A program made the translations under genes and the position numbers. A stretch of 64,000 nt of DNA from an uncultured Bacilli bacterium (GTDB lineage Bacteria > Bacillota_I > Bacilli_A > RF39 > UBA660): assembly GCA_949505625.1 (NCBI GenBank), contig CATBQD010000005.1, positions 3,046 to 67,045 of the forward strand, in the 5' to 3' direction. A model generated the notes under the pieces. The model worked only from the letters and a program-made list of their open reading frames with translations, was not told where the DNA came from and made no database searches. Below, one piece after another: positions 1 through 64,000 of the stretch; within the stretch, counting starts at the first letter, position 1; each line of letters starts with the position of its first letter.

Positions 1-150
1 GTAATTTTGGAACTGGTTTTTCCTCTACAACTGGTTCTTTTAAAGATTCTTCTTGTTTTGGTTCTTTTTTCTTAAACGTCTGATACAAAAGTGGTACACT
101 AACTCCTAACACTAGTAAACTCAAGATGAATAAAATTATTTTTTTCTTCA
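1..150 (-). CDS. partial CDS (N-terminal end only, continues past window start); hydrophobic signal/TM-like N-terminus
   Basis: minus-strand frame open from ~150 to window edge (VKKKIILFILSLLVLGVSVPLL...); AGGTGAG RBS-like upstream; start codon uncertain (GTG/TTG). Confidence 0.25.
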
Positions 151-241
151 CTCTCTCACCTTCTATTTTAAGTATAGCAGTTAATGCTTAAAAAAGAAAT
201 AAAAAATTTCTCAATTTTTGTCAAAAAAAGAACATGTCTTT

Positions 242-1390
242 TTAATTGGAGAAAAGAACATGTTCTGATTTATATTGTTTGATAATAATTCCAAGAACAA
301 CAATAATAATTGCAATTGTTGATAAAAGCATTAAGAAAATTTGTAAATAATTAATTGTTCCAGCTGTAATATCTGTAAATAAAAGTGTGAAATTTAAAAA
401 TGGAACAAGTGATAATACAGTTGATGACTCAATATTAATCATAAATGCTATCATTCCTGGAAAGAATGAAACAAAAGTAAGAGGTGTCAAAGCACTTTGG
501 GCTTCTTTAAAAGTTTTAGAACGACTTGCTATTGCAATACATAATCCACTAATTAAGAAAGAATATGCAATAATTACAATACAAGCAAATAAAGTACTTT
601 CTAATGATAACATTAAGTTAATGCCTTCATATATTTGAAACATATTATTTGCCACCATTAAAGAAATAATTGTTAGTATCAAACTTATTGCCCCTGTAAT
701 AATAGAAGATAAACTAACACTTAAAAATTTTCCAATAATAATATCTTTACTTCTAATTGGAAAAGTAAGTAGAGTTTCCAAAGTTCCTCTTTCTTTTTCC
801 CCAGCTGTTGCATCTGTTGCTGGATAAGTAGCCGAAACTGTAATCGCCATAATGATAAATAAGAAAGCATAATTAATAATATAGCTTGCATAGAAATTTT
901 CTACTTCTTTAATACTTTTTTCTACAGTAATGATAGAAATCACATCTTCTGGTTTCATATTGTTTTCTTCTAAAAATTCCTTTTGTAGATATTCCTTGTA
1001 AGAAGCAAAGAAGCTGTCCATTAATGAAGTAGCATAGCTAGTTGTCTCATTATCATCTCCATGAATAATATATTTATTATCTTCTTTAATGACATATAAA
1101 TCAATGGTCCTTTTTTCATATGCTTGTTTTAATTCTTCTTGTCCCATTGTTGTTACTTGTATTTGTAATTCTTTTGCAATTTCTTTTTCTACATCAGATA
1201 ATTCATAAGAAAACCCAATTTTATTATATTCTTCTACTGATTTATTGACTTGCGATTCAAATAAAGCAGACATTCCAATTACTAATAATGGAATCATAAT
1301 TGGAATAATTAACATCATTGATAATGATTTTTTATCACGAAACATTTCCCGAATTTCTTTTTTTAACATATTCCATAAATTATTCTTCAT
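242..1390 (-). CDS. ABC transporter permease, ABC-2 type (N-terminal TM, large extracytoplasmic loop, C-terminal TM bundle)
   Basis: 382-aa ORF, hydropathy pattern typical of ABC-2 permeases; overlaps ATPase gene by 11 nt (operon). Confidence 0.75.
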   Translation of the reverse strand: MKNNLWNMLKKEIREMFRDKKSLSMMLIIPIMIPLLVIGMSALFESQVNKSVEEYNKIGFSYELSDVEKEIAKELQIQVTTMGQEELKQAYEKRTIDLYVIKEDNKYIIHGDDNETTSYATSLMDSFFASYKEYLQKEFLEENNMKPEDVISIITVEKSIKEVENFYASYIINYAFLFIIMAITVSATYPATDATAGEKERGTLETLLTFPIRSKDIIIGKFLSVSLSSIITGAISLILTIISLMVANNMFQIYEGINLMLSLESTLFACIVIIAYSFLISGLCIAIASRSKTFKEAQSALTPLTFVSFFPGMIAFMINIESSTVLSLVPFLNFTLLFTDITAGTINYLQIFLMLLSTIAIIIVVLGIIIKQYKSEHVLFSN

Positions 1391-2138
1391 CAGTCTTACC
1401 TCCTATTAAAGCAAAGAAAGCATCTCTTAAATTTGTTGTCTTTGTCTCTTTTTTGATTGTTTCTGGAGTTCCCTCTTTTATAATAATTCCCTTATTTATC
1501 ATGACAACATAGTCACATATATTTTCTGCTTCTTCCATATAATGAGTAGAATAAAGAATCGTTTTTCCTCTCTTTTTTTCCTCTTTCATAAAGTCTAGTA
1601 TGACTTGACTAGAAATAATGTCTAAACCACTTGTCGCTTCATCTAAAATATAATATTTTGGGTCATGCATTAAACATCGTGCAATATTTACTCTTTGTGT
1701 TTGACCAGTTGACAAGTTTGCAATTCGATTATAAAGAAAGCTGTCCATGTTTAAAGTTTCTGATACTTCCTTTATTCTATTATCAATTGTTTCTTTTTTT
1801 ACTTCATAAATTTCAGCACACATTTTTAAAAGTTCATAAGTAGATAAAGTATTATAAATCTTAGTGTTACCAGATAAATATGCAATGTTTTTCTTTATCT
1901 CAATCTCGTTTTTTGAATAATTTAAATTGTCAAATTCGATTGTTCCTGAGGTTGGTTCTAAAATTCCTGCAATCATACGAAGCAATGTTGTTTTCCCAGC
2001 TCCATTTGGACCTAAAACTCCAATGATTTCTCCTTCTTTTGCTTCAAATGAAATTCCATTATCTGCATAAAATTCCTCTTTTTGTTTTTTTGAATTATAA
2101 CGTATAAATTTCTTTTTTAAATCCTTTACTTTAAGCAT
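1380..2138 (-). CDS. ABC transporter ATP-binding protein
   Basis: Walker A GPNGAGKTT, ABC signature LSTGQTQRV, Walker B ILDEATSGLD. Confidence 0.9.
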   Translation of the reverse strand: MLKVKDLKKKFIRYNSKKQKEEFYADNGISFEAKEGEIIGVLGPNGAGKTTLLRMIAGILEPTSGTIEFDNLNYSKNEIEIKKNIAYLSGNTKIYNTLSTYELLKMCAEIYEVKKETIDNRIKEVSETLNMDSFLYNRIANLSTGQTQRVNIARCLMHDPKYYILDEATSGLDIISSQVILDFMKEEKKRGKTILYSTHYMEEAENICDYVVMINKGIIIKEGTPETIKKETKTTNLRDAFFALIGGKTDEE

Positions 2139-2246
2139 TCTCTCACTCCTTTATCTACATTATACTACAAATTACTTTTTAGGAATAAAAATTTTTATTA
2201 GAAATTAGTAGAACAAAAAAATAGTTAGTACCTATTTATTAAATCA

Positions 2247-2855
2247 CTATTTTTTTATCAATTTTTTAAAACTTAAATATTCACTTTTGTACCAATCTGC
2301 AAAAATATCTGTAGCAGATGTATGGTCATCGTTTCTATCTTTTCGTTCTTCGTCTGACATTTCTGCTAAGGTTTTATCACAATTTTTAGGAATAAATACA
2401 CACCACAAATTTGATTTTGCTTTTCTGATATCGTTTCCTCTTCTTGATAATGATAAAGTTCCCTCACTTATTCCATAAAAGGTATAGAACTCTCTACCAT
2501 CATAAAATGTCAAGCAATCTAAAAATCTACAAGTGCGATTTTGAACATTTTTCATTACCTCAAGAAGGTCATCTATATCATTTGCTACTCCACTTCTTTT
2601 TACGAATGCCCCAGGATAGCCTGGATTATTTGGATAATCTTCTATATAAAATCCTGTATCCGCAACAAAGCATGGTGTTCCTAAAATTTTATACGCCTCT
2701 AATGCTTTTTGCTTTGATATTCTTTCTATATCGTTTATTTCTGGTTCCATAAATTCATATTCTAAAAATTCTAAATCAATTTGTTTTTCTGCAAAATGTT
2801 CTTTGACAGAAATATATTTTCCATAGTTTCCTGTGACATAAGTTAGATTTGCCAT
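2247..2855 (-). CDS. divergent Ham1/RdgB-family (ITPase-like non-canonical NTP pyrophosphatase fold) protein
   Basis: N-terminal TGNYGKY..VKEHF matches the Ham1 TGNxGKxxE motif. VADTGFYIE and PGYPGAF resemble RdgB DDSG and PG.YSAR. C-terminal DEERKDRNDDHT resembles EK..SHR. Several catalytic positions are diverged. Start codon is 4 nt after the stop of the upstream gene. Confidence 0.5.
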   Translation of the reverse strand: MANLTYVTGNYGKYISVKEHFAEKQIDLEFLEYEFMEPEINDIERISKQKALEAYKILGTPCFVADTGFYIEDYPNNPGYPGAFVKRSGVANDIDDLLEVMKNVQNRTCRFLDCLTFYDGREFYTFYGISEGTLSLSRRGNDIRKAKSNLWCVFIPKNCDKTLAEMSDEERKDRNDDHTSATDIFADWYKSEYLSFKKLIKK

Positions 2856-2856
2856 T

Positions 2857-3888
2857 TTACATTACTCCTTTAAATTTATATAGTTTTTTTATAACATTTT
2901 CATTATATTCTGGTCTTGTTAAATCCATATTTTTATCATCTGCAATTCTTTTTGATAAATAATACATTTGAGCCATTAAATAGTATTCTTTCCAAAAATA
3001 ATCATCATCCATCTCTTTAGAATCAAACACATATATATTAGGATACTCCCCTTTTAGAGACCCAATTAATGTCTTATCCAACTCACTCATTGCGTGTGAT
3101 AAATATAGCATGTGACTTTCTGGATTCCTAAATAATAAATTACTTCTTCCATGACAATATGACCCCTTATCATGAACAACTACAGGGCATACTCCTGATT
3201 CTATAAGATTGGATTCTAATACACTACTAGAACATTTTGTATCATAGCCACTCATTATTTGAACCAAATTAGTATCTGTAAAACTTTTATCCAATTTCTC
3301 AATTTTTCTAGCGCTTAATTCTAACAATCTTTTTATCTTATCATTCATTGCTTTTACTTCTTTTGAAGTCATATCTTTTTCTAATAAAGTAGCAGCAGAT
3401 AAAAGAAGGGCAATAGGTCCCAAACTAGTGGCAAGAGAAATAAAACTTTTTTCTCTTTCGTACAAATAATTTCCCCACGCAATCACTTTATAATCCACTT
3501 CTTTTTCTTTCTCACAAATCAAACATTTATTGCCTTTAAAATCGTTTAACGCTTCTTTAACCCCATTCGTATTTCCACTAGCTGATATTACTATCAAATT
3601 AGAAAATATATTTTTATTGGCTTTATAAAAGTAATCTCTAGGTTCGATTACTTCACAAAACAGTCCATTTGTTCCTATTCTTTCTAATATTCCCTGTAAA
3701 TAATAAGCAATCACTTTTGATCCACCAGTTGCCATAATTAAAGTTGGCTTATTTATTGTTAATAATTCATATAGTAATCTTCTAATTTCATTTGCTTTAT
3801 TAATTTCAGGATCATTAATAGAAAGAATCCTATTTTCTAATTTTGAAAAATTAATTTCTGCTTTTTCTGTATGTGTATGCTGAATCAT
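2857..3888 (-). CDS. SIS-domain (phosphosugar-binding fold) protein with uncharacterised ~190-aa C-terminal domain
   Basis: ATGGSKVIAYY (GxGxS) and LIVISASGNTNGV (SIS S-x-SG-T motif); strong RBS AAGGGAGG; translationally coupled to the downstream Ham1-like gene. Confidence 0.4.
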   Translation of the reverse strand: MIQHTHTEKAEINFSKLENRILSINDPEINKANEIRRLLYELLTINKPTLIMATGGSKVIAYYLQGILERIGTNGLFCEVIEPRDYFYKANKNIFSNLIVISASGNTNGVKEALNDFKGNKCLICEKEKEVDYKVIAWGNYLYEREKSFISLATSLGPIALLLSAATLLEKDMTSKEVKAMNDKIKRLLELSARKIEKLDKSFTDTNLVQIMSGYDTKCSSSVLESNLIESGVCPVVVHDKGSYCHGRSNLLFRNPESHMLYLSHAMSELDKTLIGSLKGEYPNIYVFDSKEMDDDYFWKEYYLMAQMYYLSKRIADDKNMDLTRPEYNENVIKKLYKFKGVM

Positions 3889-3943
3889 AAAAAAACCTCC
3901 CTTTGTTAATTCAATATTAACATTAGTAGAGGAAGTATTTATG

Positions 3944-4423
3944 TCAGTTATAAAAGTTTTCTAATAAATTTATATATTTTATCCGATTAATGTAAAAATG
4001 TCTTATTTCATCTTTTGCTTCACAATAAGCAGCTACACCCCATTCATTTCCTAATAATATTAAATCATAAGGATGAATTGTCCTTTTAGAAAGGACTTTT
4101 TTATCTTTTGAATAATATTCTATAAAACATTTTCTTTTCTCTTTCATAGCACGATTTATTAAATTTAAGAAGTCTTTATTTATGACATTAATCGTATTTG
4201 GAGTAATAAATCGCTTTGGAACATTTATATTTTGGTTTAAAACATAGCCTCCATATGGGCCCTTTATTGTATCAATATAAATTCCTGCTTTTTCTATTTC
4301 ATCTTTATATACACGAATCATTCTAGGAGATACTTCTAATTTTTCTGATAACTCTGCTATACTATATTTTTTACCTGAACTTAAACATTCAATCATTGTT
4401 AATATATTACTAACCTTAGACAT
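3944..4423 (-). CDS. HTH + WYL-domain transcriptional regulator
   Basis: N-terminal HTH_11-like region ending in the GPYGGYVL signature; C-terminal WYL-like block EWGVAAYCEAKDEIRHFYINRIKYINLLE. Confidence 0.65.
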   Translation of the reverse strand: MSKVSNILTMIECLSSGKKYSIAELSEKLEVSPRMIRVYKDEIEKAGIYIDTIKGPYGGYVLNQNINVPKRFITPNTINVINKDFLNLINRAMKEKRKCFIEYYSKDKKVLSKRTIHPYDLILLGNEWGVAAYCEAKDEIRHFYINRIKYINLLENFYN

Positions 4424-4663
4424 ATAGCACCTCCTAAATTTAATACAATTTATTATAACATAAATTTAATATATCAATATAATTTATTTTTTTGAAATGC
4501 CTTATGAATAAATTTCTAGTTTATTACAAATATCACTAACTCCAAAAACAGAGTCAACACATATAACAAGTTTTCTTAATGTGGATTCCATCTTGATTAT
4601 ATCATTCATTATTATCATATACTTTAAAACATATAAAAATTCGATATTTAAAAGGATCAATTT

Positions 4664-4878
4664 TTCTATCAGCAACTAGTGTGAGTAATAACCATATTTG
4701 CATCTTTTAAAAAACAAAAAATCAACAATCTATTTTTAGAAAGTTGATTTTGTTTTTAAATTCAAATCATTTTTAAGAGTCCAAATGGATTTCCTTCTAG
4801 TGCTCAAAAGGTAAAAGTACGACAATTCTTTGAATCAAAGAAATAGTGAGTAATAAGCTTAACTAATGAAACTATAAC
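4664..4878. repeat. ~210-nt repeat copy R1 (3' element of the GluRS-family gene); contains a bidirectional terminator hairpin AAAATCAAC-N16-GTTGATTTT
   Basis: ~85% identical to 6922..7138, aligned by eye; begins 10 nt after the aaRS stop codon. Confidence 0.6.
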
Positions 4879-4887
4879 ATAATTTAA

Positions 4888-6525
4888 TTAGTTAAAATAG
4901 TCAAATCTAGATTTTATTCTATCTTTTCCTAATAATTTCATTATTTCATATAAATCTGGAGTCATAGACTTAGTAGTTAAAGCAACTCTAATAACCATAC
5001 TAACATCTACAATACTTCCTTTATATTTATCAGAATTATCTTTATAATCTTTTGTATTAGAAGCATACCCTAACTCATCAGATAATGATTTCATTTTTGC
5101 AAACCACATATCTTTATCATCACTAATATTATAATATTTATTAATATAAACATCTAATATATTTTTTATTTCATCTGTATTAGTTATATTTTGCCATTCA
5201 TAATTATTTTCATCATCAAACAACTCATCATACATATACCAAATATAGGATTTAATTTCAGAATAACAACTAAAATCTTTTCTTGGCTTTTTTTGTTCTC
5301 TCTCTATATTTAATATTTCTATAGTATAATCTTTATATTTGGTAATAAGAGTTGCAAAGCTCTTATCAAATTCATTAGCCCATACTAATAAATTATCATA
5401 TACTTCTTTGGCTGATAATCTTGACAAATAATTTTTAGAAATATTAATTACCTTTTCTAGATCAAATATAGGTCCACTTTTGCTCATCTTATTAAACGTA
5501 AAAGTAAAATTTCTATAAGATATATTTGAATTTTGTAAAAACCAACCCTCGAAATTAGAATTCATTATAGTTGCAAAATATAATTTAATTGCCTCTACTG
5601 GAATTCCCTTTTCGTGATAAAACGACACTGCTGCTTCTGGATCTTTTCTTTTACTTATCTTTCTTATCGTATTTCCTTCTTTAATATTTAGTGGAAGTAA
5701 ATGTGCAAATTTTGGTGCTTTAAATCCACAAGCCTCCCATAATTCCAAGTGATATGGTACTGATGATATATATGAATCATCTCTAGTCACAGTAGTAACT
5801 CTCATAAAATGATCATCACATACATGGGCTAAAGCATAAGGAGGAATTCCATCTGACTTAATTAAAACTTGGTCTATATCATTTTCAGGCAATTCAATAA
5901 TACCTTTTACTAAATCTTTAAATACTATTTTCTTGTTGAAATCTCCTAATGATTTTAATCTCAATACCCATTTATCACCATTATCAATATGATTTTTCAC
6001 TTCATCATAACTTAAATTTCTACATTTAGCATAATGACCATAATAACCAATTCTATCTTTTCTTTTTTCTTGCTTTTCTCTCATCTCGGCTAAATCATTT
6101 TCAGAGCAAAAGCAAGGGTATGCTCTTCCTATTGATACTAGATATTTAGCAACTATATGATAAATCTCTTCTCTTTGAGTTTGAATATATGGTCCATAGT
6201 TTCCGCCTTTAATTGGGTGTTCATTAACTATATAATTATAATTTTCTAAATCTTCAATAATTAGTTGAGTTCCATTTTCGATCGCTCTTTTATTGTCAGT
6301 ATCTTCAATTCTTAACATAAATATTCCGTTAGTTTGATTGGCAATAACCTCTGGAATAAATGATGCATATAAATTTCCCATATGCATTCTCCCAGTAGGG
6401 CTGGGCGCAAATCTGCACACTTCAGCACCATCAACCAAATTTCTTGGTGAGTACATTTTTTCCAAATCTTCAATTGTTTTTGTAATATTTGGATATAATA
6501 AATCCGCTAAATCGTTACTTGTCAT
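4888..6525 (-). CDS. gltX: class I aminoacyl-tRNA synthetase, GluRS family (divergent; RFAPSPTG and RIEDTDNKR GluRS signatures but HxGN and KMSKS motifs like class-I LysRS)
   Basis: Motifs CRFAPSPTGRMHMGNL, LRIEDTDNKR and KMSKSGP. The ORF-finder start at 6567 lies inside the leader terminator; the likely true start is the MTSNDL Met at 6525, preceded by an AGGAAAGGAAAGG RBS. Confidence 0.7.
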   Translation of the reverse strand: MTSNDLADLLYPNITKTIEDLEKMYSPRNLVDGAEVCRFAPSPTGRMHMGNLYASFIPEVIANQTNGIFMLRIEDTDNKRAIENGTQLIIEDLENYNYIVNEHPIKGGNYGPYIQTQREEIYHIVAKYLVSIGRAYPCFCSENDLAEMREKQEKRKDRIGYYGHYAKCRNLSYDEVKNHIDNGDKWVLRLKSLGDFNKKIVFKDLVKGIIELPENDIDQVLIKSDGIPPYALAHVCDDHFMRVTTVTRDDSYISSVPYHLELWEACGFKAPKFAHLLPLNIKEGNTIRKISKRKDPEAAVSFYHEKGIPVEAIKLYFATIMNSNFEGWFLQNSNISYRNFTFTFNKMSKSGPIFDLEKVINISKNYLSRLSAKEVYDNLLVWANEFDKSFATLITKYKDYTIEILNIEREQKKPRKDFSCYSEIKSYIWYMYDELFDDENNYEWQNITNTDEIKNILDVYINKYYNISDDKDMWFAKMKSLSDELGYASNTKDYKDNSDKYKGSIVDVSMVIRVALTTKSMTPDLYEIMKLLGKDRIKSRFDYFN

Positions 6526-6527
6526 TT

Positions 6528-6790
6528 TGACCTTTCCTTTCCTAAATAAAAAAATAGATTCATCCAATAAGGACGAATCTATCGTGGTACCACCTTAATT
6601 TATATAACTTTAAAGTTATATATCTCAACATCTTAACGCGATTAACGAAATAACTTGAATACGCTATTTGGCTCCAAAGCTTCTTTCAAACATTTCAAAT
6701 GTTAATTTCCACCAACCATTAACTCTCTTTGCATTGAAAATATTTTACTCTTCTTCTTCATTGCTTTCATAATATGTGCTAATTTTATCA
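6528..6790 (-). promoter_or_regulatory. T-box leader (tRNA-sensing riboswitch) with terminator/antiterminator
   Basis: minus-strand RNA carries AAUUAAGGUGGUACCACG (T-box consensus AAUUAGGGUGGUACCGCG), followed by hairpin GAUAGAUUCGUCC-UUAUU-GGAUGAAUCUAUU and a U7 run directly before the RBS. Stem-I-like AGAGAG and GGUGGAA elements lie upstream. The specifier is ambiguous (GAAAGAAG could read as Glu GAA or Lys AAG). Confidence 0.6.
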
Positions 6791-6896
6791 CTTTTTAATT
6801 CACTTGTAAATAGATAAGTTGCTGTTCTCTCAAAATATCTAGAATTTTTTAATTTTTGATATTGGTGATTAGCCATTTCTTCTTTCGTTAATATTT

Positions 6897-7138
6897 ATTA
6901 CTCTTGAATGAAAAGTTCGAGTTTCCTATCGACCAGTTGTGAGTAATAACCACATTTGCATCTTTTAAAAAGCAAAAAATCAACAATCTATTTTTAGAAA
7001 GTTGATTTTGTTTTTAAATTCAAACCATTTTTGAGAGTCCGAATAGATTTCCTTCTGGTGCCCTTTGGGAGGACGTACAACAACTCCTAGGGAAAAATAA
7101 ATAGTCAGTAATAATTCATTAACTGACTATAGTATATC
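6897..7138. repeat. repeat copy R2 (3' element of lysK) plus a 38-nt motif shared with the tRNA-Thr-like flank; includes the lysK terminator hairpin ATAGTCAGT-N12-ACTGACTAT and the bidirectional AAAATCAAC/GTTGATTTT hairpin
   Basis: aligned by eye to 4664..4878; first 38 nt (6897..6935) also match 10650..10688. Confidence 0.6.
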
Positions 7139-7163
7139 ATTTTTTGCATTAAAATCATAGTAA

Positions 7164-8717
7164 TCATAATAAATTTTTGATTTTTTCTTTATCTATTGCC
7201 ATTAAAAATAATCCTAATTTTGGTCCTTGATCAGTACCTAATAACATATTGTATAATATTTGAAAATATCTTTTTTGTGCTTGTTTTAATTCTTTATCAA
7301 CTAAAATCTCATCTTTCACAACATCATACAATGCTGTTTGTAATTCATTTGTAGTATTAAATTGGAAATCTAACAATTTAATAGTTTTATTTAACCATTC
7401 TTTTTCTAAATCACTTATTGTATTATAAAAATTATCATTTCTTTGATTTAATAGATTTACTTGATAATCAGAACCATATTCTTTAACCCAATTTATAGCT
7501 AGATCTAATCTATTACTAAATTGTTCAGAATTAACATCAATATCTTCTTTAGATAATAATTCTTTTAATAAATCAATATCAAAATTCACAATAGGAAGAA
7601 ATGTTACTAAATAACTAAAATTAGGATTTTTTAAATATTCTTCTTTTACATTTGTTAAATCTAAAATACTTTTGTTTTTTTCATCAATGTTATCATTAAA
7701 GTATAATTTTACCCATCTATCAAATTCACTATAATATCTAATAACATCATTATCAAGAGCAATATCAAATGCATGCATATTGTCAAATCTTGCATAAAAC
7801 CACCAAATAATATTTTTATCATATACTTTTAATAAATCTGTTATTGTTAAAACATTGCCTGTAGATGATGACATTTTAGCACCGCCACCTTTTATCCCTA
7901 TAAAATTATATGGGATATAAATAGGTGGTTCATAATTAAATATCTCTCTTGCAACTCTTTCAGATACTGCTTTACTACCATTCGAAGCAGAATGATCAAT
8001 GCCACCAGTTTCAAAAGTTACTCCTTCTACCATCCAGCGCATTGGCCAATCAACTTTCCATTGAAGTTTAATATTAGTAGCATTATTAATATTTAAATCA
8101 CCTCTATGTCCACAATTACACATATATTTAACATTACCAGAATCAGATTCGTAATTTATTATTTTTGTTGAATCTTTGTGACAATTAGGACAATAAATAC
8201 TTATAGGATAATAATTTCTTCTTTCTTCATCAGTAGATTCTTGAGTTCTAAAATCATCTATAATACTGAAAATTTTATCTCTATTATCCATTGCAACTTT
8301 AATATATTTATTATATCTACCACTTTGATACTCTTTTGCTTGATATATGCATTCTACTTCAACATCCATTGATTTTAATTCATTTAAAAATCGATTTTCC
8401 ATATAAGATGCATATGATTCATTTTCACTAAATGGACTAGGTAATTCAGTATAAGGCATACCAATATATTTTTCATAACTTGAGTCGATATTTCCAGGGA
8501 CCTTTCTAAATCTATCAAATTCATCAAAAGATAAAATATATCTTACTTTCTTTCCTAACTTTTTTAACTCTTTTGCAACAAGATATGGAGTAGCAATTTC
8601 TCTAAAATTTCCAATATGTACAAAACCACTTGGACTTACACCACTAGCTACCGTATAAACTTCTTCATTTGGTCTCTCATTAATAATTTTTAGTGCAACT
8701 TCTTTTGCCCAATTCAT
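7164..8717 (-). CDS. lysK: lysyl-tRNA synthetase, class I (LysRS-I)
   Basis: SGVSPSGFVHIGNFREI (class-I LysRS HxGN), FDEFDRFRKVP, KMSSSTGN; 517 aa. Confidence 0.85.
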   Translation of the reverse strand: MNWAKEVALKIINERPNEEVYTVASGVSPSGFVHIGNFREIATPYLVAKELKKLGKKVRYILSFDEFDRFRKVPGNIDSSYEKYIGMPYTELPSPFSENESYASYMENRFLNELKSMDVEVECIYQAKEYQSGRYNKYIKVAMDNRDKIFSIIDDFRTQESTDEERRNYYPISIYCPNCHKDSTKIINYESDSGNVKYMCNCGHRGDLNINNATNIKLQWKVDWPMRWMVEGVTFETGGIDHSASNGSKAVSERVAREIFNYEPPIYIPYNFIGIKGGGAKMSSSTGNVLTITDLLKVYDKNIIWWFYARFDNMHAFDIALDNDVIRYYSEFDRWVKLYFNDNIDEKNKSILDLTNVKEEYLKNPNFSYLVTFLPIVNFDIDLLKELLSKEDIDVNSEQFSNRLDLAINWVKEYGSDYQVNLLNQRNDNFYNTISDLEKEWLNKTIKLLDFQFNTTNELQTALYDVVKDEILVDKELKQAQKRYFQILYNMLLGTDQGPKLGLFLMAIDKEKIKNLL

Positions 8718-8739
8718 TTTTTATCATTCCTTTCAATTT

Positions 8740-9077
8740 AAAAAAGTGACTTAAAACAAATTGATTGTCCTAAGCCACTTATCTTTTATTTTATAAATAA
8801 AGTTTAGAAAATCTATTTTGAAGATATGCTAAAACAACCAATATTATTTATTGATTTCTTGTTCTTCTTTATAGATTTCTTTATTTGGTTGTTTAACATA
8901 AAAATCTTCCTTTCCGTTAGTATTATAACATATTCAATAATTTATGTCAAAAAAATGATGGGTACCCCAGGCGAGATGAATGCTCACATACAAAGTATGC
9001 TTACTGGCTTAGCCAACACATCGTTAATCCCTCACAAGTATCCCATCTACAAATATATTATAGCACAAATATAAAAA
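8740..9077 (-). promoter_or_regulatory. long 5' leader of lysK with an intrinsic terminator hairpin just upstream of the RBS (candidate attenuator; class not identified, no clear T-box motif)
   Basis: 8-bp stem GUGGCUUA/UAAGUCAC (8746..8778) followed by U6 on the minus strand, ~30 nt before the lysK ATG; 320-nt non-coding leader; a possible long-range pairing GAUGGG/CCCAUC. Confidence 0.3.
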
Positions 9078-10025
9078 TTATTCACATTTTTTATTACTTT
9101 TGTATTCATCAATGTAAACTTGACTTACATATTCAATTGCTATATCACTATATTTGTTAATTGTGTTTTTTGAATATGAGAATTGGTAACAATAATCTTG
9201 ATTATTTTTAATTCCTTTTCGTTTACAAATATCTTGAAATTTATTTGGTGTAAAACCATGATTCGGTCCAAGTGATAATTCTAACGTTTCTTTTATTTTC
9301 TTTACAACATCATTTGTTGTATAAGGGTGAGTTTTTTCAATATCTTTTGGAACATTAATTATAGTTGCTCGTTCGCCACCATCTTTTACAATTGTAAATT
9401 TAATATCAGCTTCTGCTTCTTTTTTAGTAGAAACTAACCTTAAAGTTTGACTTAGCGATTCATCTGAATCTAATTCCTTTTTAATTTTTTCTAGCATAAG
9501 TAAATTATTAGGATTTAATATTAAAGAAGAAACATCTTTATCATTTCCCGGATTAACTAATGCGATATATGGTGTAACCTTTTCATTTAAGTTATATTCT
9601 GTAAAATGTTTTTTGAAAAACTTATTATAGTTTGTTAAACATCTTTGAAAAGCAGGAGATAATATATAATCATATTCTGGTAAAATTAAATGAGTCGCTT
9701 TATTTCTTATATTTCTAATAAAAGAAATATTATTTTTTGTTTTATCTGTTGTACTTGTAAACACTTTTTCTACACACTCATCTAATCCAATTGTTCTATT
9801 TGAATCATCTTTATAATTAATAACATTTATATCTTTAGCTTTATTAATTAAATATGCCTTTAATAATAACTCCCACGCATTACATATAAAGAAGCAAAAA
9901 CCTTCAGTTCTATAGTTGATAGTTGGTTTATTTATTATTTCGATTGACATTAAATATGCTTCTTCTGATTTGTTTAATAAAGCATTAATATAATTATTTA
10001 ATTCATCAGTTGTCATGAATATCAT
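9078..10025 (-). CDS. HEPN-domain protein (Rx4H motif), abortive-infection/toxin-like
   Basis: ISFIRNIRNKATHL contains R-x4-H; helical N-terminal NAWELLLKAYL typical of Abi-type HEPN proteins; 315 aa. Confidence 0.45.
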   Translation of the reverse strand: MIFMTTDELNNYINALLNKSEEAYLMSIEIINKPTINYRTEGFCFFICNAWELLLKAYLINKAKDINVINYKDDSNRTIGLDECVEKVFTSTTDKTKNNISFIRNIRNKATHLILPEYDYILSPAFQRCLTNYNKFFKKHFTEYNLNEKVTPYIALVNPGNDKDVSSLILNPNNLLMLEKIKKELDSDESLSQTLRLVSTKKEAEADIKFTIVKDGGERATIINVPKDIEKTHPYTTNDVVKKIKETLELSLGPNHGFTPNKFQDICKRKGIKNNQDYCYQFSYSKNTINKYSDIAIEYVSQVYIDEYKSNKKCE

Positions 10026-10161
10026 CTCCTTTTAATTTATTATTATAACATGATTTTTGTCATTTTAATCCGATAAATTTTACTACACACGCTCATTGAT
10101 TATGTCAATGTGCAAGTGTGTTTACTAAATTGACACCATTTTGTATTTTACGGCTTACGAA

Positions 10162-10587
10162 TTAAAAAATATCGTAGTCCTTTTCTTCTAAATACAAAGT
10201 CATTTCTTTTTCTTTAGATGTATCTTTTGTAATATAAGTAATATCAGAATCATTATACAAGTTGTTAGCATAGCAATCTTTGATTTGATTTATAACTATA
10301 TCTTTTTCTTTATCTTTTCCAGACAACAAGATATTTCTAAATATATCTTTTAATTTAATCCTTTGGGAATAACCATTTATAAATACATCATCACATTCTC
10401 CAAATAATAAATAGTCATTTCCATTAACTGATAAGATAGGAGGTTTCACATAGGCAATATTTGTTCCTTTGATATTTTTTACACATCCACTTGTTAAGTT
10501 TGAACTTACACCTGCAAACCTACATATCATATCAATCTTTTTCTTTAATTCACTACTAATTTCTAACTCTTTTACTTCAACTTCCAT
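10162..10587 (-). CDS. hypothetical acidic 141-aa protein, upstream partner of the HEPN gene
   Basis: ORF with GAGGAG RBS; no recognisable motif. Confidence 0.45.
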   Translation of the reverse strand: MEVEVKELEISSELKKKIDMICRFAGVSSNLTSGCVKNIKGTNIAYVKPPILSVNGNDYLLFGECDDVFINGYSQRIKLKDIFRNILLSGKDKEKDIVINQIKDCYANNLYNDSDITYITKDTSKEKEMTLYLEEKDYDIF

Positions 10588-10690
10588 TTAAAACTCCTCA
10601 CTTTCATTCATAAATAACAAAAAAACTAGACGGTACTTCTAGTTAATAATTTATTACTCTCGAATGAAAAGTTCGAGTTTCCTATCAATC

Positions 10691-10764
10691 TGGTGCCGCA
10701 AGTAGGAATCGGACCTACGTTAAAGCCTTACCATGGCCTCGTAATACCATTATACTATTGCGGC
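10691..10764 (-). tRNA. atypical tRNA-Thr(GGU)-like gene (possible pseudo- or specialised tRNA)
   Basis: 7-bp acceptor GCCGCAA/UUGCGGC, discriminator A, encoded CCA. Anticodon stem AGGCC/GGCUU with loop AUGGUAA (U33, anticodon GGU, A37). T-stem GUAGG/CCUAC but non-canonical T-loop UCCGAUU; short D-arm with GG. Folded by eye only. Confidence 0.45.
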
Positions 10765-10813
10765 AAATGTTGGTAATATTAATTATACCATAATATATGT
10801 GAAAATAAAAGAA

Positions 10814-12496
<1,683 letters not shown>

Positions 12497-12508
12497 GAGT
12501 GATTTATA

Positions 12509-12793
12509 TCACTCTTCATTTTTGTAAATTGTAATTCCAAATACCTTAATCTCAGTTTTATAGACATAAAAGTGAGTATCAGCTGATAATCTTCCTCGTA
12601 ATGTAATAGAATACCCTAGCCCTTTATATACTCCAGAGCCACCATCTTTTTCTATCGTATTTTTATCTGCTGAGGCAAAAATCGGTTTTTTATGAAAATT
12701 AGAGGTCACTACTCCATCTGTAATAATAAGAGCACTCCATATCAATACCAATGTAAAAACTATAATACTTACAATTTTAAAACCTTTTTTCAA
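12509..12793 (-). CDS. hypothetical membrane-anchored small protein
   Basis: N-terminal TM helix; no motif. Confidence 0.4.
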   Translation of the reverse strand: MKKGFKIVSIIVFTLVLIWSALIITDGVVTSNFHKKPIFASADKNTIEKDGGSGVYKGLGYSITLRGRLSADTHFYVYKTEIKVFGITIYKNEE

Positions 12794-12806
12794 TTTTAAC
12801 TCTCCC

Positions 12807-13283
12807 TTATTTATATTTGGAAACTCTGATATACCCTTCTCTTATACAAGTTGGTACAATCTCATTTTTAAGCGTATTTGAAAGAAGTGAAAAATCATCT
12901 TCAGCTCCAAACCACATAAAATTTTCTATTTCTTCTGAACAAGTAAGCTCTCCTTCAAGTTCTCCTTCATACATAAAAATATACATATGAAGTAGTGTTT
13001 TTTGGTCACTTGTTGCAATCTCATCAAAGTCCATAAATGGGACTACCTTTTTAGGGTCAAAAATTGCTTTTTCTCCTAATTCTTCATGACACTCTCTAAT
13101 AGCAGCATCATATACATCTTCTCCATTTTCAACGCTTCCACCAATCATTTGATATGTTGGTCGCTTTCTTGGTTTATCAATTAATAGTTTCCCATCTTTA
13201 AAAAATAATGTTCCAACTACTTTTTTTCTTTCTTCCATATTATCCTCTTTTCTAATTTTATTGTAACATACTTTCATAAACAA
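12807..13283 (-). CDS. NUDIX hydrolase
   Basis: Nudix box GGSVENGEDVYDAAIRECHEELGE; the true start is probably the MEERKK Met (~13238). Confidence 0.8.
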   Translation of the reverse strand: MFMKVCYNKIRKEDNMEERKKVVGTLFFKDGKLLIDKPRKRPTYQMIGGSVENGEDVYDAAIRECHEELGEKAIFDPKKVVPFMDFDEIATSDQKTLLHMYIFMYEGELEGELTCSEEIENFMWFGAEDDFSLLSNTLKNEIVPTCIREGYIRVSKYK

Positions 13284-13293
13284 AAAAAGAGCT

Positions 13294-13632
13294 CTAGTCT
13301 CTTTTCTTTAGTTTTACTGCAGTTCCATAAGCAATAATCTCTGCGGCGCCACTCATAACAGCAGAAGAACCATAACGAATGTTTATAATTGCATCTGCAC
13401 CTAAACTCTTAGCCTCATCCACCATTCTTTTTGTTGCCATCTGTCTAGCGATTGAAATCATTTCTGTGTACCCAGCAATTTCACCACCAACAATTGTTTT
13501 CATTCCAGCCATAAAATCTCTTCCTATATTTTTAGATTGAACAATTTGTCCTTTTACAATTCCTAAAGCTTCTACAATTTCTTCTCCAGGAATATAATCA
13601 ATATTTACTAGCTTCATCTTCTTCACCTCCAT
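13294..13632 (-). CDS. YbjQ/UPF0145 family protein
   Basis: ~110 aa, GxxxG-rich pattern DFMAGMKTIVGGEIAGYTEM…AYGTAV characteristic of UPF0145. Confidence 0.75.
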   Translation of the reverse strand: MEVKKMKLVNIDYIPGEEIVEALGIVKGQIVQSKNIGRDFMAGMKTIVGGEIAGYTEMISIARQMATKRMVDEAKSLGADAIINIRYGSSAVMSGAAEIIAYGTAVKLKKRD

Positions 13633-14266
13633 TAATCTCTTTTATTCTACTAATTAAGTTTACAACCATACCAAGTAGTGGAACACCTAAAACTGCTATA
13701 ATAAAAAGATAAATAAGCCATGGCATGTTTTTTGGTTCTGTAAATTGAAAATAACTAATCATTCCTATTAAAAATAGAAAGAAAGCACCGAATAGAAAAC
13801 TTGATATTACTGCTCCTACTATTTTTTTTGTTTTACTTGTTTTTGTATTCCTCATTGTAAATCCTTCCTTATTTAAAACATTCATCGTTTTAAAATATTC
13901 TTCTATTTCTATTGTTTTGTAAGTATCATTCGAAGTACTAATTGAAGTGCACATAGCTTTTATCTTTTGATAGTTTTCTTCTTCATTTTCTATTTTTTTA
14001 ATTCTGTCTGCCATACATTCTTGTAGTGTTAATTCTCCACTTTCAAGCTGCTTTAGTTCTCTAATAGGAACATTAAGCTCTCTTAAAAACTTGATAATTT
14101 TTAATTTCTGAATATCATTTTCGTCATATACTCTATAATCATTTTCTTGATTCCGTTTTGGCATTAATAATCCATTTTCTTCATAATAGCGAATACTTTT
14201 TTTGGAAAGTCCTACTATGTGTTCTACTTCATTAATAAGCATATGTTCCTCCTTTCTAAAATACAC
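13598..14266 (-). CDS. MerR-family transcriptional regulator with C-terminal transmembrane segments
   Basis: N-terminal MerR HTH (LINEVEHIVGLSKKSIRYYEENGLL), coiled region, two C-terminal hydrophobic helices. Confidence 0.65.
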   Translation of the reverse strand: MYFRKEEHMLINEVEHIVGLSKKSIRYYEENGLLMPKRNQENDYRVYDENDIQKLKIIKFLRELNVPIRELKQLESGELTLQECMADRIKKIENEEENYQKIKAMCTSISTSNDTYKTIEIEEYFKTMNVLNKEGFTMRNTKTSKTKKIVGAVISSFLFGAFFLFLIGMISYFQFTEPKNMPWLIYLFIIAVLGVPLLGMVVNLISRIKEINGGEEDEASKY

Positions 14267-14302
14267 TATAAGCTATTCCCTTAGGGGAAAGTCAAGTATT
14301 TT

Positions 14303-14620
14303 TTACTTTTTGATTTCATTGATACTCGTTATATCAGAGATTCTTATATATTGTTCTATTGTTTTCTTATTTTTTTGATATTCAAATAATAACCATTCTC
14401 GGTCATAATCTTTTATTATTCCGATTGTAGAAGAAATCGATGTAAATAAATAAGAGTCAGAAATATTTTCATTATTAACAATAAGAGATACTGGCTTTCC
14501 TAAATAATTTTTAAAATTTAATTTTCTATTTTCTGTTTGAAACTGCTTTTTTAATTTTTCCAATTTTTCATTGATAGTTCCAAAACCAATAATAAGTCCA
14601 AATAAAATAATCCACTCCAT
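14303..14620 (-). CDS. hypothetical small protein (N-terminal hydrophobic segment), co-transcribed with the XRE regulator (ATGA overlap)
   Basis: ORF only. Confidence 0.4.
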   Translation of the reverse strand: MEWIILFGLIIGFGTINEKLEKLKKQFQTENRKLNFKNYLGKPVSLIVNNENISDSYLFTSISSTIGIIKDYDREWLLFEYQKNKKTIEQYIRISDITSINEIKK

Positions 14621-15042
14621 TATTTTTCCTCTTTTCTAATAGTAGAAATTAAGTTTAAATCAACTAGTTTTGTTATTGATTCTTTTCCGTATTGAAATTC
14701 TATTTTTATAAAGTCTCCTTCTATATTCAATACTTTGCACAATGTCTCATCATCCATTTTATAATCATCTTCTAGTAATTCTATATAACATGTTTCTCCA
14801 ATTAAATTTTTTAAAATTGAATGACTACTTTGACAATTGATATCTAAATGATTTTCTAACAAATCGTCCAAACTAATTTGAAAAATATAAGCAATTTCTT
14901 TTGCATCTTTAATATTTGGAGAAGTAATATCGCTTTCCCAGCTTGAAAGAGTTTGCCTTGTGACTCCTATTTTACTTGCCAAAGCTTCTTGTGTCATGTT
15001 TTCTTTCTTCCTAAGTTCTATTATTTTTTCTCCTAGTGTCAT
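14620..15042 (-). CDS. XRE-family HTH transcriptional regulator
   Basis: LRKKENMTQEALASKIGVTRQTLSSWE HTH_3 motif. Confidence 0.7.
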   Translation of the reverse strand: MTLGEKIIELRKKENMTQEALASKIGVTRQTLSSWESDITSPNIKDAKEIAYIFQISLDDLLENHLDINCQSSHSILKNLIGETCYIELLEDDYKMDDETLCKVLNIEGDFIKIEFQYGKESITKLVDLNLISTIRKEEK

Positions 15043-15120
15043 AATATCACCTCGTTATTTATTATATAAAAGCAGGAAACTGAAATCTATCAAAATAGGT
15101 TAACATTGCGTAAAAAAAGA

Positions 15121-15549
15121 TTACATTTTTTCTACTAAACTATAACTTTCATCAATTAATTGTTTCAATAGATTAAAATCTACATTTTTATCAAGTAATA
15201 TTGTAACCCAATATTTTTTATTCATATGATAAGCTGGAAAAAAATTTTTATAATCAATTAACGTTTGGATTTTACCAGGGTCATTTTTTAGATTGATTGC
15301 ATCCACTAGTTCGTCTCCTTTTAACCCTAATGTCTTACCTGGAATATCAATGACAAGTCCATACCATTTCTTTGTATTTTTCGTTTTCAATGTAAAATAG
15401 TTTGGATACTTGTCCCAAGAATATTCTGGTATCGTTCTATATCTCTCTTTTACATAAGATAAAATCTGATTTCTAATATTCAAAGATTCGAAGCAACACT
15501 TCATTATATCCTGAATTATAAATTCTATTTTTGCTTTTAAATTACTCAC
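15121..15549 (-). CDS. MmcQ/YjbR-family putative DNA-binding protein
   Basis: KKWYGLVIDIP … KKYWVTILLD pattern; 142 aa. Confidence 0.5.
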   Translation of the reverse strand: MSNLKAKIEFIIQDIMKCCFESLNIRNQILSYVKERYRTIPEYSWDKYPNYFTLKTKNTKKWYGLVIDIPGKTLGLKGDELVDAINLKNDPGKIQTLIDYKNFFPAYHMNKKYWVTILLDKNVDFNLLKQLIDESYSLVEKM

Positions 15550-15782
15550 ATATACACCTTCTACTTCTTTTATATAAAATGGGATATATTTTTCATTTGT
15601 ATCATTTTCATAAACATCTACTTCAAATAAATCTTAGCAAACTTTAATTTCTACATTTAGTTCTTGATTCAATTCTTTTTTCAAAATATAAGTATCTTGT
15701 TCTAATCGAAAACCAAATTCTAATAGTTTTCCTGGAATTATTTGATATTGGTTTAATAGAATATTTTTATTCATGATAATCC

Positions 15783-16232
15783 TCACTTTTCTTTTTTGTT
15801 TCTTATAATTTCTATTTTTTGATATTTGAATGCGAAAATAGTAAGTCTTTTTTTACAAGTTGGACATTTTGTATGTTTGATACCTCTTTTTGAAGGAAGT
15901 GGTAAACGTAATACAGTTTTACACTTACAACATTTCTTATAAATATGGTCTTTATCTTTCCAATTTTTTATTATCGTTTGAAATGGTTTTGTAATACACT
16001 CTTTCCATTTTAGAAATATTTGATTTTCCTTTTTTCTTTGATTAATATTTTTGGAAAGGGTACGGGAAAAAATAGTAAGTACCAAAAGAAGCTCTATTAT
16101 AAATAACCAAGTTTGTTTCAAAAATAAATTTATAATAAAAACTAAGATATATAAAATGAAAAGAAAATGATTTAAATTATCAGTTCCATATCTACCATAC
16201 ATAAAACGAGCTATTTTTGTTAATAATTTCAT
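15783..16232 (-). CDS. membrane protein with C-terminal zinc-ribbon (CCKC…CPTC)
   Basis: two N-terminal TM helices, Cys4 cluster at the C-terminus. Confidence 0.4.
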   Translation of the reverse strand: MKLLTKIARFMYGRYGTDNLNHFLFILYILVFIINLFLKQTWLFIIELLLVLTIFSRTLSKNINQRKKENQIFLKWKECITKPFQTIIKNWKDKDHIYKKCCKCKTVLRLPLPSKRGIKHTKCPTCKKRLTIFAFKYQKIEIIRNKKEK

Positions 16233-16244
16233 ATAATTTCTCCT

Positions 16245-17102
16245 TTACAATTTTACTAAGATTACACCGAGTGTTAATAAAATGGCCGCAATTAATTTTT
16301 GGACAATTCTATTTTTGTTTTTAAAAACTACAAATTCTATCACTGCATTCATAATAGAGGTGAGCGTAAAAATAGGAGCAACAACTGCAATATCACCTAA
16401 TTGATATGCTTTCACAGAAGATATCAGCATTAAACACCATGAAAAAGCTGATATTAAGAATTTCTTTTTATTATATGTATCAAATTCTCTTTTTAAATCT
16501 TTCAATTTATATCGACCAAATAGTTTAATAAGACAAGCTGGAATCAATACTGTGATAATCGTATAAAATGCAAGATTAAAATAATCAGAGATATTTACGT
16601 TTAATAGCATTGCAATCGCAAATAAAAAGTTAGAAATGAATGACATCATAAAATATCTATTGATTCTAATTTTCCCTTTTTCAAAAGCCAATATTAGGTT
16701 TGCCAAAATGATGATAATTGCTCCTATCATTCTTATTGCTATCATCTTTTCATTTAAAAAAACAAATCCAAAAAAAATCATAAAAACTGTGGACAGTTGT
16801 TTTAATACACTAAAAGTCGAAGGGTCTAATCCATACCTCGCTTCAATATTTAATCTATCTGTAATAGCATAAAGAATAGTAACAATAAGTAATGTTATAT
16901 AGATACTCGGATTATCTGGCAATGTAAACGGAAAAAAAGGAATAAATAAGAGCGCAAAAAGGGCTGTAAAAAATTCAAGTAAAATTGTTAATGCGCCTGC
17001 ACTTTTCATATTTCGGTTTGTCGATTTAAAAACTTGGGCAAATAAGACTGCTGAAATTAAGTAAATGACAACCCATGTTTCCCATAAATTAAATAAATTC
17101 AT
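16245..17102 (-). CDS. polytopic integral membrane protein, unknown function
   Basis: ~8 hydrophobic helices; no motif. Confidence 0.45.
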   Translation of the reverse strand: MNLFNLWETWVVIYLISAVLFAQVFKSTNRNMKSAGALTILLEFFTALFALLFIPFFPFTLPDNPSIYITLLIVTILYAITDRLNIEARYGLDPSTFSVLKQLSTVFMIFFGFVFLNEKMIAIRMIGAIIIILANLILAFEKGKIRINRYFMMSFISNFLFAIAMLLNVNISDYFNLAFYTIITVLIPACLIKLFGRYKLKDLKREFDTYNKKKFLISAFSWCLMLISSVKAYQLGDIAVVAPIFTLTSIMNAVIEFVVFKNKNRIVQKLIAAILLTLGVILVKL

Positions 17103-17192
17103 ATCATCACCATAATACTATTTTATAGCGAAAAGAAAAGAATGTAAAGATACACCCTTTTCTGTATTGGCTCTAAAATCTATTAATTTCAT

Positions 17193-18041
17193 TTATAGGA
17201 TTCCCTTTTTATTTTCCTCCATAATAGACAATCTTTTTATATATTCTTGTACTTCTAACATAGCTTCTTTTTCTTCTAAATATTCAGCAACAATTTGTTT
17301 TATTCCGTCTTCTTGTTTTTCTCCTAAAAAAGAATTTGGAAGATATAATTTTTTTTCTAATATTCTTTCTAAAATATCCATCAATTCATATTTGCTAAAG
17401 GAAGAGGCCATATTTGGATTTTCTTCTATTACCTTTTTTTCTAAATCCAGAAGAAAAGGTACTTTAGAAAATTGTAAGGACCCACAAACTATATTATTTC
17501 GATAAGCATATAAAAAATTTATCAAATCAGTTCTTGTAATTCTTTGATGCACATAAAAATATGTAAAAAACTGAAATAGTTCTAACCATTCTTCTGTAAA
17601 ACCATAGCCTCCACCAGAGCGTTTCAAATCTACTTTTTCTATATAAAGTTCCCCCGAATTTTTTTGACTAGAATGAATAGAGTTATTCATAAGCAATTTT
17701 GAAAATAAAGGAGAAATTGTAAACTCAATACTTGTTTGTTCTTCACCAGTTGGAGAACTTCCAACAATTTTTAAGATTGCTTTAAATGTTTCTAAATTTG
17801 TCACACTAGATTTTTTTAATGAAAGTCCAGTCCCTTTTAACATTATGTTATTGATTAATTGCCTAAGTCTTTTAGAAACATAAAAGCAGTGATGTTTCAT
17901 TGTTCTAGAAACATAGATATATTGATTTGTTCCTTTTAAAAATTCAGGATTAGAAAAATTAAAATGATTGTAGGAATTCGTTCCTTCAAAGCGATAAAAT
18001 CTTGGTAACTCTGAACATTGTAAATAAAATTTTCGTATCAT
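17193..18041 (-). CDS. hypothetical protein (282 aa)
   Basis: ORF with -10 TATAAT-like promoter at ~18050; no motif recognised. Confidence 0.45.
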   Translation of the reverse strand: MIRKFYLQCSELPRFYRFEGTNSYNHFNFSNPEFLKGTNQYIYVSRTMKHHCFYVSKRLRQLINNIMLKGTGLSLKKSSVTNLETFKAILKIVGSSPTGEEQTSIEFTISPLFSKLLMNNSIHSSQKNSGELYIEKVDLKRSGGGYGFTEEWLELFQFFTYFYVHQRITRTDLINFLYAYRNNIVCGSLQFSKVPFLLDLEKKVIEENPNMASSFSKYELMDILERILEKKLYLPNSFLGEKQEDGIKQIVAEYLEEKEAMLEVQEYIKRLSIMEENKKGIL

Positions 18042-18115
18042 ATTTTTCCCCTTTTTGACATACTATATTATACTTATATTTTTATTTTTTCAACAAAAAA
18101 GCTCGTAATTTGAGC

Positions 18116-18604
18116 TTAATATCCCATAACACCTTCTAAAGACTCATCATTTTCTATATATTCACTAACTAATATATGTCTATATTCCTCTTTAGAATCT
18201 CTAATATAAATATCTTTTATTCCTGCATTAATAATCATTCTTTTACATAATGCACATGGATTAGATTTTGCAACATAAGAGCCATCTGTATAGTTTTTGC
18301 CACATAAGAATAACGTAGCCCCTATCATTTTACTTCGTTCCGCACTTATAATAGCATTTTGCTCGGCATGAACACTACGACAAAGTTCATATCTCTCGCC
18401 TCTTGGAACATTTAGTTTTTCACGAATGCATACTTTCATTTCACAGCAATTTTTTCTTCCTCTTGGAGCACCAACATAACCTGTTGATACAACCTCATCA
18501 TTTTTAATAATGACTGCTCCATAATTTCTTCTAATACAAGTTCCTCTTTCTAAAGCTACCTCTGCCATATCTAAATAATAATTAATTTTATCGATTCTTT
18601 CCAT
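18116..18604 (-). CDS. dCMP/cytidine deaminase family zinc enzyme (ComEB-like)
   Basis: HAEQNAI and PCALCKRMI zinc-binding motifs. Confidence 0.8.
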   Translation of the reverse strand: MERIDKINYYLDMAEVALERGTCIRRNYGAVIIKNDEVVSTGYVGAPRGRKNCCEMKVCIREKLNVPRGERYELCRSVHAEQNAIISAERSKMIGATLFLCGKNYTDGSYVAKSNPCALCKRMIINAGIKDIYIRDSKEEYRHILVSEYIENDESLEGVMGY

Positions 18605-18652
18605 ATTTTCACACCTTACTTCCTATATCTATTATAACATAAAAATCTTTTT

Positions 18653-19540
18653 TTAAGCCTTTCTTCTTTTTACTATATCATTTTTTTCTAAACTTCCAAT
18701 CAACATTGTGCTATTTAAATCGTGTCTTAGGAAATTTCTATTTACTTTTTTCTCGTCATAGTTGGCATAACAATATTTGCAAAAATGTTGGCAAGAGTTA
18801 TAAGCCCCTATGTCAACCATTTCTACACAATTACATTTTTTGCCCTTCCTAGCTTTCCAACTTTTATATGTTTTTCTCGTCATTTGAAAAGCAAGTTCAT
18901 GACTCAAACATTCCCCTTTTTTAAATCCATATTCAACTAAAATTTTTTCTTCAAAACAGGTCTGAACTGTCATACCAAATTCTTTTGCACTCTTACTAAA
19001 TGAAAAACCGATTTCCTGATAGTCACTTTCTGTAAAGAGCTTTATATTTAATATTCCATTATTTTTTCTTACATTTTTATAATCATCTATAAAAGAAACA
19101 ATAATTGTTTTGACATATCCATTTAATAAGGAACACATATTATGAAATGCTCTTTTATGATAATCCAATGTATAACTGTTATTTAAAAAAATCGGGTCAT
19201 AACGGACTACAATATTTTGGTTTCCAACAATACTAGATACTTTTTTTATTGCTTCTATAACAATTCCTTTTGGTGGAACGTTAGGCTCTATATCTTTTTT
19301 ATAAGGCGTTAAAGTTACATGAAATAAAATAGGCTTTTGAATTACTGGCAAATACTTGATAATAGGAATTGGATTTTTAGTACAAAAGAAAATCATATCT
19401 ACATCTTCAAAATAAATTCTACTTACCATCCTTTCTGAAAAAGGATTTCTAACATCTATGAACCCTTCTTGATAACGTTTCATAAACCAATCAATATAAA
19501 ATGCTACAATATCGGTCCTTCCGCTTACATTTAGAATCAT
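18653..19540 (-). CDS. DUF1848-family protein with C-terminal Cys cluster
   Basis: N-terminal MILNVSGRTDIVAFYIDWF (DUF1848 signature); CNCVEM…CQHFCKYCYANYD cysteine cluster. Confidence 0.55.
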   Translation of the reverse strand: MILNVSGRTDIVAFYIDWFMKRYQEGFIDVRNPFSERMVSRIYFEDVDMIFFCTKNPIPIIKYLPVIQKPILFHVTLTPYKKDIEPNVPPKGIVIEAIKKVSSIVGNQNIVVRYDPIFLNNSYTLDYHKRAFHNMCSLLNGYVKTIIVSFIDDYKNVRKNNGILNIKLFTESDYQEIGFSFSKSAKEFGMTVQTCFEEKILVEYGFKKGECLSHELAFQMTRKTYKSWKARKGKKCNCVEMVDIGAYNSCQHFCKYCYANYDEKKVNRNFLRHDLNSTMLIGSLEKNDIVKRRKA

Positions 19541-19569
19541 ATTTTTCTCTTATAGAAAAAGAAAGAATT

Positions 19570-20292
19570 TTAGTCTTCCTTTTTCCCTTTCTTTTGTTTT
19601 TCTAACTGATCCATTATATAGTCTAATTTTTCTTCTACTCTTTTATTTTGAAAGTAATTTACAATTAAAATGATACTTATTCCAATTGTTATAAATATAA
19701 AGTTCCATAAAATGTTTGAAGTGTCTACGCCTTTTTTATCTCCTGAAGTATTAAAAACTTCTTCATCTAGACTTCCATCGCTTGGGTTTATATAACCTTC
19801 ACTATCAGCATTTTTTATTGCTTCTTCTATTATATTGTTTTTATTTTTGTTTTCATATTCTTCCATTATTGCTTTTTTAATTTTATCATCATATAAATCA
19901 GCATAACCTGTAAAATATTGATCTCCGATAACAATAAAAGGAACTCCACCTACTTCAACTTCTAAAGTTTTTGAAAAACCATTTAATAATGGAAAATTAT
20001 CGGCATCTTGCCATACCTCATAAGAAACAACTCTAAAATATTTACCATACTCTGGAACTATTTCATTGAGGAACATTAAAAAGCTTCGACAATATCCGCA
20101 TCCATTTCCTCTAAATAAATATATAATGGCTTGATCTTCTGTTTCTTTATAACCATCTAAGTTATGTTCTATTCCCTCTTCTGTTAATACCTCTTCTAGA
20201 TTTTTAGAATGATATAAACTTTCTTCTGCTTTTGCTTGCCATGGAAATAATAATACCATTGCAATTAATAAAAATAATATTTTCTTTTTCAT
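19570..20292 (-). CDS. secreted/membrane-anchored thioredoxin-fold protein (glutaredoxin-like CGYC motif)
   Basis: signal peptide, CGYC redox motif, C-terminal TM helix. Confidence 0.5.
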   Translation of the reverse strand: MKKKILFLLIAMVLLFPWQAKAEESLYHSKNLEEVLTEEGIEHNLDGYKETEDQAIIYLFRGNGCGYCRSFLMFLNEIVPEYGKYFRVVSYEVWQDADNFPLLNGFSKTLEVEVGGVPFIVIGDQYFTGYADLYDDKIKKAIMEEYENKNKNNIIEEAIKNADSEGYINPSDGSLDEEVFNTSGDKKGVDTSNILWNFIFITIGISIILIVNYFQNKRVEEKLDYIMDQLEKQKKGKKED

Positions 20293-20374
20293 AAACTCAC
20301 TCCATAAAGATTATAATTGTTTATGCCGAAAAAGTCAAAGGATTTACAAAACCTTCACAATTCTTTCAAATATA

Positions 20375-21061
20375 CTAGGCTCTACTACACTCTTCTATAA
20401 ATTCTTCAAATATAGGAGTCATTGTTTCCATAAATTCTGGATGCCATTTAATTCCTATTACAAATCTTTTATTTTCTAGTTCTACTGCTTCTACTGTACC
20501 ATCGATTGGACATGTAGCAACGACTTTATAACCTTTAATTTCATTCTTATTAGCAATACATGTATGAATACTATTGACTTTAATTTTTTCTGTTTTTAAA
20601 ATTTTAAATAATTTAGAATTTTCTACTATTTCTACGTCATGCGCAATTCTAGATCCAAATTGATTGTGAAAAGTACTTTCATCAATATGAACCGTTCCAT
20701 CTAGCGCTCTAATCAAATTATTAAATCCTGAACAAATCCCCATAATTGGAATGTCTTTTTCTATACAAAGCTTGGCGATTTCTTCTTCATATTGATTACT
20801 AACTAATCCACCTTCTAGTATAACACCATCTACCTTTTCAAGTATTAATTCCAATCCTTCAATATCTTCTGTTGTCAGACTATTTTGATCTATTTCTTCA
20901 TCTGTTTTAAAATCTATTTTTTTCTCTGTTGGAAGAATTCCAATCGCCAAAGCATTATTTTTAGATAGAACATACCGAATATCATCAACAATTTCCATAT
21001 AATGCCACATATCAGTCGAAAATGATGGCTTTCCAACAATCCCAATAATTGGTTTCTTCAT
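20375..21061 (-). CDS. class I glutamine amidotransferase-like protein (peptidase C26 / gamma-glutamyl hydrolase family)
   Basis: GICSGFNNL nucleophile elbow, HPEF. Confidence 0.7.
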   Translation of the reverse strand: MKKPIIGIVGKPSFSTDMWHYMEIVDDIRYVLSKNNALAIGILPTEKKIDFKTDEEIDQNSLTTEDIEGLELILEKVDGVILEGGLVSNQYEEEIAKLCIEKDIPIMGICSGFNNLIRALDGTVHIDESTFHNQFGSRIAHDVEIVENSKLFKILKTEKIKVNSIHTCIANKNEIKGYKVVATCPIDGTVEAVELENKRFVIGIKWHPEFMETMTPIFEEFIEECSRA

Positions 21062-21117
21062 AAAATCTACTCCTTATCTTTGTAATATTATAATTCTTGT
21101 TTATGAACTGAATATTT

Positions 21118-21354
21118 TCATTCATCCTTATTTACATAACCATATTTTTTAATTTTAATAATTAAATAAATATAGCAAATAAATAATAAGACTGACATAA
21201 TAACTCCAAAAGGCTTTGCAAATTTGAATATTCCTTTTATCATAATCCCAATAAATATAAATTCTAAAAATCCAGCTACAAGTGTAATTAGAATATATTT
21301 TAATATTTTAGGAACTTTTTTACTATTTATTATATCTACAAAAATCAATTCCAC
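21118..21354 (-). CDS. small membrane protein
   Basis: two TM helices. Confidence 0.35.
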   Translation of the reverse strand: MELIFVDIINSKKVPKILKYILITLVAGFLEFIFIGIMIKGIFKFAKPFGVIMSVLLFICYIYLIIKIKKYGYVNKDE

Positions 21355-21384
21355 TTTTCTTATCCTACTTTCGCATTATTATGT

Positions 21385-21741
21385 TTACTTTTCTTTTTTA
21401 TAAATACTTTGGCAAGATTTGCAAGTAATCTTTAATTCATAATCAAAAACTTTTTTATCTAATATCGTAATTAACGGCTCTTTATCTTTTGGACAGCATA
21501 ATCTATTTTTTATGACCACCAATTGTTCATTACAATTTTGGCCTATCTTGCTATCCTCAAAATCTAATAATGCATTTCCCTTACTTCCACAATTACATGT
21601 ATATTCAAGTTCCAACTTGTCATAAGTTGAATAACATAAGTAGCCTATATTTTCTTTACAGTTTCCACAATACATCCATCCCCCATAATTGGTTGCCAAT
21701 GCTGTATTTATTAATTGCTTATTTTTTAATACTCTTACCAT
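21385..21741 (-). CDS. cysteine-rich (multiple CxxC) small protein
   Basis: CGNC, CNCG, CCPKD, CKSC motifs. Confidence 0.4.
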   Translation of the reverse strand: MVRVLKNKQLINTALATNYGGWMYCGNCKENIGYLCYSTYDKLELEYTCNCGSKGNALLDFEDSKIGQNCNEQLVVIKNRLCCPKDKEPLITILDKKVFDYELKITCKSCQSIYKKEK

Positions 21742-21928
21742 AACATTACCTCCTATAAAATTTGAAATAAAATTAGAATCAACAATTTCTTAACAACAAT
21801 ATTATATACCACTTAAAGAATAAAGGTCAAAATAAATGGTGAAAAAATTATTATTTATTAAATAATAGTTTTTTTAAAAAAATTTAGGAAGATAATAAAT
21901 AGGAAAAGGTCAAAAAACTTTCTTATCT

Positions 21929-21958
21929 TAAATAAAAAGAGACTTTTGAAAAGTCTCT
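21929..21958 (-). terminator. intrinsic terminator downstream of tRNA-Met
   Basis: AGAGACTTTTGAAAAGTCTCT hairpin followed by a U-run on the minus strand. Confidence 0.6.
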
Positions 21959-21994
21959 ATCTAAAGTTCGAAAAAATTCGAACATATTTTTCAA

Positions 21995-22071
21995 TGGTAG
22001 CGACGGGGAGATTCGAACTCTCGACCTACTGGGTATGAACCAGTTGCTCTAGCCAACTGAGCTACATCGCC
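21995..22071 (-). tRNA. tRNA-Met (CAU), elongator type
   Basis: GGCGATG-TA-GCTCAGTTGGCTAGAGC-A-ACTGG-TTCATAC-CCAGT-AGGTC-GAGAGTTCGAATCTCCC-CGTCGCT-ACCA; close to the B. subtilis elongator tRNA-Met. Confidence 0.85.
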
Positions 22072-22139
22072 ATTTGGAACAATATAATAATATCATATTT
22101 ATGTTTGTTTGACAATACTTTATTATTCCTTTTTTTATT

Positions 22140-22430
22140 TTATTTATTCGAAACATATTTTAATAAATATTCTCCAATTGGGTCACTATCAAATTTTACA
22201 AATCGATTTTCAGTTAACCAACACATTGTGTTTCTTGATTGATGATCTACTTTTACCATTTCTTCTAGATTAAAATCACAGATTACAAATTTTCCTTTCG
22301 GTGTTTCTTTAACAGCCAGAAAACGCAAATTGGTAACAATTAATTGAATTTCTATTTTTTCATTATTAGATTCTATCCAAGCTTGTGTATCAATAACCTC
22401 TATTGTTTCATTATCTTTAAACTCTAACAT
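22140..22430 (-). CDS. hypothetical 96-aa protein
   Basis: ORF only. Confidence 0.4.
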   Translation of the reverse strand: MLEFKDNETIEVIDTQAWIESNNEKIEIQLIVTNLRFLAVKETPKGKFVICDFNLEEMVKVDHQSRNTMCWLTENRFVKFDSDPIGEYLLKYVSNK

Positions 22431-22461
22431 TTAGTATCACCATTCTAAGTATAACATGAAG

Positions 22462-23244
22462 TCACTCGAAAAACAACTGAAATAATTTCGCTGCAGTTAC
22501 TTCAAAAAATGGAGCACGATAGATAAATCTTGGTCTTTTATTATCAATTGCCTCACATATTTTATTACTAATAGAGATTAAATTTTTCTTAGACATTTTT
22601 AATATCATCTTATCTTGTAAACGAAGAAATTCTATCATATTATTAAAATATGCTTCATTTTCTATTTCTGGATATTTATTTTCTAACATTACTTGATTGA
22701 ATCCAGTTTTATATAAGCCTGGTTCTATTAAACTGATTGTAACTGGAATCTTTGCTTCTAATAATTCTAGTTTTAAACATTCTGCCCATTTTATTAAGCT
22801 TGCTTTTGTTGAACAATAACTGCCTAAAAATGGAATCGGCATAATTCCTGCCAAAGATGCCATTAAAATAACTTTTCCAGATTTCCGTTCAATCATTTTG
22901 TTTAAAATATATTGTAATAATTCTAGATTTGCAAACACATTTGTTTCATAGTTTTCTCTTACTCTATCAATATCCATATTGATAATACTTCCACCCATAC
23001 CTATTGCTGCATTCGCAATATAAATATCAATATCTAATAAATCTAATTGCTTGTAATCATCTTTATTTTGAATATCTAGTTTCAAACAAGTAATATGTAA
23101 TTCTTCTGCATATTTTTTTTGAATTCGTACCAATTCATTTTCTGTATGTACAGATACATAAATATGATAATTTTTGTTTAGTAACTGCTCAATTACCTGA
23201 TGTATAATTCCGCTTCTTGCTCCTGTTATCAAAATCGTCTTCAT
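22462..23244 (-). CDS. SDR-family short-chain dehydrogenase/reductase
   Basis: ITGARSGII Rossmann motif, YCSTK catalytic YxxxK. Confidence 0.85.
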   Translation of the reverse strand: MKTILITGARSGIIHQVIEQLLNKNYHIYVSVHTENELVRIQKKYAEELHITCLKLDIQNKDDYKQLDLLDIDIYIANAAIGMGGSIINMDIDRVRENYETNVFANLELLQYILNKMIERKSGKVILMASLAGIMPIPFLGSYCSTKASLIKWAECLKLELLEAKIPVTISLIEPGLYKTGFNQVMLENKYPEIENEAYFNNMIEFLRLQDKMILKMSKKNLISISNKICEAIDNKRPRFIYRAPFFEVTAAKLFQLFFE

Positions 23245-23262
23245 AAAAAATCACCAGTATTA

Positions 23263-24105
23263 TTATTTACTGGTGTTTTTATTATTATAACATTCTATTA
23301 CATTTTTTAATAACATTGTAACGGTCATTGGACCAACTCCTCCAGGAACAGGTGTAATATAAGATGCTTTTTTTTCTACTTCATCAAAGTTAACATCTCC
23401 ATATAATTTTTCACCTTCTCTTGTAATTCCTACATCAATAATTATTGCGTCCTCTTTTATCATGTCAGCAGTAATCAAATGTTTTCTTCCAGCAGCTACG
23501 ATCAAAATATCTGCTAATTTTGTAAATTCTTTTAAATTTTCTGTTTTAGAATGACAAACGGTCACTGTTGCATCTTTTTTTAGGAGAAGCTGCGCTAATG
23601 GTTTTCCCACCAAATTACTTCTTCCTACTACAACAACATGCTTCCCACTTACTTCAATTTCTTTTTGCTTTAATAATTCCATAACTGCTAAAGGAGTACA
23701 TGGAATAAAACATTTTCGATTGTTATAAAACCGTGCAATACTTTTATCTGTTAAACCATCTACATCTTTTGATACATCAATCGCATTAATAATTCTTTTT
23801 GTGCTCATTCCACTTGGAAGTGGTAACTGTACAATAATACCATCAATATATTCATCGTTATTAAGCTCTACAATTTTATTAATGATTTCTCTTTCACTAG
23901 TATCAAAAGCATACTGAAATAATCTGAAATTCATGCCTATTTCATTAGCCGCTTTTGCTTTTCCTCTAATATAAGCATTACTAGCTGGGTCTTCTCCTAT
24001 TTGAATTACCGCTAAACTTGGTTTTATCATACATGTTTTTACTTTTGAAGAAAGTTCATCTTTAATTTGTTTACTAATTTCTTTTCCATCTATTATTTGA
24101 CTCAT
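23263..24105 (-). CDS. folD: bifunctional methylene-THF dehydrogenase/methenyl-THF cyclohydrolase
   Basis: conserved FolD motifs incl. PVPGGVGPMTV. Confidence 0.9.
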   Translation of the reverse strand: MSQIIDGKEISKQIKDELSSKVKTCMIKPSLAVIQIGEDPASNAYIRGKAKAANEIGMNFRLFQYAFDTSEREIINKIVELNNDEYIDGIIVQLPLPSGMSTKRIINAIDVSKDVDGLTDKSIARFYNNRKCFIPCTPLAVMELLKQKEIEVSGKHVVVVGRSNLVGKPLAQLLLKKDATVTVCHSKTENLKEFTKLADILIVAAGRKHLITADMIKEDAIIIDVGITREGEKLYGDVNFDEVEKKASYITPVPGGVGPMTVTMLLKNVIECYNNKNTSK

Positions 24106-24228
24106 AAAATCACCTCTATGTGCTTTATCTTTCTTATCATCATTATATCATTAATAAAAGTGAAAAAAAATATTTTTTGACAGAGTTTACATTTTGAGTG
24201 TAAAAAAAGCATCTTTTGATGCTTTTTA

Positions 24229-24768
24229 TTAATAGTTTGTAGCTCTTAACTCAAAATATGCTTGTGGGTGAGCACAGATTGGACAAACTTCAGGTGCTTT
24301 TTCTCCAAAATGAACATGTCCACAATTACGACATACCCACATCATTTTTTCTCCTTTTTCAAATACTTTGCCTTCTTTGATGTTTGCTAATAACGCTTTA
24401 TATCTTTCTTCATGTTCCTTTTCAATTTTTGCAACCCCTTCGAAAAGGAATGCAATTTTATCAAATCCTTCTTCATGTGCTACTTTGGCAAACTCTGCAT
24501 ACATTTCTGTCCATTCATAGTTTTCTCCATTAGCAGCATCTTCTAAGTTTTCAATTGTTGATGGAACTTCGTCCTCATGTAATAGTTTAAACCACATTTT
24601 AGCATGTTCTTTTTCATTTTTTGCTGTTTCTTCAAAAATAGCTGCGATTTGTTCATATCCTTCTTTTTTGGCCTTTGATGCATAATAAGTATATTTATTT
24701 CTTGCTTGGCTTTCTCCAGCAAAAGCCGCCATTAAGTTTTGTTCTGTTTTTGATCCTTTTAAATTCAT
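24229..24768 (-). CDS. rbr: rubrerythrin
   Basis: ferritin-like ExxH pairs plus C-terminal rubredoxin CRNCG…CPIC. Confidence 0.9.
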
Positions 24769-25220
24769 ATTTCTTCCTTCTTTCTACATTGTTTACAAAT
24801 ACCAGTAAACAACAATTCATGAGATAGTATTCTATTACCACTAGTTTGTTCAAAAGTTTGCTCTAAACCATAAAACATATCTATTTTTAAATCAATAATC
24901 TTTTTACATTTAAAACAATACATATGATCATGAGGCTCTATTTTATCATAATGGGCTTCATTACCTATATTTGATATTTTTCGTATATAACCAATTTCCA
25001 CAAGTTGATTCAGATTACGATAAACAGTGCCTAAACTAATATTTGGAATTTGCTTTCTCACATCCATATAAATTGTTTCTACTGTTGGATGATCATAGGA
25101 ATTCTTGATTCGATTGTAGATACATTCTCGTCTATCAGAATATTTCAATATATCACTTCCTAAATAGTAATGATTACTATTTCTATTTATCATTATAAAT
25201 TTATTTTGAAAATTTGTCAA
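24765..25220 (-). CDS. perR: Fur-family regulator, PerR-like (operon with rubrerythrin)
   Basis: [22 protein letters not shown] motifs. Confidence 0.75.
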
Positions 25221-25298
25221 TAATTTTCAAACTTATTATTGTTTTATCAAAAATTTTATTTATTTTTATTTTGTGATATGATAAATATAGGTGATTTT

Positions 25299-25634
25299 AT
25301 GATAAATAATATTGGAATTGATATAATAGAAAATGAAAGAATTGAAAAACATATATCAAGTGAATTTATAAATATGGTTCTCACTCAAAATGAAAAAATC
25401 TTATATTTCTCTAAAATTGGACATAAGAAAATTGAATTTTTATGTGGAAGATTTGCTGCTAAAGAAGCAATTATAAAAGCTGTTAATCATTTGGAAAATC
25501 CTCATTTTTTAGATATTGAAATTTTATCACAAAAAAATGGCGCTCCAATCGCCACTTTTAAAAATTATAAACTAATAGTATCAATTGCCCATGAAAAACA
25601 TTATACAATTGCGCAAGCTATTCTTTTAAACTAG
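25299..25634 (+). CDS. acpS: holo-[acyl-carrier-protein] synthase
   Basis: MINNIGIDIIENERI … GRFAAKEA; the ORF-finder start at 25239 is probably too early. Confidence 0.8.
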   Translation: MINNIGIDIIENERIEKHISSEFINMVLTQNEKILYFSKIGHKKIEFLCGRFAAKEAIIKAVNHLENPHFLDIEILSQKNGAPIATFKNYKLIVSIAHEKHYTIAQAILLN

Positions 25635-25638
25635 TATG

Positions 25639-26559
25639 TTAATTGACTAGTTTATTTTTTATAATTTCATAAATATGTTTTGCATCTAATCCATTCATCT
25701 CTAATAATTGTTTATGTGTTCCATAACCAGTTGCAAAACAATCTTCAAGTCCTATTTTTATCAATTTTGTTGACAAGTTATTTTCGGCAATGATATCAGC
25801 AATACTACTTCCAACTCCGCCAATTTTATTATGTTCTTCTACTGAAAAAATAACATGATTCTTTTTGCATTCTGCTATAACAGATTGTTGATCAAATGGT
25901 TTGATAGTTGAAACATTAACAACTTCTATTTCAATTCCTTCTTCTTTTAATTTATGAATTGCTTCTAACACTTCACTTATAATGCTTCCTGTTACAAAGA
26001 CAGCTGCTCTATTTCCGGTTTTAATTATATTGTTTTTTCCAAGTTCAAAAGAAGCCTCACCATCATAAATTTCGATTTCATTACTCATTCCCATCCGAAT
26101 ATAAACTGGCCCTTTGATTTGATATGCTGCATTTACACAACATTCTAACTCCTTTGGAGAACAAGGAGACAAAATAGTTAAATTTGGAATTGCTTTTAAG
26201 GCTGCAATATCTTCTGTTGTGTGATGTGTAGAACCGAGTGTTGACCAAGAAAGTCCACAACCCATTCCAACCAGTTTTACATTTTGGTTTTGAAGACACA
26301 CATCATTTCTAATAAATTCATAAGAACGATAAGCAAGAAAGGCACTAGTAGTATATACGAACGGGGTCTTACCACAACTAGCTAAACCAGCTGCTGCTCC
26401 GATTTTATTATTTTCGCTAATACCAAAATTAATAACTTGATCAGGAAATTCCCTAGCAATCATTTCATCATAGTCTGTTCCACTATCAGATAAACAGGAA
26501 ATCACATTTTTATCACTTTTTAATAATTTATATAATGAATTTACATAACTTTTCTGCAT
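25639..26559 (-). CDS. transketolase, C-terminal (pyrimidine-binding) subunit
   Basis: typical two-gene split tkt; overlaps the N-terminal subunit gene by 19 nt. Confidence 0.9.
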   Translation of the reverse strand: MQKSYVNSLYKLLKSDKNVISCLSDSGTDYDEMIAREFPDQVINFGISENNKIGAAAGLASCGKTPFVYTTSAFLAYRSYEFIRNDVCLQNQNVKLVGMGCGLSWSTLGSTHHTTEDIAALKAIPNLTILSPCSPKELECCVNAAYQIKGPVYIRMGMSNEIEIYDGEASFELGKNNIIKTGNRAAVFVTGSIISEVLEAIHKLKEEGIEIEVVNVSTIKPFDQQSVIAECKKNHVIFSVEEHNKIGGVGSSIADIIAENNLSTKLIKIGLEDCFATGYGTHKQLLEMNGLDAKHIYEIIKNKLVN

Positions 26560-27374
26560 GCTGTAATTTCCTCCTCACTAATGCCTAATTCTGCCATAAA
26601 TGTCTTTAGTTCTCTTTTGTTAGGAAGTCTCCAATGCCATCTTGGATCATTCTCTATAATTGATACACCTTTTCCTTTTATTGTATTTGCTAAGATTACA
26701 AGTGGTCTATCTGTTTCGTTTCCTTTTAAAAATACTTGATCTAATGCATCTACATCATGCCCATCCACTTCTTCTACTACCCATCCAAATGCCTCAAAGC
26801 GTTCTTTCCAAGAATGAATTCCCATTACATTTTCTATTGAGCCCATTTTTTGGATTTTATTACAATCTACAATCGCAATTAGATTATTTAGATGTTGATG
26901 TGCTGCGAACATAACCGCTTCCCATATTGTTCCTTCTTCGCATTCCCCATCACCTAATAATACGTATATTTTTTCTTTTTTTTGATCAATCTTTTTTGCC
27001 AAGGCCATTCCTACTCCGAGCGATAATCCATGACCTAAAGAACCTGTAGTAGCTTCAATGCCTGGAATATTTGGTATACAAGGTTCTCCGCCTAATACGC
27101 TTCCTGGCTTGCAAAATGAGTTTAAAAAGTTCAAATCAAAATATCCAACATAATAAAGCATTGTATAAAGTGCTAAACTACCATGACCTTTACTTAATAT
27201 AAGACGATCACGATTCTCTAAATTTGGTTTTCTCGAATCATAATTTAAGTTTTGGTGTACATATAAGCTATACAAAATTTCAACGATTGAAAAGGCTGAA
27301 GCAATATGCGCTATATTAACAGAATAACCTGTTAAAAATATTTGTTTTCGTAATTTTCTCAATTCTTGTTCCAT
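26541..27374 (-). CDS. transketolase, N-terminal (TPP-binding) subunit
   Basis: GHGSLALY, GSLGHGLSLGVGMA, GDGECEEG. Confidence 0.9.
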   Translation of the reverse strand: MEQELRKLRKQIFLTGYSVNIAHIASAFSIVEILYSLYVHQNLNYDSRKPNLENRDRLILSKGHGSLALYTMLYYVGYFDLNFLNSFCKPGSVLGGEPCIPNIPGIEATTGSLGHGLSLGVGMALAKKIDQKKEKIYVLLGDGECEEGTIWEAVMFAAHQHLNNLIAIVDCNKIQKMGSIENVMGIHSWKERFEAFGWVVEEVDGHDVDALDQVFLKGNETDRPLVILANTIKGKGVSIIENDPRWHWRLPNKRELKTFMAELGISEEEITACRKVM

Positions 27375-27383
27375 AAGTTTCTC

Positions 27384-28229
27384 CTATCCAAATAATGTGA
27401 TTGTTTCTGAATCAAGCCCTGAACCACCTAGATATGGCATTTCATTTAACAATTTCATATCTTCGCTTGATATCTCAAAATCAAATACATTTAAATTATT
27501 TTTCATTCGTTCCAAGTTTTTACTTTTAGGAAGAGGCAAAACTCCATTCTGTAAACACCATTTTATACAAAGCTGTGCTATAGTAATTTGATATTTATTT
27601 GCGATCTCTTCTAATTCTTTAATTTTTAACATTTTCCCTGAACCAAGTGGACTCCACGCTTCTACTAAAATTCCTTTGTCCTCACAATATTTTCTAATTT
27701 CTTCCTGATTTTGTCCTATATGCATTTCTACTTGGTTTACCATTGGTATAATTGTAGCACTTTTCAGTAACTCTTCTAATTGATTTACTTTAAAATTACA
27801 AACACCTATTGCTTTCACAAGTCCTTCTTGATACAAATATTCCATTGCTTTCCAAGTTTCTTCATTAATTTTTTCCCAGTCCTTGTGAACAGCTTTCGAT
27901 GCTGGCCAATGAATCAAATACAAATCTAAATATTCACAATCTAGATTTTCTATTGTTTTTTTACACGCTTTTATAGTACTTTCATATCCACGATCTTCAT
28001 TCCATAATTTTCCACTTATAAAAATTTCTTTTCTAGAAATTCCAGATTTTTTTAGACCTGCACCAATCATTTGTTCATTTCCATATGCAAAAGCTGTATC
28101 AAATAGACGATACCCACACTTTACTGCATTCTCAATAATCTCAATTGTTTCTTCTTTATTCTTTAGTCTCCAAGTTCCATATCCTATCAAAGGAATTCTT
28201 TGACTATTTGACAGTTCATAATAATCCAT
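27384..28229 (-). CDS. aldo/keto reductase
   Basis: YRLFDTAFAYGNE, LIHWP. Confidence 0.85.
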   Translation of the reverse strand: MDYYELSNSQRIPLIGYGTWRLKNKEETIEIIENAVKCGYRLFDTAFAYGNEQMIGAGLKKSGISRKEIFISGKLWNEDRGYESTIKACKKTIENLDCEYLDLYLIHWPASKAVHKDWEKINEETWKAMEYLYQEGLVKAIGVCNFKVNQLEELLKSATIIPMVNQVEMHIGQNQEEIRKYCEDKGILVEAWSPLGSGKMLKIKELEEIANKYQITIAQLCIKWCLQNGVLPLPKSKNLERMKNNLNVFDFEISSEDMKLLNEMPYLGGSGLDSETITLFG

Positions 28230-29353
28230 TATTCTTCTCCATTCATTATCTTAGTAATTGTTTCTTTTGTTAAATCTACTTGATCATTCCAATTTGGTAA
28301 TAATCTGTTCCAAGAATCATATTTTTTATCATTTCTTCTATCAGGTAAATTATAGTGTTCTTTTAAATATTGAGTTAAAAAATCAGTATATTTATCTGCT
28401 CCAAATATATTTACATGATTTTCATTATAAAAATCAGTATCAAAATTTAATTGCATTTCTTTATTATAGTCATTTGCATCTAAGAAATCAAAGCCTGCTT
28501 CTTTTACTTTTCTTTCTACGAAATTAAAATTCTCTTTATGAGCTTCTGTTTCTTCATAAGGTGAAACAATAAATAAATATTTATGATTTGTTGTTTTCAA
28601 AAATGTCAAAAGCTCATCTAATATTTTTACTGTATCTTCTTCCATTGGAGTTACTTTATCTGTTTTAAATTCATATTCTACAATTGAATCTACTTTCGGC
28701 ACAAAGTAGAACCCTTTAAGCGGATTTTCGTATAAATGAAGCATTTTCTTTACTGCTGCACGATAATCAACCCCTGCTAAACTTCGATGATATTTTATAA
28801 TATCAAAATGATAAGACAATGTATCTTCTTTCAATATTTTTGGCACATATTTTTCAATAAATTCTGCTTTTTCTAATGAAAATGGGGTGCCTGTAAGAAA
28901 GTTACGATAAGCTACTTCTGTTGGCGGCTGATCTTTATCCCTGTATTGAAAAGCTCTGGCATCTATTATAATAATTTCTGGATTTTGATACTTTAATACC
29001 TCTTTCACTAAATAAATATAAGCTTCTGCTTGTATTGTATTAGCTCCAAAATTATAAGAGGCAATTCCTTCCTTCTCATAAGAACGTAGGGGTTCCCAAT
29101 AGACAAAATTGGCACTTCCTCCAATATATACCATATCCAATGAATTCTTTTTTTCTCCATAAAATCCTGCAATATTATCTAAATCTACAGAAGAGGGCTT
29201 CAAAATATATGTCAGTGTTGTAAATATAATCATGAATATGATAGCAAATGTAACAATTTTAAAAATTGGAACAATATGTTTTCTTATATTATTCATATTA
29301 AAAACCTCCATAAATAAAATCGCTTGCATTATATCCTGGACCATACGCTCCAT
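28229..29353 (-). CDS. DltD-like / SGNH-type accessory protein of the MBOAT acylation system (membrane-anchored)
   Basis: N-terminal TM, position directly downstream of the MBOAT gene as in dltB-dltD; GGS and ENHVN (DHHW-like) segments; the true start probably lies downstream of the 56-nt overlap. Confidence 0.4.
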   Translation of the reverse strand: MERMVQDIMQAILFMEVFNMNNIRKHIVPIFKIVTFAIIFMIIFTTLTYILKPSSVDLDNIAGFYGEKKNSLDMVYIGGSANFVYWEPLRSYEKEGIASYNFGANTIQAEAYIYLVKEVLKYQNPEIIIIDARAFQYRDKDQPPTEVAYRNFLTGTPFSLEKAEFIEKYVPKILKEDTLSYHFDIIKYHRSLAGVDYRAAVKKMLHLYENPLKGFYFVPKVDSIVEYEFKTDKVTPMEEDTVKILDELLTFLKTTNHKYLFIVSPYEETEAHKENFNFVERKVKEAGFDFLDANDYNKEMQLNFDTDFYNENHVNIFGADKYTDFLTQYLKEHYNLPDRRNDKKYDSWNRLLPNWNDQVDLTKETITKIMNGEE

Positions 29354-30815
29354 ATATCAAAATTAAAGAGATTATGATAAATAATGTGATCCATCGAAAC
29401 CATAAGTTTTGCTTTGAAAACCAATCTAAAACATTTATATTTTTATATTTTAAATAATCCACAACTATTACAATAAAACTTGCGAATAATATAATTGCTG
29501 GTAATTGTGGAAGCTCGTATTGCAATCCAGCACGTGGCAATTTAAAAATGTTTTTAATAATTATTAAGCTAGACCCTAAATTCGGAGCACAGGCAAATAA
29601 CCAAATAAAACACATTAATAAGAATGTTCTAAATGACTGAAATAAACGAAAACTAAAACAATCAGTTGTCATTTGCAATTTTTTTGTAATATAATGAATC
29701 TTTTCTTCAAATATTTCGCCCATTGTTAAATAAATCCAAGGAAGAATTCCAGCTGCAAAAATATATTTATAAGAAGCTCCATGCCACAATCCAATTAAAA
29801 ACCATAATATAAAAATTGATAATAATGTCGGAATTCTCTTTCCAATCTTTTTCCCAAATTTATTTTTACACTTTTTACCTAATTTTTGAAAAAAGGAAGA
29901 TTTTAATAATGGATACATAATATAGTCCTTTGCCCAGACTCCTAGGGATATATGCCATCTTCTCCAAAATTCAGATAAATTTTTGGAAAAGAATGGACTT
30001 TCAAAGTTCTCTATCAGCGTAATTCCATACATTTTAGAAGCTCCATTTACAATATCCATACATCCAGAAAAATCTGCATATATTTGTACAGCATATAACA
30101 TTACAGCAATAATAATATAGTACCCAGTGAAATCATTATATTGAGAAAAAACTTGTCTTACAAAAGGAGCTAATAAATCCGCAATCACTAATTTTTTCAT
30201 CAAACCATACATAATTCGATAGAACCCTTGAAATAAATTATTCCAGTCAAAATTTTTTGGTTCAAAAAACTCTTTCTTCATATCATTGTATCTTACAAAT
30301 GGTCCAGAAATCATAATTGGATAATAACTTGCAAATAATGCGTACTTTAATATATTTTTTTGTGGCTCATAGGCGCCCCTATAAACATCAATTACATACC
30401 CAGTTAAAGATAATGTATAATATGAAAGTCCTAATGGAGCTAATAAAGATAGTGTTCCAAAATGAAAATTCATATGAAATAAATTTCCGAATGCATTTAA
30501 AGTAATTGGAAAAATATTAATATATTTTAACACACATAAAATTGATAAAATTGAAAACAAAGTTACAAATAACGTTAATTTCTTTTTCTTTTCTGTTCTA
30601 CACCTATTGTATAAATAATTTGTACCAATATAAGTTGTTAAAATCCCAAATAATAAATACAACAACAATTTCCACTCACATGATAATAAAAAAAACAAAA
30701 TACTTGCAATTAGTAAAATTCCCCATCTATATTTTTTAGGGCAGACATAATAGCAAATAACTGTTATTAATAAAAATATTAAAAACGAAAATGACACAAT
30801 TGACATCTCTCTCAC
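29298..30815 (-). CDS. MBOAT-family membrane O-acyltransferase (DltB/AlgI-like)
   Basis: WRRWHISLGVW and LWHGASYKYI (conserved His) motifs; 505 aa polytopic. Confidence 0.85.
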   Translation of the reverse strand: MREMSIVSFSFLIFLLITVICYYVCPKKYRWGILLIASILFFLLSCEWKLLLYLLFGILTTYIGTNYLYNRCRTEKKKKLTLFVTLFSILSILCVLKYINIFPITLNAFGNLFHMNFHFGTLSLLAPLGLSYYTLSLTGYVIDVYRGAYEPQKNILKYALFASYYPIMISGPFVRYNDMKKEFFEPKNFDWNNLFQGFYRIMYGLMKKLVIADLLAPFVRQVFSQYNDFTGYYIIIAVMLYAVQIYADFSGCMDIVNGASKMYGITLIENFESPFFSKNLSEFWRRWHISLGVWAKDYIMYPLLKSSFFQKLGKKCKNKFGKKIGKRIPTLLSIFILWFLIGLWHGASYKYIFAAGILPWIYLTMGEIFEEKIHYITKKLQMTTDCFSFRLFQSFRTFLLMCFIWLFACAPNLGSSLIIIKNIFKLPRAGLQYELPQLPAIILFASFIVIVVDYLKYKNINVLDWFSKQNLWFRWITLFIIISLILIYGAYGPGYNASDFIYGGF

Positions 30816-30819
30816 TCCA

Positions 30820-31239
30820 TTATTCTAAAAATCCAATTTTCATAATTCCTCTAGAAACCTTTTCTCCAGAATTATCTTTAATGATAAATTTAACTACAAT
30901 TCTAGAAAAACGATCATCCTTTTCTAGTACCTTTCCGATTATAGTTAAAGGGCATTTAGATAAAAAAACTGGTTTTACAAAATTTATTTCTACACTATGA
31001 ATTAAACTTTTCTCTCCTGGCAAATAAACTCCAGCCAAAGTTGAAAGTGCTGAAGCTGTTAACAACCCATATACTACTTTTTCAGAATAGCCTTTTTCTT
31101 TTGCAAATTCTAAATCATTATGTAATGGATTAATATCATTAGTAATCATAAGGAATTGTTTCATTTTTGTTTCATCAAGTTCAAAAACAAAACTTTCCTC
31201 ATGACCAATTTCTAATTCTTTAAATTTAAAGTGATTCAT
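30820..31239 (-). CDS. MaoC-like hot-dog fold dehydratase/thioesterase
   Basis: 139 aa; NDINPLHND motif. Confidence 0.7.
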   Translation of the reverse strand: MNHFKFKELEIGHEESFVFELDETKMKQFLMITNDINPLHNDLEFAKEKGYSEKVVYGLLTASALSTLAGVYLPGEKSLIHSVEINFVKPVFLSKCPLTIIGKVLEKDDRFSRIVVKFIIKDNSGEKVSRGIMKIGFLE

Positions 31240-31475
31240 TGTCTTTCTAATATAATGTCAACCATTTCACCAACGTTTTTCATAGAAGTTACTTCACTCA
31301 TATTAAATTTTATTCCAAAACGGTTTTCAATCGCCACAACTAAATTAATATGTTCTAAACTATCCCAGTCTTCTATATCGTCTGCTGTTGTTTCATCAGT
31401 AACATGAATACTTTCATCATCAAATACTTCCTCAAATACCTCATCTAATGCTTTAAAAATTTCTTCTCTTGTCAT
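31236..31475 (-). CDS. acyl/peptidyl carrier protein (DltC-like)
   Basis: 79 aa, DSLEHINLV phosphopantetheine-attachment Ser. Confidence 0.75.
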   Translation of the reverse strand: MTREEIFKALDEVFEEVFDDESIHVTDETTADDIEDWDSLEHINLVVAIENRFGIKFNMSEVTSMKNVGEMVDIILERQ

Positions 31476-31477
31476 AA

Positions 31478-33259
31478 TTATTCCTCCACCTTTATAAATT
31501 TATTTTTCTTTTCATAAGTTTCATTAATTTCAAATTTCCAGATAGCATTGCCTTCTGCATCTTCACTAATTTTATCAAATCCTTGCAATCCATAAAACTC
31601 TTTTACCATACTGTTTTTAGCAGTTGGATAATAATAACCATATATTTCTTCAATTCCACGCTTTTTACATTGTTCTACCAAGGAATCCATCATTGCATAT
31701 TCCATATCTCTTTTTAAAACTCGGCAACTCATAATCCATAAGTCAATGTCCAAACGCTTTTTATCTTGCTTTCCAATTACAACAGATACAACTCCATTAT
31801 CCCCAAATTTATCTTCTAGTTTTCCATATAAAGTTATATGTAATTGATCTTGAGCAGTCTCTTCTATTTCTGCTTGAGTATAACGTTTTGTTGTCAAATT
31901 AAATTGATTACTTTTATTCGTTAATTGAGCAATTCTAGCCATATAAACAGGTGTAAACCGCCCAATCTCTGCCTCCATATTGAGAGATTTTAAATAATCA
32001 TCATAATTTGTGAATGATTTTTGTAACTGATTTCTTTTTGCATTTTCTTTATACATTTCGGTTTTATTGAAATCATCTTTTGAAAAATTCGTAACTTCAA
32101 AAAATCCTGAGTGATCTAACATTTCAATATAGCGATATGGAATTTCCATATTTGGGGTTGATACCTCTGGAAGCTCCTGATTGATAATGGCACGCTCTGC
32201 TGGATTATCATCTACAAAAACCAAACTATCAGTTCCTATATTTAATTCTTGAGCAATTTCTTTGAAATTATTGGATTTGGGATTCCAATTTGCTTTTATA
32301 ACAATAAAATCTTCTGGCTTTAATATAGAATCAATATGCCTTAGACCTGCTATGGCATTACTTTCTTCATTCTTACTATTAATATTCAAAATAATTCCCA
32401 TTTTCTTATGCTCTAAAATATATTTTTGAAAATCTGTATAAACTTGGCCTTCTGATGTTTCTTCTCCTAACATCAGATTTTCTACACCATCATCTCCTAC
32501 AATTCCCCCCCATAATGTATTATCTAAATCTAATACAAAACCTTTTTTATTTTTTCCTAATATTGCTTTTATAATATTTGCAACTTGAAAAGATAAACTT
32601 GGTATTGCAGGCACTGCTACTGCATATTTATACATATACCAATAAAATGGGTCTGCCCATTTATCTAATCCATACAAACTAGATTGGTAATTAATATCAT
32701 TTATAAAAAAATTTTGTTTTGTTTCTGCATATTCCGCAAATTTCATATTTAATTTTGTTATAAAATTGATTTTTCCATGGATATCTGTAGCATCTTTATT
32801 TCCAAATAATCGATATGTTGGATAATCAAAATTATTTTGAATAATGGAGCAGTGATAAGTTTGAAATAACTTCTCCCATATTGCTTCATAGCGTTCATAT
32901 TCACTTTCTAATACAGCATTCACTTCTGCTTCTGTATCTCCTAATTCTGGATAATGAATAATATTTTTATTTGTTGTATGAATAAATATAATATCAGGTT
33001 TAAATGTTTCTAATTCTTGATTTGGAAACATTGCATCTTCAAAATATTTATTATATTCTGATTCATAAAAAGAGGCTTTTATTCCATAATTTAATAAAAA
33101 TAATTCTAATATTAACTTAATATCACTTGTAGTAGATCCACCTAAAATAGCAATATTTTTTGTAATAAATTGCTTATTGCTTGCTAGTAATTCTTTCTTT
33201 AGAGATTTTTTCTTTTTTAAAATATAATCACTATCAAAGGGATATTCCAACTCTTTCAT
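31478..33259 (-). CDS. FkbH-like HAD-IIIC family protein with N- and C-terminal extensions
   Basis: VLDLDNTLWGGIVGDDG (HAD motif I, IIIC type), INSKNEESN, VFVDDNPAE. Confidence 0.65.
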   Translation of the reverse strand: MKELEYPFDSDYILKKKKSLKKELLASNKQFITKNIAILGGSTTSDIKLILELFLLNYGIKASFYESEYNKYFEDAMFPNQELETFKPDIIFIHTTNKNIIHYPELGDTEAEVNAVLESEYERYEAIWEKLFQTYHCSIIQNNFDYPTYRLFGNKDATDIHGKINFITKLNMKFAEYAETKQNFFINDINYQSSLYGLDKWADPFYWYMYKYAVAVPAIPSLSFQVANIIKAILGKNKKGFVLDLDNTLWGGIVGDDGVENLMLGEETSEGQVYTDFQKYILEHKKMGIILNINSKNEESNAIAGLRHIDSILKPEDFIVIKANWNPKSNNFKEIAQELNIGTDSLVFVDDNPAERAIINQELPEVSTPNMEIPYRYIEMLDHSGFFEVTNFSKDDFNKTEMYKENAKRNQLQKSFTNYDDYLKSLNMEAEIGRFTPVYMARIAQLTNKSNQFNLTTKRYTQAEIEETAQDQLHITLYGKLEDKFGDNGVVSVVIGKQDKKRLDIDLWIMSCRVLKRDMEYAMMDSLVEQCKKRGIEEIYGYYYPTAKNSMVKEFYGLQGFDKISEDAEGNAIWKFEINETYEKKNKFIKVEE

Positions 33260-33365
33260 ATTCCACCTTCTACTTTCATATCCAAAAACATTATAACACA
33301 GAATGTGGCTATTGGCCTATATATTTTAACGTTTTTTTCTTAGAAAATAGATACAGGTGGTATTT

Positions 33366-33608
33366 ATGAAGGCAAAAGCATATATCCATGATGACGAATA
33401 TTACTATTCTATTATTAGAAAAAATATTAAATTTTATCGTTTAAAATTACATTTAACACAACAAGATTTAGCAGATATGACAGAATTATCACGAGAATAT
33501 ATATGTGACATCGAAAACGAGCGTCGAAATAAACATTTAACTATTGCTGTTTTAGGAAGAATTGCTGAAGCATTAAATATTGACATCACAAATTTTTTTA
33601 CATCTTAA
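33366..33608 (+). CDS. XRE-family HTH regulator
   Basis: LTQQDLADMTELSREYICDIENERR. Confidence 0.6.
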   Translation: MKAKAYIHDDEYYYSIIRKNIKFYRLKLHLTQQDLADMTELSREYICDIENERRNKHLTIAVLGRIAEALNIDITNFFTS

Positions 33609-33630
33609 AATATTCTTTTTCTCATAATAC

Positions 33631-33656
33631 AAAAAAGCATTTATTAATGCTTTTTT
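33631..33656. terminator. bidirectional intrinsic terminator
   Basis: AAAAAAGCATTTATTAATGCTTTTTT. Confidence 0.6.
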
Positions 33657-33662
33657 ATCAAT

Positions 33663-34724
33663 CTATTCTGGATTTCCATCCAATAGAATTTCTAGCTTAT
33701 TTGTAATTTCACAATTATACTCTTTTAAATCATTAAACTGTTTTTTTTCTTTCTTTTTATATTCTTTTAGGTTAGCAATAATATCATTTGTTCCTTTTGT
33801 ATTTGGACAATATTTCTCTAAATGTTCTGGAATGATAATATCTAATCCTATCGCTAAGGCTTCTAGTATTACCATGCCTTGCCCTTCATACCTACTTGAG
33901 AGGTAAAACAAATCCATTTTTTTCAAATATTTAAAAGGATTTTTCTGATTTCCTAAAAAAGTTATAAAATCTTTAATTTCTAAATTTTCTGCCTGTTCTT
34001 CTAAGCTCTTTCTCAATGGGCCATCTCCAATTAAATACAAATGAAAATCATTTCGGTAATCAGTTAATTTTTTTATGTTATTTAGCATGATGTCAATTCC
34101 TTTTTGATGACATAGACGACCTACTGTCACAATATTTATTTTACTGCTATCAACCACTAACTCACAGTCTTCTTCCATTTTTTCTTTTATTTCATTTGTA
34201 TCAATATAATTTGGTATTACAAAATACTTTTTATTTGAATCATAATACAAAGTTTTAAAAGAATCTAGTGCTCCCTTTGAAACTGCACAAAATGTATTAA
34301 AATATTGATATTTTCGTTTGAAAAAGAAATGTAAAATTTGATATTTCTTCTCTTCCTTTAATTTAATAGGAATATCATTATGTATCCATATTGCTGTAAT
34401 TTTGGCATTCGCCTTTAGTGCTCCTAATGCAGTATGCATTTGATAACTATCAAAATCAATTGCTACATCATAATGTTTCTCTAATATATTTAATTTTAAA
34501 ATTTTTTTATTAATATTAAAAAATATAAATTTGTGAAACGAAGTTGGTTTTTTCAAATAAATAACATTTATATTGGGCGGTAATTCATAAAAATTATCAC
34601 GATCAAATAAGTATAAATCAATATTATATTTCTTATGATCAATGTTTCTTAATAGATTGACAATTGACTTTTGGATTCCTCCAACATGCAAATTGTCTGT
34701 AAATATCGCAACGTTTTTCATCAT
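33663..34724 (-). CDS. glycosyltransferase family 4 (GT1/GT4 fold)
   Basis: EGQGMVILEALAIGL. Confidence 0.8.
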   Translation of the reverse strand: MMKNVAIFTDNLHVGGIQKSIVNLLRNIDHKKYNIDLYLFDRDNFYELPPNINVIYLKKPTSFHKFIFFNINKKILKLNILEKHYDVAIDFDSYQMHTALGALKANAKITAIWIHNDIPIKLKEEKKYQILHFFFKRKYQYFNTFCAVSKGALDSFKTLYYDSNKKYFVIPNYIDTNEIKEKMEEDCELVVDSSKINIVTVGRLCHQKGIDIMLNNIKKLTDYRNDFHLYLIGDGPLRKSLEEQAENLEIKDFITFLGNQKNPFKYLKKMDLFYLSSRYEGQGMVILEALAIGLDIIIPEHLEKYCPNTKGTNDIIANLKEYKKKEKKQFNDLKEYNCEITNKLEILLDGNPE

Positions 34725-34737
34725 AGCTTCTCCACTT

Positions 34738-35724
34738 CTAAAATTTATATTTTTTATATAATTTCAAGTAAACTTGACTATTTGCTTTTAACAATACTTT
34801 CTTTATTGCTTTTTTGAAATTGTAACAATAAATATCAGAGCTATTTAAATTACTTTTAATCTCTTCTAATTTCTGCTTTAAATCAGTATCATTTAAGAAT
34901 GTTAACTTCGATAACATTGCCTCTAAGCTATAACTTCTTAGAAGTTTTCCTTTTATACTATCTCCTTTAATCTCTTTCATATGAATACAATAAAGGAAAT
35001 ACATATCATCTACTCTCTTTTTCATTTTCTCATATTGTGTCTCTGCCATAATAGAGCCCTCTCGCTCTACATAATTATATCCTATATATGGAAGACAACT
35101 AATTGTTTCGGCTTTATATAAAATAATTGGAATTAGTCCATAATCTTCATGAATTCTTTTTGGAGCAAACTCAAATTTATTTTTTTTATAAAAAGAAGCT
35201 TTATATACATATCCCCAAGGTACTTCCAGTGCTCTTTTTTCCATAATTCTTTTTAAAAGTTCAACATCATCATTGCATTCTTCTACAAAAACAGTTTGAA
35301 TAACAGTTCCATCAGATTTTACATCTTGACTATTAATTCTTATTACATCAGGTGCTCCTTTTTCTAAAATATGTGCTGATAATTTTTCTAATAAATATGG
35401 ATCTAAATAGTCATCAGAATCCACAAATAAAATATATTCTCCGTTAACATATTTTACTCCTTCATTTCGTGCTGATGCAACTCCACCGTTTTCTTTTTTT
35501 ATATATTTAATCAACTGTGGATATTGTTCTTGAAATGCTAATATTATTTTTTCACTATTATCTGGGCTTCCATCATTAACAATAATAATTTCATATTTTT
35601 CTTTTATATTTTTCTGATTTACTAAAGATGATAAACATTTTTCTAAATAATCATAAGTGTTATAAACTGGGACAACAATACTAAATTTAACCATTTCTTT
35701 TATCCTCTCTATTAAGATTTGCAA
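34738..35724 (-). CDS. glycosyltransferase family 2
   Basis: FSIVVPVYNTYDYLEKCLSSLVNQ, DSDD. Confidence 0.85.
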   Translation of the reverse strand: MQILIERIKEMVKFSIVVPVYNTYDYLEKCLSSLVNQKNIKEKYEIIIVNDGSPDNSEKIILAFQEQYPQLIKYIKKENGGVASARNEGVKYVNGEYILFVDSDDYLDPYLLEKLSAHILEKGAPDVIRINSQDVKSDGTVIQTVFVEECNDDVELLKRIMEKRALEVPWGYVYKASFYKKNKFEFAPKRIHEDYGLIPIILYKAETISCLPYIGYNYVEREGSIMAETQYEKMKKRVDDMYFLYCIHMKEIKGDSIKGKLLRSYSLEAMLSKLTFLNDTDLKQKLEEIKSNLNSSDIYCYNFKKAIKKVLLKANSQVYLKLYKKYKF

Positions 35725-38083
35725 CTATTTGCTTATTATATATTTCATCTTTGATTTCGCTTGACTCTTCCCCATTGTCAACTTCATTTACATATTTATT
35801 TTCAATTTTCACTTTTTTCGTTTCTTTTCTTAAAAACCATTCATATTCCAAATCAATATGTCCTAAATCAATCGCTTGATATCCTTTTTGATATAAATCA
35901 TAAACTAAAACTTTAGCAGTTGGTCCTAGAGATATTAATATCAAATATTTCTTACTATACTTGCAAACTTCTTCTAATATTTCTTGATATTTTTCATAGG
36001 CATTTTGAGTTGGACAAAGAATTCTTTTTAAGCTTTTCACTCCATCGAATAAGTCATTTCCAACTCCTAACCTTGAATATTCACCTTCAACTAAAATGAC
36101 ATCTCTATTTTTATAGATTTTTTTTATTTTGTCAAAAATATAATCACAATTTTCTTTTTCTTTATACCTCAAATACGGTCTTGATAAAAATGCATTATAA
36201 TAATTTCCATTACAATATAAATTCCAATTCTTGCTAGTTTTTAATAAGCTAATAGACCAAAATATCTTCTCTTCTTTTACATATTGATTTAGTCCATTAA
36301 ATATTTCTGGTACAGCAATCAATAATCGTTCATCTGATTTCAGCCTTAAAATTTCTTCCAATTTCGTTCCTAATTCTTGATTATAGGTTTGAAACTTCAA
36401 GGATTTTCCATTAATAATATCTATTTCTCCATCTCCATATCTTACAATAGATGCTTTTTTACTAATGATATCATCTATTGTTTGATCAATACTGTAGACA
36501 TTAATATTTTTATTTTTGACACGTAATACATAATATAACGCAGATATATAATAAAGAATCTTTCTTTTTATTTTAAATACAAATTTATTATTAGAGAATC
36601 TTGCTACTACACCTCGGAAATCTTCATAAAATAAATATAAAAATATAAATAAGAAAATGGAAACGGCAAAAAAAACAATAATTGTTACTAAAAACCATTG
36701 AACCAGATTAGTTATATTGCCATATATATTAAGAAAATAAATCATAGAAATCAAACCACCACTTATAAATAACGAAGATACAGTCATTACAAGAAAATAA
36801 ATCGAATTATGCCCAAATTCATTAAAAGCAATTTTAGCTTTTATTGGTAGCAACATAATAGTACTTGTGATTGCAGTTGCTAACAAAATTCCAAAAATCC
36901 CGAGCCATCTAATAAAAAGTAATGACAATACAATATTACTAATTGCTTGCACTAAACTGAGCCATTTTATTTTCTTATAATATCCTTTTACTTCTACAAT
37001 AACATGTAAAGATTTTAATATTACATTTAGCCATAAAATAAACCCAAACAAAATACAAATTTCAATGCTAAAATAATAGCTTTCTTTTATAAATATACTC
37101 ACGAAAGAAGCAGCAGATACACTATATGTCACTGTGCATATCAAAGCGACAAAATTCATAACTAATATAAATTGTTTAAAAATTCTATATCCTTCTTCTT
37201 TGGGAACATTTTTATTATTAACAACAGCACCTAAGGAGCCTTTTACTCCTGTTACAAAGTTAAGCAAAAATAAATGAATATAGTTATTAATAAGATTATA
37301 GATACTATAAGTAGATGTATCTTTTAATCCCATTTGATTGGCAATAATAATAGAATCCGTTTTTTCATTTACAATTTCAGAAATATTATTGACAACTATA
37401 TCTTTTGCAGATTTTGCAACCGTCCGATCTCTTCCTTTATATTTTTTTAAATAAGGATATTTTTTCTTAGTTATTTTTATTAGGAAGTAGGACCCAACCA
37501 AATTAGCTATTACACTCAACAATATTACCAAAATTAAATTTACATGGTTAATAATTAAAATAAGTTCAATTACTTTAAATATAATTTGTTGAGTAGTTTT
37601 GACTAAATTTATAATATAAATGTTCTCATTTACAATAAGTAAATTTCTATATGGTAGTCCATATAAATAATCTGCTAAGAAATCTATAGCATAAAATATC
37701 ATAATAACAATAATATAATAAATTGGAACACTATTATTTTTAATAAAGAAAGGTAATACAATAGAAATTAGAATTCCCATTATGAAAATAAACATTCCGC
37801 TTTTAAAATACAAATGCCTGCTTTCATTAAATACTTCTGTAATTTTTTTCTCGTCTTTTTCTTGAAAATATTTATATAGTTTGACATTAGTAGCAGCTCC
37901 AAAACCTAATTCTGCCAATGTTAAATATGCATATATTTGAGTAATTAATTGAACAATTCCATTTAAATCATCACCATAAACATCTATAAAAAATTTAAAT
38001 TTTAAGAAGCCTATAATTGTGATGATTATAGAAGGAACTATAGAAGTTATAATATTTAACATACTACGCTTTGTCTTTTTCAT
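35687..38083 (-). CDS. Wzx-like polysaccharide flippase (MOP superfamily) fused to a ~300-aa C-terminal soluble domain (RYGDGE motif; possibly a GT-D/DUF1792-like glycosyltransferase)
   Basis: ~12-14 TM helices in the first ~480 aa; C-terminal IVRYGDGEIDI. Confidence 0.6.
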   Translation of the reverse strand: MKKTKRSMLNIITSIVPSIIITIIGFLKFKFFIDVYGDDLNGIVQLITQIYAYLTLAELGFGAATNVKLYKYFQEKDEKKITEVFNESRHLYFKSGMFIFIMGILISIVLPFFIKNNSVPIYYIIVIMIFYAIDFLADYLYGLPYRNLLIVNENIYIINLVKTTQQIIFKVIELILIINHVNLILVILLSVIANLVGSYFLIKITKKKYPYLKKYKGRDRTVAKSAKDIVVNNISEIVNEKTDSIIIANQMGLKDTSTYSIYNLINNYIHLFLLNFVTGVKGSLGAVVNNKNVPKEEGYRIFKQFILVMNFVALICTVTYSVSAASFVSIFIKESYYFSIEICILFGFILWLNVILKSLHVIVEVKGYYKKIKWLSLVQAISNIVLSLLFIRWLGIFGILLATAITSTIMLLPIKAKIAFNEFGHNSIYFLVMTVSSLFISGGLISMIYFLNIYGNITNLVQWFLVTIIVFFAVSIFLFIFLYLFYEDFRGVVARFSNNKFVFKIKRKILYYISALYYVLRVKNKNINVYSIDQTIDDIISKKASIVRYGDGEIDIINGKSLKFQTYNQELGTKLEEILRLKSDERLLIAVPEIFNGLNQYVKEEKIFWSISLLKTSKNWNLYCNGNYYNAFLSRPYLRYKEKENCDYIFDKIKKIYKNRDVILVEGEYSRLGVGNDLFDGVKSLKRILCPTQNAYEKYQEILEEVCKYSKKYLILISLGPTAKVLVYDLYQKGYQAIDLGHIDLEYEWFLRKETKKVKIENKYVNEVDNGEESSEIKDEIYNKQIVANLNREDKRNG

Positions 38084-38200
38084 AATATATCACATTCCTT
38101 TCTGGATGATATTTAAAAATATATTGTAAGAAATGGAAAAAAGTTTATAAAAACATAAAACCAAAGACTTACAACTTTTTGATAAAAGATTATAAAATAA

Positions 38201-39184
38201 TTATTTTCTATGTTTTAATAAAGTAATATTATAAAAATAATATTTAATAACTGCTTTTAATTTATATTTGAATTTTACATTTTTAAAAATAAAGTCATGT
38301 AAATATCGTTTCATATTGTTTTTCAATTGTTTATAAATATCTTGAGAATCACGATATTGATCACTAATTCTTAATCTAATACTAAGCTCATAATTTAATT
38401 CAAAGATAAAATAATAATACGTAGGAAGATAATCTTTTCTCAAATTTTCTATTAATGGAATTGCATTTTCATATGCTGTCAAAGCAGTTAGTTTTCCTTT
38501 ATTAAATGTGCTATTTACTAAAGAACCATTTCTTTGTAAATAATTATATAGAATAGAATTTGAAAAATAAATTTTATTGCAATAAGAAAGGTAATGAATG
38601 ACAAATTCTAAATCTTCAATATGCTTAGTGGCTTCATTAAAGCATATCTTATTTTCTTGGATAAGACTATTTTTAAATACTTTATTCCAAACATAACCTC
38701 TTACTGCTTCATTTTCAAAAAAAAGTGGAAGGGATTCTACTTTACTGACTAATTGACTTTGTTCAATACATTTTTTTATTTCTATACTATGATTGTTTTC
38801 ATACACGTTCTGATAACTATATATAAACAAATCATAATTATTATTTTGTTCCATTATTTTTTCTAATAAGTTCTGTTCTACAAAGTCATCAGAATCTACA
38901 AATAAAATGTATTCCCCTTTGGCTTCTTTAAGCCCAGCATTACGGGCAGAAGAAATTCCTCCATTTTCTTTTTTTATATATTTTATCAAATCATGGAACT
39001 TTTCTTTATACTCTAATATAATTTTTTCACTTTGATCTGGGGATCCATCATTCACTACTATAATTTCATAGTGAAAATTTCCTTTTTGTCTTACCAAAGA
39101 TTCTAAACACTTCGGCAAATATTTTTCTACATTATAAACTGGAACTATGATACTAAATTTCATTACATAACTCCTCCCTATCAC
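38201..39184 (-). CDS. glycosyltransferase family 2 (paralog of 34738..35724)
   Basis: FSIIVPVYNVEKYLPKCLESLVRQ, DSDD. Confidence 0.85.
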   Translation of the reverse strand: MIGRSYVMKFSIIVPVYNVEKYLPKCLESLVRQKGNFHYEIIVVNDGSPDQSEKIILEYKEKFHDLIKYIKKENGGISSARNAGLKEAKGEYILFVDSDDFVEQNLLEKIMEQNNNYDLFIYSYQNVYENNHSIEIKKCIEQSQLVSKVESLPLFFENEAVRGYVWNKVFKNSLIQENKICFNEATKHIEDLEFVIHYLSYCNKIYFSNSILYNYLQRNGSLVNSTFNKGKLTALTAYENAIPLIENLRKDYLPTYYYFIFELNYELSIRLRISDQYRDSQDIYKQLKNNMKRYLHDFIFKNVKFKYKLKAVIKYYFYNITLLKHRK

Positions 39185-40508
39185 AAGCTATAAATAGGAA
39201 ATATATATAGGCAATCAGTTGAACTTCCAAAACGTTTATAAACAATCCAAAAAAGGCAAATATTAAACTACTAATAATGGATATCATTTTTTTCTTTTTC
39301 CACTGTTCTTTTAAAAGCAATATAAATGCAATACCTATAAATATAAATCCAAGTAATCCTGATTCTACTAATATCGCAATATATTGATTATCTGCATACT
39401 CAAGTCCTCGCTTTTTTGCTTCTTCATCTGGATTCAAAAAATTTGAAGCTGTTAAGAAAGAACTAAACCCAGTCCCAATCAAAACATCATTTTTCATCCT
39501 ATCAATTCCATAATTCACAATTGCCAAACGGCCATTTTGTAAGCTAGCAGTTAAAAATTCTGAATTGCACATTGCCAATAGTCTTGAAAAAAAGGTTTCT
39601 CCATTTACCATATCTTGCATATTTGGTCCTGTTGGTTTTTTATCATCATCTTTATCCACCACGGGACTTTTTTCATCATCAATGTTACTTCTATACAGGG
39701 CATTTGTTTTATAAGATCCCAAAGTTAAAACCAAACAACAAATACCAACAATTGATATTAATTTAAAATTATTCCAAGTCGCTTTCTTCTGAAATATATC
39801 CTTTAAATTTTTTAAAATATATAATGTTATAATACCAATAAAACAGATTAAAGCACTTCTTGAAATAGAAAGAAAAACGCCAGTAAATATCAATGTATAT
39901 AACATAATGTTCTTAATTGAAAAATTCGCATTTCCAAATCTATAATTATATAATAATACAAATAGTAAGAAAAAAGCATATACATTAGGATTACAAATCA
40001 AACTATAGGCCCTAATAAAATTATCAGCATATACGATTTCTCCTGCCCATTGTGATGGAAACAAATAATTCTTTTGAAAAATAACTTCTATAATTGAAAA
40101 TATGACTAATACAATTGTGATACCATTTAAAATATGAAGCATTTTTTTTATTTGTTCAGCCTTAAAAGGAATACTTCTTATAATCATAAATAATAAATAA
40201 TAAATTCCTAATGCTTTTATTTGATAAATAATTGCAATCAATTTTTGATGGTGTAATAAGCCTGAAATAGTTCCTACAACTAACATCAGCGCAAAAAAGA
40301 CATCATATAATTTTATTTTAATTTTTCCTTTCAAAAATGAAACTGCAAACCATACAGCAACTACAACAGAAGGAATTAATGTCACTATTGATGATATATA
40401 TGTACTAATAAATTCTTTAAATATTAAAATCAACATCATAGAAATTGTTAAAATTATTGTTATTTGATTATTTTCATTATTAAAAATTTTATTTATTTGT
40501 TCTTTCAT
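39153..40508 (-). CDS. O-antigen polymerase/ligase family (Wzy-like) membrane protein
   Basis: polytopic with large external loop; NGRLAIVNYGIDRMKNDVLIGTGFSSF. Confidence 0.55.
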   Translation of the reverse strand: MKEQINKIFNNENNQITIILTISMMLILIFKEFISTYISSIVTLIPSVVVAVWFAVSFLKGKIKIKLYDVFFALMLVVGTISGLLHHQKLIAIIYQIKALGIYYLLFMIIRSIPFKAEQIKKMLHILNGITIVLVIFSIIEVIFQKNYLFPSQWAGEIVYADNFIRAYSLICNPNVYAFFLLFVLLYNYRFGNANFSIKNIMLYTLIFTGVFLSISRSALICFIGIITLYILKNLKDIFQKKATWNNFKLISIVGICCLVLTLGSYKTNALYRSNIDDEKSPVVDKDDDKKPTGPNMQDMVNGETFFSRLLAMCNSEFLTASLQNGRLAIVNYGIDRMKNDVLIGTGFSSFLTASNFLNPDEEAKKRGLEYADNQYIAILVESGLLGFIFIGIAFILLLKEQWKKKKMISIISSLIFAFFGLFINVLEVQLIAYIYFLFIACDREELCNEI

Positions 40509-40644
40509 TTTCTAACCTCGCATATATTATATATTTTACTATGTAGTACATAATTAGTCAAGAATTTACAAGATAAACAAAATAGGAAAATAAAAAAACA
40601 GTTGCTAGAAATAGACAATTGTTTTTCAACTACAAATTATGATT

Positions 40645-41250
40645 TTATTTTTTAGGATTGTAAAACAGTGATATCACTTTCGAAAATTCAAATAAAATAA
40701 TATTACTTTTGTTCACTGCAAAGCCTTTTCCCATTGCTTTCCCACCTATTGTTAGTGCTGCAATTAATGCAGTTACTATCAAGCTGACTAACAATGTATC
40801 TAAATTTAAGGAGTTTGATATAGTAATTGATAAAATAGCGCCTGTGGAACCCGATATGATTCCACAAATGTCTCCTATTACATCATTGCAAAAAGAGGAA
40901 ACCTTATCTGCACTTTTTTTAAATTTTACAGCTACTTTAGCACCTCTTACTTTTCTAGCAGCCATTGAATGAAAAGGAATTTCATCGGCAGCCGTTACTG
41001 CTACTCCCACCATATCAAATAAAATTCCTATTCCTATGAATAAAATTAATATAATAATTCCTATCCAAAGATTCACTTTAGGCATAACCGTTTCAGAAAG
41101 TGACGAAAATACAATGGACAATGTAAAAGCAATTATCGATATTTTCAAAATCCAATTATAATCAACCAGTTTTTTTTCCTTTTTATTTTTTTTGTTTTTA
41201 TTTAATTCATCAATATATTTTCCCATTATACACCTCATAAAAATATACAA
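40645..41250 (-). CDS. small 4-TM membrane protein with DxxxD motif (OapA-like candidate)
   Basis: four hydrophobic helices, NDVIGDICG (DxxxD); directly downstream, on the same strand, of the GC-rich non-coding region. Confidence 0.4.
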   Translation of the reverse strand: MYIFMRCIMGKYIDELNKNKKNKKEKKLVDYNWILKISIIAFTLSIVFSSLSETVMPKVNLWIGIIILILFIGIGILFDMVGVAVTAADEIPFHSMAARKVRGAKVAVKFKKSADKVSSFCNDVIGDICGIISGSTGAILSITISNSLNLDTLLVSLIVTALIAALTIGGKAMGKGFAVNKSNIILFEFSKVISLFYNPKK

Positions 41251-41289
41251 AAAAAATGGCTATTTATATAGTAAACTTTACGTCTTAAG

Positions 41290-41900
41290 GTCAAGTAGGA
41301 TTTCCCTTACTTCAAACTCTTTCGTTACCAAAAGAGGGGTTCCCCATTATAGAAGTAAATATATCGTCACCGAATATATGACTTGATTGCCACTGAGTAC
41401 GCACTGCAATCCTATATAAATAGACACTCTAGGAGATTTCCTCGACAACTCTGTTTATTATTAGTTCCTTTTTGCAAGTATTGTTTCATATTGCAATCAT
41501 TTTAGTTGGTTGGCCAATCAACTAAAAGTCGTTCAATAATCCCCAAATACTCACTCAGGACAAGCTACACTACTCGTAACTTATCATCACATAGTAGGTT
41601 CAATCCTAAGTCGTCATTTCTCCATCAACTTAACGTGTATAGGGAAATAACAAGATTAGGTCTCCAAGATAGATGGGTCAGATCCTGTATGCCATTACAG
41701 TTGCCCAGCTATCCATACCTCCCAGCACTCACCCCAAACTGGGCGTAAGAAGCAAGCACCAGAAGTTTCACAGATATGCTCTTTAGTGACTTTTTAGGGC
41801 CACCTTCATAATAAACGAAATTGACTAGAATAATGTGCCATTTCAATTTACATTTCAACATTCTACCATATTTAAAATAGAATGTCAAATTGTTCAATCA
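41290..41900 (-). ncRNA. candidate large structured ncRNA (OLE-RNA-like, ~610 nt); strand inferred from the downstream gene
   Basis: ~640 nt without protein-like ORFs, local GC ~42-45% against ~27% background, many local inverted repeats; only S/R-rich junk ORFs. Confidence 0.35.
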
Positions 41901-41919
41901 ATACATTATATGCTTATAC

Positions 41920-42906
41920 TCAATATTTATTGCTTTTCTCTTTAAATGGGAATAATAATAACGCCAAATAAGTAATTGGAATTCCTATTATTGCGGCAAT
42001 GATGTAAGCAATTAATTTATGTAATTGCAACAAATCAATAATAATATATACACAACTTAGTTGAATTATAAAATTTGGAATATAAGAAATGCAGAACTTT
42101 ATAAACTTTGATATAGTAAGTTTTTTATCATGAAATGTAATATAACTATTCAATAAATAAGAAATGATTAAACTTGTCATATATCCTACTACAAAAGCTA
42201 ATGTAGCATTTTTAATCATTAATGAATATAAATAAGAAAGTAATATACCATTAAAAGTATTTAAACATCCAACAAATACAAAACGAATAAATTTGGGTGT
42301 TAAAAATGTATGCTTTAATTTTTCTATTTTTGTTTCTTGATATTCGTAATAAGGCATCACCACATTTTTTTTAACTTTAAACCCTTTTTTAGAAATTTCT
42401 ATCATTGGAAGATCTGCACTACTATCTGTATACATTTCTTCTACTACGATTTCAGGATATTTTTCTTTCAATCTTTTTACCTTTTCTTCCCCATGACAAT
42501 TTTCTTTCAAAAATTTTCCCGTTTTTATGTCTACTACAGAAGCAATTAAATCTTTTACTTTTAACTTTTTTATCGGTAATTCTAACAAGAACTCGGGAGA
42601 AGCCGAAATGATAATATCATTTAAATGTTCTTTTTTTAAATACCATGGTTTGATTTTTGTATAATGATTATTCCAAAATTCTTTTAATAACCCATCTATA
42701 TCATGTAAGTCCTTTAAAAAGCAGAAGAGAACTTCTTTCATTTCTGTTTTTGTTTTAAGGCCCAAAATATAAAGTCCAAAATACCAAAGTTGTTTTAGCC
42801 AATATTTACAAATCGTTTTTTTCTTTTGAAAACAAAACTTATAAAAATCAACTGAGGAATCTCCGTCATAGATAGTTCCATCAAAATCATAAGCAATTAT
42901 ATTCAT
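41920..42906 (-). CDS. HAD-hydrolase domain (DFDGTI) fused to a GtrA-like membrane domain
   Basis: N-terminal IAYDFDGTIYDGDSS, C-terminal ~4 TM GtrA-like segment. Confidence 0.5.
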   Translation of the reverse strand: MNIIAYDFDGTIYDGDSSVDFYKFCFQKKKTICKYWLKQLWYFGLYILGLKTKTEMKEVLFCFLKDLHDIDGLLKEFWNNHYTKIKPWYLKKEHLNDIIISASPEFLLELPIKKLKVKDLIASVVDIKTGKFLKENCHGEEKVKRLKEKYPEIVVEEMYTDSSADLPMIEISKKGFKVKKNVVMPYYEYQETKIEKLKHTFLTPKFIRFVFVGCLNTFNGILLSYLYSLMIKNATLAFVVGYMTSLIISYLLNSYITFHDKKLTISKFIKFCISYIPNFIIQLSCVYIIIDLLQLHKLIAYIIAAIIGIPITYLALLLFPFKEKSNKY

Positions 42907-42916
42907 TTATTTCACC

Positions 42917-44020
42917 TTATTTCGAAAACTTTTCAACAATTGAATCAACAATACGCTTACTGGCTTCCCCATCACCATAAGGATTACTTGCTTTACTCAT
43001 TTTATCATACACATTTTTATCTATTAACAATAATTTCGTTTCATCATAAATTGTTTTTTCATCTGTACCAACTAGTTTTAATGTCCCTGCTTTTATTCCC
43101 TCTGGTCTTTCTGTTGTATCTCTTAATACCAAAACTGGCTTACCAAGTGATGGTGCTTCTTCTTGTATTCCACCGCTGTCTGTTAAAATAATATAAGATT
43201 GATTGATAAAATTATGAAAGTCAATTACCTCTAATGGTTCTATTAATTTTACTCTATCACAATCTTTTAAAACTTCATTTGCAATTTCTCTTACCTTTGG
43301 ATTCATATGAATTGGATAAACAACTTTCACATCTGAAAATTCATCAACAACCTGTTTTACAGCTTTAAAAATATGGCGCATTGGTTCTCCTAAATTTTCT
43401 CTTCTATGGGCTGTTAATAAAATCATTCTACTATCTTTAACCCAATCTAAAACTTTGTGATGATAATTTGTTTTTATTGTTGTTTTCATTGCATCTATTG
43501 CTGTATTTCCAGTAATATAAATAGTCTCATTTTTCTTGCCTTCCATTAACAGGTTTTCTGCACTGGCACTAGTAGGCGCAAAATGCATATCTGCCAAACA
43601 TCCTACCATTTGTCGATTCATTTCCTCAGGATATGGAGAATATTTATCCCAAGTTCTAAGACCTGCTTCAACATGACCAATCATAATGCCATTATAAAAA
43701 GCTGCCAATGCTCCTGCAAAAGTTGTTGTTGTATCTCCATGTACAAGAACAATATTTGGTTTTTCTTTTCTCATGACCTCTTCCAAGCCGTTTAAAGATC
43801 TAGTTGTAACATCACCTAAAGTTTGCCCTTGTTTCATAATATTTAAATCATAATCAGGTATAATCTGAAATGCATCTAATACTTGATCTAACATTTCTCT
43901 ATGCTGAGCAGTTACACACACAATTGTCTCTATTTCTTTTCTATTCTTTAGTTCTTGTACTAAAGGTGCCATTTTAATTGCTTCTGGTCTTGTTCCAAAT
44001 ACAGTCATTACTTTTATCAT
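42917..44020 (-). CDS. mnaA: UDP-N-acetylglucosamine 2-epimerase (non-hydrolysing)
   Basis: MIKVMTVFGTRPEAIKMAPLV, HVEAGLRT. Confidence 0.9.
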   Translation of the reverse strand: MIKVMTVFGTRPEAIKMAPLVQELKNRKEIETIVCVTAQHREMLDQVLDAFQIIPDYDLNIMKQGQTLGDVTTRSLNGLEEVMRKEKPNIVLVHGDTTTTFAGALAAFYNGIMIGHVEAGLRTWDKYSPYPEEMNRQMVGCLADMHFAPTSASAENLLMEGKKNETIYITGNTAIDAMKTTIKTNYHHKVLDWVKDSRMILLTAHRRENLGEPMRHIFKAVKQVVDEFSDVKVVYPIHMNPKVREIANEVLKDCDRVKLIEPLEVIDFHNFINQSYIILTDSGGIQEEAPSLGKPVLVLRDTTERPEGIKAGTLKLVGTDEKTIYDETKLLLIDKNVYDKMSKASNPYGDGEASKRIVDSIVEKFSK

Positions 44021-44024
44021 TTGA

Positions 44025-44759
44025 TTACCTCACTCTTTTCATTTTTTTTACTTTAAAAATGAATTTAACATTACTGTTATAAAATCTTTTTATTCTTTTT
44101 GGTTCCTTTATTAATCTATACAACCATTCAATTCCAAATTTCTGAAATACTTTTGGAGCTCTTTTTTTAGTTCCACTAATTACATCAAAAGAGCCTCCAA
44201 CACCTATAAAAATTCCCTTGTCGAAATCTTTTAAATGCTTATATATTAATTTTTCCTGTGCTGGAATTCCTAAAGCGACTAATATAATATCTGGCTTTGC
44301 TTCCTTTATTTTATCAAATTCCTCATCTTTATTTTGTCCAAAACCGTTTACAGCACCTTTTAAAGTTAAATCTGGGTAATCATTTCTAATTTTGTCAACC
44401 ATTTTTTCTTTTACTTCTTCACTTGCGCCTAATAAATAAATGCTTTTTTTATTTTCATTTCCCATTCGAAGTAGTTCCCAGGATAAATCAATACCAGTAA
44501 TGCGTTCTACGACAGGATAATGTAATATATGAGCCGCTTTTACTATTCCAACACCATCTGGAACTATTATTGTTTCTTTATCTAAAATCAATTTGGCAAA
44601 TTCTGCTTCTTTCTCAGCTATCATAAATGTTTCTGGATTTGCTGTCACTATAAATGCTTTTTTATCTTCCTTTAAGTTTTTTTCTAATAATAAAACAAAA
44701 TCTTCAAATTTCTTTTGATATAATTTTTCAAAAAGATCTTTCATTACTTCACCTCTCAT
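44025..44759 (-). CDS. tagA: WecB/TagA/CpsF-family N-acetylmannosaminyltransferase
   Basis: GIEWLYRLIKEPKR C-terminal signature. Confidence 0.85.
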   Translation of the reverse strand: MRGEVMKDLFEKLYQKKFEDFVLLLEKNLKEDKKAFIVTANPETFMIAEKEAEFAKLILDKETIIVPDGVGIVKAAHILHYPVVERITGIDLSWELLRMGNENKKSIYLLGASEEVKEKMVDKIRNDYPDLTLKGAVNGFGQNKDEEFDKIKEAKPDIILVALGIPAQEKLIYKHLKDFDKGIFIGVGGSFDVISGTKKRAPKVFQKFGIEWLYRLIKEPKRIKRFYNSNVKFIFKVKKMKRVR

Positions 44760-44915
44760 AATTTTCTTATTTCATTATATCATGTCTAATAACACTTCGT
44801 AAACTAAATTCGCCTTCTTTTTTAGTTTCATCTTTATGTAAACTTCTTTAAAAAATATCTCCTATTATTTTCATATTTCATAAAATACGATATAATGTAT
44901 ATTAGGTGATTATAG

Positions 44916-46886
44916 ATGAATGAAAATGAAAAATTAAAAGAAAAATTAGATTTATTAAGCGCTTTAAAGGAAGATGAAGAAAACACAAAAACAATCAAAA
45001 AAGAAAATAAATCTCTAAAGAAAAAAGAAACTACAGAAATAAAAGAGAAAAAATTAGATGCTTCTAAAAAATGCATAAAGCAATCGCATCAGAAACCGCG
45101 AACTTTACTTACAATCATTTCTTTTATCGCACTTGTATCTAGTTTAAGTTACTTAATATATACAATTGTAAAATCAACAGACCAAGTAAATCAACCATAT
45201 TTGATTATCACAAGTGCTTGCCTATTTATAATCAGTTCTTTTATGGTATTAACGGGTTTTACATCAAACAAAAAAATGCAAAAGAGACTGGAGATATTTG
45301 GCATTATTTTAATTACTTTATATACAAGTTTTCAGTTTCTGGTTACTTCCAACATTCTTACATTACCAACTTTAAAAACGGTTGGAGACTTTAGTAATGT
45401 AAGTATCAATGAAGTTGTAAAATGGGCTAATAAAAATAAAATAACCCTAGAGCAAACATATGAATATAGCGACTCTATAGAAAGTGATCATGTTATTAGT
45501 CAAAATATTCCAGCTAATACATTGATAAAAGAAATTAAATCTTTAGAAGTTGTTGTTTCTAATGGGCCAAATTATGAATCTATTGTTAGTATCCCTAACA
45601 TGATTGGCTGGAATGTAGATGATGTTGTTTCAAAAATTAAAGAATTAAAACTGAACAATGTAAATATAGAATATCAATTTAATGATGTAATCGAAAAAGA
45701 TATTGCATTTGAGCAAAGCAAATCAGGAGAAGTTAGACGAAACGAAGAAATCAATATTACATTTTCATTAGGAAATGAAGCCAATTTGAAACCAGTTAAT
45801 CTTAAAGATTTAATAGATTTAGAAGAATTCGATGCAATTTTATGGTTAAAAAGAAATGGTATTAAATATGAGATTAGCTATGAATTTAGTAATGATATCA
45901 AAGCAGGTAATATTATTTCTACTACCCCAAACAGTGGAACTTTAATCGATCAAAAAGAAACAACTGTTCAAATTATTATTTCAAAAGGTCCAAAAATCAT
46001 TGCTCCTAATTTAATGAAAATGTCATTAGAAGAAATCACAGAATGGGCAATAAAAAATAAACTAGTTATTATTTATGAAAGTGAATACAATAGTGAAATA
46101 AAAGCAGGAGGTATTATTCGGGTAAGTGTAAAAGAAGGAGATACTTTAGAAGAAAATACTAGAATCAATATCATTACTTCTAAAGGTACCTTAAAAATGA
46201 TTACAATAGCAGATGGTGATATTACAGCACTCCGTAATTTCGCCAATGAAAACAATTTAACATTAAGTGAAGAATCTGAATTTAGTGATACAGTTGAAAA
46301 AGGAAAATTTATTAGCGTTTCTAAAAAAGCAGGAGAAGAAATTAACCCAGGAGAAGAATTTAAAGTCGTTATATCTTTAGGTGCTTCAATAGAATTACCG
46401 AACTTCATTGGAATGAATGCAAATAAAGCAGCCTCTACTTGTAAAGATTTAGGAATCACATGCAAAATATCCTATGTATATAGTAATAAAACAAAAGGAA
46501 CTGTATTTAATCAAAGTATGAATGCAGGTTCAAAAGTAATTGGTGATACAACAATCGTTTTAACTGTCAGTAATGGCCCAAAACCTTCAAGTAATGGTTC
46601 TAATTCAAATAACAATCAATCAGGAAATGGAAATTCTGGATCTACTAATCCACCTACTACTCCTACTTGTACAAGTTATACATTATATTTAGGTGCTGGG
46701 AATACAGTACAACAGACCCAATCAATTATTCAACAACAAAATCCATATGGCAAATTCAACTTTGTTACAATTCCAGATCCTGGTTATGGAACAACTGGAT
46801 CATTAAGGCGTGATATGCTAACAACATATCAAGGAACAACACATACTTCATGTGAAACAATTACAATTTATATTATCAGTAAATAA
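44916..46886 (+). CDS. membrane-anchored protein with multiple PASTA-like repeat domains and Ser/Asn/Thr-rich C-terminal region
   Basis: charged N-terminus, one TM, ~6 repeats of a ~70-aa PASTA-like unit (…NMIGWNVDDVVSKIKELKL…). Confidence 0.5.
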   Translation: MNENEKLKEKLDLLSALKEDEENTKTIKKENKSLKKKETTEIKEKKLDASKKCIKQSHQKPRTLLTIISFIALVSSLSYLIYTIVKSTDQVNQPYLIITSACLFIISSFMVLTGFTSNKKMQKRLEIFGIILITLYTSFQFLVTSNILTLPTLKTVGDFSNVSINEVVKWANKNKITLEQTYEYSDSIESDHVISQNIPANTLIKEIKSLEVVVSNGPNYESIVSIPNMIGWNVDDVVSKIKELKLNNVNIEYQFNDVIEKDIAFEQSKSGEVRRNEEINITFSLGNEANLKPVNLKDLIDLEEFDAILWLKRNGIKYEISYEFSNDIKAGNIISTTPNSGTLIDQKETTVQIIISKGPKIIAPNLMKMSLEEITEWAIKNKLVIIYESEYNSEIKAGGIIRVSVKEGDTLEENTRINIITSKGTLKMITIADGDITALRNFANENNLTLSEESEFSDTVEKGKFISVSKKAGEEINPGEEFKVVISLGASIELPNFIGMNANKAASTCKDLGITCKISYVYSNKTKGTVFNQSMNAGSKVIGDTTIVLTVSNGPKPSSNGSNSNNNQSGNGNSGSTNPPTTPTCTSYTLYLGAGNTVQQTQSIIQQQNPYGKFNFVTIPDPGYGTTGSLRRDMLTTYQGTTHTSCETITIYIISK

Positions 46887-46893
46887 TAATTAT

Positions 46894-46917
46894 AAGAGAC
46901 TATAAAGTCTCTTTTTT
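46894..46917 (+). terminator. intrinsic terminator
   Basis: AAGAGACTATAAAGTCTCTTTTTT. Confidence 0.6.
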
Positions 46918-46930
46918 AATACAAATATAC

Positions 46931-46965
46931 AAAAAGAGGAATTATATACAAATTCCTCTTTTTTA
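46931..46965. terminator. bidirectional terminator between convergent genes
   Basis: AAAAAGAGGAATTATATACAAATTCCTCTTTTTT. Confidence 0.6.
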
Positions 46966-46971
46966 ATTATA

Positions 46972-49900
46972 TTATGATACCGATAATACAACAATATTTC
47001 CTCTTGCTCCTATTGTTATGAAATCAAATCTTTTACCATTAATTATCTTTGATTTTCCAGATAAATCTTGATTAAATAAATCTTTCAACTCAGAAACATC
47101 AGAAATATTAGATGCTGTAGATAAATAAATATAATAAACTCCTTTTTCTAGTTTGCTAATATCTATATTTCCATCATACCAAGCCAATGTTTTTGATAAC
47201 GAATCAGATTCTGGTAAAGCTGGATCATAAGCTCCTTTGACTGCATTTAATGAGAAAACTGTTTTTTCAAATGTTTCAATATTTTCAAAAATAATATTTC
47301 TCTTTACATTAGCAGATGATTTTAAGTCCATTCCATAAGAATATGTATACCCTTTTATATGCAATAAATTATTGCTGGTAAAATCCAACTCAAAGAATTG
47401 ATCAAATTGATTATATGTATATGTATTTGTTGTCCTATCAGCTATTTTATTACTACGAACAACAAACTCAACTGGTTGTAAATTATCATAATAAATATTT
47501 CTAATAATGACTTCCTTTTTGCCAGTATAATTCGTTGCCTGTGGGGCAAACATCTTATTATTCAGAATAGAAACTGAATACTCATGGTTTGTATATGCCA
47601 TTACTCCAGCAATATAATTTCCATCTGAGACTCCATCAAAATCAGTTTCTAATTCAAACCAAGCATAAGAATAATCCTTATTACTTAGTCCATATGATGG
47701 GAACGGCCGCTCTTGAACATCCTTTATGCGTCGTGCATTTTTTATATAAATTTTTTCTGGATTTTCCAAATCAATTAACACAATCAAATATTGAATTCCA
47801 ATATTTAAATTATTATCGATCCCTTCAATCGTTTGAAAACCTTTTACATGGAGTTTTCCATTTTTAGATTGAATACTGTCTAGATAGAAGAAAGAATCAT
47901 TTAATTTTAACTCTTCAAGATCATCTGCATCTAAAATATTTTTATATTTTGCTTTATAAGTTGTATTTTTAGTTGCAACAGTAATTTCTTCATCCCAGCC
48001 AACAAAAATTGCATTCTCCTTATTCGGTTCCATAGAAATGACAGGTTTTTTCCCTTTTTCTGTCAAAACTTTTTTAGTACTTGTCTGATCTACAAATTCT
48101 CCGCCATTTGCGTCAAATGTAATTTCATACATTTCAATCTCAGTATAAACAGCCATATAAGTTGTATTCGCTGTTGTGGCTTCAAATTTTCTATCCCATC
48201 CTATGAAAATGTAGCCCTCCTTACTTGGGGTTAAAGAGAAAATCGGTATTTGATCTTTATCTACTTTAACAGTTTTAGTCGTAGATCCATCTGTGAATTT
48301 TCCTCCATTTGCATCAAATGTTACATTATATGAAACAGTTGCTTCCCATATTGCTGTATAAGTAGTATTTTCTGTTGCTCCTACTATTTCTTTATCCCAA
48401 CCTTTAAATATATATCCATCTCTAATTGGTTCATTAATTTCAGGAATTACATATTCTTCTATTGTTAAACTCTTTGTACTAGTTATATTATCAGTAAATT
48501 TTCCTCCATTTGGATTAAATTGAATTGTATATCTTGATTTAAAGTCTTTTCCTTTTCTAAGAAAATTAATATAAGAGGAATGAATATAGGCTATATTTTG
48601 TTCAAAATTATATGCCCCTTGATCTTGTAATATTCCAGTCCTAGTTTGATTTAAAGTTGGATCAGATTGAATTTTGTACCAAATATTATTGCCATTTATT
48701 TCCTCTCCTACTACTGATTCTAATACTGTAATGGCATAATTATTAGACTTTCCAGTCATATAAAGAGTAACACTATTATTATTTGGTTCCGCTTTCACTG
48801 GATAACTGTCTGCTGTTGTCTTTATTCCAATACTATATTTTCCATAATCTTGTAATCCATAATGTTTGTCAAATGAATAATAATTAGCCGCTGCTTTTTC
48901 TCCCCAATAAGGATCAGAAGCATATTTTACATTCATTCCAGAAGATTTATCTCCTAAATTTCCTCCATAATACTTTCCATTATGACATTTATCACTTGTG
49001 CCATTTCCATTTACTGTATAACTATCACAAGGATCTAAATAAGTTTCAGAGATGAATCTTTTTGCATGAGCATATATACTTTGGGCTACTGATACATATC
49101 CATTTGCACTTGCGCCTGGAGATGAATCAAATGCACTATGGCCAAACAAATTATTCTTATTAACTGCAATATTAGACGTTCCGTTTCCAGATTCATTTTT
49201 AGCTGTACCAAGCATCATAATAGCATTTGCACCAAATTCATTTTGATATTGAATAAAAGAAATTTCTTCTCCAAACAACTGAGATTGCCCTGCAGAAACA
49301 GGAAAGCTAGTAGGTTTTGAAGTATACATGGATAAATTTTGTTTGATTTGTGCACTTGTATAATTGGAAATGGAGCGGTGTGATAAGAACTGATAATAAT
49401 TATAATAAGGATTATTTGGATTAATGGAACTTGTTCTTACACCATTTTTATAGTCACGCATCATAGCACGATAGCCTTCTAAATTTTCTGGATAAAAATA
49501 ATGGCCATCATAACTTAGATAATTAGTCTTGTTTGCCATTCCTTCTGGCCTTTCTTGACCGAGAATCATTTGAGAAACTGACTTATAATTTCTAACATCA
49601 AGAGCCACATAATGCCTTAATTCCCAAGTATCTGTATAAATCATACTATAAACAGAAGTATATAAGGATTGATAAGAATCACTATTCATATTTAAAATTT
49701 CTACTTCATTTGCATTTACCCATCCGATGACTCCAGCTTGCATAAATCTAACTTGAGTACCATCTTCATTTGTTCCTAGGAACGCAGCATCTGCTCCATA
49801 ATAACCATTTGTATATCCTGATTTTCCATTAAACTCAATGGTATAGTTTGTCGTCACTCCCGAAGATGCTTTTGTTCTAAAATTTACTAATGCATAAGTT

Positions 49901-50136
49901 GCATAAACAACTTTCCCATCTGCATAAATTACTACATTATTATTTTGATCTTCTTTTTCTTTTTCTAATGCGAATGCATAAGCTTCTTTATAATTACCAG
50001 CACTAAGGGTTAGATTATTTCCTTCTGTATTCTCTATATATACTTCATAAACGGCTGCTGCGCTAGTTTGAAAGGATGGTGCAAAAAAGCAAAATAGAAA
50101 TAATGCTATCACAACTAATTTAACTATTTTTTTCAC
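46972..50136 (-). CDS. large secreted cell-wall hydrolase-like protein: GH73-like glucosaminidase region plus repeated Listeria-Bacteroides (Flg_new) repeats
   Basis: signal peptide; KYASDPYWGEKAA (GH73-type YATDP motif); three GG(K/E)F…GYIFxGWD repeats. Confidence 0.55.
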   Translation of the reverse strand: MKKIVKLVVIALFLFCFFAPSFQTSAAAVYEVYIENTEGNNLTLSAGNYKEAYAFALEKEKEDQNNNVVIYADGKVVYATYALVNFRTKASSGVTTNYTIEFNGKSGYTNGYYGADAAFLGTNEDGTQVRFMQAGVIGWVNANEVEILNMNSDSYQSLYTSVYSMIYTDTWELRHYVALDVRNYKSVSQMILGQERPEGMANKTNYLSYDGHYFYPENLEGYRAMMRDYKNGVRTSSINPNNPYYNYYQFLSHRSISNYTSAQIKQNLSMYTSKPTSFPVSAGQSQLFGEEISFIQYQNEFGANAIMMLGTAKNESGNGTSNIAVNKNNLFGHSAFDSSPGASANGYVSVAQSIYAHAKRFISETYLDPCDSYTVNGNGTSDKCHNGKYYGGNLGDKSSGMNVKYASDPYWGEKAAANYYSFDKHYGLQDYGKYSIGIKTTADSYPVKAEPNNNSVTLYMTGKSNNYAITVLESVVGEEINGNNIWYKIQSDPTLNQTRTGILQDQGAYNFEQNIAYIHSSYINFLRKGKDFKSRYTIQFNPNGGKFTDNITSTKSLTIEEYVIPEINEPIRDGYIFKGWDKEIVGATENTTYTAIWEATVSYNVTFDANGGKFTDGSTTKTVKVDKDQIPIFSLTPSKEGYIFIGWDRKFEATTANTTYMAVYTEIEMYEITFDANGGEFVDQTSTKKVLTEKGKKPVISMEPNKENAIFVGWDEEITVATKNTTYKAKYKNILDADDLEELKLNDSFFYLDSIQSKNGKLHVKGFQTIEGIDNNLNIGIQYLIVLIDLENPEKIYIKNARRIKDVQERPFPSYGLSNKDYSYAWFELETDFDGVSDGNYIAGVMAYTNHEYSVSILNNKMFAPQATNYTGKKEVIIRNIYYDNLQPVEFVVRSNKIADRTTNTYTYNQFDQFFELDFTSNNLLHIKGYTYSYGMDLKSSANVKRNIIFENIETFEKTVFSLNAVKGAYDPALPESDSLSKTLAWYDGNIDISKLEKGVYYIYLSTASNISDVSELKDLFNQDLSGKSKIINGKRFDFITIGARGNIVVLSVS

Positions 50137-50278
50137 ACTATCACCTTACCTTTTTCTCATTATATTATACCAAATTTTCTTTTTTTTGTATAGTGCATTA
50201 TTATAAAACTGTAAACTAAAAGAGAAACCTTAATCCTAAGAGTTTCTCTATCTTATTATATGTATATAATTACAGAAA

Positions 50279-50306
50279 TTGACAATTTTTGTAAAAATGA
50301 TACAAT
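50279..50306 (+). promoter_or_regulatory. sigma-A-type promoter
   Basis: TTGACA-16nt-TACAAT. Confidence 0.5.
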
Positions 50307-50330
50307 ATCGATATTAAAATGTGAGGAAGT

Positions 50331-51104
50331 GTGCTTATGAAAAGTATAAAAAGAGAATGGAATGAAATTTGGCTACCAGAAATAAAAAAAGCATTAATAG
50401 AGTTTAAAAATTCCAAAACAAGATATCGACAAATTCCTAATATTTTAACAGCTTCTAGATTATTATCTCCTATTGTAATTATTCCTGTTGCGTTATTTAC
50501 AAATGTAATAGCAACTTTTGTTGTCACTAGTTTGTTTGCTCTAACAGATGCACTAGATGGGAAAATTGCCAGAAAATATAATTTAAAATCCAAATTGGGC
50601 GCTATGCTAGATCCTGTCACAGATAAATTATTTGCATTTGCTTTATTAATTCCTAATATTACTACTTTCCCAATCATTACAACAAGTATTATTGCTTTAG
50701 AGGGCACAATTGGTTTCATCAATTCTTGTTCTACTTTAAAAGGGAATCAACCTCATTCTAATATGCTCGGAAAAATAAAAACAACATTTGTTTCTATTAC
50801 TGCTATAGCAATGTATCTAACTGGTATTCCTTTGATACAAATACTATTTCCGTTTCTTGTGGGATCCACTATTTGTTTACAGATATCAGCAGCCACAACT
50901 TATAAAATAATTGATTCCAAAAAAGATCATCAAAAAGTTTTTTTAGAGCAAAAAGCAAAAAGTACCATTCCAAAACGAAAAGAAACTAAGGTAGAAGAAA
51001 AGAAAATTAGGAAGGAAAATTTAAAACAAGAATTGTTACAAGAAAAAGAAAGTTTATTATCAAAACCTGATGAAGATAATTTTACACTTATAAAAAATAA
51101 ATAA
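50331..51104 (+). CDS. CDP-alcohol phosphatidyltransferase family protein with charged C-terminal tail
   Basis: DALDGKIARKYNLKSKLGAMLDPVTDKL (D-G-x2-A-R…G-x3-D-x3-D). Confidence 0.75.
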   Translation: MLMKSIKREWNEIWLPEIKKALIEFKNSKTRYRQIPNILTASRLLSPIVIIPVALFTNVIATFVVTSLFALTDALDGKIARKYNLKSKLGAMLDPVTDKLFAFALLIPNITTFPIITTSIIALEGTIGFINSCSTLKGNQPHSNMLGKIKTTFVSITAIAMYLTGIPLIQILFPFLVGSTICLQISAATTYKIIDSKKDHQKVFLEQKAKSTIPKRKETKVEEKKIRKENLKQELLQEKESLLSKPDEDNFTLIKNK

Positions 51105-51136
51105 ACGAGTTTTATCGCTCAAAACTCGTTTTTTAT
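51102..51136 (+). terminator. intrinsic terminator
   Basis: AACGAGTTTTATCGCTCAAAACTCGTT followed by TTTTTT. Confidence 0.6.
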
Positions 51137-51141
51137 TTGTA

Positions 51142-51792
51142 CTAAAGCCCCAAAATTTCCCATAATATTTTTATAAATATGATAAAGCCAAAAATAACTC
51201 CGATACTAACTAAAATCACATTACAGAAATTCTTTGCTCCTTGACTCATAGGATTATCTCTTCTAATTTCTGGCATTTCTTCATTAGGTTTAATTTCTAA
51301 TGCTTTGGCAACGCACATGTCATAGTCTTTTAGACATGTCTCTCGAAGTTCATCATCAATCCTTACACTACAAATATTAGCGTTCATTCGTGCTATTCCA
51401 TGTAACACAACTATAATTACATTATTTATTACTTGTTCTGTACCTGAATTAGAAACAAGCTTTACTACTTTTTCTGTTGCTAATTTGAAATTTTATTTGT
51501 GCTCTTATTTCATCCGTGAATGATTTATCGGAATCTATCATCTCAATTGTTTGATTACATCCATCTATTGCACTTTTCATATCAAAATCATAGAAGTCTC
51601 CATTTTCAGATTTTGAAAATCCTTCTCTATATATAACATACCAATTATCTGGGTTTATTTTTAAAGCAGAAGTATAATCTTCTAAGGTCTCATACTAAAC
51701 AATATCCTTTTTGCAAGTCTTTTCCGAGTTCTATATTTGCTCCACATTGTGGACAAATCGCGGGAATTAATGTATTATTTTTTTTCATATAC
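51142..51792 (-). pseudogene. decayed gene: zinc-ribbon N-terminus (MKKNNTLIPAICPQCGANIELGK…) broken by stops/frameshifts; the 88-aa ORF 51142..51408 is its C-terminal remnant
   Basis: three consecutive fragments in different frames on the minus strand. Confidence 0.35.
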
Positions 51793-51883
51793 TCACCATT
51801 TCTTAATTATGGTACTATTATATCATTAATAACCTTCATTTAAAAGCTCATTTCAAAAGAAAAAAGCTCCATAGAGCTTTTTC

Positions 51884-52033
51884 CTACATCATATTTTCTA
51901 ACTGTTTATCTGCTTTTTTTGCTACCTTATTCATAGCCTTTTCCATTTTCTTCATGACTGGTTTATTGTATTTCTGATACATCAAAACAGCTCCTGCACC
52001 TAATCCCATAAGTGCCATATCTTTCATCTTCAT
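51884..52033 (-). CDS. 49-aa Met/Lys-rich small protein (MKMKDMALMGLGAGAVLMYQKYNKPVMKKMEKAMNKVAKKADKQLENMM)
   Basis: RBS AGAGGTGAG, own terminator GGAAAAAGCTCTATGGAGCTTTTTTC. Confidence 0.4.
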   Translation of the reverse strand: MKMKDMALMGLGAGAVLMYQKYNKPVMKKMEKAMNKVAKKADKQLENMM

Positions 52034-52081
52034 AAATCTCACCTCTTAGCTAGAACCTATGATTTCTTGTATAGAGTTTAT

Positions 52082-54334
52082 CTATACAATATTATTTTCA
52101 CCACTTTCTTTATCTTTATACAAACAATTTTTTAATTTTTCACATAATCTGGATTTTCTTTTTCTTTCCTCTTCATGATGAACACTATATAAAAAGGCAT
52201 CTGGTTCTCCTAACAAAATCAGTTTTCTTTTGGCTCTGGTAATTCCAGTATATATCAGTTTTCGATAAAGCATTCTTTTGTAATTCGCACTAATTGGCAT
52301 CACTACAACTTCAAATTCGCTTCCTTGCGATTTATGAATGCTAATAATAAAACCGTGTTTTATTTTATTAAAATCTTTTGGAATATATTTTACCACGTTT
52401 CCATCATAATCTACATAGATTTCATTTTTCCCACTTTTACTAGTATTCGCATACATAATTCTTGTGATAACACCAATATCTCCATTAAAAATGTTTTCTT
52501 CTGGCATATTGACAAGTTGTAATACTTTATCATTTTCTCTAAAAATGATGTCTCCTACTTTTAATTCTCTTTTTGTTTCATCTTTGGGATTAAATACATC
52601 TTGTAATTCTTTATTTAAATTATCAATTCCGTTCATTCCAGCATACATAGGAGCCATAACTTGAACTCTTTTATAATCATAACCTTTTTCTACTATTTGT
52701 CTTGAAAGACGTTTTAAATTTTCTCTTATATGATTAGAACTACACTCTAAGAATGTATAATCACTTCTTGTATCTGTAAAACTCTTACTAATATTATCAT
52801 CTTTTATTTCTTCTGCTAATGTTGTAATATATGAATTTTCATCTTGCCGATATAATAAATCCAAATGAACAGTTTCAATTACACCACTTAGAGTAAAATC
52901 TTTTAAAAGTTCTCCTGGTCCAACGCTTGGTAATTGATTATAATCTCCAACTAAGATCAATTTGATATGATCGGTTAATCCTCTTAACAAATGATCAAAC
53001 AAAGATAAATCAATCATACTTACTTCATCTATAATAATAAGTCGACTATTATCTTTATTATATTCATCAACTCCAAAACGATTATTTTCTTTATTCCATT
53101 TCAAAAAACGATGAATTGTTGTTGCGGGAAATAATGTTGCTTCACTCATTCGTTTTGAAGCTCTCCCTGTTGGCGCTAGCAAAGCAAGCTCTTTATTTAG
53201 GCCTTCATCATCTAAATTCCGTAATCGTTTGTAAAGTTCTACAATTGCTTTTATAATGGTAGTTTTTCCTGTTCCAGGGCCTCCAGTAATAATAAGCAGA
53301 TTTTTCGTAAGTGCTTTAGTAATTGCTTCTTTTTGCTTTTCATTATATATAATTCCAGAAGCTTCTTCTAGCTCTTGTAATTTTTTTTCTAATTTTTTAT
53401 AATGATCTTCAGGCCTTTTAAATAAAACTTGAAATTTTTTTAAAATTTGCTGTTCAGAATCGTACATATCTTTCAAATAATAGACATCTTCTTCTCTCAC
53501 TAATTTTTCATCTACCACAAGTTCTTCTAAATATTCTAAAAATAAATTTTCCTCTAAATCAATTTTCAAAAAATTAAGAGTTGTTTTATATATTTCATCA
53601 TATTCTAAAAAAGTATCTCCATTTTTAAATGTTAATTCTTTCATACAATATAAAATACAAGCTTTTACTCTACTCTCATCATCTTCTAACATATTCAACT
53701 TATGAGCGATATCATCTACTTTAGAAAAAGTGATTTCTTCAATATCATCAATCAAAAGATAAACATTATGTTCTATCATAGAAACAGTATTCCCCTTATA
53801 TTTATTATAAATCAAAAGAGAATCTTTCATACTAAAACCGAGTTCAGTTAAGTATACAATCGTTTTATGACTTTCTTCATATTTCGTTAACGTTTGATAA
53901 ATTTGTTCTGCCTTTTTACTAGACAATTTTGGAACCAAAGTTAAACAACTTGGATCTTCTAAAATCCGCTCTAGTGTTTGATCACCTAATGTTTCTACAA
54001 TCGTTAATGCTAATTTCTCTCCAACACCTTTAAATAAATCACTTGCAAGAAATTCTACAATACCATCTTTATCTTCTGGCTTTACTTTTTCATATTCTGT
54101 TACTTGAAATTGCAATCCATATTTTGGATGATCTGATTCCTCTCCATAAAAAAAATACGTATCATCTTCATTTAATTCATGAAAATATCCAGTAAAGGCG
54201 ATTGTTTTTCCAATATAGATATTGAGTGTTTCAATATTAGTCTCTTTTATTTTAAATACACCTATCACATATCCTTTTTCAGAAGAAAAAATACTTCTTT
54301 TAAAGTTACCTTTGATATATTTTTTTTCTTCCAT
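52082..54334 (-). CDS. recD2: RecD2-type ATP-dependent DNA helicase
   Basis: LLIITGGPGTGKTT Walker A, helicase motifs, 750 aa. Confidence 0.85.
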   Translation of the reverse strand: MEEKKYIKGNFKRSIFSSEKGYVIGVFKIKETNIETLNIYIGKTIAFTGYFHELNEDDTYFFYGEESDHPKYGLQFQVTEYEKVKPEDKDGIVEFLASDLFKGVGEKLALTIVETLGDQTLERILEDPSCLTLVPKLSSKKAEQIYQTLTKYEESHKTIVYLTELGFSMKDSLLIYNKYKGNTVSMIEHNVYLLIDDIEEITFSKVDDIAHKLNMLEDDESRVKACILYCMKELTFKNGDTFLEYDEIYKTTLNFLKIDLEENLFLEYLEELVVDEKLVREEDVYYLKDMYDSEQQILKKFQVLFKRPEDHYKKLEKKLQELEEASGIIYNEKQKEAITKALTKNLLIITGGPGTGKTTIIKAIVELYKRLRNLDDEGLNKELALLAPTGRASKRMSEATLFPATTIHRFLKWNKENNRFGVDEYNKDNSRLIIIDEVSMIDLSLFDHLLRGLTDHIKLILVGDYNQLPSVGPGELLKDFTLSGVIETVHLDLLYRQDENSYITTLAEEIKDDNISKSFTDTRSDYTFLECSSNHIRENLKRLSRQIVEKGYDYKRVQVMAPMYAGMNGIDNLNKELQDVFNPKDETKRELKVGDIIFRENDKVLQLVNMPEENIFNGDIGVITRIMYANTSKSGKNEIYVDYDGNVVKYIPKDFNKIKHGFIISIHKSQGSEFEVVVMPISANYKRMLYRKLIYTGITRAKRKLILLGEPDAFLYSVHHEEERKRKSRLCEKLKNCLYKDKESGENNIV

Positions 54335-54416
54335 GATATCACCAGCTTCTTATTCAGTATATCACAGAGTACATTTGTTCGTCAATTGTTTATTTTTGGA
54401 ACCATCTTTTTTTAGT

Positions 54417-54770
54417 TTATAGCTTATTTTCTTCTTCATCTTCAAAAATAATATCTGGGGTCTCACTTTCTTTCTTTTCTTCTATTTCAGATATTACTTG
54501 ATCAATAAAATGAACTGAATTCAAATCCATTTTTGGAATTTGAAAGCGAACTTTTCTAGAACTCACTCCATCAAAATAAAAAAATTGATAGTAAATGAAA
54601 TCTCCAACATCTTGCCTCTCAATATTATTTCTTACTATATATCCTTTTTTAAAAATATCATCACGAAAAGAGTTTAAAATATTTTCTTTTGAATCTTTAT
54701 TACTTTTCCCATTATATTCAATTGTTACTGTTTTATCTTCCAAAAATTCTATATTCATTACTTGATTCAT
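54417..54770 (-). CDS. hypothetical 117-aa protein with acidic C-terminus
   Basis: ORF only. Confidence 0.4.
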   Translation of the reverse strand: MNQVMNIEFLEDKTVTIEYNGKSNKDSKENILNSFRDDIFKKGYIVRNNIERQDVGDFIYYQFFYFDGVSSRKVRFQIPKMDLNSVHFIDQVISEIEEKKESETPDIIFEDEEENKL

Positions 54771-54792
54771 ATTTTTTTCCTTTCCATTCTTA

Positions 54793-56073
54793 TTATTCCA
54801 TAATCACATATGGATATTCCACTTTTATAATTTTTCCAATTTTCTCTATATGATTATTTAAATCCATTCCTTCTTTTTTCACCAATAAATAATTTCCTGT
54901 ATGTCCAATTACAAAACCTTCTTTTACTATTTCTGGTATAAAGGAAAGCGTCTCACCTACAAATTTTTGAAAATATTTCTCTTCTAGGTTTTTAGAAAGT
55001 TCTAACAACTCTTGTACTCTTTTTTTCTTAATCTCTTCTGGAACCTGATTTTCCATTGTATCTGCAACCGTTCCTTTTCTTCTAGAATATGGAAAAACAT
55101 GAAGTTTTGAGAAATTAATCTTTTTTATTGTTTCAACGGTTTCTAAAAATAATTCTTCTGTCTCACCCGGAAATCCTACAATAACATCTGTTGTGATTGA
55201 AATGTTTGGTCTTATCTCTCTAATACTTTCTATTTTCTTTATAAAATCTTTTTTCGAATATTTTCGATTCATTGCTTTTAAAACAGCATCACTTCCTGAC
55301 TGAAGTGGAATATGTAGATGATCTACTAAAACTTTACTTTTTTTCATAATTTCTAATACTTGATCTGTCAATTCATTCATTTCAATAGAAGAAATTCGAA
55401 GTCTTTCTAGCCCTTCTATTTCAATTAATTCTTCTAACAAATCTGAAAATGCATAGTTTTCAAACTCGGCTCCATAATTTCCTGTATGAATTCCTGTTAA
55501 GACAATTTCATGATGTCCATTTTCAATTAGTGTTTTTACTTCTTCTAATACGTCTTCTCTTTTTTTACTTCTCACAGTTCCTCTAGAATAAGGAATGATA
55601 CAATAAGAACAATAGTTATTACAACCATCTTGTATTTTTACAAATGCTCTTGTATGAGTAAAGTTATTTAATTTCATTGTTTCAAAAGAAATACTCTCTA
55701 AGCTTTCAATATCTTCTAGCCGTTTTTGCTTCTGTTTAAATTCTTCTATATATTCTACAATTCTCGATTTATTTCTATTTCCTAGAATAATATCAACATC
55801 ATTTAGAATTTCTGCTTTTTCTTTACTTACTTGTGTCATGCAACCAGCCACTATAATAATGGCCTTCTGGTTTTGCTTTATCGCTTGTCTTATCATCTTC
55901 ATTGATTTGTTATCGGCTGCATTCGTTACAGTACAGGTATTAATAATGTAAATATCAGCCTCTTCTTTATTTGCTTCTATATATCCAGCATTTTTTAAAG
56001 CGTCCATCATAACATTGCTTTCATACATATTTACTTTACAGCCTAATGTATAAATATAAAATTTCATATACAA
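54793..56073 (-). CDS. mtaB: radical-SAM tRNA methylthiotransferase (MtaB/YqeV-like; context rsmE-x-mtaB as in Bacillus)
   Basis: LGCKVNMYESN, CNNYCSYC radical-SAM cluster. Confidence 0.75.
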   Translation of the reverse strand: MYMKFYIYTLGCKVNMYESNVMMDALKNAGYIEANKEEADIYIINTCTVTNAADNKSMKMIRQAIKQNQKAIIIVAGCMTQVSKEKAEILNDVDIILGNRNKSRIVEYIEEFKQKQKRLEDIESLESISFETMKLNNFTHTRAFVKIQDGCNNYCSYCIIPYSRGTVRSKKREDVLEEVKTLIENGHHEIVLTGIHTGNYGAEFENYAFSDLLEELIEIEGLERLRISSIEMNELTDQVLEIMKKSKVLVDHLHIPLQSGSDAVLKAMNRKYSKKDFIKKIESIREIRPNISITTDVIVGFPGETEELFLETVETIKKINFSKLHVFPYSRRKGTVADTMENQVPEEIKKKRVQELLELSKNLEEKYFQKFVGETLSFIPEIVKEGFVIGHTGNYLLVKKEGMDLNNHIEKIGKIIKVEYPYVIME

Positions 56074-56098
56074 CCTCCTAAAAAATAAGCCCTAAGGC

Positions 56099-56815
56099 TT
56101 ATTCCAAATGACTTCTAAATTCTTTTAAAGCATTCAAGAAAGCATCATTATGATTGCTATCTAATTCTTCAAATGTATCTACTTTTTTTTCTAGCTCAAT
56201 ATTGTTCCTTACTTTTTTTAGTTCATTAAAATTAGGAATTTTAGGATATTCAATATTACTATCCTGCTTGCCATAAACTGGTGAAATGAAATCTGTGGTT
56301 TTAAACTTTTTAGGTTCTTCTATAATAGTTGGAATTGCTTCTATTGGTTCTTCTACTTCCTCATAAGTATTTATATCTGGATTACTGATCTGTTCAATTA
56401 CTGAAAGTAATTCTTTATTAGAACCTTCTACATTTTTATTCTTGCTTTGTAATAATTCTTGGTAACTAATAATTGCTTTTTCTTCTTGTTCTTGTTCAAA
56501 TATTGCAACTACATCTTCTTTTTTATCCAAATCAGCTTGCATCTTTTCTAGGACTTCTTCTAAATTTGCTTTAGGTTTTTCTTCTTCATTAATTTGAGTT
56601 ATTTTAATTTCCTCTTTCGGTGCTTCATATTCTTTTAATTCATCCAATAAATTCTTTTCTTCTGCTTGAAATAATTTTAAATTTTTACGATCCATATAGA
56701 TTAAAGTAAAAAGAACGATTGCTCCTATGCAAAAGATGGCTAAAAAGCTATAAAATAATACTTGGTTACTCATAATATTTTCAATCCATTTCATAGAATC
56801 ACTCCATATATTCAT
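56099..56815 (-). CDS. membrane-anchored acidic coiled-coil protein, unknown function
   Basis: single N-terminal TM, E/K-rich. Confidence 0.45.
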   Translation of the reverse strand: MNIWSDSMKWIENIMSNQVLFYSFLAIFCIGAIVLFTLIYMDRKNLKLFQAEEKNLLDELKEYEAPKEEIKITQINEEEKPKANLEEVLEKMQADLDKKEDVVAIFEQEQEEKAIISYQELLQSKNKNVEGSNKELLSVIEQISNPDINTYEEVEEPIEAIPTIIEEPKKFKTTDFISPVYGKQDSNIEYPKIPNFNELKKVRNNIELEKKVDTFEELDSNHNDAFLNALKEFRSHLE

Positions 56816-57503
56816 AATTTAATGCACTTAATACATAAATTGGAACTGTCTCAACTCTCATAATTCTAGGCCCTAATGTAACTGGAATAAAATTATGCTT
56901 TTGAAGAAATTTTTCTTCCTCTATGTCGAGTCCACCTTCAGGCCCAATCACTATAATCAGTTTATCATAATTTGACGATGTTTGCAAAAACTTTTTAAAA
57001 GTATTTTCTTTTTCTCTTGTACTGCAAACTAATTTCAGCCCCTCTAATTTCGTAATTTCAGAAAATGTAGTAACTGATTGAAGTTTTGGAACAAAGTTTC
57101 TCATTGACTGCTCACTAGCTTCTTTCATAATCTTGTTCCAACGTTCTAATTTTTTTGTTTCTTTTTCACCTATTTTTACCATTGACCGTTTCATTGAAAC
57201 AGGAATAATTTCTGTAACTCCTAATTCTGTTGCTTTTTGTAAAATCAAATCCATTTTTTGTTCTTTTAAAATAGGGATTACTAAAATAACAGGTTTCATA
57301 AAATCATTTGGTGTTTTTAATTCTTCTTTTATAATAATTTCATCTAAATTATTTTCTAGATAACATAAATAAAGTTTTCCATCAATCACAACTTCTATTT
57401 CGTCTCCATCTTTCATCCTCATCACTTTTCTGATGTGATACATATCTCCATCTTCTAATATCATCCTATTTTCTTGTTTTTCTTTTCCAAAATATCGTTG
57501 CAT
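56799..57503 (-). CDS. rsmE: 16S rRNA (uracil1498-N3)-methyltransferase
   Basis: PUA-like N-terminus, SPOUT C-terminus, 234 aa. Confidence 0.8.
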   Translation of the reverse strand: MQRYFGKEKQENRMILEDGDMYHIRKVMRMKDGDEIEVVIDGKLYLCYLENNLDEIIIKEELKTPNDFMKPVILVIPILKEQKMDLILQKATELGVTEIIPVSMKRSMVKIGEKETKKLERWNKIMKEASEQSMRNFVPKLQSVTTFSEITKLEGLKLVCSTREKENTFKKFLQTSSNYDKLIIVIGPEGGLDIEEEKFLQKHNFIPVTLGPRIMRVETVPIYVLSALNYEYME

Positions 57504-57536
57504 AAATTCACCTATAAATAGGAAGTTTATTACTTC

Positions 57537-59777
57537 CTATTCCTCTTCGCTTCCTTCTATTTTTACCAGTACTTCTCTTGGTTTTGATCCATTTGCAGGT
57601 CCTATAATACCACGTTCTTCTAATAAGTCAATACATCTCGCTGCTCTATTATACCCTAGTCTAAAACGACGTTGTAAAAGAGAAGCACTCGCTTTTCCTG
57701 ATGTTACTACAAATTCTACAATATCGTTATAAAGTGGTTCATCTTCATCTCCATCTTCGATCATTGTTGTAGCACCTTTTTCTTCTTCATCCATGGTTAA
57801 TGTCTCATCATAGCGTGCTTTTTGCTGAGCACAAACATAATCAACAACCGCCTTTATTTCTTCATCAGAAATAAAAGTTCCTTGTATACGGATTGGAATA
57901 TTTTCTCCTTGTGGCTTAAACAGCATATCTCCCTTTCCAAGAAGTTTTTCTGCTCCTGTCATATCTATAATAGTACGAGAATCAATACTACTAGATACAG
58001 CAAAAGATATCCTAGATGGAATATTGGCTTTTACAACGCCTGTAATAACATCTGTTGATGGTCTTTGAGTTGCTACAATTAAATGAATTCCCGCTGCACG
58101 CGCCATCTGCGTAATGCGCATAATAGAATCTTCTACTTCTTTTGCTGCTACTAACATAAGGTCTGCAAGTTCATCAATAATAACTACAATATAAGGCATT
58201 TTTCGTAATTGATCACGTTCTGGGATTCCTTCATTTTTCTTATCTACATAATCATTATATCCAGCAATATTTTTTGTACCTGATTGCTCAAAAGCTTCAT
58301 AACGTCTTTCCATTTCTACAACCATTTTTTTTAGAACAATATTGGCTTTTTTCGCATCTGTTACAACAGGTGCCAGAAGATGGGGAACTCCATTATACAT
58401 AGAAAGTTCTACTTTTTTAGGATCTACCATAATAAGTTTTACTTCTTCTGGTTTACTTCTCATTAATATGGATACAATTAAACTATTAATACATACAGAT
58501 TTACCACTACCAGTAGATCCAGCTACTAAAAGATGAGGAGTTTTATTAATTTCCATCCATTGTGGTTTTCCCATGATGTCCCTTCCAAGTACAGCAAGTA
58601 ATTTGCTTTTTTCCAAGTTGCTCGGAACCGCCTCTAGAACTTCTCTTACACAAACAGGGATAGATTTTATATTTGGAATTTCTACTCCAATCGTTTTCTT
58701 ACCTGGAATTGGAGCTTCAATACGCACTTCTTTTGCTGCTAGAGCAAGTGCGATTTCTCTATGAATACTTAAAATTTTACTTACTTTTGTTCCTGCTTTG
58801 ATTTCTAATTCATATTGTGTTACTGCAGGCCCTATATTTGCTGCCACTGTTTTTCCTTCTATTCCAAAGTCCTTTAATACTTGTTCAAGGGCCACGACAT
58901 TATCTTTAATTGCATTTTGATTTTCCTTATTATTTCCTCTTTGCGGTTTAGCAAGTAAATTCATAGGTGGATATTTATATGCTTCATTCACTACAAAGTC
59001 CTCACTATCATTAATAGCAACTGCTGGGGTTGGTGCTGATTCTTCTTTTTCTTCTTTTGCCGGTTCTGCTACATGAATAAGCTCATCAACACTAGAAACA
59101 ACAATCTTATTATCTTCTTCTACTAGCGCTTCTTCAGATTCTACTTCTTTCAAGGTTTTCTTTTCTAACTTTTCAAGTCGATGTTTTTCTTTTCTCTCTT
59201 GGTTATGAGCGACTAAAGTTTCTGATTTTTTCTTACAAGCTTGCACAAAATCCCAAATAGAAACTCCAGTAAACATTACTGTTCCGCAAATAATCATGGT
59301 CCATACGACAATTGTAGTCCCTTTTAGATCAACTAAATTTACAGAAATTAAAGAAAATATGGCTCCTATAATTCCTCCACCTTGTGCACTTCTCACTTTT
59401 GTAGTAGCATCTAAAAAATTTGTAATGGTTTCTGTTACTACATCGAATCCTTTCAAATCATTCTGTGATAAATAGCTAGTATGGGCCATCATTAAAATCC
59501 CAATAACAATGATATAAAGCCCAAAAAGTTTTGATGTAAAAAAGTTAGGTTTACTACGTTTTACAATCATATAAACCCCTACTACAAAAAGAGCTAAAAA
59601 AAGAAGTCCATACCAAGCTCCAAATACAAATATAAAGAACGAACGAATAAGGGCTCCTAAGGGCCCATAGGCACAAAAGCCAATAATTGCAGTAATAATA
59701 AATAATAAGCCTACTAATTCTGTACTATATCCAGTACTTTTTTTCTTTTCTTCTTTTCGTTTTTTCTTTTTTGCCAT
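57537..59777 (-). CDS. ftsK: DNA translocase FtsK/SpoIIIE
   Basis: N-terminal TM helices, VAGSTGSGKS Walker A, C-terminal gamma domain. Confidence 0.9.
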   Translation of the reverse strand: MAKKKKRKEEKKKSTGYSTELVGLLFIITAIIGFCAYGPLGALIRSFFIFVFGAWYGLLFLALFVVGVYMIVKRSKPNFFTSKLFGLYIIVIGILMMAHTSYLSQNDLKGFDVVTETITNFLDATTKVRSAQGGGIIGAIFSLISVNLVDLKGTTIVVWTMIICGTVMFTGVSIWDFVQACKKKSETLVAHNQERKEKHRLEKLEKKTLKEVESEEALVEEDNKIVVSSVDELIHVAEPAKEEKEESAPTPAVAINDSEDFVVNEAYKYPPMNLLAKPQRGNNKENQNAIKDNVVALEQVLKDFGIEGKTVAANIGPAVTQYELEIKAGTKVSKILSIHREIALALAAKEVRIEAPIPGKKTIGVEIPNIKSIPVCVREVLEAVPSNLEKSKLLAVLGRDIMGKPQWMEINKTPHLLVAGSTGSGKSVCINSLIVSILMRSKPEEVKLIMVDPKKVELSMYNGVPHLLAPVVTDAKKANIVLKKMVVEMERRYEAFEQSGTKNIAGYNDYVDKKNEGIPERDQLRKMPYIVVIIDELADLMLVAAKEVEDSIMRITQMARAAGIHLIVATQRPSTDVITGVVKANIPSRISFAVSSSIDSRTIIDMTGAEKLLGKGDMLFKPQGENIPIRIQGTFISDEEIKAVVDYVCAQQKARYDETLTMDEEEKGATTMIEDGDEDEPLYNDIVEFVVTSGKASASLLQRRFRLGYNRAARCIDLLEERGIIGPANGSKPREVLVKIEGSEEE

Positions 59778-59885
59778 GATATACCTCCTAGACTCACTAT
59801 ATTCATTATACTAAAAATCTACAAAAATCGAAATAGAATTAAGAATATTTACGTGAATTTGACAAGAAATTTCATTTTAAATATA

Positions 59886-59912
59886 AGAAAACAAGAAACG
59901 CTTAGTTTCTTG
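59886..59912 (-). terminator. intrinsic terminator of eno (overlaps stop codon)
   Basis: CAAGAAACTAAGCGTTTCTTG followed by UUUUCUU on the minus strand. Confidence 0.55.
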
Positions 59913-61131
59913 CTATTTCCTCTTCTATTCTCATTAATTGATTATATTTACAGATTCTATCTGTTCTAGACATAGAGCCAGTTTTAATTTGCCCTAAATT
60001 AAGCCCAACAGCTAAGTCTGCAATTGTTGTATCTTCTGTTTCTCCACTTCTATGAGAAATAATTGTTGCATATCCATGTTTTCTTGCAAGTTCTATTGTT
60101 TCTATTGTCTCAGTAATTGTCCCTATTTGATTTACTTTCAATAGAATCGCATTCCCAGCATGTTTATCAATTCCCATTTGTAAGCATTTTTTATTTGTAA
60201 CAAATAAGTCATCTCCAACTAGTTGAATTTTATTTCCTAATCTTTCTGTAATCAACGCAAATCCATCCCAATCATTTTCGTCTACAGGATCTTCTATAGA
60301 AATAATTGGATATTTTGAAACTAAATCTTCATAATATTCAACAAGTTCTTCTGTTGTTAAACTTCTTCCTTCTCCAACAAGTTCATATTTTCCATTTTTA
60401 TAAAATTCACTAGCTGCTACATCAATTGCCAATTTAATATCATTTTCCGTATAGCCAGCTTTTTTAACAGCCTCCATAATAAGTTCAAAACCTTCTCTGT
60501 TACTATTTAAATCAGGAGCAAATCCTCCTTCATCACCCACACCTGTTGCAAGGCCTTTTTCATTTAATACTTTTTTTAAATTGTGAAATACTTCTGCTCC
60601 AATTCTTACTCTTTCATGGATTGTTTCTGCTTGCGGTATAATCATAAATTCCTGAAAATCCAATTTGTTATCAGCATGAGCACCTCCATTTATGATATTC
60701 ATCATTGGAGCTGGTAATTTAATGCCTCCTCCAATATATTCATAAAGAGGTTTCTCTTCATATAATGCTGCTGCTTTTAAAGCTGCCATAGAAATTCCTA
60801 AAATAGCATTCGCGCCATAATTTGATTTTGTTTCTGTTCCATCTGCCTCTATCATTTTATAATCTAATGCTTTTTGATCCAAAACGTCCATCCCAAGAAC
60901 TAAATTTTTAAGAGGGCCATTAACATTTTCTACTGCCTTTAAGACTCCCTTTCCCATATAACGAGTACCACCATCGCGCAATTCCAAGGCTTCCCTCTCT
61001 CCTGTCGAAGCTCCGCTTGGTACTGCTGCTCTACCTATAATTCCACTTTCAAGAATGACATCTACTTCTACTGTAGGGTTTCCTCTTGAATCCAATATTT
61101 CTCTTCCAATCACGTCTTTTATTTTTGACAT
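59902..61131 (-). CDS. eno: enolase
   Basis: [32 protein letters not shown]. Confidence 0.95.
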
Positions 61132-61202
61132 TATATCACCCTTTCCTGATTTTATCCTTATTCATTATATCATAAATAATAAAAATAAGTGAATAATATC
61201 AC

Positions 61203-62534
61203 TTATTTTAAAGCTTCTACAGCTTGTTTAAAATCTTCTCCACGTTTTTCAAAAGAATCATATTGATCCCATGAAGCACATGCAGGCGATAATAAAATTA
61301 CTTCTCCTTCTTCTGATAAATTATAAGCCACTTTTGTTGCTTCTCTCAATGTTTCTACAACAGTTACATCTTTATTAATGGATTCGCAAAATTCTTTAAT
61401 TCTATTTTTTGTTTCTCCATAGCAAACGACGTGTTTTACATAACGCATATCATCTTTTAAATCTTCAAATGAATGACCCCTATCTAAACCTCCTAATAAT
61501 AGAATCATTGCTTTATCAAATGAACCCAGCGCTATTTCAGTTGATTTTACATTAGTCGCTTTTGAATCATTATAGAATTCTCTTCCTCTTATTTTGGCAA
61601 CAAATTCTAACCTATGTTCTACTCCAGCGAAACGTGAAAGAACAGTTCTTATCGCATCATTTGGGATTCCAAATCGTTTTGTTGCAATTATCGCACACAT
61701 AATATTTTGATAGTTATGTTTACCTTGAATTCGGATATCACTTGTCTCTATAATTTTTTCCTCGCCATAATAAATTGCATTTTCTTTATAATAAGCAGTT
61801 GCATTTCTTTTTATAGAAAAAAACGCTTTATTCGAATTAATATTCTCTGTCAAAGCCAATTCTGTTTCATCATCTAAATTGATAATCGCTAAATCAGATA
61901 ATGTGTGGTTCATAAATATTTTTTTCTTCATTTCTTGATAGTATTCATAATTCCCAAAAAAATCGATATGTACAGGAGTTAAATTGGTTAATACTGATAC
62001 TTCTGTTTTAAAGTCATACATATCATGAAGTTGTTGTGCTGAAATTTCAAGAACAATATAATCTCCTTCTTTTACATTTTTTATTAAAGAACACATTGGA
62101 AAACCAATATTTCCTCCCAAATGTACTGGAGCTTTCATTTCTTTTAAGAATTCATAAATAAGTGTAGTAGTTGTCGTTTTTCCATTAGAACCAGTTACTG
62201 CAATAATATGAGTATTTTTTGGCAAAAAATGATAAGCAAGTTCTACTTCATTTATGATCTTAATTCCTAATTCTTCTGCTTTTTTTATACAAGGGGTATC
62301 AAATCGAATTCCAGGATTTTTGATAACAATATCAAATGTATCATCTAAATAGTCCTCTTGTTTATCTGTAATAACAATTTTAACTCCTAATTTTTCTAAT
62401 TCCTCTACTTGAGCTTGGTCTTGCTCTTTTCCATCTGTTATTAAGATATCATTATGAAATGGCGCCAAGATTTTAGCGGCTTCATATCCACTTCTAGCCA
62501 TTCCCATGATATATATTTTTTTATTCTCAAACAT
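61203..62534 (-). CDS. murD: UDP-N-acetylmuramoylalanine--D-glutamate ligase
   Basis: GSNGKTTTT, Mur ligase domain order. Confidence 0.9.
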   Translation of the reverse strand: MFENKKIYIMGMARSGYEAAKILAPFHNDILITDGKEQDQAQVEELEKLGVKIVITDKQEDYLDDTFDIVIKNPGIRFDTPCIKKAEELGIKIINEVELAYHFLPKNTHIIAVTGSNGKTTTTTLIYEFLKEMKAPVHLGGNIGFPMCSLIKNVKEGDYIVLEISAQQLHDMYDFKTEVSVLTNLTPVHIDFFGNYEYYQEMKKKIFMNHTLSDLAIINLDDETELALTENINSNKAFFSIKRNATAYYKENAIYYGEEKIIETSDIRIQGKHNYQNIMCAIIATKRFGIPNDAIRTVLSRFAGVEHRLEFVAKIRGREFYNDSKATNVKSTEIALGSFDKAMILLLGGLDRGHSFEDLKDDMRYVKHVVCYGETKNRIKEFCESINKDVTVVETLREATKVAYNLSEEGEVILLSPACASWDQYDSFEKRGEDFKQAVEALK

Positions 62535-62631
62535 GTTTTCACCTTCCTAAAAAATTATATCATGTTTCTTTTTATTTGTTAAGTTCCACTTAAGAATATG
62601 ATTTCAATATAAAAAAAATAACTCAAAAGAG

Positions 62632-63096
62632 TTATTTACATGTTGCGCCCATTGCTTCATAAAGAGATGTTGCGCCTTTTACAGTTATACGATTTTTCTT
62701 ATTAACAAAGCTTTTCATTGCACTATTATCGCTGATCATTTTTTCCATATCCACTTTGCTATAATCGATTGTTACTTTACTTTCTAGTTTAGAACCATCA
62801 ATTGTTACCTTGTAGTCATAACCACCATATCGTTTATCATTGTTTCCATATTGAGTATTAAGAGTAGATTCAAATTCTTTTAATACTGCATTACTAGATG
62901 AGTCTACAACTTCTATTGTTTCCACTTTGTCTACAACGTCTCCTGTTGCATAAATTTTATAAGTTGCATTCAATTTATAATTTGATAAATTTTGTGTTAC
63001 AGTACATTCAATTGTTCTTTTTTTAGCTCCACATCCTGATACAACTCCAATACAAACACAAAGTAACAAAACTGACAACATTTTTTTCATTTTCAT
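62632..63096 (-). CDS. lipoprotein (lipobox VSGC), paralog of the next gene
   Basis: signal peptide with lipobox; ends …GATCK, as does its neighbour. Confidence 0.7.
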   Translation of the reverse strand: MKMKKMLSVLLLCVCIGVVSGCGAKKRTIECTVTQNLSNYKLNATYKIYATGDVVDKVETIEVVDSSSNAVLKEFESTLNTQYGNNDKRYGGYDYKVTIDGSKLESKVTIDYSKVDMEKMISDNSAMKSFVNKKNRITVKGATSLYEAMGATCK

Positions 63097-63181
63097 CTTT
63101 CCTCCTCAATATTCATTATAGCACTTTTTCACGAAAATTTCACTCTTTTTATATCGAGAACAAAAAAATAACTCAAAAGAG

Positions 63182-63649
63182 TTATTTACAAGTCGCTCCA
63201 TTTAGCTCATAACGTTTGACAACGCCATCTAAAGTTAAACGATCGTTTTTAATATAATTTTCTAATTTTTTGTCAGTGGCAAATTTTTTAGAATCAAATT
63301 TGCTATAATCAATTGTTACAGAAGCTGATACTTCTTTTTCACCTTTGGTTACTTTATGTGTATATCCTCCATATGAACTATTTAAGTTCTCATACTGCAA
63401 ATTTAATGTTTGTTCTAATTGATCTACAATTGAAGTATCCTCTGATGTATAAGTCTCATTAGCTTCTACTTTTTCTACAACATCTCCTTTAGCAGTAATT
63501 TTAAAATTTGATTTAATTTCATAAGTAGATAATGTTTGAGTTTGCGTACATTCTACCACTTTCGTTTCTTCTTTTTGTTTTTTATCTCCGCATCCTGTAA
63601 GAATTCCTACACAAATACAAAGAGACATAATTGTTATCATTTTCTTCAT
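63182..63649 (-). CDS. lipoprotein (lipobox LTGC), tandem paralog
   Basis: same architecture and C-terminal GATCK; same terminator sequence downstream. Confidence 0.7.
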   Translation of the reverse strand: MKKMITIMSLCICVGILTGCGDKKQKEETKVVECTQTQTLSTYEIKSNFKITAKGDVVEKVEANETYTSEDTSIVDQLEQTLNLQYENLNSSYGGYTHKVTKGEKEVSASVTIDYSKFDSKKFATDKKLENYIKNDRLTLDGVVKRYELNGATCK

Positions 63650-63734
63650 AAAATCCCCTCCTAGTTACAGTATAACATAAATCTTTGTTTTTTTCAAATT
63701 ATAACACTTTAATATAAAGGCTTTTATCTATATA

Positions 63735-63950
63735 TTATAAGGTGTATTTTGATATTAATGTATTAATCGTAGTAATATCAACATTGGATTTAAAATCGAA
63801 TTGCAATACTTGCCCACTACTAAAAGCGACGATTAATTCACTATCAATATCTAACATCCCTGCTGTTTCTATTCCATAATATTGAATCTTTGAATATGGG
63901 TATGAAAAATAAGCAATTTTTTTACCAGTGATTCCTTTTACATTTGCCAC
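63735..63950 (-). CDS. hypothetical 71-aa ORF near the window edge
   Basis: ORF only. Confidence 0.25.
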   Translation of the reverse strand: MANVKGITGKKIAYFSYPYSKIQYYGIETAGMLDIDSELIVAFSSGQVLQFDFKSNVDITTINTLISKYTL

Positions 63951-64000
63951 AAAAATTCTATGACTTGTGAAAATGACTTGGTCTCTAATTGTTTGAAAAG

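Follow-up and report, generated by a model that had tools for sequence, protein, structure and literature searches.

The window analysed here (the whole 64,000-nt stretch of DNA) contains three consecutive ORFs encoding a WYL-domain regulator (3944-4423), a SIS-domain protein (2857-3888) and a Ham1-like protein (2247-2855), all on the minus strand, as are the other features described below. The locus raises the question of whether these genes constitute a unit with a function of its own, and whether that function belongs to defence or to metabolism. The initial annotation had described a compact, translationally coupled module, which was borne out: an ORF check located the three frames at these positions, the SIS stop codon and the Ham1 start codon were separated by a single nucleotide (TAA-a-ATG), and the WYL, SIS and Ham1 genes recurred in the same order and with the same spacing at approximately 70 of 93 independent loci, which places the arrangement far beyond chance. 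The window holds one copy of a horizontally mobile, self-contained operon (the 'cassette'), consisting of a putative promoter, the WYL gene, a structured RNA, the SIS gene and the Ham1-like gene. It is not a Kongming system, a housekeeping RdgB locus or a core sugar operon.

Architecture, distribution and mobility of the cassette

Across the 93 loci, the SIS, WYL and Ham1 genes were conserved in 92, 80 and 74 cases, respectively, and the next most frequent flanking family in 10. The flanks varied, and an identical SIS protein was found in different flanks. The cassette was also found as cargo of integrative mobilizable elements with a serine recombinase and Mob_Pre, beside a ThsB-TIR pair or a DUF5677/peptidase gene. 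Approximately six to seven copies were degraded, although errors in MAG assembly may account for some of the apparent pseudogenes. Upstream, cassette homology ended at position 4487, 64 nt from the WYL gene, where 98% identity to the cassette of another locus (L094) begins. The leader delimited by this edge (4424-4487) contains an extended -10 element (TG at 4460-4459, TATAAT at 4457-4452) and a ribosome-binding site (AGGAGG, 4435-4430); TGnTATAAT and the leader were kept approximately 30 nt before the WYL start codon across many loci, and the sequence farther upstream diverged. The boundaries of the cassette are sharp, and its leader is promoter-like and its own; the promoter assignment is putative and based on the match to consensus. 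Conservation of the trio alone, varied flanks, carriage on mobilizable elements, the homology boundary, the conserved leader and the degraded copies together argue for autonomy and mobility. A conserved core metabolic operon, the setting that the initial annotation had named as counter-evidence, was not seen in the gene-neighbourhood survey, in which only the trio was conserved and the variable flanks included mobilizable and defence-type neighbours.

The Ham1 gene was absent from about 12 of 80 species loci and is therefore not essential to the core; the invariant core is the WYL gene plus the double-SIS gene. The usual partner of the SIS protein is the Ham1-like protein, either coupled to it or fused to its N-terminus (natural Ham1-SIS fusions: P0270 and P0332). 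Some other lineages have a fused PfkB kinase in its place, others an N-terminal domain of unknown kind or no partner at all. Both Ham1-SIS and PfkB-SIS fusions were always located behind a WYL gene. The partners in Ham1-less variants were mutually unrelated, and neither Pfam domains nor a cryptic Ham1 were detected in them. A functional link between SIS and Ham1 is indicated by the 1-nt gap or overlap between their genes in approximately 70 loci together with the natural fusions, the latter strengthening the pairing that had been proposed from the window.

The family occurred only within one group of uncultured gut Bacilli (218 species genomes); gut metagenomes of humans and animals contained hundreds of homologs without a name. 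Public sources named the family proteins only 'hypothetical protein', no phage- or plasmid-borne copies were found in IMG/VR, INPHARED or PLSDB, and a literature search returned no description of WYL with SIS, Ham1 with SIS, or ITPase with phosphosugar isomerase in a defence context. The 147 immediate neighbours (raw counts) included RhuM/PDC-S05 (4-5), ThsB-TIR (3), nSTAND3 (3), type I S subunit (2), PDC-S13 (2), Mob_Pre (2) and NUDIX (7) genes, and many of the others were housekeeping genes. NT5C and MazG genes lay directly upstream of the cassette at three loci (L095-97), and HD and dCMP deaminase genes were also among the neighbours. The ABC transporter and aaRS paralog beside the module, mentioned in the initial annotation, were found by neighbour scans and an ABC-ortholog survey not to be functionally linked to it. 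An ABC transporter link was rejected, approximately 50 orthologous ABC pairs elsewhere never adjoining the cassette. Genes for aaRSs occurred near the cassette in the window and at further loci (L094, L013/L091, L006 and L010); this link was rejected as chance, aaRS genes making up approximately 1-1.5% of neighbours in bulk scans, roughly the genomic background, and the GluRS gene in the window is probably the housekeeping copy rather than a paralog.

The WYL regulator and the RNA element

The first gene (3944-4423) encodes a minimal HTH-WYL regulator of 159 aa (Pfam HTH_11, E=3.7e-8; WYL, E=2.3e-15), which scored 95 bits against the PADLOC WYL model, its matches being to generic WYL models. 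The closest solved structures were CapW, PafC and BrxR (<=30 bits), matching over the WYL domain only. These three are all approximately 300 aa long with an extra C-terminal domain, whereas the window regulator ends right after the WYL domain, leaving no room for a WCX-type domain, and thus does not show the HTH, WYL and WCX organisation (about 290-320 aa) of BrxR/CapW-type regulators. BrxR, CapW, PafBC and DriD likewise combine HTH and WYL domains and are encoded directly upstream of their presumed target genes, as the cassette regulator is of the SIS gene in 80 of the 93 loci and in every fusion architecture. It differs from them in its small size and in being coupled to a terminator-like hairpin that would sequester a Shine-Dalgarno (SD) sequence; to our knowledge, no conserved hairpin of this kind has been described for those systems.

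The hairpin is part of a conserved structured RNA in the WYL-SIS spacer (3885-3947; 55 bits to covariance model R1). A box, TGACATAAATACTT (3946-3933), overlaps the WYL stop codon and is followed by the hairpin (3932-3896), the 3' arm of which contains the SIS SD sequence GGGAGG (3901-3896), and by a U7 run (3895-3889) that leads into the SIS start codon (3888-3886). The window spacer folded with -14.2 kcal/mol (z=-3.0), and the sense strand was more stable than the antisense strand in 56 of 60 loci (p=2e-10; median z=-3.5; 13% G.U pairs). A search of 1.12 Mb with model R1 produced one match per locus, at the WYL-SIS junction. In the alignment, 84.6% of cells were paired and compensatory changes occurred at 13 of 17 pairs, a level reached in none of 500 shuffles. 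The element was present in every architecture, including fusions and Ham1-less ones. The structure was derived from per-sequence folds and an Infernal alignment of spacers; RNAalifold yielded no structure from a MAFFT spacer alignment, in which the 3' arms, being of variable length, had been misaligned. No Rfam family matched the spacer at the gathering threshold or at E<=1. Judged by its covariation, the spacer is a candidate new cis-regulatory RNA, always separating the WYL gene from the enzyme genes, and the covarying hairpin is predicted to sequester the SIS ribosome-binding site. The box was considered as a shared WYL operator and rejected in that role, its PWM performing no better than shuffles in WYL promoter regions.

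The two enzymes

The 343-aa product of the second gene (2857-3888) was assigned by structural model, profile and residues to the double-SIS enzymes of the GlmS-isomerase/NagB-II/FrlB-FraB group. For the window protein alone, Pfam SIS (PF01380) gave 12.6 bits (E=0.12; cutoff 25); of 53 family members, 12 reached E<=0.01, the best of them 3e-10. Scores above the cutoff (26.6-32.9 bits) were obtained for the relatives with a PfkB-SIS fusion. Matches to NCBIfam PGI/PMI models were weak. The family profile retrieved double-SIS structures from the PDB (2aml at 1e-6, spanning both halves; also 3eua, 1j5x, 3odp and GlmS), and the top 50 Foldseek matches of the AF2 model (pLDDT 89.6, pTM 0.90) were all of GlmS-isomerase/NagB-II/FrlB/FraB/AgaS type (TM up to 0.74, E down to 1e-14). 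The C-terminal half, which the initial annotation had left unassigned, is therefore a second SIS subdomain carrying the catalytic Glu and His. A cryptic SIR2 domain (KomC analogue), considered on account of GAGxS-like and HG motifs, was rejected, profile and fold searches giving only double-SIS enzymes. The putative active site comprises S57, S102, S104, T107, E230 and H246, all invariant or nearly so, with spacings identical to those of the FrlB set S46/S91/S93/T96/E224/H240 (PMC10285752).

The cassette protein thus shares with FrlB/FraB, NagB-II, AgaS and the GlmS isomerase domain the two-subdomain fold, and with the FrlB/GlmS group the phosphate site (a Ser and Ser-x-Ser-x-x-Thr), a Glu and a His exactly 16 residues apart, and a conserved flexible C-terminal tail (KKLYKFKGxM), although it is only 14-17% identical to these enzymes. 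Distant relatives with a fused PfkB kinase recall the kinase-plus-deglycase pathways of FrlB/FraB. In contrast to that group, the cassette is mobile, restricted to uncultured gut Bacilli and outside any catabolic operon, and its SIS gene occurs together with those for an ITPase-fold protein and a WYL regulator. The arrangement of an Amadori-pathway operon was not found, there being no transporter or kinase in the cassette or consistently adjacent to it, and PfkB being fused in distant relatives only.

The 202-aa product of the third gene (2247-2855) is, by Pfam, AF2 and Foldseek, a divergent Ham1/ITPase-fold nucleotide pyrophosphatase-like protein. It matched Pfam Ham1p_like (PF01725) with E=1.9e-20 (74 bits; cutoff 22.5) and fell far below the cutoffs of all NCBIfam RdgB/ITPase equivalogs (TIGR00042, 76.3 versus 145.35; PRK14821, 84.3 versus 203). 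The AF2 model (pLDDT 90.5) places its predicted fold nearest to archaeal NTPases (MJ0226/PH1917, TM 0.78-0.87) and to Kongming KomB (TM 0.76/0.84; 25-28% identity). As in RdgB, ITPA, MJ0226 and PH1917, the protein has the T-G-N-x-x-K motif, the Glu and Lys of the Mg/phosphate site and the catalytic Asp: N10, K13, E37, K50 and D66 were invariant in 42 homologs and aligned to PH1917 and MJ0226, and G68 is also kept in the window. It departs from housekeeping ITPases in having Ala as the first residue of the (E/D)D pair, in being operonic with SIS and WYL genes, and in its base-pocket motifs, which are replaced by family-specific invariants (KSNLW-V for FGYDP, D-x-HTSAT for SHR). The initial annotation was therefore right that TGNYGK is kept, that VADTG stands for (E/D)D(S/T)G, that FGYDP and SHR are replaced and, the equivalog scores also considered, that this is not a housekeeping ITPase; its statement that catalytic positions are replaced goes too far, the catalytic Asp (D66) being invariant. 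It is mainly the base-recognition motifs that differ.

The Kongming system consists of the adenosine deaminase KomA, the HAM1-like sensor KomB and the SIR2 effector KomC. KomB is inactive, carries His in place of the catalytic Asp (VEHTG) and binds dITP; KomB and KomC are adjacent, co-evolving and sometimes fused, modules without KomA associate with 5'-nucleotidases and NTPases, and all defensive HAM1 clades have been reported to be tied to SIR2 KomC. The cassette resembles Kongming in that a protein with a HAM1 fold of archaeal/eukaryotic-like type is encoded beside a Rossmann-like partner enzyme, with which it is co-inherited and in some cases fused, in variable defence-like contexts with nucleotide-metabolising genes nearby. 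It differs in several respects: D66 (VADTG), which aligns with the Asp of PH1917/MJ0226 and with H65 of KomB, is invariant; the dITP-contacting residues of KomB are not conserved, F140/Q141/H11 corresponding to N149/L150/G12, from which the base pocket is read as altered; the partner is a double-SIS protein with no SIR2 among its structural matches; there is no adenosine deaminase; and control would be by a WYL regulator and an RNA hairpin.

Function of the cassette and alternative explanations

Both enzymes are probably active, since the residues that are catalytic in their superfamilies (S57/S102/S104/T107/E230/H246 in SIS, N10/K13/E37/K50/D66 in Ham1) are strictly conserved. We tentatively read the cassette, with somewhat less than even confidence, as a mobile module of two enzymes that are under tight repression and act on a non-canonical nucleotide, probably in the course of defence or conflict. 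The defence part of this reading is drawn from genomic context and architecture; a comparison with PADLOC-DB v2.0.0 gave no match for the Ham1-like protein and only noise (E about 0.01) for SIS, so that, of the check proposed initially, only the regulator hit anything, namely generic WYL models, and neither enzyme corresponded to a system component. The WYL protein would act as a ligand or nucleic-acid sensor and, together with the SD-sequestering terminator-like hairpin, would allow little or no enzyme to be made, compared with the regulator, before a trigger arrives. The Ham1-like protein might then hydrolyse a purine-like (d)NTP, non-canonical and other than hypoxanthine or xanthine, to the monophosphate, and the SIS enzyme, in complex with it, might open, isomerise, deglycate or deaminate the phospho-(amino)sugar moiety of the product or of a linked metabolite. 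PfkB fusions could follow the same logic, with a kinase instead of a pyrophosphatase delivering the monophosphorylated substrate. A canonical N9-glycosidic nucleotide cannot undergo Amadori-type GlmS/FrlB chemistry, and the link between the two reactions is therefore conjecture. The role would be a conditionally beneficial accessory function outside core metabolism, in a nucleotide-centred conflict, most likely against phages or mobile genetic elements, with the nucleotide destroyed or converted. It is possible, though doubtful, that the cassettes form a hitherto unrecognised family of nucleotide-directed immune or repair modules, in which a small WYL sensor, together with an RNA switch of its own, gates an active ITPase-fold enzyme that is physically coupled to a SIS enzyme of GlmS/FrlB type, the target is a phage-specific, signalling or damaged nucleotide, and the 'feeder' domain is interchangeable.

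Intact catalytic sites and NUDIX, MazG and NT5C neighbours fit nucleotide-pool sanitation as well as defence, and a physiological need peculiar to the lineage would explain the confinement to one gut Bacilli group just as well. The likeliest of the rivals, though we rate it as rather unlikely, is control of damage to nucleotides or metabolites: the Ham1-like protein would clear a damaged or glycated purine NTP and SIS would deglycate or isomerise a phospho-sugar adduct (such as a 6-phosphofructosamine attached to an exocyclic amine or a ribosylamine nucleotide with an opened ring), the WYL protein inducing the pair upon DNA or nucleotide stress. PafBC and DriD are WYL regulators that act in this way, and the WYL domain here resembles that of PafC about as closely as it does those of CapW and BrxR. 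Full catalytic sets in both enzymes, house-cleaning neighbours (by raw count 7 adjacent NUDIX genes, MazG with NT5C, HD and dCMP deaminase), the absence of a transporter from the cassette, which suggests an intracellular substrate, and the PfkB-SIS fusions, given that FrlB/FraB deglycases act after a PfkB-type kinase, also speak for it. Stable vertical synteny would be expected, however, whereas the flanks vary, mobilizable elements carry the cassette with TIR-type cargo and several copies are decaying; double repression by hairpin and regulator suggests costly products, the chemistry is speculative, and we know of no glycated-nucleotide deglycase of the SIS/Ham1 kind. Catabolism or detoxification of a gut amino-sugar, Amadori or nucleoside compound (for example, fructosamine or an amino-sugar nucleoside antibiotic), with SIS as deglycase or deaminase and Ham1 or PfkB setting the phosphorylation state, would agree with the gut hosts, with the catabolic nature of the closest structural relatives (FrlB/FraB/NagB-II/AgaS) and with fusions that mirror kinase-plus-deglycase pathways. 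We regard it as very unlikely: no transporter, PTS or further catabolic gene is found in or consistently beside the cassette, the adjacent ABC exporter of the window is not conserved with it, and a WYL regulator with an SD-sequestering terminator is unusual for sugar catabolism; nor do we know of a role for Ham1 in Amadori pathways.

A Kongming-like sensor-effector pair, in which the Ham1-like protein would be a nucleotide-signal receptor that allosterically switches on a SIS effector, depletion of an essential sugar phosphate such as GlcN6P or Fru6P leading to abortive infection, draws on a Ham1 model that resembles KomB almost as much as it does true ITPases, on the likewise adjacent, co-evolving and sometimes fused KomB-KomC pair, on the echo of KomA-less modules with 5'-nucleotidases/NTPases in the NT5C, MazG and NUDIX neighbours, and on the swapping of partner domains across cassette architectures. 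Such swapping is typical of defence systems. This explanation is nevertheless distinctly unlikely, as the His-for-Asp replacement that defines defensive HAM1 is absent, those clades are tied to a SIR2 partner that SIS does not resemble, the dITP contacts of KomB are lost, and a sensor role is difficult to reconcile with a PfkB fusion. Ordinary housekeeping, that is, a canonical RdgB ITPase adjacent by chance to a known sugar-phosphate isomerase, is highly improbable: the Pfam assignment to the Ham1 family and weak NCBIfam matches (XTP/dITP diphosphatase, PGI/PMI) favour it, but every equivalog cutoff is missed by a wide margin, the base-recognition motifs have been exchanged for others, and the three genes recur together between variable flanks, at times fused, with a regulator of their own and an RNA element.

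The more doubtful reading as an unrecognised family of immune or repair modules would, if true, provide bacterial immunity with its first effector of the SIS-domain type and give the HAM1 fold a second use, different in mechanism from that in Kongming. A defence role would bring a new enzymatic logic to nucleotide-based immunity, in which an active enzyme of ITPase fold cooperates with an isomerase or deglycase of sugar phosphates; the HAM1 fold would then have entered conflict on at least two occasions and in different ways, once as the dead sensor of Kongming and once, here, as an enzyme that is probably live. Were the role one of repair, the cassette would supply a first candidate for enzymes that process nucleotides bearing sugar adducts or opened rings. 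Whichever role applies, a widespread protein family with a clear active site is defined in uncultured gut Bacilli with reduced genomes, a group about whose accessory biology almost nothing is known, and the modular architecture of the family yields testable substrate hypotheses.

Gene content and genomic context of the cassette

Three minus-strand ORFs were found at exactly the positions claimed for them in the initial annotation, encoding a 159-aa WYL regulator (3944-4423; Pfam HTH_11 and WYL), a 343-aa SIS protein (2857-3888; sub-threshold Pfam SIS, family profile and AF2 model) and a 202-aa Ham1-like protein (2247-2855; Pfam Ham1p_like, 74 bits). The window (GC ~27%) was taken to come from the chromosome of an anaerobic Firmicute because it contains an OLE RNA, a T-box and two tRNAs. 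PADLOC recognised the WYL domain alone among the cassette proteins, and no published description of a WYL-SIS-Ham1 cassette was found in the literature. The SIS and Ham1-like proteins each had hundreds of unnamed full-length homologs; a search of 1.8 billion representatives with the SIS protein gave ~200 clusters at 50% identity.

Neighbourhood look-ups, together with species-representative genomes that were scanned, supplied the genomic context, which was analysed by ORF calling, HMMs and clustering. The scan yielded 218 genomes; almost all were MAGs of uncultured gut 'Bacilli/Tenericutes', Clostridium sp. CAG:628 among them. Across 93 homologous loci (numbered with the prefix L), only SIS (92), WYL (80) and Ham1 (74) were conserved, the next flank family occurring in 10 loci; with three conserved genes in varying flanks, the pair does not belong to a conserved core operon, the arrangement named in the initial annotation as contradicting its proposal. 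WYL lay upstream of SIS at a distance of ~55 nt, and Ham1 started 1-2 nt past the SIS stop or overlapped it. The cassette has its own extended -10 and leader, both conserved. Its context was invariant within the window's own lineage; a 98% relative had another gene upstream, homology beginning 64 nt before the WYL ATG, and an identical SIS protein was seen in at least three different contexts. In at least 10 loci the trio was the terminal cargo of a serine-recombinase and Mob_Pre element, beside a DUF5677/peptidase gene or a ThsB-TIR pair. No cassette relatives were found in IMG/VR, INPHARED phages or PLSDB plasmids. Some 6-7 cassette copies looked degraded, with the reservation that the assemblies are MAGs.

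The integrative mobilizable element backbone, present in L001-L006, L015, L019, L020, L024 and L045 (for example, L001:1380-6424), consisted of a small ORF, a 617-aa serine recombinase and a Mob_Pre relaxase, with variable cargo directly before the cassette (a DUF5677+Peptidase_C15 protein, or an uncharacterised 196-aa protein and a ThsB-like TIR). Pfam searches of 147 immediate neighbours matched 147 different families; those that recurred included NUDIX (7), RhuM/PDC-S05 (4-5), ThsB-TIR (3), nSTAND3 (3), and type I S subunit, PDC-S13, Mob_Pre and dCMP deaminase (2 each), while second neighbours added SecA anchors, 5-hmdU-kinase-like, HD, resolvase and Bro-N families. NUDIX-box genes made up 11 of 958 flank genes, and 7 of the 11, from several families, adjoined the cassette. 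The gene directly preceding WYL in a 78% relative was accompanied by no other insertion than NT5C and a small MazG. 'House-cleaning' nucleotide enzymes adjoined the cassette in L095 (6533-7417), L065, L068, L070, L090, L080, L020 and L049; NT5C with small MazG and several unrelated NUDIX families were commoner right beside the cassette than elsewhere in the flanks.

Predicted activities of the SIS and Ham1-like proteins

Against Pfam SIS, the 343-aa protein of the window alone remained sub-threshold (E=0.12), while 12 of 53 full-length family members passed (E up to 3e-10). Both halves of the family profile aligned to double-SIS structures, namely the PDB entries 2aml, 3odp, 3eua and 1j5x/8eol and GlmS isomerase domains. 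The AF2 model, built from an alignment that mixed close and distant homologs, was confident (pLDDT 89.6, pTM 0.90); at 14-17% identity and with TM up to 0.74, every one of its top 50 PDB matches was a GlmS-isomerase, NagB-II deaminase, FrlB/FraB deglycase or AgaS-like protein. A cryptic SIR2 identity was ruled out, the profile and fold matches all being double-SIS enzymes. Invariant family positions comprised G55-G56-S57, S102/S104/T107, E146, S148, P158, E230, K241 and H246-G247. According to PMC10285752, a catalytic Glu/His pair exactly 16 residues apart is common to GlmS homologs and FrlB/FraB deglycases, as are S46, S91, S93 and T96; S57, S102, S104, T107, E230 and H246 of the window protein have spacings identical to this set. 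In FraB, the general base is E214 and the general acid H230, and the active site is closed by a flexible C-tail; the C-terminal tail of the SIS family, K-K-L-Y-K-F-K-G-x-M, is strictly conserved. By its fold and catalytic residue set, the 343-aa protein is a complete and probably active double-SIS enzyme, of the type acting on amino- or keto-sugar phosphates.

The NCBIfam score of the 202-aa protein was far under all RdgB/ITPase equivalog cutoffs. In structural comparison of its AF2 model (pLDDT 90.5), archaeal NTPases came nearest (TM 0.78-0.87), followed by Plasmodium Ham1 and by KomB, the HAM1-like sensor of the Kongming anti-phage system (TM 0.76/0.84, identity 25-28%), with human ITPA and bacterial RdgB further off. 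Residues were compared by HMMER alignment to PH1917, MJ0226 and KomB and by conservation within the family. The protein keeps T8-G9-N10-x-x-K13, E37, K50 and D66-T67-G68, of which N10, K13, E37, K50 and D66 are invariant in the family. The catalytic positions had initially been described as replaced, which holds for FGYDP, SHR and the acidic residue preceding the Asp, but not for D66. The motif (E/D)D(S/T)G of canonical enzymes reads VEHTG in KomB, where the Asp is replaced by His65, a change held to make KomB inactive; the Ham1-like protein (VADTG), in contrast, keeps the Asp and has lost the preceding acidic residue. FGYDP and SHR have given way to invariant A-K-S-N-L-W and D-x-H-T-S-A-T, and the dITP contacts of KomB (F140, Q141, W142, H11 and R8) correspond to N149, L150, W151, G12 and G9. 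A canonical RdgB was rejected on the basis of the equivalog cutoffs and the replaced FGYDP and SHR. Like the SIS protein, the 202-aa protein is probably active, as a pyrophosphatase whose ligand would be neither (d)ITP nor XTP.

RNA element between the WYL and SIS genes

The WYL-SIS spacer was more conserved than the proteins, and contained a covarying RNA element (3885-3947, minus strand; ~70 loci, for example L001:6941-7004) that was absent from the initial annotation. A box, TGACATATATATT (TGACATAAATACTT in the window; 3946-3933, minus), lies at the WYL stop and is followed by a hairpin of 12-17 bp (3932-3896, minus), the pyrimidine-rich 5' arm of which pairs with the SIS Shine-Dalgarno, and then by a U4-7 run and the SIS ATG. 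The window spacer folded at -14.2 kcal/mol (z=-3.0); among 60 distinct loci, the median z was -3.5, G.U made up 13% of pairs, and in 56 of them the sense strand gave a more stable fold than the antisense strand (p=2e-10). In the Infernal alignment, 84.6% of cells were paired, versus 41-69% with partners slid, compensatory changes occurred in 13 of 17 pairs, and compensatory cells numbered 63 versus 22±3.6 in shuffles, none of 500 shuffles reaching as high. The covariance model, run against 1.12 Mb, gave a single strong match per locus, always at the WYL-SIS junction, and the element also precedes PfkB-SIS, N-extended SIS, Ham1-SIS and Ham1-less genes. No Rfam family was matched, and the box did not recur in the WYL promoter. 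The predicted structure has the layout of an intrinsic terminator and at the same time masks the ribosome-binding site, so that the enzymes should stay low relative to the regulator.

Partner exchange, possible roles and neighbouring features

Five architectures were distinguished, with the WYL gene directly upstream in every one: SIS followed by Ham1 (the window and ~70 other loci), a Ham1-SIS fusion (family proteins P0270 and P0332, the Ham1 part of P0270 clearly belonging to the same subfamily), a PfkB-SIS fusion (640-717 aa), SIS with a fused N-terminal domain of 120 aa not assigned to a family, and SIS alone, in one case preceded by an AAA_15/21 ATPase. The core is therefore WYL plus double-SIS, Ham1 being the commonest of several 'feeder' partners. 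In one SIS branch (P0412-P0414, P0261, P0263, P0280 and L104:862-2148), a conserved N-terminal extension of ~110-140 aa (motif ...EYI.WL..F...) had no Pfam match and could represent a third type of partner. A 248-aa AAA_15/AAA_21-type ATPase immediately upstream of WYL-SIS in a Ham1-less lineage (L010:5586-6332, also L011 and L012) may be an alternative partner.

The analyses show a mobile, autonomous, tightly controlled operon. Fusion and translational coupling tie its two probably active enzymes together functionally. Ham1 (NTP to NMP) or PfkB (phosphorylation) would each deliver a monophosphorylated ligand to the phosphate-binding SIS site, and a two-step model is proposed for this reason: the two enzymes would process a non-canonical nucleotide or a phospho-amino-sugar, either in succession or joined in a complex. 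A role in conflict or defence is tentatively favoured because the context is variable, mobile and partly defence-like, because of the WYL regulator, the repression design and the decay of some copies, and because of the partner swapping and the kinship with the HAM1 subtype of KomB. A role in nucleotide or metabolite repair is a less probable reading. A Kongming-like sensor-effector is unlikely, since the Asp is retained and SIR2 (the KomC effector of Kongming) is absent; membership of Kongming itself was rejected on the same two points. Catabolism or detoxification of an exogenous compound is improbable, and a Frl/Fra-type catabolic operon was rejected; that these are ordinary housekeeping genes is very improbable.

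An ABC-2 type ATPase and permease pair with its own promoter lies downstream of the cassette (242-2138). Its orthologs (62-80%) occupied a wide range of contexts across other gut metagenome contigs, so that the pair, too, behaves as a small two-gene unit able to move; none of them had the cassette beside it. An intergenic repeat (~180-235 nt, dispersed, with a terminator hairpin at its end), probably the repeat reported initially, occurs at 4649-4882 and 6907-7140, and at L094:1706-1937, L026:9749-9853, L048:4181-4257 and L020:9648-9747. It lies on both sides of a GluRS gene in the window and at cassette edges in other loci, and contains a weak PyrG-leader-like Rfam match (E=0.11). It might serve as a substrate for recombination, or be a small element of the mobile or terminator kind. 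The GluRS-type gene (4888-6567) follows a T-box leader (6566-6770, 121.7 bits) and adjoins a class I (archaeal-type) LysRS (7164-8717); gene callers place its start at Met15 (545 aa). Its score of 276.7 falls just under the bacterial GluRS equivalog cutoff of 289.95. It had been described as a repeat-flanked aaRS paralog; the flanking repeats are present, but the gene probably represents the housekeeping copy. A 315-aa ORF lying ~5 kb upstream of the cassette (9078-10025, minus), annotated in identical contigs as DUF3644 + EC042_2821 (a restriction-endonuclease-like, conflict-associated domain), may be a separate defence-type gene. The OLE (ornate large extremophilic) RNA is full-length (41240-41857, minus, 419 bits).

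Follow-up and report, generated by a model that had tools for sequence, protein, structure and literature searches.

The two long direct repeats located behind the tandem class I aminoacyl-tRNA synthetase (aaRS) genes are very probably the right-end/att junctions of two serine-recombinase integrative mobilizable elements (IMEs), which would have entered the 3' end of a tRNA-Thr(GGT) gene one after the other and have since undergone decay of the CIME (cis-mobilizable element) type. By the window we mean the whole stretch of 64,000 nucleotides that was analysed. An earlier sequence-only reading of this DNA had offered, among other explanations, recombination scars of a cassette that delivered an aaRS; this idea was essentially right and can now be specified as IME right-end/att junctions. 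Our analysis builds on module boundaries, gene remnants, a strain polymorphism at the junction and complete relatives of the elements, all of which are directly observed.

The repeats had been described as about 210 nt long and about 85% identical, and our alignments agree with it. Without gaps, a core of 177 nt aligns at 85% identity (4680-4856 vs 6938-7114), and blastn within the 64-kb window gives a gapped alignment of about 245 nt at 79% (4651-4898 vs 6911-7155, E 4e-55); we refer to the two as copy A and copy B. No third full copy was found in the 64-kb window by blastn. A partial third one, missed in the earlier reading, pairs 6887-6939 with 10642-10695 at 89-95% identity and ties copy B to the 3' flank of tRNA-Thr. 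The same arrangement is present in four independent assemblies (ENA, NCBI and two JGI samples), which excludes an assembly artefact. Both copies begin, as had been noticed, at or just past the minus-strand stop codons of the GluRS-like and LysRS-I genes, and the homology stays out of coding sequence.

The repeat is composite: after the aaRS stop comes a right arm of about 100 nt, then a 121-nt module T, and then the start of an R1-type left end (Table 1). The right arm terminates in GCACCA, and the stretch next to it is module T with its invariant terminator hairpin. The halves of the repeat have unlike histories, since between copies A and B the proximal 100 nt or so are 58% identical and the distal 121 nt (T) 93%, and the internal boundaries of the unit coincide with element ends in other genomes. 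Of the two hairpins described earlier, the second, AAAATCAAC-N16-GTTGATTTT with flanking A/T runs, is indeed present in both copies; the first, a terminator hairpin with a T-run, stands out in copy B (7093-7131) and is less pronounced in copy A. The view that the repeats bracket one aaRS cassette stands insofar as they are scars of element delivery, and has to be amended in that each copy belongs to a different decayed element with a 121-nt module in between.

Table 1. Features of the tandem array in the window, listed from the tRNA-Thr gene in the direction of transcription
Feature	Position	Strand	Evidence or remark
tRNA-Thr(GGT), intact	10691..10764	-	ARAGORN + Rfam
Integration junction, tRNA-Thr 3' end ...GCGGCACCA	core CACCA 10691-10695	-	
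R1a, putative left end of element 1 (GATTGATAGGAAACTCGAAC..., two hairpins, then RBS of first gene)	10594..10690	-	
141-aa fusion ORF	10162..10587	-	88-aa gene joined to relaxase C-terminus
Palindromic hairpin op38, conserved	10086..10123	-	blastn; follows relaxase gene in complete elements
DUF3644 / EC042_2821-like gene (PADLOC candidate defence family PDC-S19)	9078..10025	-	Pfam; PADLOC E 1e-69
Class I LysRS, element 1 cargo position	7164..8717	-	Pfam PF01921; TIGR00467, 404 bits
Right arm b, putative right end of element 1; proximal part of repeat copy B	7056..7163	-	
T_b, 121 nt; distal part of copy B	6935..7055	-	invariant terminator hairpin 6967-7014
R1b, putative truncated left end of element 2	6887..6934	-	89-95% identical to R1a
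Large serine recombinase internal fragment (pseudogene remnant, 35 aa)	6790..6894	-	tblastn
GluRS T-box leader	6566..6770	-	Rfam RF00230, 121.7 bits
GluRS-family gene, 545 aa, element 2 cargo	4888..6525	-	Pfam PF00749 + PF19269
Right arm a, putative right end of element 2, decayed, terminus ...GAGCACTA; proximal part of copy A	4798..4887	-	
T_a, second 121-nt copy; distal part of copy A	4677..4797	-	terminator hairpin 4709-4756
R1c, putative degenerate R1-type left end	4622..4676	-	alignment with R1 variants of L012, L037 and L039

The insertion point is marked by a difference between strains. One related contig (L003) matches the window at 99.8% identity as far as 10696, at the CACCA of tRNA-Thr, and diverges beyond it; there an intact recombinase-bearing element with a right end in ...TCGCACCA begins at the very same junction. 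Relatives of R1a (89-96% identity) occur directly after tRNA-Leu(GAG) in L024, where the match is 96%, after tRNA-Arg(CCT) in L030 and after the recombinase element of L003, and its first 28 nt are found again directly behind tRNA-Leu(CAA) in L039. Next to R1a, the 141-aa ORF matches the 88-aa protein of L024 over its residues 4-82 (56% identity) and residues 346-408 of the L024 MobV relaxase over its residues 79-141 (67%), so that, judged from these alignments, it appears to be the footprint of a deletion in element 1 which took out its recombinase along with the larger part of its relaxase. The op38 hairpin is matched by blastn in L012 (1-38), L024 (6540-6580) and L030 (9904-9939), as well as in L037 and L039, and the DUF3644 gene is 88% identical to its homologues in L024 and L030, being a conserved accessory gene of the element. 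Upstream of LysRS-I there is a leader-peptide arrangement, and no T-box was detected there even at permissive settings. Right arm b contains a terminator-like hairpin (the first hairpin of copy B) and finishes in ...GGGCACCA (7056-7063); with the right ends of L024 and L030 it shares 72-79% identity, and with the L012 copy 81% when the whole unit is aligned; the right ends of L037 and L039 match that of L024 at 94-96%. Right arm b and the right ends of L012, L024, L030, L037 and L039 all finish in GGGCACCA or GAGCACCA.

Element 2 is more reduced. Past R1b, what looks like a 43-aa ORF was rejected as a small gene, because tblastn identifies it as a fragment of the large serine recombinase corresponding to residues 249-283 of the L024 enzyme (60% identity, E 4e-8). 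This fragment overlaps a promoter-like site (6810 to 6782) of the T-box leader that had been recognised in front of the GluRS gene and that is confirmed here; the GluRS genes of L024, L037 and L039 are also preceded by a T-box leader of similar score (120 bits). The encoded protein scores 276 bits against TIGR00464, just under the cutoff of 290, and shares 84% identity with the GluRS carried by the complete L024 element. The core of copy A is mutated to GCACTA, which makes its competence doubtful. Beyond T_a, the degenerate R1c may be a remnant of a still older element or the original flank, and strain-conserved DNA starts again at 4487, where the homology to L012 begins.

Complete elements were found on related metagenome contigs behind four different tRNA species. 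Following the tRNA they show R1, the 88-aa gene, a large serine recombinase, a MobV relaxase, DUF3644/PDC-S19, cargo and a right arm ending in GCACCA, the cargo being either a T-box with GluRS or an unknown gene. L024 has, in order, tRNA-Leu(GAG), R1, the 88-aa gene, recombinase, MobV, hairpin, DUF3644, T-box, GluRS, right arm, GGGCACCA and a second R1; L030 has the same backbone at tRNA-Arg(CCT), including a full MobV gene, with other cargo and the same right arm. The L024 recombinase contains the Pfam Resolvase and Recombinase domains, is 52% identical to that of L003 and belongs to a cluster of 226 members at 90% identity or more, and the L024 relaxase matches Mob_Pre and MobV (NF041497, 114 bits). 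Cargo is swapped between loci. In L012, with a flank 98% identical to that of the window, the GluRS is replaced by hairpin, T-box, AspRS(ND), right arm and T; L037 has GluRS, right arm, CACCA, R1, hairpin, GlyRS and again a right arm; and L039 represents a minimal cassette of tRNA-Leu(CAA), R1, hairpin, T-box, GluRS, right arm and R1. The frequency of aaRS cargo in this set is biased, as three loci were found with GluRS as bait. All left junctions tabulated read (G/A)CACCA followed by GATTGATAGG, and almost all right ends are GGGCACCA or a near variant. R1-like starts lie behind many tRNA genes, those of L040 and L042 included, and could in part represent not element DNA but a tRNA terminator typical of the lineage that is used as attB. 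At none of the tRNAs was an empty attB recovered, and annotated plasmids and phages gave no DNA match to the repeat unit.

From these comparisons it would be logical to suggest the following scheme, in which the recombination chemistry, the crossover position and the order of events are what we infer. An intact member of the family would extend from the CACCA of the tRNA through R1, the 88-aa gene, the large serine recombinase, the MobV relaxase, a hairpin, DUF3644/PDC-S19, an sRNA-like element and the cargo, often a leader with an aaRS, to a right arm with a terminator hairpin and the terminus GGGCACCA. The recombinase would join attP of the circular element (right arm-CACCA-R1) to the CCA end of the tRNA gene, and the insertion would rebuild the tRNA and leave CACCA at both junctions; R1-like sequence lies on both sides of elements. 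Repeated insertions at one tRNA would stack the elements head to tail. Element 1 (from R1a through LysRS-I to right arm b) would then have lost its recombinase and most of its relaxase, and element 2 (R1b, recombinase fragment, T-box, GluRS, right arm a) would have kept little but its cargo.

An IME is expected to encode its own site-specific recombinase, and in the window there are the 35-aa fragment and the fusion ORF and no intact recombinase or relaxase; recombinase genes are present in L024, L030 and L003. Of a relaxase with its oriT, the last 63 codons of MobV survive in the window, with no oriT identified. The attL/attR pair at a specific target, CACCA-R1 and right arm-GCACCA at tRNA 3' ends, is found in the window and in L003, L024, L030 and L039. 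Elements 1 and 2 correspond to CIMEs in the sense of PMC5704250, having lost these genes and kept both att sites.

The less obvious part of the repeat is module T. As T lies between the right arm and the next left end, the repeat of about 210-245 nt can be described as right arm, T and start of R1. T_b has homologues, besides T_a, in L012 (T_c) and in L007, where the matching sequence lies immediately behind tRNA-Leu(CAA); T is missing from L024, L030, L037 and L039 and is in no complete element. With moderate confidence we suggest that T is a gene-less miniature derivative of the same element family, which would start like R1, carry a strong terminator and end like a right arm: apart from a 5-nt deletion its start is similar to R1, and its end is similar to a right arm, a weak likeness (best p 0.006-0.04) that does not hold for all copies.

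T may instead have been the original 3' flank (trailer and terminator) of tRNA-Leu(CAA), captured by an aaRS element through imprecise excision, so that right arm and flank travel as a unit; we consider this possible, though rather unlikely. It would fit L007, where T stands directly behind an intact tRNA-Leu(CAA) and starts at ...GAGCACCA, and the fact that in the window's species the LysRS, GluRS and AspRS cassettes alike pair a right arm with T, and co-transfer of composite accreted structures is documented (PMC5704250). In the same L007, however, T is followed by ...CTCGCACCA, an R1-like sequence and a hairpin, so that T has a junction core on either side as an inserted unit would, and the tRNA-Leu(CAA) of L039 runs straight into R1 without T. 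The R1-like start and arm-like end of T also point away from a captured flank, and the identity of 93% in T vs 58% in the adjacent right arms speaks against long co-inheritance as a block. Three other candidates were rejected. A whole decayed tRNA-Leu pseudogene was considered for the proximal part, whose alignment to the intact L007 tRNA-Leu scored no higher than that of shuffled sequences (p 0.08-0.47), the match being limited to some 9 nt at the end (CGAGCACCA); a decayed tRNA-Thr 3' half at the end of T reached p = 0.02 in L007 only and was not significant in copies A, B and C, and we keep it as a hint; mimicry of a tRNA T-arm/acceptor by the right arms was not significant, save for one comparison at p = 0.02.

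It is improbable that the repeat unit or T encodes a functional RNA, be it an sRNA derived from a 3'UTR or a tRNA trailer, or a cis-regulatory or processing element common to the aaRS transcripts; the earlier reading had considered a 3'UTR-derived sRNA family and a shared regulatory or processing element. Trailers of tRNA-Leu can yield sponge sRNAs such as 3'ETS-leuZ, and T occupies just this position behind the intact tRNA-Leu(CAA) of L007. Copies A, B and L007 share the 34-nt hairpin without a single difference, even in the loop, and L012 departs from it at one position, despite flanks at 73-93%; single-sequence folds are modestly stabler than shuffles (z -2.0 and -2.6). Against this, no Rfam family was matched apart from PyrG-leader-like hits at about 30 bits, no promoter-like site lies inside T on either strand, and RNAalifold, a weak test with the four existing copies of T, gave a covariation term of 0.06 kcal/mol, about zero, the sole robust helix being invariant and hence uninformative. 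Behind the same GluRS gene L024, L037 and L039 have no T, which thus is not needed for aaRS expression; the coincidence of unit boundaries with element ends likewise gives a shared regulatory element no support. Exact-pattern scans with the 26- and 34-nt hairpin core returned one genome match, L007, and none in metagenome or viral contigs. Small ORFs within the repeat unit were rejected as genes, the ATG of a possible plus-strand peptide of copy A being ATA in copy B. The PyrG leader (RF02371), a reiterative-transcription attenuator considered since pyrG is nearby, was rejected on score (29.7 and 31.5 bits vs a gathering score of 65), on sequence logic (such a leader needs a C/U-rich 5' terminator strand that can pair with a poly-G extension, and the strand here is AAAATCAAC; the GGACTCT of the match is not kept in L007) and on position, downstream of aaRS genes rather than upstream of pyrG. 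RNAalifold and RNAfold predict in all copies a hairpin followed by T6-7, that is a candidate intrinsic terminator; a simple consensus terminator scan made no call, the stem being short of G-C pairs and the loop long.

That an intergenic terminator region was simply duplicated in place, by tandem duplication or unequal crossing-over and without any mobile element, is hardly credible. Such a chance event could be suspected from the occurrence of only two full copies in 64 kb, 2258 nt apart. Against it, the same modules occur at at least 10 other loci, behind at least 7 different tRNA genes and beside 4 aaRS types as well as other cargo, the segments between the repeats contain remnants of recombinase and relaxase genes, and the repeat halves are strongly unequal in divergence.

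Under our preferred reading of decayed tandem IMEs, the conserved 3' repeats are mostly historical scars and terminators and do not constitute a new RNA family. Their present role is most likely limited to that of transcription terminators insulating the aaRS genes, of homology for cassette loss or exchange and, possibly, of sites on which a recombinase provided in trans could act. Both synthetases belong to large families that are well conserved among "Bacilli bacterium" MAGs, and the GluRS and LysRS-I genes could be the only copies rather than extra synthetases. Horizontal transfer of aaRS genes is, to our knowledge, usually inferred from phylogeny, with the vehicle rarely seen; known cases are the patchy bacterial class I LysRS, archaeal-type AspRS and second copies conferring antibiotic resistance. 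Here a vehicle would be visible: a compact element with recombinase and relaxase and a complete self-regulated aaRS unit, which inserts at tRNA genes, builds up tandem arrays and degenerates where it sits, while the synthetase stays behind. The signature of CACCA followed by GATTGATAGG together with ...GGGCACCA can be used in searches for such cassettes in metagenomes. We may even speculate, as a tentative and rather long shot, that a widespread serine-recombinase family of mobilizable elements in uncultured gut "Bacilli", docking at many tRNA CCA ends, serves to exchange aaRS cassettes that bring their own regulation (a leader of the T-box or leader-peptide type, then GluRS, LysRS-I, AspRS-ND or GlyRS, then terminator/att arm), with the 121-nt mini-elements T mobilized in trans, arrays letting strains swap or stack synthetases, for instance against natural aaRS inhibitors, and an imported class I LysRS becoming the resident essential copy in some lineages.

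Several known systems share features with this array. The likeness to integron attC arrays, with single-gene cassettes each carrying a related, imperfectly conserved sequence of about 100-250 nt, is superficial: no IntI-type tyrosine recombinase or attI was found in the 8 ORFs of the first 12 kb scanned, integron cassettes are promoterless whereas here the GluRS and AspRS genes each come with a T-box leader, that of GluRS being preceded by a promoter-like site, and attC acts as a folded single strand whereas the present repeat is an element end plus junction. Islands and prophages that target tRNA genes by tyrosine integrases also use the 3' end, restore the tRNA and are bounded by direct repeats of that end; here there is no tyrosine integrase, the tRNA-derived repeat is about 5-6 nt, and one family uses several tRNA species. 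In staphylococcal SCC elements (SCCmec and recombinase-less pseudo-SCC), large serine recombinases (Ccr) likewise place cassettes at a conserved gene's 3' end and leave the gene active, and composite tandem islands with repeated junctions and recombinase-less derivatives are common. Their target is rlmH/orfX, whereas here it is the tRNA CCA end, the elements are much smaller and a relaxase is carried; CcrB is the best NCBIfam match of the L024 recombinase, and at 142 bits vs a cutoff of 900 the latter is no Ccr orthologue.

Serine-recombinase IMEs with Mob/Pre relaxases are known, Tn4451 being an example; such IMEs have repeats of only about 2 bp and usually insert within genes (PMC5704250), which counts against our scheme. 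The clostridial mobilizable transposons Tn4451/Tn4453 (TnpX/TndX with the Mob/Pre relaxase TnpZ) are similarly small Firmicutes elements of about 6-7 kb, and their pairing of a large serine recombinase with a Mob/Pre relaxase recurs in our complete relatives according to Pfam and MobV. Tn4451 has low target specificity and 2-bp GA ends (PMC5704250), whereas all insertions seen for the present family are at tRNA CCA ends with a CACCA core; its cargo is catP, here aaRS and the PDC-S19 gene. Plasmid-borne relatives of our recombinase are at most 35% identical, the closest about 33%. The range of serine-recombinase IMEs would be extended to docking at the 3' CCA end of several tRNA species, with the tRNA left intact and no dispensable gene disrupted.

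Tandem arrays in which a site-specific IME lies beside decayed elements that have kept attL and attR (CIMEs) are frequent (PMC5704250). In the ICESt1/CIME arrays of Streptococcus thermophilus (PMC5704250), as in the window, insertion is at the 3' end of a gene and att sites are kept while integration and transfer genes decay, and a new element enters the retained site, giving a head-to-tail array, as in L003 with its live element on top. Classic CIME arrays rely on tyrosine integrases and identical att cores of tens of bp, whereas the arrays described here would be built by a large serine recombinase on a CACCA core and carry aminoacyl-tRNA synthetases as cargo.

The direct repeat behind the two tandem synthetase genes is real: its copies A and B, after GluRS and class I LysRS (LysRS-I) respectively, align ungapped over 177 nt at 85% identity and, with gaps (4651-4898 against 6911-7155), over ~245 nt at 79% identity (E 4e-55). 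They begin at the aaRS stop codons without extension into coding sequence, no further full copy was found within the 64-kb window, and the arrangement is common to four independent assemblies. Every gene in 1-10800 lies on the minus strand. A partial third repeat, overlooked in the sequence-only reading, was found at 6887-6939, which matches 10642-10695, the stretch directly 3' of tRNA-Thr.

Coordinates of features in the window and the compared loci
Feature	Locus	Position	Strand	Remark
tRNA-Thr(GGT)	window	10764-10691	minus	first in transcript order
141-aa ORF	window		minus	after tRNA-Thr
DUF3644 gene	window	9078-10025	minus	between 141-aa ORF and LysRS-I
LysRS-I leader	window	8718-8950	minus
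Leader ORF	window	8899-8813	minus	28 codons
Class I LysRS	window	8717-7164	minus
T-box	window	6770-6566	minus	ahead of GluRS-family gene
Specifier loop	window	6672-6690	minus	GAAAGAAGCUUU
GluRS-family gene	window	6525-4888	minus
WYL regulator	window		minus	last, after GluRS-family gene
DUF3644 3' element	window	8949-9050	minus
DUF3644 3' element	L024	7590-7722
DUF3644 3' element	L030	10959-11077
DUF3644 3' element	L031	10950-11078
DUF3644 3' element	L033	1496-1625
DUF3644 3' element	L037	1022-1154
DUF3644 3' element	L034	2104-2197	opposite
pyrG (CTP synthase)	window	10895-12496	plus
OLE RNA	window	41240-41857	minus	419 bits, E 9e-120

The unit is a composite. Its right arm (~100 nt after the aaRS stop, with a hairpin and T-run inside) terminates in GGGCACCA in copy B and GAGCACTA in copy A, the two arms sharing just 58% identity; it is followed by T, a 121-nt module whose window copies are 93% identical and carry the terminator hairpin AAAATCAAC-N16-GTTGATTTT, and then, after a decayed CACCA-like motif, by the beginning of R1 (GATTGATAGGAAACTCGAAC...), which also succeeds tRNA-Thr. 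We consider it very probable that the repeats are attachment-site (att) junction scars and terminators of tandem decayed serine-recombinase integrative mobilizable elements (IMEs) with aaRS cargo. The earlier suggestion of recombination scars from an aaRS-delivering cassette is thus probably right in essence, with two stacked elements plus T in place of one simple cassette.

A complete element is held by a related locus, L024, whose GluRS is 84% identical to that of the window: tRNA-Leu(GAG) is followed by R1 (96% identical to the window R1), an 88-aa gene, a 613-aa serine recombinase, a MobV relaxase, a conserved hairpin, DUF3644, a T-box, GluRS, a right arm ending in GGGCACCA and a second, diverged R1. 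In the 141-aa ORF two genes are fused: residues 4-82 match this 88-aa protein (56%) and residues 79-141 the last 63 residues of the relaxase (67%), with LKD/LKE microhomology at the fusion point. The ORF reads as the footprint of a deletion that took out the recombinase and the greater part of the relaxase. Between the R1 start of copy B and the GluRS T-box, 6894-6790 codes for 35 residues that match the recombinase internally, at its residues 249-283 (60%, E 4e-8). From these remnants, both aaRS genes would therefore lie inside decayed L024-type elements, presumably stacked head to tail at tRNA-Thr.

Strain variants of the locus were recovered by exact-protein look-ups. L003 matches the window at 99.8% identity only as far as 10696, where the tRNA ends in CACCA; past it the DNA differs, encodes a large serine recombinase and terminates in ...TCGCACCA. 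L012 is 98% identical from 4487 downwards, a T-box and an archaeal-type non-discriminating AspRS replace GluRS, and right arm plus T recur in this cassette as their third copy. L030, located through DUF3644, has the L024 backbone and the same right arm behind tRNA-Arg(CCT), with an uncharacterised 236-aa protein as cargo; L039, behind tRNA-Leu(CAA), is a minimal cassette without recombinase, and L037 carries two tandem cassettes, one with GluRS and one with GlyRS, a right arm on each. All compared left junctions join (G/A)CACCA to GATTGATAGG, and nearly all right ends are GGGCACCA or a near variant; the L003 element terminates in TCGCACCA and the GlyRS arm of L037 in GGTACCA.

T was found only in the window (two copies), L012 and L007; L024, L030, L037 and L039 all lack it. 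The module opens like an R1 from which a short piece has been deleted and closes like a right arm, with weak statistics (p 0.006-0.04, some copies). We favour a gene-less mini-derivative of the element family. In L007 T lies directly behind an intact tRNA-Leu(CAA), followed by ...CTCGCACCA and R1-like sequence; a captured tRNA-Leu flank, the main alternative, seems to us the less likely reading. That the unit or T encodes a functional RNA, as the proposed sRNA family or regulatory element would require, is improbable: a 34-nt hairpin is invariant across T copies (one change in L012) and would speak for it, but Rfam gives no match above threshold for the unit, T has no promoter-like site, the invariant terminator hairpin is all that the consensus fold of the four copies retains, the covariation term being near 0, and other genomes do without T behind the same GluRS gene. 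A PyrG-leader assignment was rejected, since its matches stay at 30 bits where the gathering score is 65 and the motif behind them is not conserved.

Both synthetase families have many members, with 72-90% conservation across 'Bacilli bacterium' MAGs, and the two genes of the window could be sole copies. Those LysRS-I relatives that stand in housekeeping-looking neighbourhoods keep tRNA-R1-like starts upstream and, in L040 and L041, the right-arm hairpin downstream as well, which suggests an ancient delivery and later domestication; alternatively, the R1-like starts found after many tRNAs could be terminators typical of the lineage, serving as attB. More distant GluRS relatives have unrelated contexts without R1, right arm or T modules. 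In L022 (5313-7511), a relative at 87% identity, the tmRNA gene, well known as a hot spot for integration, precedes GluRS by ~210 nt; R1, right arm and T were not found at that locus, nor did any T-box score above threshold.

The LysRS-I leader lacks a T-box and has a promoter-like site, an RBS, a lysine-rich ORF (MLNNQIKKSIKKNKKSINNIGCFSISSK, 7 Lys) and, between this ORF and the LysRS start, just ahead of the latter, a strong hairpin with T6; L040 and L042 share the conserved peptide, and the leader looks like a leader-peptide attenuator sensing Lys-tRNA supply. The GluRS T-box specifier would be GAA (Glu) by the codon-purine-helix rule, fitting GluRS, whereas covariance-model alignment would put AGA there.

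In PADLOC, the DUF3644 (EC042_2821-like) protein hits PDC-S19, a candidate defence family of the single-gene type (E 1e-69); it is a constant passenger of the element family (80-88% identity in closer loci, 55% in L034). Directly 3' of every such gene stands a conserved ~100-nt element with its own TGnTATAAT-like box and terminal T-run, which has no Rfam family; double (compensatory) substitutions preserve 7 of the 31 pairs in its consensus fold, most of them contributed by the divergent L034 copy, and the element is a candidate for a small RNA that partners the candidate defence gene. In L031 (9755-13496) DUF3644 lies 170 nt after tRNA-Thr(CGT) without R1; beyond it come two unknown genes and a stand-alone protein with an aminoacyl-tRNA editing domain (PF04073), one more gene related to translation that adjoins this backbone.

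Elsewhere, the window and L002 have pyrG as two ORFs of 370 and 148 aa, the otherwise 99.99% identical L001 as one intact gene (533 aa); the split is either an assembly error or a nonsense or frameshift mutation specific to the strain. This genome, at 28% G+C, also carries OLE (ornate large extremophilic) RNA in full length.

Site-specific IMEs are known to accrete in tandem with decayed cis-mobilizable elements (CIMEs) retaining att sites (PMC5704250), and the array described here fits this picture. A tRNA-CCA serine-recombinase variant with aaRS cargo was not described in the literature searched, nor among annotated plasmids and phages. The kind of system is already known as IME/CIME accretion; in the variant, as read from the compared loci, a serine recombinase would use the CCA ends of several tRNA species as docking sites, with self-regulated aaRS genes as exchangeable cargo.

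Follow-up and report, generated by a model that had tools for sequence, protein, structure and literature searches.

Locus organisation

Which molecule, if any, accompanies the HEPN protein encoded between lysK and pyrG in this bacterium? The 64,000-nt stretch of DNA that was analysed (hereafter the window) carries two minus-strand ORFs between lysK (7164-8717, minus strand) and pyrG (10895-12496, plus strand): one of 315 aa at 9078-10025 and another of 141 aa at 10162-10587, separated by a 136-nt gap and located near a tRNA gene. The first-pass annotation, whose coordinates and siting hold, read them as a candidate toxin/abortive-infection pair, with the larger ORF coding for a HEPN RNase and the smaller one for its acidic partner. 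We keep the toxin/abortive-infection idea as an interpretation, discard the protein partner and put forward a small RNA as the candidate partner instead.

The HEPN protein

The likely start of the HEPN gene is the ATG at 10016, located 9 nt after a GGAG and chosen by gene callers on identical contigs. It yields a protein of 312 aa (9078-10016, minus strand); the ATG at 10025 is the alternative start (315 aa). An extended -10 promoter-like element, TGTTATAAT, can be read at 10042-10050 on the same strand. The conserved cassette begins at this element, as homology with other contexts starts from 10050-10057.

The product matches Pfam families DUF3644 (PF12358, 146.5 bits against a gathering score of 27.6, E = 8.7e-43) and EC042_2821 (PF18740, 41 bits against 24.9, E = 2.9e-10, aa 228-302), the PADLOC PDC-S19 profile PDLC04952 over its full length (aa 11-302, E = 1.2e-69) and PHROG 9605 (E = 2e-57). 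Judging by these profiles, it belongs over its full length to the DUF3644 + EC042_2821 HEPN family, catalogued by PADLOC as the candidate anti-phage system PDC-S19. Anantharaman et al. (2013; PMC3710099) counted DUF3644/EC042_2821 among the HEPN proteins. The single R-x4-H motif, RNKATH, is encoded at 9690-9707 (minus strand) and corresponds to R107-N-K-A-T-H112 in the 315-aa numbering. Its arginine and histidine (R104 and H109 of the 312-aa form), the predicted catalytic dyad, are invariant in two alignments, one of 64 relatives with 24-46% identity and the other of 60 diverse relatives. The HEPN assignment is thus upheld by the profile matches and by a motif conserved throughout the homologues, and the helical N-terminal domain and the roughly 150 aa C-terminal to it are also as first described. 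The 312-aa protein would presumably be an RNase and toxic.

The closest folds in PDB are those of HEPN toxins, although these matches are weak, and searches with either the protein or the family profile found no solved structure related by sequence. The C-terminal domain (9120-9344, minus strand), which Pfam names 'REase-like', was predicted by AF2 to consist of three helices, a beta hairpin and a further helix, with pLDDT above 90 over the last ~85 aa and a winged-helix-like end; the middle of the protein was modelled with low confidence. Against PDB this domain gave weak winged-helix-like matches only and no REase match, and when modelled alone it had no significant fold match. Near-invariant residues in the C-terminal part of the relatives' alignments are limited to K198, A203, D225, K270, Y277 and S290, among which the canonical catalytic D...(D/E)xK motif was not found.

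The family is broad, with homologues in 312 phage contigs in one scan and 975 cluster representatives; viral scans with two relatives of 43-48% identity (P0208 and P0212) returned no matches.

The 141-aa ORF and a decayed mobile element

The two ORFs lie next to each other on one strand, 136 nt apart, and the smaller is indeed mildly acidic (pI 4.97), which would suit a type II-like toxin-antitoxin pair. Comparison of the 141-aa ORF with loci of relatives (blastp and blastn against L015 and L026) points elsewhere. Its residues 1-84 match ORFs of ~90 aa that precede MobV relaxase genes, while residues 79-141 match the C-terminus of the same MobV (Mob_Pre) relaxase, i.e., its last ~63 codons. 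The junction at about 10342-10359 shows microhomology. No protein family was matched in Pfam, PADLOC or PHROG searches and the full-length ORF is restricted to this species. HEPN homologues with 81% and with 30-37% identity do not have it: the gene with 81% identity stands alone between NUDIX and RNase HII genes, and no conserved protein neighbour was seen in the examined contexts of distant homologues. According to these alignments, the 141-aa ORF is not an independent gene: a deletion has fused, in frame, the 5' part of a mobile-element small ORF with a relaxase end. As a piece of two element genes that belongs to no family and is missing beside the HEPN relatives, it fails as an antitoxin, and we consider a type II-like pair extremely improbable.

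In a relative, the intact element includes, in this order, a small ORF, a large serine recombinase gene, a MobV relaxase gene, the HEPN gene and an RNA; in L026 both the recombinase and the relaxase genes are intact. Of these two genes the window retains no more than the final 63 codons of the relaxase and a recombinase fragment of 35 codons, so it holds a remnant of the element, and the 141-aa ORF is the leftover of an internal deletion of about 3 kb. The left end of the element is marked by a 47-nt repeat (10649-10695, minus strand) which contains the inverted repeat CTCGAA..TTCGAG and abuts the 3' end of the tRNA gene. A second copy of this repeat (89% identity, also supported by blastn to L026) is located at 6893-6939 on the minus strand and is followed by the recombinase fragment (6790-6894, tblastn with the L026 recombinase, 60% over aa 249-283). 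Together, this copy and the fragment represent what is left of a second element, arranged in tandem and located upstream of the gltX T-box. The T-box in front of gltX is the only one found by Rfam, and a reading of the region past the HEPN stop codon as a lysK T-box was dropped.

The tRNA gene (10691-10764, minus strand) was identified by ARAGORN and by the Rfam tRNA model (60.7 bits against a gathering score of 29) as tRNA-Thr(GGU), with 95% identity to tRNA-Thr(GGU) of the relative L037. Its odd T-loop, UCCGAUU, and a compensatory T-stem change are shared with both tRNA-Thr genes of a related species and are therefore typical of the lineage and not a sign of a "tRNA-like" gene. Both ORFs do lie downstream of it on their strand, as first described, but the gene is an ordinary one and not atypical. 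In relatives, homology to the element stops beside other tRNA genes, its left end abutting tRNA 3' ends in six different contexts. The adjacency to the tRNA gene is thus real and explained by the element, and provides no evidence of tRNA-targeting activity. We conclude that the sequence inserted against tRNA-Thr(GGU) is a decayed integrative mobilizable element whose last cargo gene codes for the HEPN protein.

A structured small RNA directly downstream of the HEPN gene

A structured RNA of about 100 nt is encoded at 8950-9050 (minus strand), directly 3' of the HEPN gene. It scores 123.5 bits with the covariance model R1, which was built from it, and 68.6 bits (E = 2e-16) with R2, an independent model built from phage copies only. 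Just past the HEPN stop codon the RNA has a strong promoter of its own, the extended -10 element TGCTATAAT (9057-9065, minus strand). The TGnTATAAT pattern with a variable n is kept across contexts, while phage copies have a TTGACA-17-TATAAT promoter. The terminator is formed by stem P1 with a U-tract; consensus promoters and U-tracts flank the copies of the RNA.

Double changes were registered in 20 of the 31 base pairs, with 93.6% of the cells paired. Slid controls reached at most 55% paired cells and at most 9 pairs, and none of 500 shuffles attained the observed values. The RNA has a three-way architecture with covariation and about 40 conserved unpaired nucleotides, including the motifs ACUYGUGAAGGA and CCUGGGGUU. 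Folding of the single sequence was unremarkable (z = -0.86), so the significance comes from the comparison with other copies alone.

Rfam has no family matching this RNA, either here or in 12 other loci, the abiF motif included, and we regard it as an undescribed RNA. No tandem repeats were found at 8700-10800 except for a 9-nt coding repeat; the RNA is a single structured unit and not a tandem array of the ToxI type. The 64-kb window carries a single copy and the 1.2 Mb examined from relatives carry four, every one beside a HEPN gene. Two other identities were considered. SRP RNA was rejected, as no Rfam match appeared even at E up to 10. A MITE, suggested by the terminal inverted repeat, was rejected in view of the low copy number, the RNA's own promoter and the covarying internal stems. 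Two further matches are due to chance: the second pattern match of the window (42952-42975) falls within a coding region, and a viral match (L105) within an ORF of 1685 aa.

Association of the RNA with HEPN genes

An R1 match lies directly 3' of the gene in 73 of 80 HEPN homologues (31-37% identity) on phage contigs. Six of the seven misses are loci with less than about 100 nt of sequence downstream of the gene and the remaining one is genuine, hence the match is present in 73 of 74 informative cases. R1 likewise matched downstream of the HEPN gene in each of the five prophage contexts that were sampled by protein, and did so too in a satellite phage of Streptococcus. All close HEPN homologues seen have the small RNA, in at least 10 different downstream contexts. 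No R1 matches were found elsewhere in 1.47 Mb of unrelated loci.

The orientation of the RNA varies: it is convergent with the gene in phages and on the same strand in the subfamily represented in the window, adjacency being kept in both. In phage and prophage copies the 3' end of the convergent RNA overlaps the last 7-15 nt of the HEPN ORF. This overlap would suit a type I-like cis-antisense RNA that governs the stability of the HEPN mRNA by pairing with its 3' end or 3' UTR, an arrangement for which the Bacillus subtilis prophage systems txpA/RatA and bsrG/SR4 serve as a model. In the window's subfamily, however, such pairing is impossible since the RNA shares the strand of the gene, yet its adjacency and sequence are still kept. 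Moreover, the structure and the unpaired motifs are conserved far more than antisense pairing requires. We therefore regard cis-antisense control as improbable. The complementarity of the small RNA to the 5' end and ribosome-binding region of the HEPN mRNA was no better than that of shuffled RNA, which together with the orientation flips suggests action in trans.

The HEPN gene almost never occurs without the RNA, while the RNA often occurs without the gene, namely in 61 of 83 metagenome matches and in 10 of 26 informative phage matches. Some of these gene-less RNAs adjoin terminase, HU or Bro-N genes. Several RNA-only loci retain the last HEPN codons, or the HEPN promoter with its ribosome-binding site, and must therefore have been born by deletion of the HEPN ORF. 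This asymmetry is toxin-like and speaks for an antidote role of the RNA; its frequent occurrence without the gene also implies that the RNA may have a function of its own. A housekeeping RNA gene serving as an integration target was considered too. The HEPN 3' codons in RNA-only loci and the location of the RNA inside prophages argue against it, though it could hold for some loci.

Alternatively, the protein may be a stand-alone, autoinhibited single-gene immunity protein, with the RNA an unrelated neighbour, either a terminator or insulator or else a distinct sRNA of a phage or element that occupies the same slot. PADLOC catalogues PDC-S19 as a single-gene system, the RNA is gene-less in many loci and in other phage modules, and with R1 and R2 no small RNA was detected beside the E. 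coli 042 prototype or a mycobacterial plasmid homologue. The latter indicates either that the partnership is not family-wide or that the RNA has diverged beyond the models. Furthermore, the Ishtar proteins discussed below are reported to be active when moved alone. However, a plain terminator would not be expected to keep about 40 unpaired nucleotides, a covarying three-way architecture and its own promoter, nor to stay with the gene through orientation flips, and the near-complete adjacency in informative phage loci at ~30% protein identity would be difficult to attribute to chance position. We find this explanation doubtful, though less so than the antisense one.

The same association data would also be compatible with an RNA that acts as a cofactor, sensor or guide, either as a scaffold licensing the RNase or as a decoy substrate whose cleavage reports infection. 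Cas13-type HEPN enzymes do use RNA cofactors, and a link between AbiF and Cas13 has been discussed (PMC12373285). However, loci that have lost the ORF and kept the RNA, with the reverse nearly absent, fit an antidote better. No repeat-spacer or variable guide-like segment was found in the RNA either, its variable parts being covarying stems. Such a role seems to us as improbable as antisense control.

Overall, the association of RNA and gene is demonstrated: in phages, prophages and close homologues an RNA gene is adjacent to, and co-conserved with, the gene of a predicted RNase toxin, as is characteristic of type III systems. The neutralising role of the RNA is inferred.

Relation to known systems

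In type III systems of the ToxIN type, an RNase toxin is neutralised by an RNA antidote encoded beside the toxin gene. ToxI is a tandem array of short repeats located upstream of toxN and processed by the toxin; orphan or phage-borne copies of such antidotes act as escape devices. The locus described here is alike in combining a protein RNase toxin (predicted in our case) with a neighbouring RNA gene, and differs in having a single ~100-nt structured RNA free of tandem repeats and a HEPN fold instead of that of ToxN/AbiQ.

A close parallel is AbiF(Cd) of a Clostridioides difficile prophage, a HEPN toxin neutralised by the bound ncRNA RCd22 (PMC12373285). Both systems feature a HEPN protein carried by prophages and, beside it, a conserved structured ncRNA. 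However, AbiF(Cd) belongs to the HEPN family Abi_2, whereas Pfam finds only DUF3644 and EC042_2821 here, and the window RNA does not match the abiF motif, is located 3' of the gene and has its own promoter.

With the EC042_2821/DUF3644 family (PDC-S19) the protein shares the domain order, the invariant R-x4-H and the siting on mobile elements and prophages. The E. coli EC042_2821 prototype differs in its length (437 aa), an extra N-terminal domain and the lack of a detectable RNA neighbour. The literature that we found mentioning DUF3644 describes no RNA partner for these proteins, and the names PDC-S19 and EC042_2821 are scarcely present in the literature searched.

The Ishtar proteins Ist1 and Ist2 (XZW63086.1, MGQ1310977.1), reported as a monogenic anti-plasmid system in Acinetobacter hosts (bioRxiv 10.64898/2026.07.06.735840), are similar as far as their description goes: a single polypeptide with an N-terminal HEPN domain (DUF4145 or DUF3644) and a C-terminal domain of unknown function, patchily distributed on variable loci. 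That description mentions no RNA. HEC-08, in which the histidine of the DUF3644 HEPN R-x4-6-H motif is needed for phage defence (bioRxiv 10.1101/2024.01.29.577857), likewise has an N-terminal DUF3644 HEPN domain. Its C-terminus is zinc-finger-like rather than of the EC042_2821 type and, unlike the window gene, it is embedded in other defence systems.

Proposed mechanism and implications

We propose that the HEPN protein and the ~100-nt RNA constitute a type III-like toxin-antitoxin/abortive-infection module analogous to AbiF-RCd22, a reading to which we assign an even chance. In such a module, the abundant structured RNA would bind the HEPN protein and keep the RNase inactive, the winged-helix-like C-terminal domain of the model being a plausible RNA-binding site. 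A fall in RNA supply or integrity, e.g., through phage-induced transcription shut-off or RNA decay, would free the RNase, which would then cleave cellular or invader RNA and arrest growth or invader replication. We infer the binding, the neutralisation and the trigger.

Among the central effectors of bacterial immunity are HEPN RNases (Cas13, Csm6, AbiF, HepT), and RNA-neutralised HEPN toxins have recently been tied to the origin of Cas13. If the proposal is true, a second, unrelated HEPN family has a dedicated structured RNA. RNA control of HEPN toxins would then appear to have more than one origin, and the catalogue would gain a new RNA family. Studies of a 'single-gene' defence candidate that is widespread would also need another design, as toxicity or misleading phenotypes may result when the ORF is cloned and its 3' flank left out.

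More tentatively, we speculate that the DUF3644/EC042_2821 (PDC-S19) proteins of ~310-345 aa in Firmicutes, their phages and phage satellites are perhaps an unrecognised two-part HEPN-RNA toxin-antitoxin/abortive-infection family, the ~100-nt antidote representing an RNA family that is new and has no relation to either ToxI or the abiF motif and the orphan phage RNAs by terminase, HU and antirepressor genes being counter-defence decoys.

The locus also calls for caution in annotation: the antitoxin-like adjacent ORF is a deletion scar, while the candidate companion sits in 'intergenic' DNA on the opposite side of the HEPN gene. As the element is dead in the window, the HEPN-RNA module there could be a relic.

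The HEPN gene and its protein

The HEPN gene is located between lysK (7164-8717, minus strand), which is followed by gltX (4888-6567, minus strand), and the divergently transcribed pyrG (10895-12496, plus strand), which lies beyond the tRNA-Thr(GGU) gene (10691-10764, minus strand). Both ORFs reported here by the first-pass annotation are real: the 315-aa HEPN ORF (9078-10025, minus strand) and, separated from it by a 136-nt gap, a 141-aa ORF (10162-10587, minus strand). The HEPN ORF probably starts at the ATG at 10016 (312 aa) rather than at 10025; this start is chosen by gene callers on identical contigs and is better spaced from GGAG. The DNA has a G+C content of about 27%. The 3.2 kb compared (8001-11200) has identical counterparts in contigs from a gut MAG of uncultured Bacilli (GCA_948852825.1, among others), and the relatives by gltX are “uncultured Bacilli/Tenericutes” MAGs. 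pyrG is broken into 370-aa and 148-aa ORFs in the window and in GCA_948852825.1, but two contigs that are identical apart from this carry it intact, with 533 aa; the split is either a misassembly or a pseudogene at strain level.

The HEPN protein matches DUF3644 (residues 16-164, E = 8.7e-43) and EC042_2821 (residues 228-302, E = 2.9e-10) in Pfam, and PDC-S19 of PADLOC across its whole length (E = 1.2e-69). Its PHROGs family, 9605, is of unknown function in that database, and the NCBIfam search gave no match. The HEPN family EC042_2821, which overlaps DUF3644 and has a conserved motif, was defined by Anantharaman et al. (2013; PMC3710099); in it the HEPN domain is joined to a C-terminal domain described as a novel “REase”. 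With a cut-off of E = 1e-3 the family has 975 cluster representatives. Among 64 full-length representatives (24-46% identity) the sole invariant residues are N29, W48, K53, R104 and H109; R104 and H109 were again invariant in a second set of 60. Residues 1-137 are confidently helical in the AF2 model, whose best PDB neighbours are HEPN toxins or domains (HepT/MntA-HepT 7bxo, sacsin 3o10, AF_0298 2hsb), but with E > 0.3. Confidence is low for residues ~150-225. The final ~85 residues are modelled as helix-helix-helix-hairpin-helix with weak matches only, to winged-helix-like structures, and no canonical nuclease motif is conserved in the C-terminal part in alignments of HEPN relatives. Because of the family matches and the conserved R and H, the earlier HEPN assignment stands: R-x4-H is retained among homologues and profile searches point to no other fold. 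The 312-aa protein is thus a HEPN family member and a predicted RNase.

Members of this family are carried by 46 sequenced phages and phage satellites. Five distant homologues lie in prophage lysogeny modules, mostly between a CI-like repressor and an integrase, with varying neighbours (Fic, Abi_alpha, ImmA-type peptidase).

A relic of a mobilizable element next to tRNA-Thr

What remains here is a relic of a mobilizable element that targets tRNA genes; its cargo is the intact HEPN gene and, just 3' of it, the ~100-nt small RNA. In the intact element of a relative (L026) the order is tRNA-Ile, a 47-nt end, a small ORF, a large serine recombinase (PHROG integrase, E = 4e-115), a MobV relaxase, the HEPN gene, the RNA and T-box-gltX. 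The left end of the element abuts tRNA-Thr(GGU) in the window, and the same end elsewhere abuts tRNA-Thr(CGU), tRNA-Arg(CCU), tRNA-Ile, tRNA-Leu and another tRNA end. Therefore the adjacency to a tRNA gene that had been noticed earlier is real but is explained as an insertion-site effect. Nor is this tRNA gene atypical: it is normal for the lineage, whose tRNA-Thr genes (10691-10764 in the window, 8050-8202 in L037) have an unusual T-loop UCCGAUU with C at position 55 and a covarying T-stem. This odd loop had made the gene look atypical.

The 141-aa ORF, previously proposed as a partner or antitoxin of the HEPN protein, has no family match in Pfam, PADLOC, NCBIfam or PHROGs. Its only full-length homologue is identical to it, and every other match covers either residues 1-84 or residues 79-141 alone. 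The N-terminal part resembles ~90-103-aa ORFs located directly before a 408-aa Mob_Pre (MobV) relaxase gene, and the C-terminal part corresponds to the final ~63 residues of the same relaxase. In DNA alignment, window 10698-10342 matches the start of such an element and 10359-10084 matches the end of its relaxase gene, with a short microhomology common to both segments at the junction. Since its halves derive from two parts of one element, the ORF is, judging by these alignments, an in-frame deletion scar and not an antitoxin. It is also absent beside a lone HEPN gene of 81% identity that is flanked by NUDIX and RNase HII genes.

Between lysK and the T-box of gltX lies a second, more decayed element copy, consisting of the 47-nt end repeat (6893-6939) and a 35-codon recombinase fragment. 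Both lysK and gltX have a 177-bp direct repeat behind them (6938-7114 and 4680-4856, respectively; 85% identity), and its sequence is also found after gltX in relatives. This repeat and the duplicated 47-nt end suggest a tandem pair of units, each an element plus an aaRS gene, in one of which lysK has taken the place of gltX. No lysK was found near gltX in 80 gltX relatives. In different species, the HEPN-RNA unit or the RNA alone is repeatedly located just upstream of an aaRS promoter and leader: those of gltX (L026, L034, L071, L143, L179), a tRNA-synt_1b gene (L020-L022, L152), lysK (the window) and alaS (L154). Such recurrence may reflect a shared insertion preference or some function.

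A structured small RNA accompanies the HEPN gene

In all contexts compared, the conserved travelling unit reaches from the extended -10 of the HEPN gene (about 10050) to ~130-160 nt past its stop codon. The tail beyond the stop is better conserved than the coding sequence; it contains a TGnTATAAT box with a variable n, folds as a rod carrying two apical hairpins, and has a U-tract. A covariance model built from copies in the compared contexts (R1) matches the window at 8950-9050 (minus strand). Within 1.47 Mb its other matches are solely at sites directly after HEPN genes, each of which has one, including all five distant prophage contexts; the match in L031 is a degraded copy.

In a phage sample collected by protein first (312 contigs matched, 80 kept), R1 matched at 73 of the 80 HEPN homologues (31-37% identity), each time starting no more than a few tens of nt from the gene end. 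Six of the seven misses have hardly any sequence after the gene, leaving one true miss (L277). Across the 41 non-identical phage copies, pairing holds in 93.6% of cells and double changes occur in 20 of 31 pairs, counts that lean towards the structure as the alignment was fitted to the model; slid and shuffled controls gave far lower values. Almost all phage copies come with a U-tract and a TTGACA-17-TATAAT promoter. A model built from phage copies only (R2) finds the RNA of the window again (68.6 bits, E = 2e-16), as well as one in the Streptococcus satellite phage Javan334. Neither the RNA of the window nor that of 12 other loci matches any Rfam 15 family. From this covariation and synteny, the conserved companion of the HEPN gene is a structured small RNA not catalogued so far.

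Possible role of the RNA

The RNA of phages and prophages runs convergently to the gene and reaches, with its 3' tail, 7-15 nt into the end of the ORF; the RNA of the window's subfamily shares the strand of the gene, and its promoter directly follows the stop codon. Adjacency is conserved and orientation is not, which argues against a plain terminator. Together with the lack of extra complementarity to the 5' region of the HEPN mRNA, the strand flip also argues against a cis-antisense regulator and for a trans-acting, probably protein-binding RNA.

The HEPN gene is present at 22 of 83 metagenome matches of the RNA and, in full, at 15 of 26 informative phage matches (plus one remnant). Some RNA-only loci keep the last HEPN codons (AAAAAATGTGAATAATT after topA; 28 terminal codons in L301). 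In L177 the HEPN promoter and RBS are joined to the stop region, and in L132 hardly anything separates the element end from the RNA. Three downstream contexts are known both with and without the gene, and L031 lost the gene and, with it, the 5' half of the RNA. A gene almost never found without the RNA, and an RNA often found without the gene, form the pattern expected of a toxin and its antidote. An RNA antidote with a HEPN toxin, in a module of type III-like kind, would be the likeliest mechanism; we give an even chance to such a module, analogous to AbiF-RCd22 (PMC12373285). The same asymmetry is compatible with an RNA having a function of its own, as exemplified by orphan copies adjoining terminase, HU or Bro-N genes. 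The main rival, which seems to us rather unlikely, is a HEPN immunity gene acting alone, next to an RNA whose function is independent of it. Ishtar, by description a monogenic plasmid-clearing protein with HEPN DUF3644/DUF4145 and a C-terminal domain, was compared by that description only.

For the antidote reading, RNase activity, toxicity and RNA binding of the HEPN protein are predictions, and the gene-RNA partnership is demonstrated, at the level of sequence, for the ~310-345-aa subfamily only. R1 and R2 detected no RNA next to a mycobacterial plasmid homologue or the 437-aa EC042_2821 prototype (now EC042_RS15105) of E. coli 042. The latter (L288, 11384-14501) is located in an island at ssrA, directly after the integrase and adjoining a DNA methyltransferase and a MobQ relaxase.

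Orphan phage-type RNAs lacking the HEPN gene occur on viral contigs (L294-L299, L303, L304, L306, L317). They adjoin terminase-small-subunit-like, HU-like and Bro-N/antirepressor genes, once being convergent with a SIR2-like gene, and are possibly counter-defence decoys. In L118, L175 and L189, a 306-aa ORF of the opposite strand, beside glyQS, lies between two RNA copies that are 1309 nt apart and lack the usual TATAAT box.

The lysK leader and another RNA in the window

lysK codes for a class I LysRS and has no T-box. Its perfect promoter, TTGACA-17-TGTTATAAT (8950-8922, minus strand), is followed on the same strand by an RBS and a 28-codon leader ORF, MLNNQIKKSIKKNKKSINNIGCFSISSK (8899-8813), with seven Lys codons; a strong terminator hairpin (8780-8744) comes next and closely precedes the RBS of lysK. 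Folding of the leader gives z = -4.3, and 8744-8950 (minus strand) looks like a lysine-codon leader-peptide attenuator of lysK. A full-length OLE RNA (Rfam RF01071, 419 bits) is located at 41240-41857 (minus strand) in this gut Bacilli MAG.

Follow-up and report, generated by a model that had tools for sequence, protein, structure and literature searches.

Carrier-protein-fed acylation by an MBOAT and an SGNH partner is characterised only for the D-alanylation of teichoic acids. The window analysed here, a stretch of 64,000 nucleotides from an uncultured Bacilli bacterium, holds a dlt-like gene cluster with an FkbH-type loader, which raises the question of what such a cluster would transfer and onto what. 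A preliminary description listed five consecutive minus-strand reading frames, ending at 28229, for the FkbH-type protein, a carrier protein, a MaoC-type dehydratase, an MBOAT and a DltD-like protein. All five were recovered with the same coordinates and lengths, as were the motifs DLDNTLWGG, DSLEH and LWHGASY. The boundary had to be moved, since by synteny three further genes of the same strand belong to the unit: an aldo-keto reductase (AKR, 27384-28229) and the N-terminal (26541-27374) and C-terminal (25639-26559) halves of a transketolase. The result is an eight-gene operon on the minus strand, extending from 33259 to 25639. No earlier description of this operon, as a characterised system or otherwise, was found in open-access papers and preprints.

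The genes of the operon are closely packed or overlap, and no terminator-like sites were found within it by a sequence scan. A promoter-like extended -10 element (TGtTATAAT, 33290-33298, minus strand) lies about 30 nt 5′ of the FkbH start codon, and a putative ribosome-binding site of the FkbH gene, GAAGGTGGA, is located at 33262-33270. Both were read from the sequence, and the promoter is a prediction, a consensus scan being uninformative in such AT-rich DNA. Past the upstream GT4 gene an AT-rich hairpin is followed by a T-run (around 33625-33655), which suggests that the operon is a transcription unit separate from this gene.

The first gene (31478-33259, minus strand) encodes a protein of 593 aa with an FkbH_N domain, a HAD-IIIC phosphatase domain and a C-terminal region containing Cys512. 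It scores 290.5 bits against TIGR01686, well over the cut-off of 146.65, as well as 64.7 bits against TIGR01681 and 48.5 bits against Pfam FkbH_N; the nearest solved structure is BF1531 (3slr, E = 3e-52). The DxDxT motif (D244, D246, T248), and with it the HAD catalytic Asp pair, is kept in 43 of 44 orthologs, while S295, K296, D350, D351 and C512 are kept in all 44. The family match and the conserved catalytic residues bear out the view that an FkbH-type loader occupies the slot of the Dlt adenylase. Glycerate loading has been reported for FkbH domains (PMC10143770). Like FkbH, OzmB, Tmn16 and the FkbH domain of AerB, the protein is a TIGR01686 member with intact DxDxT and Cys and an adjoining discrete ACP. 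Unlike the loaders of PKS and NRPS pathways, it is accompanied in the operon by no PKS, NRPS or FabH-like condensing enzyme and by none of the FkbK/FkbI/FkbG-type methoxymalonyl-ACP enzymes, and its output would feed an MBOAT-SGNH exporter, not an assembly line.

The adjoining gene (31236-31475, minus strand) encodes an acyl carrier protein of 79 aa with the phosphopantetheine-attachment residue Ser39 within DSLEH. All 45 orthologs keep D38 and S39. The protein matches PP-binding with 26 bits (cut-off 20.8); the DltC model gives 19.4 bits where 68 are required. Among solved structures the putative ACP 2lml is nearest. By these scores the carrier protein is of the generic ACP type rather than a DltC.

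The MBOAT (505 aa, 29298-30815, minus strand) matches Pfam MBOAT with 56.4 bits (cut-off 27), and 64 of 65 orthologs share its catalytic His345. Against the DltB equivalog TIGR04091 the protein reaches 130.9 bits, under the cut-off of 375. Of the solved structures only those of DltB (6bug, 8jem) are related to it, and the alignments span just residues 30-378. At its C-terminus it carries the hexapeptide FIYGGF (codons 29301-29318). Of 66 MBOAT sequences, 65 have FxYxxF at the very C-terminus. In PatA and DltX this motif serves as the acyl-Tyr shuttle; it is fused to the MBOAT in acetyl-CoA-using systems and separate, as DltX, in Dlt (PMC12148441). No DltX-like ORF is present at the locus.

The MBOAT gene is followed by that of a membrane-anchored protein with an SGNH fold (374 aa, 28229-29353, minus strand; candidate catalytic residues Ser80 and His313), a previously unnamed family which we call X374. 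Translation probably starts at Met20 (29296), giving 355 aa, because most orthologs and the gene calls of locus L001 begin there. X374 matches nothing in Pfam or NCBIfam and, by sequence, no solved structure, so that its likeness to DltD was assessed by structure only. The AlphaFold2 model (pLDDT 92.7) consists of an N-terminal transmembrane helix and an SGNH fold matching DltD, PatB and OatA-C. DltD is among the top structural matches, although Foldseek rates this match as weak (TM 0.36) and the two share no similarity in sequence. The candidate Ser and His are invariant among orthologs. The term DltD-like thus fits the fold only.

The proposed parallel to dltABCD holds for the carrier-fed MBOAT with an SGNH partner. 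In both systems a small dedicated carrier stands beside the MBOAT and a membrane-anchored SGNH protein, and the logic would be the same: loading in the cytoplasm, passage via the MBOAT and transfer outside through the SGNH serine. The parallel with Dlt (DltA, DltC, DltB, DltX, DltD) fails for the loader, which is an adenylase there, for the carrier (19 bits against 68), for the fused shuttle in place of DltX, for the DltB score (131 against 375), for X374, which has no DltD Pfam match, and for the dehydratase, the two transketolase subunits and the reductase, which have no Dlt counterparts. The fused motif is shared with PatA and AlgI. Nevertheless, the acetyl-CoA-dependent systems PatA/PatB (peptidoglycan), AlgI/AlgJ/AlgX (alginate) and WssH/WssI (cellulose) are reported to use acyl-CoA and no carrier protein (PMC12148441), whereas ACP, loader and tailoring enzymes are integral here. 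Because FxYxxF is fused to the MBOAT C-terminus, the system, as its sequences read, is a hybrid with a carrier-protein donor as in Dlt and a fused-shuttle MBOAT as in PatA. From gene neighbourhood alone we infer that the ACP is the acyl donor to the MBOAT; the ACP gene lies immediately 5′ of the MBOAT gene in several arrangements.

Two tailoring enzymes have intact catalytic motifs. The MaoC-type single hot-dog (R)-hydratase/dehydratase (139 aa, 30820-31239, minus strand), whose gene overlaps that of the ACP by 4 bp, matches MaoC_dehydratas with 40.2 bits (cut-off 27), in agreement with the earlier assignment. Its nearest solved structures are HTD2 (3-hydroxyacyl-thioester dehydratase 2, 3ir3) and PhaJ-type hydratases, and all 43 orthologs retain the hydratase-2 motif residues D35 and H40. 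The AKR (281 aa, minus strand; Aldo_ket_red 206.7 bits), whose gene overlaps that of X374 by 1 bp, has the tetrad D44-Y49-K74-H107, kept in 34 of 34 orthologs, and is closest among solved structures to B. subtilis YvgN (265 bits), a methylglyoxal/glyoxal reductase. It would provide the reduction step of the module.

The two transketolase-like subunits form a ThDP enzyme with an altered substrate site. The N-terminal subunit (277 aa, minus strand) scores 148.8 bits against Transketolase_N and 262 bits against the NCBIfam transketolase model, under the cut-off of 488; the C-terminal subunit (306 aa, minus strand) scores 98.5 bits against Transket_pyr and 84.8 bits against Transketolase_C. Residue numbers of these two subunits refer to E. 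coli TktA. The ThDP, Mg and catalytic residues are retained: H26 and H66 in 41, N185 and H261 in 42 and D155 in 37 of 42 N-half orthologs, and E411 and H473 in 42 of 42 C-half orthologs. In contrast, the four phosphate-binding positions, H100 and D469 are lost. Glu replaces H100 in 40 of 42 orthologs and Gln or Asn replaces R358 in 39 of 42; the S385 loop is missing; and Gly, Leu and Met take the places of H461, D469 and R520 in 41, 41 and 40 of 42, respectively. The changes in the C-terminal subunit thus affect both phosphate-binding and stereo-selecting residues. In E. coli transketolase R358, S385, H461, R520, H100 and D469 bind phosphate and sugar hydroxyls, and in siAniP the loss of these residues goes with the use of non-phosphorylated substrates (PMC11387542). 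Since all these positions are lost, the split transketolase is, by all appearances, not a housekeeping enzyme. The pattern E100, G461, L469, M520 is mentioned in none of the open-access papers examined. As with NapB/NapD and siAniP, the transketolase homolog is split into two subunits and encoded among biosynthetic genes that include one for a carrier protein. Unlike siAniP, it retains the catalytic set His26, His261 and His473; unlike NapB/NapD, it has no lipoyl-E2 partner here; and unlike these specialised enzymes, its nearest solved relative is a genuine split transketolase (6yak for the N-half, 6yaj for the C-half). Rif15a/b are further specialised transketolase-like ThDP enzymes of secondary metabolism.

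The operon is common in gut Firmicutes. A survey of the five-gene set (FkbH, ACP, MaoC, MBOAT, X374) yielded 36 loci, in nine gene orders, all of which also carry both transketolase halves and are termed full loci. Nine orders in different genomes point to functional coupling rather than inherited adjacency, and on the strength of this co-occurrence the AKR and the split transketolase belong to the module. The AKR is found in 29 of the 36 full loci, and an SDR lies within or directly beside the module in six of the seven others, which shows non-orthologous replacement in the reductase role. Four further loci carry only FkbH, ACP, MBOAT and X374. In sister loci X374-type pairs occur with an AMP-binding enzyme and a small PP-binding ORF in place of FkbH and ACP, supporting the swap of one loader for another. 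According to these four-gene and adenylase/carrier variants, the MBOAT-SGNH half accepts different carrier-loading modules.

Taken as a whole, the best explanation, which we consider fairly probable, is ACP-dependent MBOAT-SGNH acylation of an extracytoplasmic envelope polymer, with a small acyl group that would derive from sugar metabolism and be assembled on the carrier. We are confident of the architecture of loader, carrier, tailoring enzymes and MBOAT-SGNH export. A phosphopantetheinyl transferase would convert the carrier to holo-ACP. By family membership, Cys512 of FkbH would be acylated from 1,3-bisphosphoglycerate, the HAD domain of FkbH would strip the 3-phosphate and the glyceryl unit would pass to the phosphopantetheine on Ser39 of the ACP. 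MaoC may then dehydrate 2,3-dihydroxypropanoyl-ACP via the enolpyruvoyl to the pyruvoyl form. The split transketolase, no longer binding sugar phosphates, could perform ThDP chemistry on a carrier-bound, non-phosphorylated substrate; its likeliest reaction, speculatively, would be to add a C2 acyl-anion equivalent onto the activated ketone, a type of acceptor that transketolases rarely use. The resulting carbonyl would be reduced by the AKR, or by the SDR in other lineages. There is a precedent in the two-component transketolases NapB/NapD, which supply a carrier protein with a C2 unit (PMC7570522). Both the order in which the tailoring enzymes act and the reaction of the transketolase are conjectural, and this specific C2-extension chemistry is doubtful. 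Finally, the ACP would hand the completed acyl group to the MBOAT on the cytoplasmic side, His345 would pass it to the Tyr of the MBOAT's own FIYGGF, and, by analogy with Dlt and PatAB, Ser80 of X374 would accept it and esterify the wall polymer. The minimal four-gene relatives would transfer plain glyceryl.

The preliminary description had envisaged an envelope ester other than D-alanyl, and the carrier-fed MBOAT with its SGNH partner agrees with this. With AKR and split transketolase as integral parts of the module, however, a plain glyceryl or lactyl group is unlikely, and a more elaborate one is probably transferred. A simple D-lactyl (or glyceryl) group, one of the options named at the outset, would arise if MaoC converted glyceryl-ACP to pyruvoyl-ACP and the AKR this to lactyl-ACP, with the transketolase in a peripheral or supply role. 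Such a route has reportedly been proposed for the bryostatin synthase BryA, which has a DH-KR-FkbH-ACP loading module. A dehydratase and a reductase beside FkbH-ACP suffice for it, both keep their catalytic residues, and YvgN is the closest relative of the AKR. We nevertheless consider it unlikely, as the transketolase halves are present whatever the gene order while the AKR is missing from seven loci, and a conserved remodelling that removes sugar-phosphate binding is unexpected for a housekeeping or supply enzyme.

Directly upstream in the window a TagA/MnaA-type wall-polymer locus was found, as described before, but this adjacency is not conserved: glycan-assembly homologs occur within the 10-kb flanks of only 11 of the 36 full loci, and in one locus (L076) the module stands amid housekeeping genes with no glycan genes nearby. 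The latter arrangement, the role of characterised FkbH enzymes in polyketide, tetronate and non-ribosomal peptide pathways and the assignment of aeruginosin-cluster MBOATs to metabolite tailoring would fit a small-molecule or lipid-linked product (a glyceryl-derived butenolide, a tetronate-like compound or an acylated glycolipid), the MBOAT acylating a lipid or metabolite. This is quite improbable in view of the nine module architectures, none of which contains a ketosynthase, FabH-like, condensation or thioesterase gene. Furthermore, a fused FxYxxF together with a membrane-anchored SGNH partner is a signature of bacterial envelope-polymer acylation, variant MBOAT-X374 loci are linked to Bac_transf, GT2 and YfhO genes, and the wall-polymer locus lies next to the operon in the window.

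The transketolase itself could be the loader, charging the ACP with a C2 unit (glycolyl or acetyl) drawn from a keto substrate by a NapB/NapD-like route or by phosphoketolase-like dehydration to acetyl-ThDP, with FkbH supplying a second block or another acyl group. The Nap/Qnc route depends on a lipoyl or E2-like acyltransferase as partner; none was seen in the module, which also has a single ACP. One locus (L044) with transketolase, MaoC, ACP, SDR, MBOAT and X374 has no FkbH within 21 kb, and there are two-component transketolases from which a carrier protein receives a hydroxyethyl unit (PMC7570522). However, of the 37 loci having both transketolase and MaoC, 36 also have FkbH, and the FkbH of L044 may lie elsewhere in the genome; we regard loading by the transketolase as very improbable. 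That MBOAT-X374 is an ordinary acetyl-CoA O-acetyltransferase alongside an unrelated FkbH/ACP/MaoC/AKR/transketolase pathway would accord with the fused-shuttle MBOATs characterised to date, which have acyl-CoA as donor and no carrier protein (PMC12148441), and with four distant MBOAT-X374 pairs (L056, L061, L062, L064) lacking loader or carrier genes nearby, but it is scarcely credible against the co-occurrence in 36 loci and nine orders, the four FkbH-ACP-MBOAT-X374 loci, the ACP gene directly before the MBOAT gene and the independent variants that pair this MBOAT-X374 type with an adenylase and a carrier protein.

Convergent with the end of the operon, an ACPS-type 4′-phosphopantetheinyl transferase is encoded on the plus strand (25239-25634; Pfam ACPS in L001-L003). 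A homolog adjoins the C-terminal transketolase gene in eight of the 36 full loci and in 11 loci overall. It is possibly an accessory that activates the carrier protein, or it may merely be the housekeeping AcpS.

The preliminary description had drawn a five-gene, dlt-like cluster on the minus strand (28229-33259), and the five ORFs read in the window have the positions, lengths and motifs ascribed to them. Nevertheless, the unit is larger. It comprises eight minus-strand genes (33259 to 25639), since an aldo-keto reductase gene (AKR, 27384-28229) and two genes for the N- and C-terminal halves of a split transketolase (TKN, 26541-27374; TKC, 25639-26559) follow directly downstream on the same strand and also belong to it. 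These three genes are separated by gaps of a few bases or overlap. Curated-family profiles supported four of the first five proteins, namely FkbH, the carrier protein (ACP), the MaoC protein and the MBOAT, but not the fifth, a 374-aa protein (28229-29353, minus strand) named X374 here.

A total of 68 loci was taken from reference genomes with the X374 family as anchor, and the ORFs of these loci were searched with the window proteins. FkbH, ACP, MaoC, MBOAT, X374 and both transketolase halves occur together in 36 of the 68 loci (full loci), in nine different gene orders. The commonest were the order of the window (16 loci), TKN-TKC-FkbH-ACP-MaoC-MBOAT-X374 either with or without AKR (8 loci), and FkbH-AKR-TKN-TKC-MaoC-ACP-MBOAT-X374 (7 loci). 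That the gene set persists despite this much shuffling indicates functional coupling. Four loci contain only the minimal set FkbH-ACP-MBOAT-X374, for which glycerate is the predicted ester group. The ACP gene belongs to the module in every full locus (36/36) and every minimal locus (4/4). A convergent gene at the end of the window operon encodes an ACPS-type phosphopantetheinyl transferase (25239-25634), which is also present in 8 of the full loci. An AKR gene is found in 29 of the 36 full loci, and six of the seven loci lacking it have a gene for another reductase (SDR) inside or directly beside the module. Five of these SDR genes stand immediately after X374, the place of the AKR in sister loci, and one lies between ACP and MBOAT. 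This non-orthologous replacement of the AKR identifies reduction as an integral step of the module.

The identical locus was found again on several metagenome contigs and in the MAG GCA_948852825.1. Most hosts of the module belong to uncultured Bacilli (in part labelled 'Tenericutes'), Clostridia and Lachnospiraceae of the gut, and a few are MAGs labelled Saccharibacteria. One cultured host is Lachnospiraceae bacterium 47-T17 (L035). Three of the compared loci (L010, L013, L018), with 50-61% X374 identity, come from MAGs labelled Muribaculaceae (Bacteroidota) and Saccharibacteria/Nanosyncoccus (CPR), which suggests either horizontal transfer into distant lineages or mis-binning. L018 has the whole module, L010 has a split TKN, and L013 is truncated by the contig end. 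Three further loci (L017, L021, L024) carry two paralogous X374 copies inside the module, which could mean two acceptor substrates.

Replacement of the D-alanine-activating adenylase DltA by an FkbH-type loader, as proposed from the first inspection, is borne out by the profile searches: none of the eight operon genes encodes an AMP-binding domain, and the 593-aa protein reaches 290.5 bits with TIGR01686 (cut-off 146.65) and 64.7 bits with the HAD-IIIC model TIGR01681, and also matches Pfam FkbH_N. Among solved structures, the 593-aa protein is closest to BF1531 (3slr, E = 3e-52), an uncharacterised protein of Bacteroides. The HAD aspartate pair, whose loss would have spoken against this assignment, is retained: D244 and D246 are conserved together with T248 in 43 of 44 orthologs, and S295, K296, D350, D351 and Cys512 in all 44. 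Thus the score, HAD motif I (DxDxT) and a conserved, putatively acyl-accepting Cys residue all place the protein in the FkbH family, for which loading of glycerate has been reported (PMC10143770). The carrier protein scores 26 bits with the PP-binding model (cut-off 20.8), and its attachment residue Ser39 is present in 45/45 orthologs. The hot-dog protein matches MaoC_dehydratas (40.2 bits) and carries the hydratase-2 motif NDINPLH with D35 and H40 conserved in 43/43 orthologs; among solved structures, it is closest to HTD2, a 3-hydroxyacyl-thioester dehydratase, and to PhaJ. The AKR (Pfam 206.7 bits) has the catalytic tetrad D44, Y49, K74 and H107 in 34/34 orthologs, and its closest relative is YvgN (265 bits), a methylglyoxal/glyoxal reductase.

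The closest solved relative of the two transketolase subunits is a genuine split transketolase from Carboxydothermus (6yak, E = 6e-58; 6yaj, E = 1e-55). With the NCBIfam transketolase model the subunits reach 262 and 182 bits, both below the cut-off of 488, and their homologs are labelled simply 'transketolase' or are unnamed in the source records. A homolog search with the C-terminal subunit yielded close orthologs only (at least 67% identity) and disclosed no other genomic contexts for this subfamily. We aligned 42 cluster-linked transketolase orthologs with E. coli TktA, the numbering of which is used here. The residues for ThDP/Mg binding and catalysis (H26, H66, D155, N185, H261, E411, H473) are retained in 37-42 of the 42 orthologs. 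In E. coli transketolase the substrate phosphate is bound by R358, S385, H461 and R520, while H26, H100, H261, D469 and H473 form hydrogen bonds to the sugar hydroxyls and D469 selects the stereoisomer (PMC11387542). Within the first set R358 is replaced by Q or N (39/42), H461 by G (41/42) and R520 by M (40/42), and the S385 loop is deleted. Within the second set H100 is replaced by E (40/42) and D469 by L (41/42). Furthermore, F434 is replaced by Thr or Ala in the cluster transketolases. The transketolase-like siAniP lacks these recognition residues and uses non-phosphorylated substrates (PMC11387542), and laboratory evolution at S385, D469 and R520 shifts the E. coli enzyme to non-phosphorylated, non-hydroxylated acceptors (PMC5073344). 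Replacement of the recognition residues, with cofactor and catalytic residues kept, predicts a ThDP-competent catalyst that would no longer recognise sugar phosphates. A housekeeping transketolase is excluded by the co-occurrence with the module together with this remodelling of the active site.

The MBOAT (Pfam MBOAT, 56.4 bits) has the conserved H345 of LWHGASY in 64 of 65 orthologs. It ends in FIYGGF, and FxYxxF stands at the extreme C-terminus of 65 of 66 sequences, the exception being a disrupted gene. In MBOAT-SGNH systems the acyl group passes from the MBOAT to the Tyr of a C-terminal FxYxxF hexapeptide and from there to the SGNH serine; in Dlt this hexapeptide is carried by a separate microprotein, DltX (PMC12148441). 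No plausible DltX-like small ORF with a C-terminal FxYxxF was detected between 25000 and 34000, where the few matches were stop-to-stop stretches of 11-27 residues. The statement that the cluster mirrors dltABCD therefore holds in part. It shares a carrier protein and an MBOAT with Dlt and has a predicted SGNH protein, but the shuttle is fused to the MBOAT, DltX is absent and the DltB and DltC models stay below their cut-offs. The DltB equivalog TIGR04091 scores 130.9 bits for the window MBOAT (cut-off 375). DltB structures are its only solved relatives and align with residues 30-378 of 505, so that the last ~125 residues extend beyond DltB. The carrier is a generic ACP rather than DltC: model NF003464 gives 19.4 bits (cut-off 68), generic ACP models score higher, and the matches to solved structures include a putative ACP as the closest and no DltC. 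PatA/AlgI-type systems, in contrast, use an acyl-CoA donor and no carrier protein (PMC12148441), whereas the module includes an ACP gene. An ACP in the module and FxYxxF fused to the MBOAT together describe a hybrid, which on the donor side would resemble Dlt and in its MBOAT resembles PatA and AlgI.

X374, previously called DltD-like, does not justify this name at the sequence level: searches with Pfam, NCBIfam, phmmer against PDB and a family-profile hmmsearch against PDB yielded no meaningful match, and its homologs are unnamed or listed as 'hypothetical protein'. Structure prediction is what links it to SGNH proteins and DltD. The AlphaFold2 model (pLDDT 92.7) consists of a transmembrane helix followed by an SGNH fold, and we infer that this predicted domain lies outside the membrane. 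A candidate catalytic serine, S80, is conserved in 59/60 orthologs and H313 in 60/60.

More distant X374-type genes always adjoin an MBOAT gene, and several are accompanied by a different loader. Loci L055, L058 and L073 contain an AMP-binding enzyme, a PLP-dependent decarboxylase of the Orn/DAP/Arg type, MBOAT, X374 and a Bac_transf priming sugar transferase. A closer look at L055 (5320-12598) showed a PP-binding-like ORF of 77 aa (19.6 bits, slightly below the cut-off) between the AMP-binding enzyme and the decarboxylase. Such loci are dlt-like and may serve to install an amino-acid-derived group other than D-alanine. In another locus, L036, the MBOAT is accompanied by an AMP-binding enzyme and a PP-binding ORF of 79 aa (24 bits). 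L054 (1-11014) contains, in this order, an AMP-binding enzyme, a Formyl_trans_N protein, MBOAT, two 915-aa YfhO proteins and X374. YfhO is a teichoic-acid glycosylation family, which suggests a teichoic-acid-type acceptor, at least in this branch. The combination of one MBOAT-SGNH type with two unrelated predicted routes of carrier charging is the best available evidence for the carrier as acyl donor. No loader gene lies near the most distant pairs (e.g. in Clostridium butyricum, C. neonatale and Caloramator), whose donor may be acyl-CoA.

Sequence and synteny together establish the module as a set of predicted loader, carrier, dehydratase, ThDP enzyme, reductase, MBOAT with fused Tyr shuttle and membrane-anchored SGNH protein. 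From family knowledge, FkbH would convert 1,3-bisphosphoglycerate to glyceryl-S-ACP, and MaoC would remove water from the 2,3-dihydroxypropanoyl-ACP to give the enol of pyruvoyl-ACP. More speculatively, the rewired transketolase would add a C2 acyl-anion equivalent to the activated ketone of pyruvoyl-ACP, and AKR or SDR might reduce the new carbonyl, giving a branched polyhydroxy C5 acyl-ACP. If the last steps run as in Dlt and PatAB, the MBOAT would then transfer the acyl group to its own C-terminal Tyr, and X374 would take it on Ser80 and esterify an envelope polymer. With low confidence we propose from this scheme a new acyl decoration built on an ACP, in which a C3 unit derived from glycolysis becomes pyruvoyl-ACP, is extended by a ThDP carboligase and reduced, and the branched polyhydroxy C5 group, for example 2-methyl-2,3-dihydroxybutanoyl or 2-methyl-2,3,4-trihydroxybutanoyl, is exported and esterified to wall polymers of many gut Firmicutes. 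As part of the same tentative proposal, the transketolase active site would be rebuilt for a phosphopantetheine-tethered keto-thioester instead of a sugar phosphate.

There are two main alternatives for the chemistry. The transketolase itself may load a C2 unit onto the ACP, for which NapB/NapD provide a precedent (PMC7570522). A hint in this direction comes from L044 (5208-11011), which encodes TKN, TKC, MaoC, ACP, SDR, MBOAT and X374 in a glycosyltransferase-rich locus and has no FkbH gene within 21 kb; here the ACP is loaded either by an enzyme encoded elsewhere or by the transketolase-like enzyme itself. The other alternative is a plain D-lactyl product. If the C5 proposal is true, both the modification of the envelope and the type of reaction would be new, the latter for the transketolase family.

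Acylation of envelope polymers, such as D-alanylation and O-acetylation, governs how far a cell resists antimicrobial peptides and lysozyme, and also governs autolysis, phage adsorption and recognition by the host immune system. Current work on the mechanism (PMC12148441) sets Dlt, which has a carrier protein and DltX as a separate shuttle, apart from all other MBOAT-SGNH systems, in which the shuttle is fused and the donor is an acyl-CoA. The module breaks this division by combining a fused-shuttle MBOAT with a dedicated carrier, interchangeable loaders (FkbH or adenylase) and a tailoring set. For export and transfer it follows the established MBOAT-SGNH mechanism and is of an already known kind. 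New are the donor-supply half (FkbH loader, carrier-bound tailoring and rewired transketolase) and the association of a fused-shuttle MBOAT with a carrier protein. No description of an FkbH-fed or transketolase-containing MBOAT-SGNH system was found in the open-access papers and preprints searched, while subscription journals may hold one; FkbH and MBOAT are named together for the aeruginosin and suomilide clusters, where they act at unrelated steps. From the module, at least one unrecognised ester decoration is to be expected on the surfaces of abundant Bacilli, Clostridia and Lachnospiraceae of the gut, most of them uncultured. Furthermore, a natural transketolase variant predicted to have lost sugar-phosphate binding is of interest for ThDP biocatalysis.

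In the window, the operon follows a Wzy-dependent wall-polymer locus encoding TagA/WecG, UDP-GlcNAc 2-epimerase, an HAD-GtrA fusion, Wzy_C, two GT2 proteins, a GT-D fusion and GT4. The polysaccharide locus noted in the preliminary description is thus present, but the association is not general, since homologs of glycan-assembly genes lie within 10 kb in only 11 of the 36 full loci. In another locus, L076, the module stands alone among genes for an ABC transporter, a DinB-type polymerase and UvrB. A module dedicated to the adjacent polysaccharide locus was therefore rejected, and the acceptor may be a common polymer, e.g. teichoic acid or peptidoglycan. A wall-less host, which the 'Tenericutes' label on related MAGs would suggest, is ruled out by the window genes for TagA/WecG, UDP-GlcNAc 2-epimerase, a PASTA-repeat protein and a glucosaminidase, the last two indicating that the organism has a cell wall.

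The 656-aa PASTA protein (44916-46886) is encoded by the only large plus-strand gene within a long minus-strand run; Pfam (E ≤ 1e-4) gives only six PASTA repeats and reports no kinase or transpeptidase domain. In the 798-aa GT-D protein (35687-38083, minus strand) the glycosyltransferase domain covers residues 546-768 only (290 bits). The hydrophobic N-terminal part of ~540 residues has no Pfam match and could represent a fused membrane or flippase-like domain.

Between the wall-polymer locus and the operon lie an XRE-type HTH gene in divergent orientation and a hairpin followed by a T-run, and a TGnTATAAT element precedes FkbH. The operon thus probably has its own transcript. A scan for consensus promoters and terminators gave no terminators and 71 promoter-like sites where 60 were expected, and is uninformative in DNA of 27% G+C. 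No riboswitch or leader was found ahead of the operon with Rfam. Elsewhere in the window, a full-length OLE (Ornate Large Extremophilic) RNA (41240-41857, minus strand; 419 bits, gathering score 50) lies within the wall-polysaccharide locus and is flanked by the HAD-GtrA gene and an ORF of 201 aa (40645-41250). This ORF has no Pfam match and might encode an OLE-associated protein. A T-box leader (6566-6770, minus strand, 121.7 bits) lies directly upstream of a 559-aa ORF (4888-6567), and two tRNA genes are found at 10694-10764 and 21998-22071.
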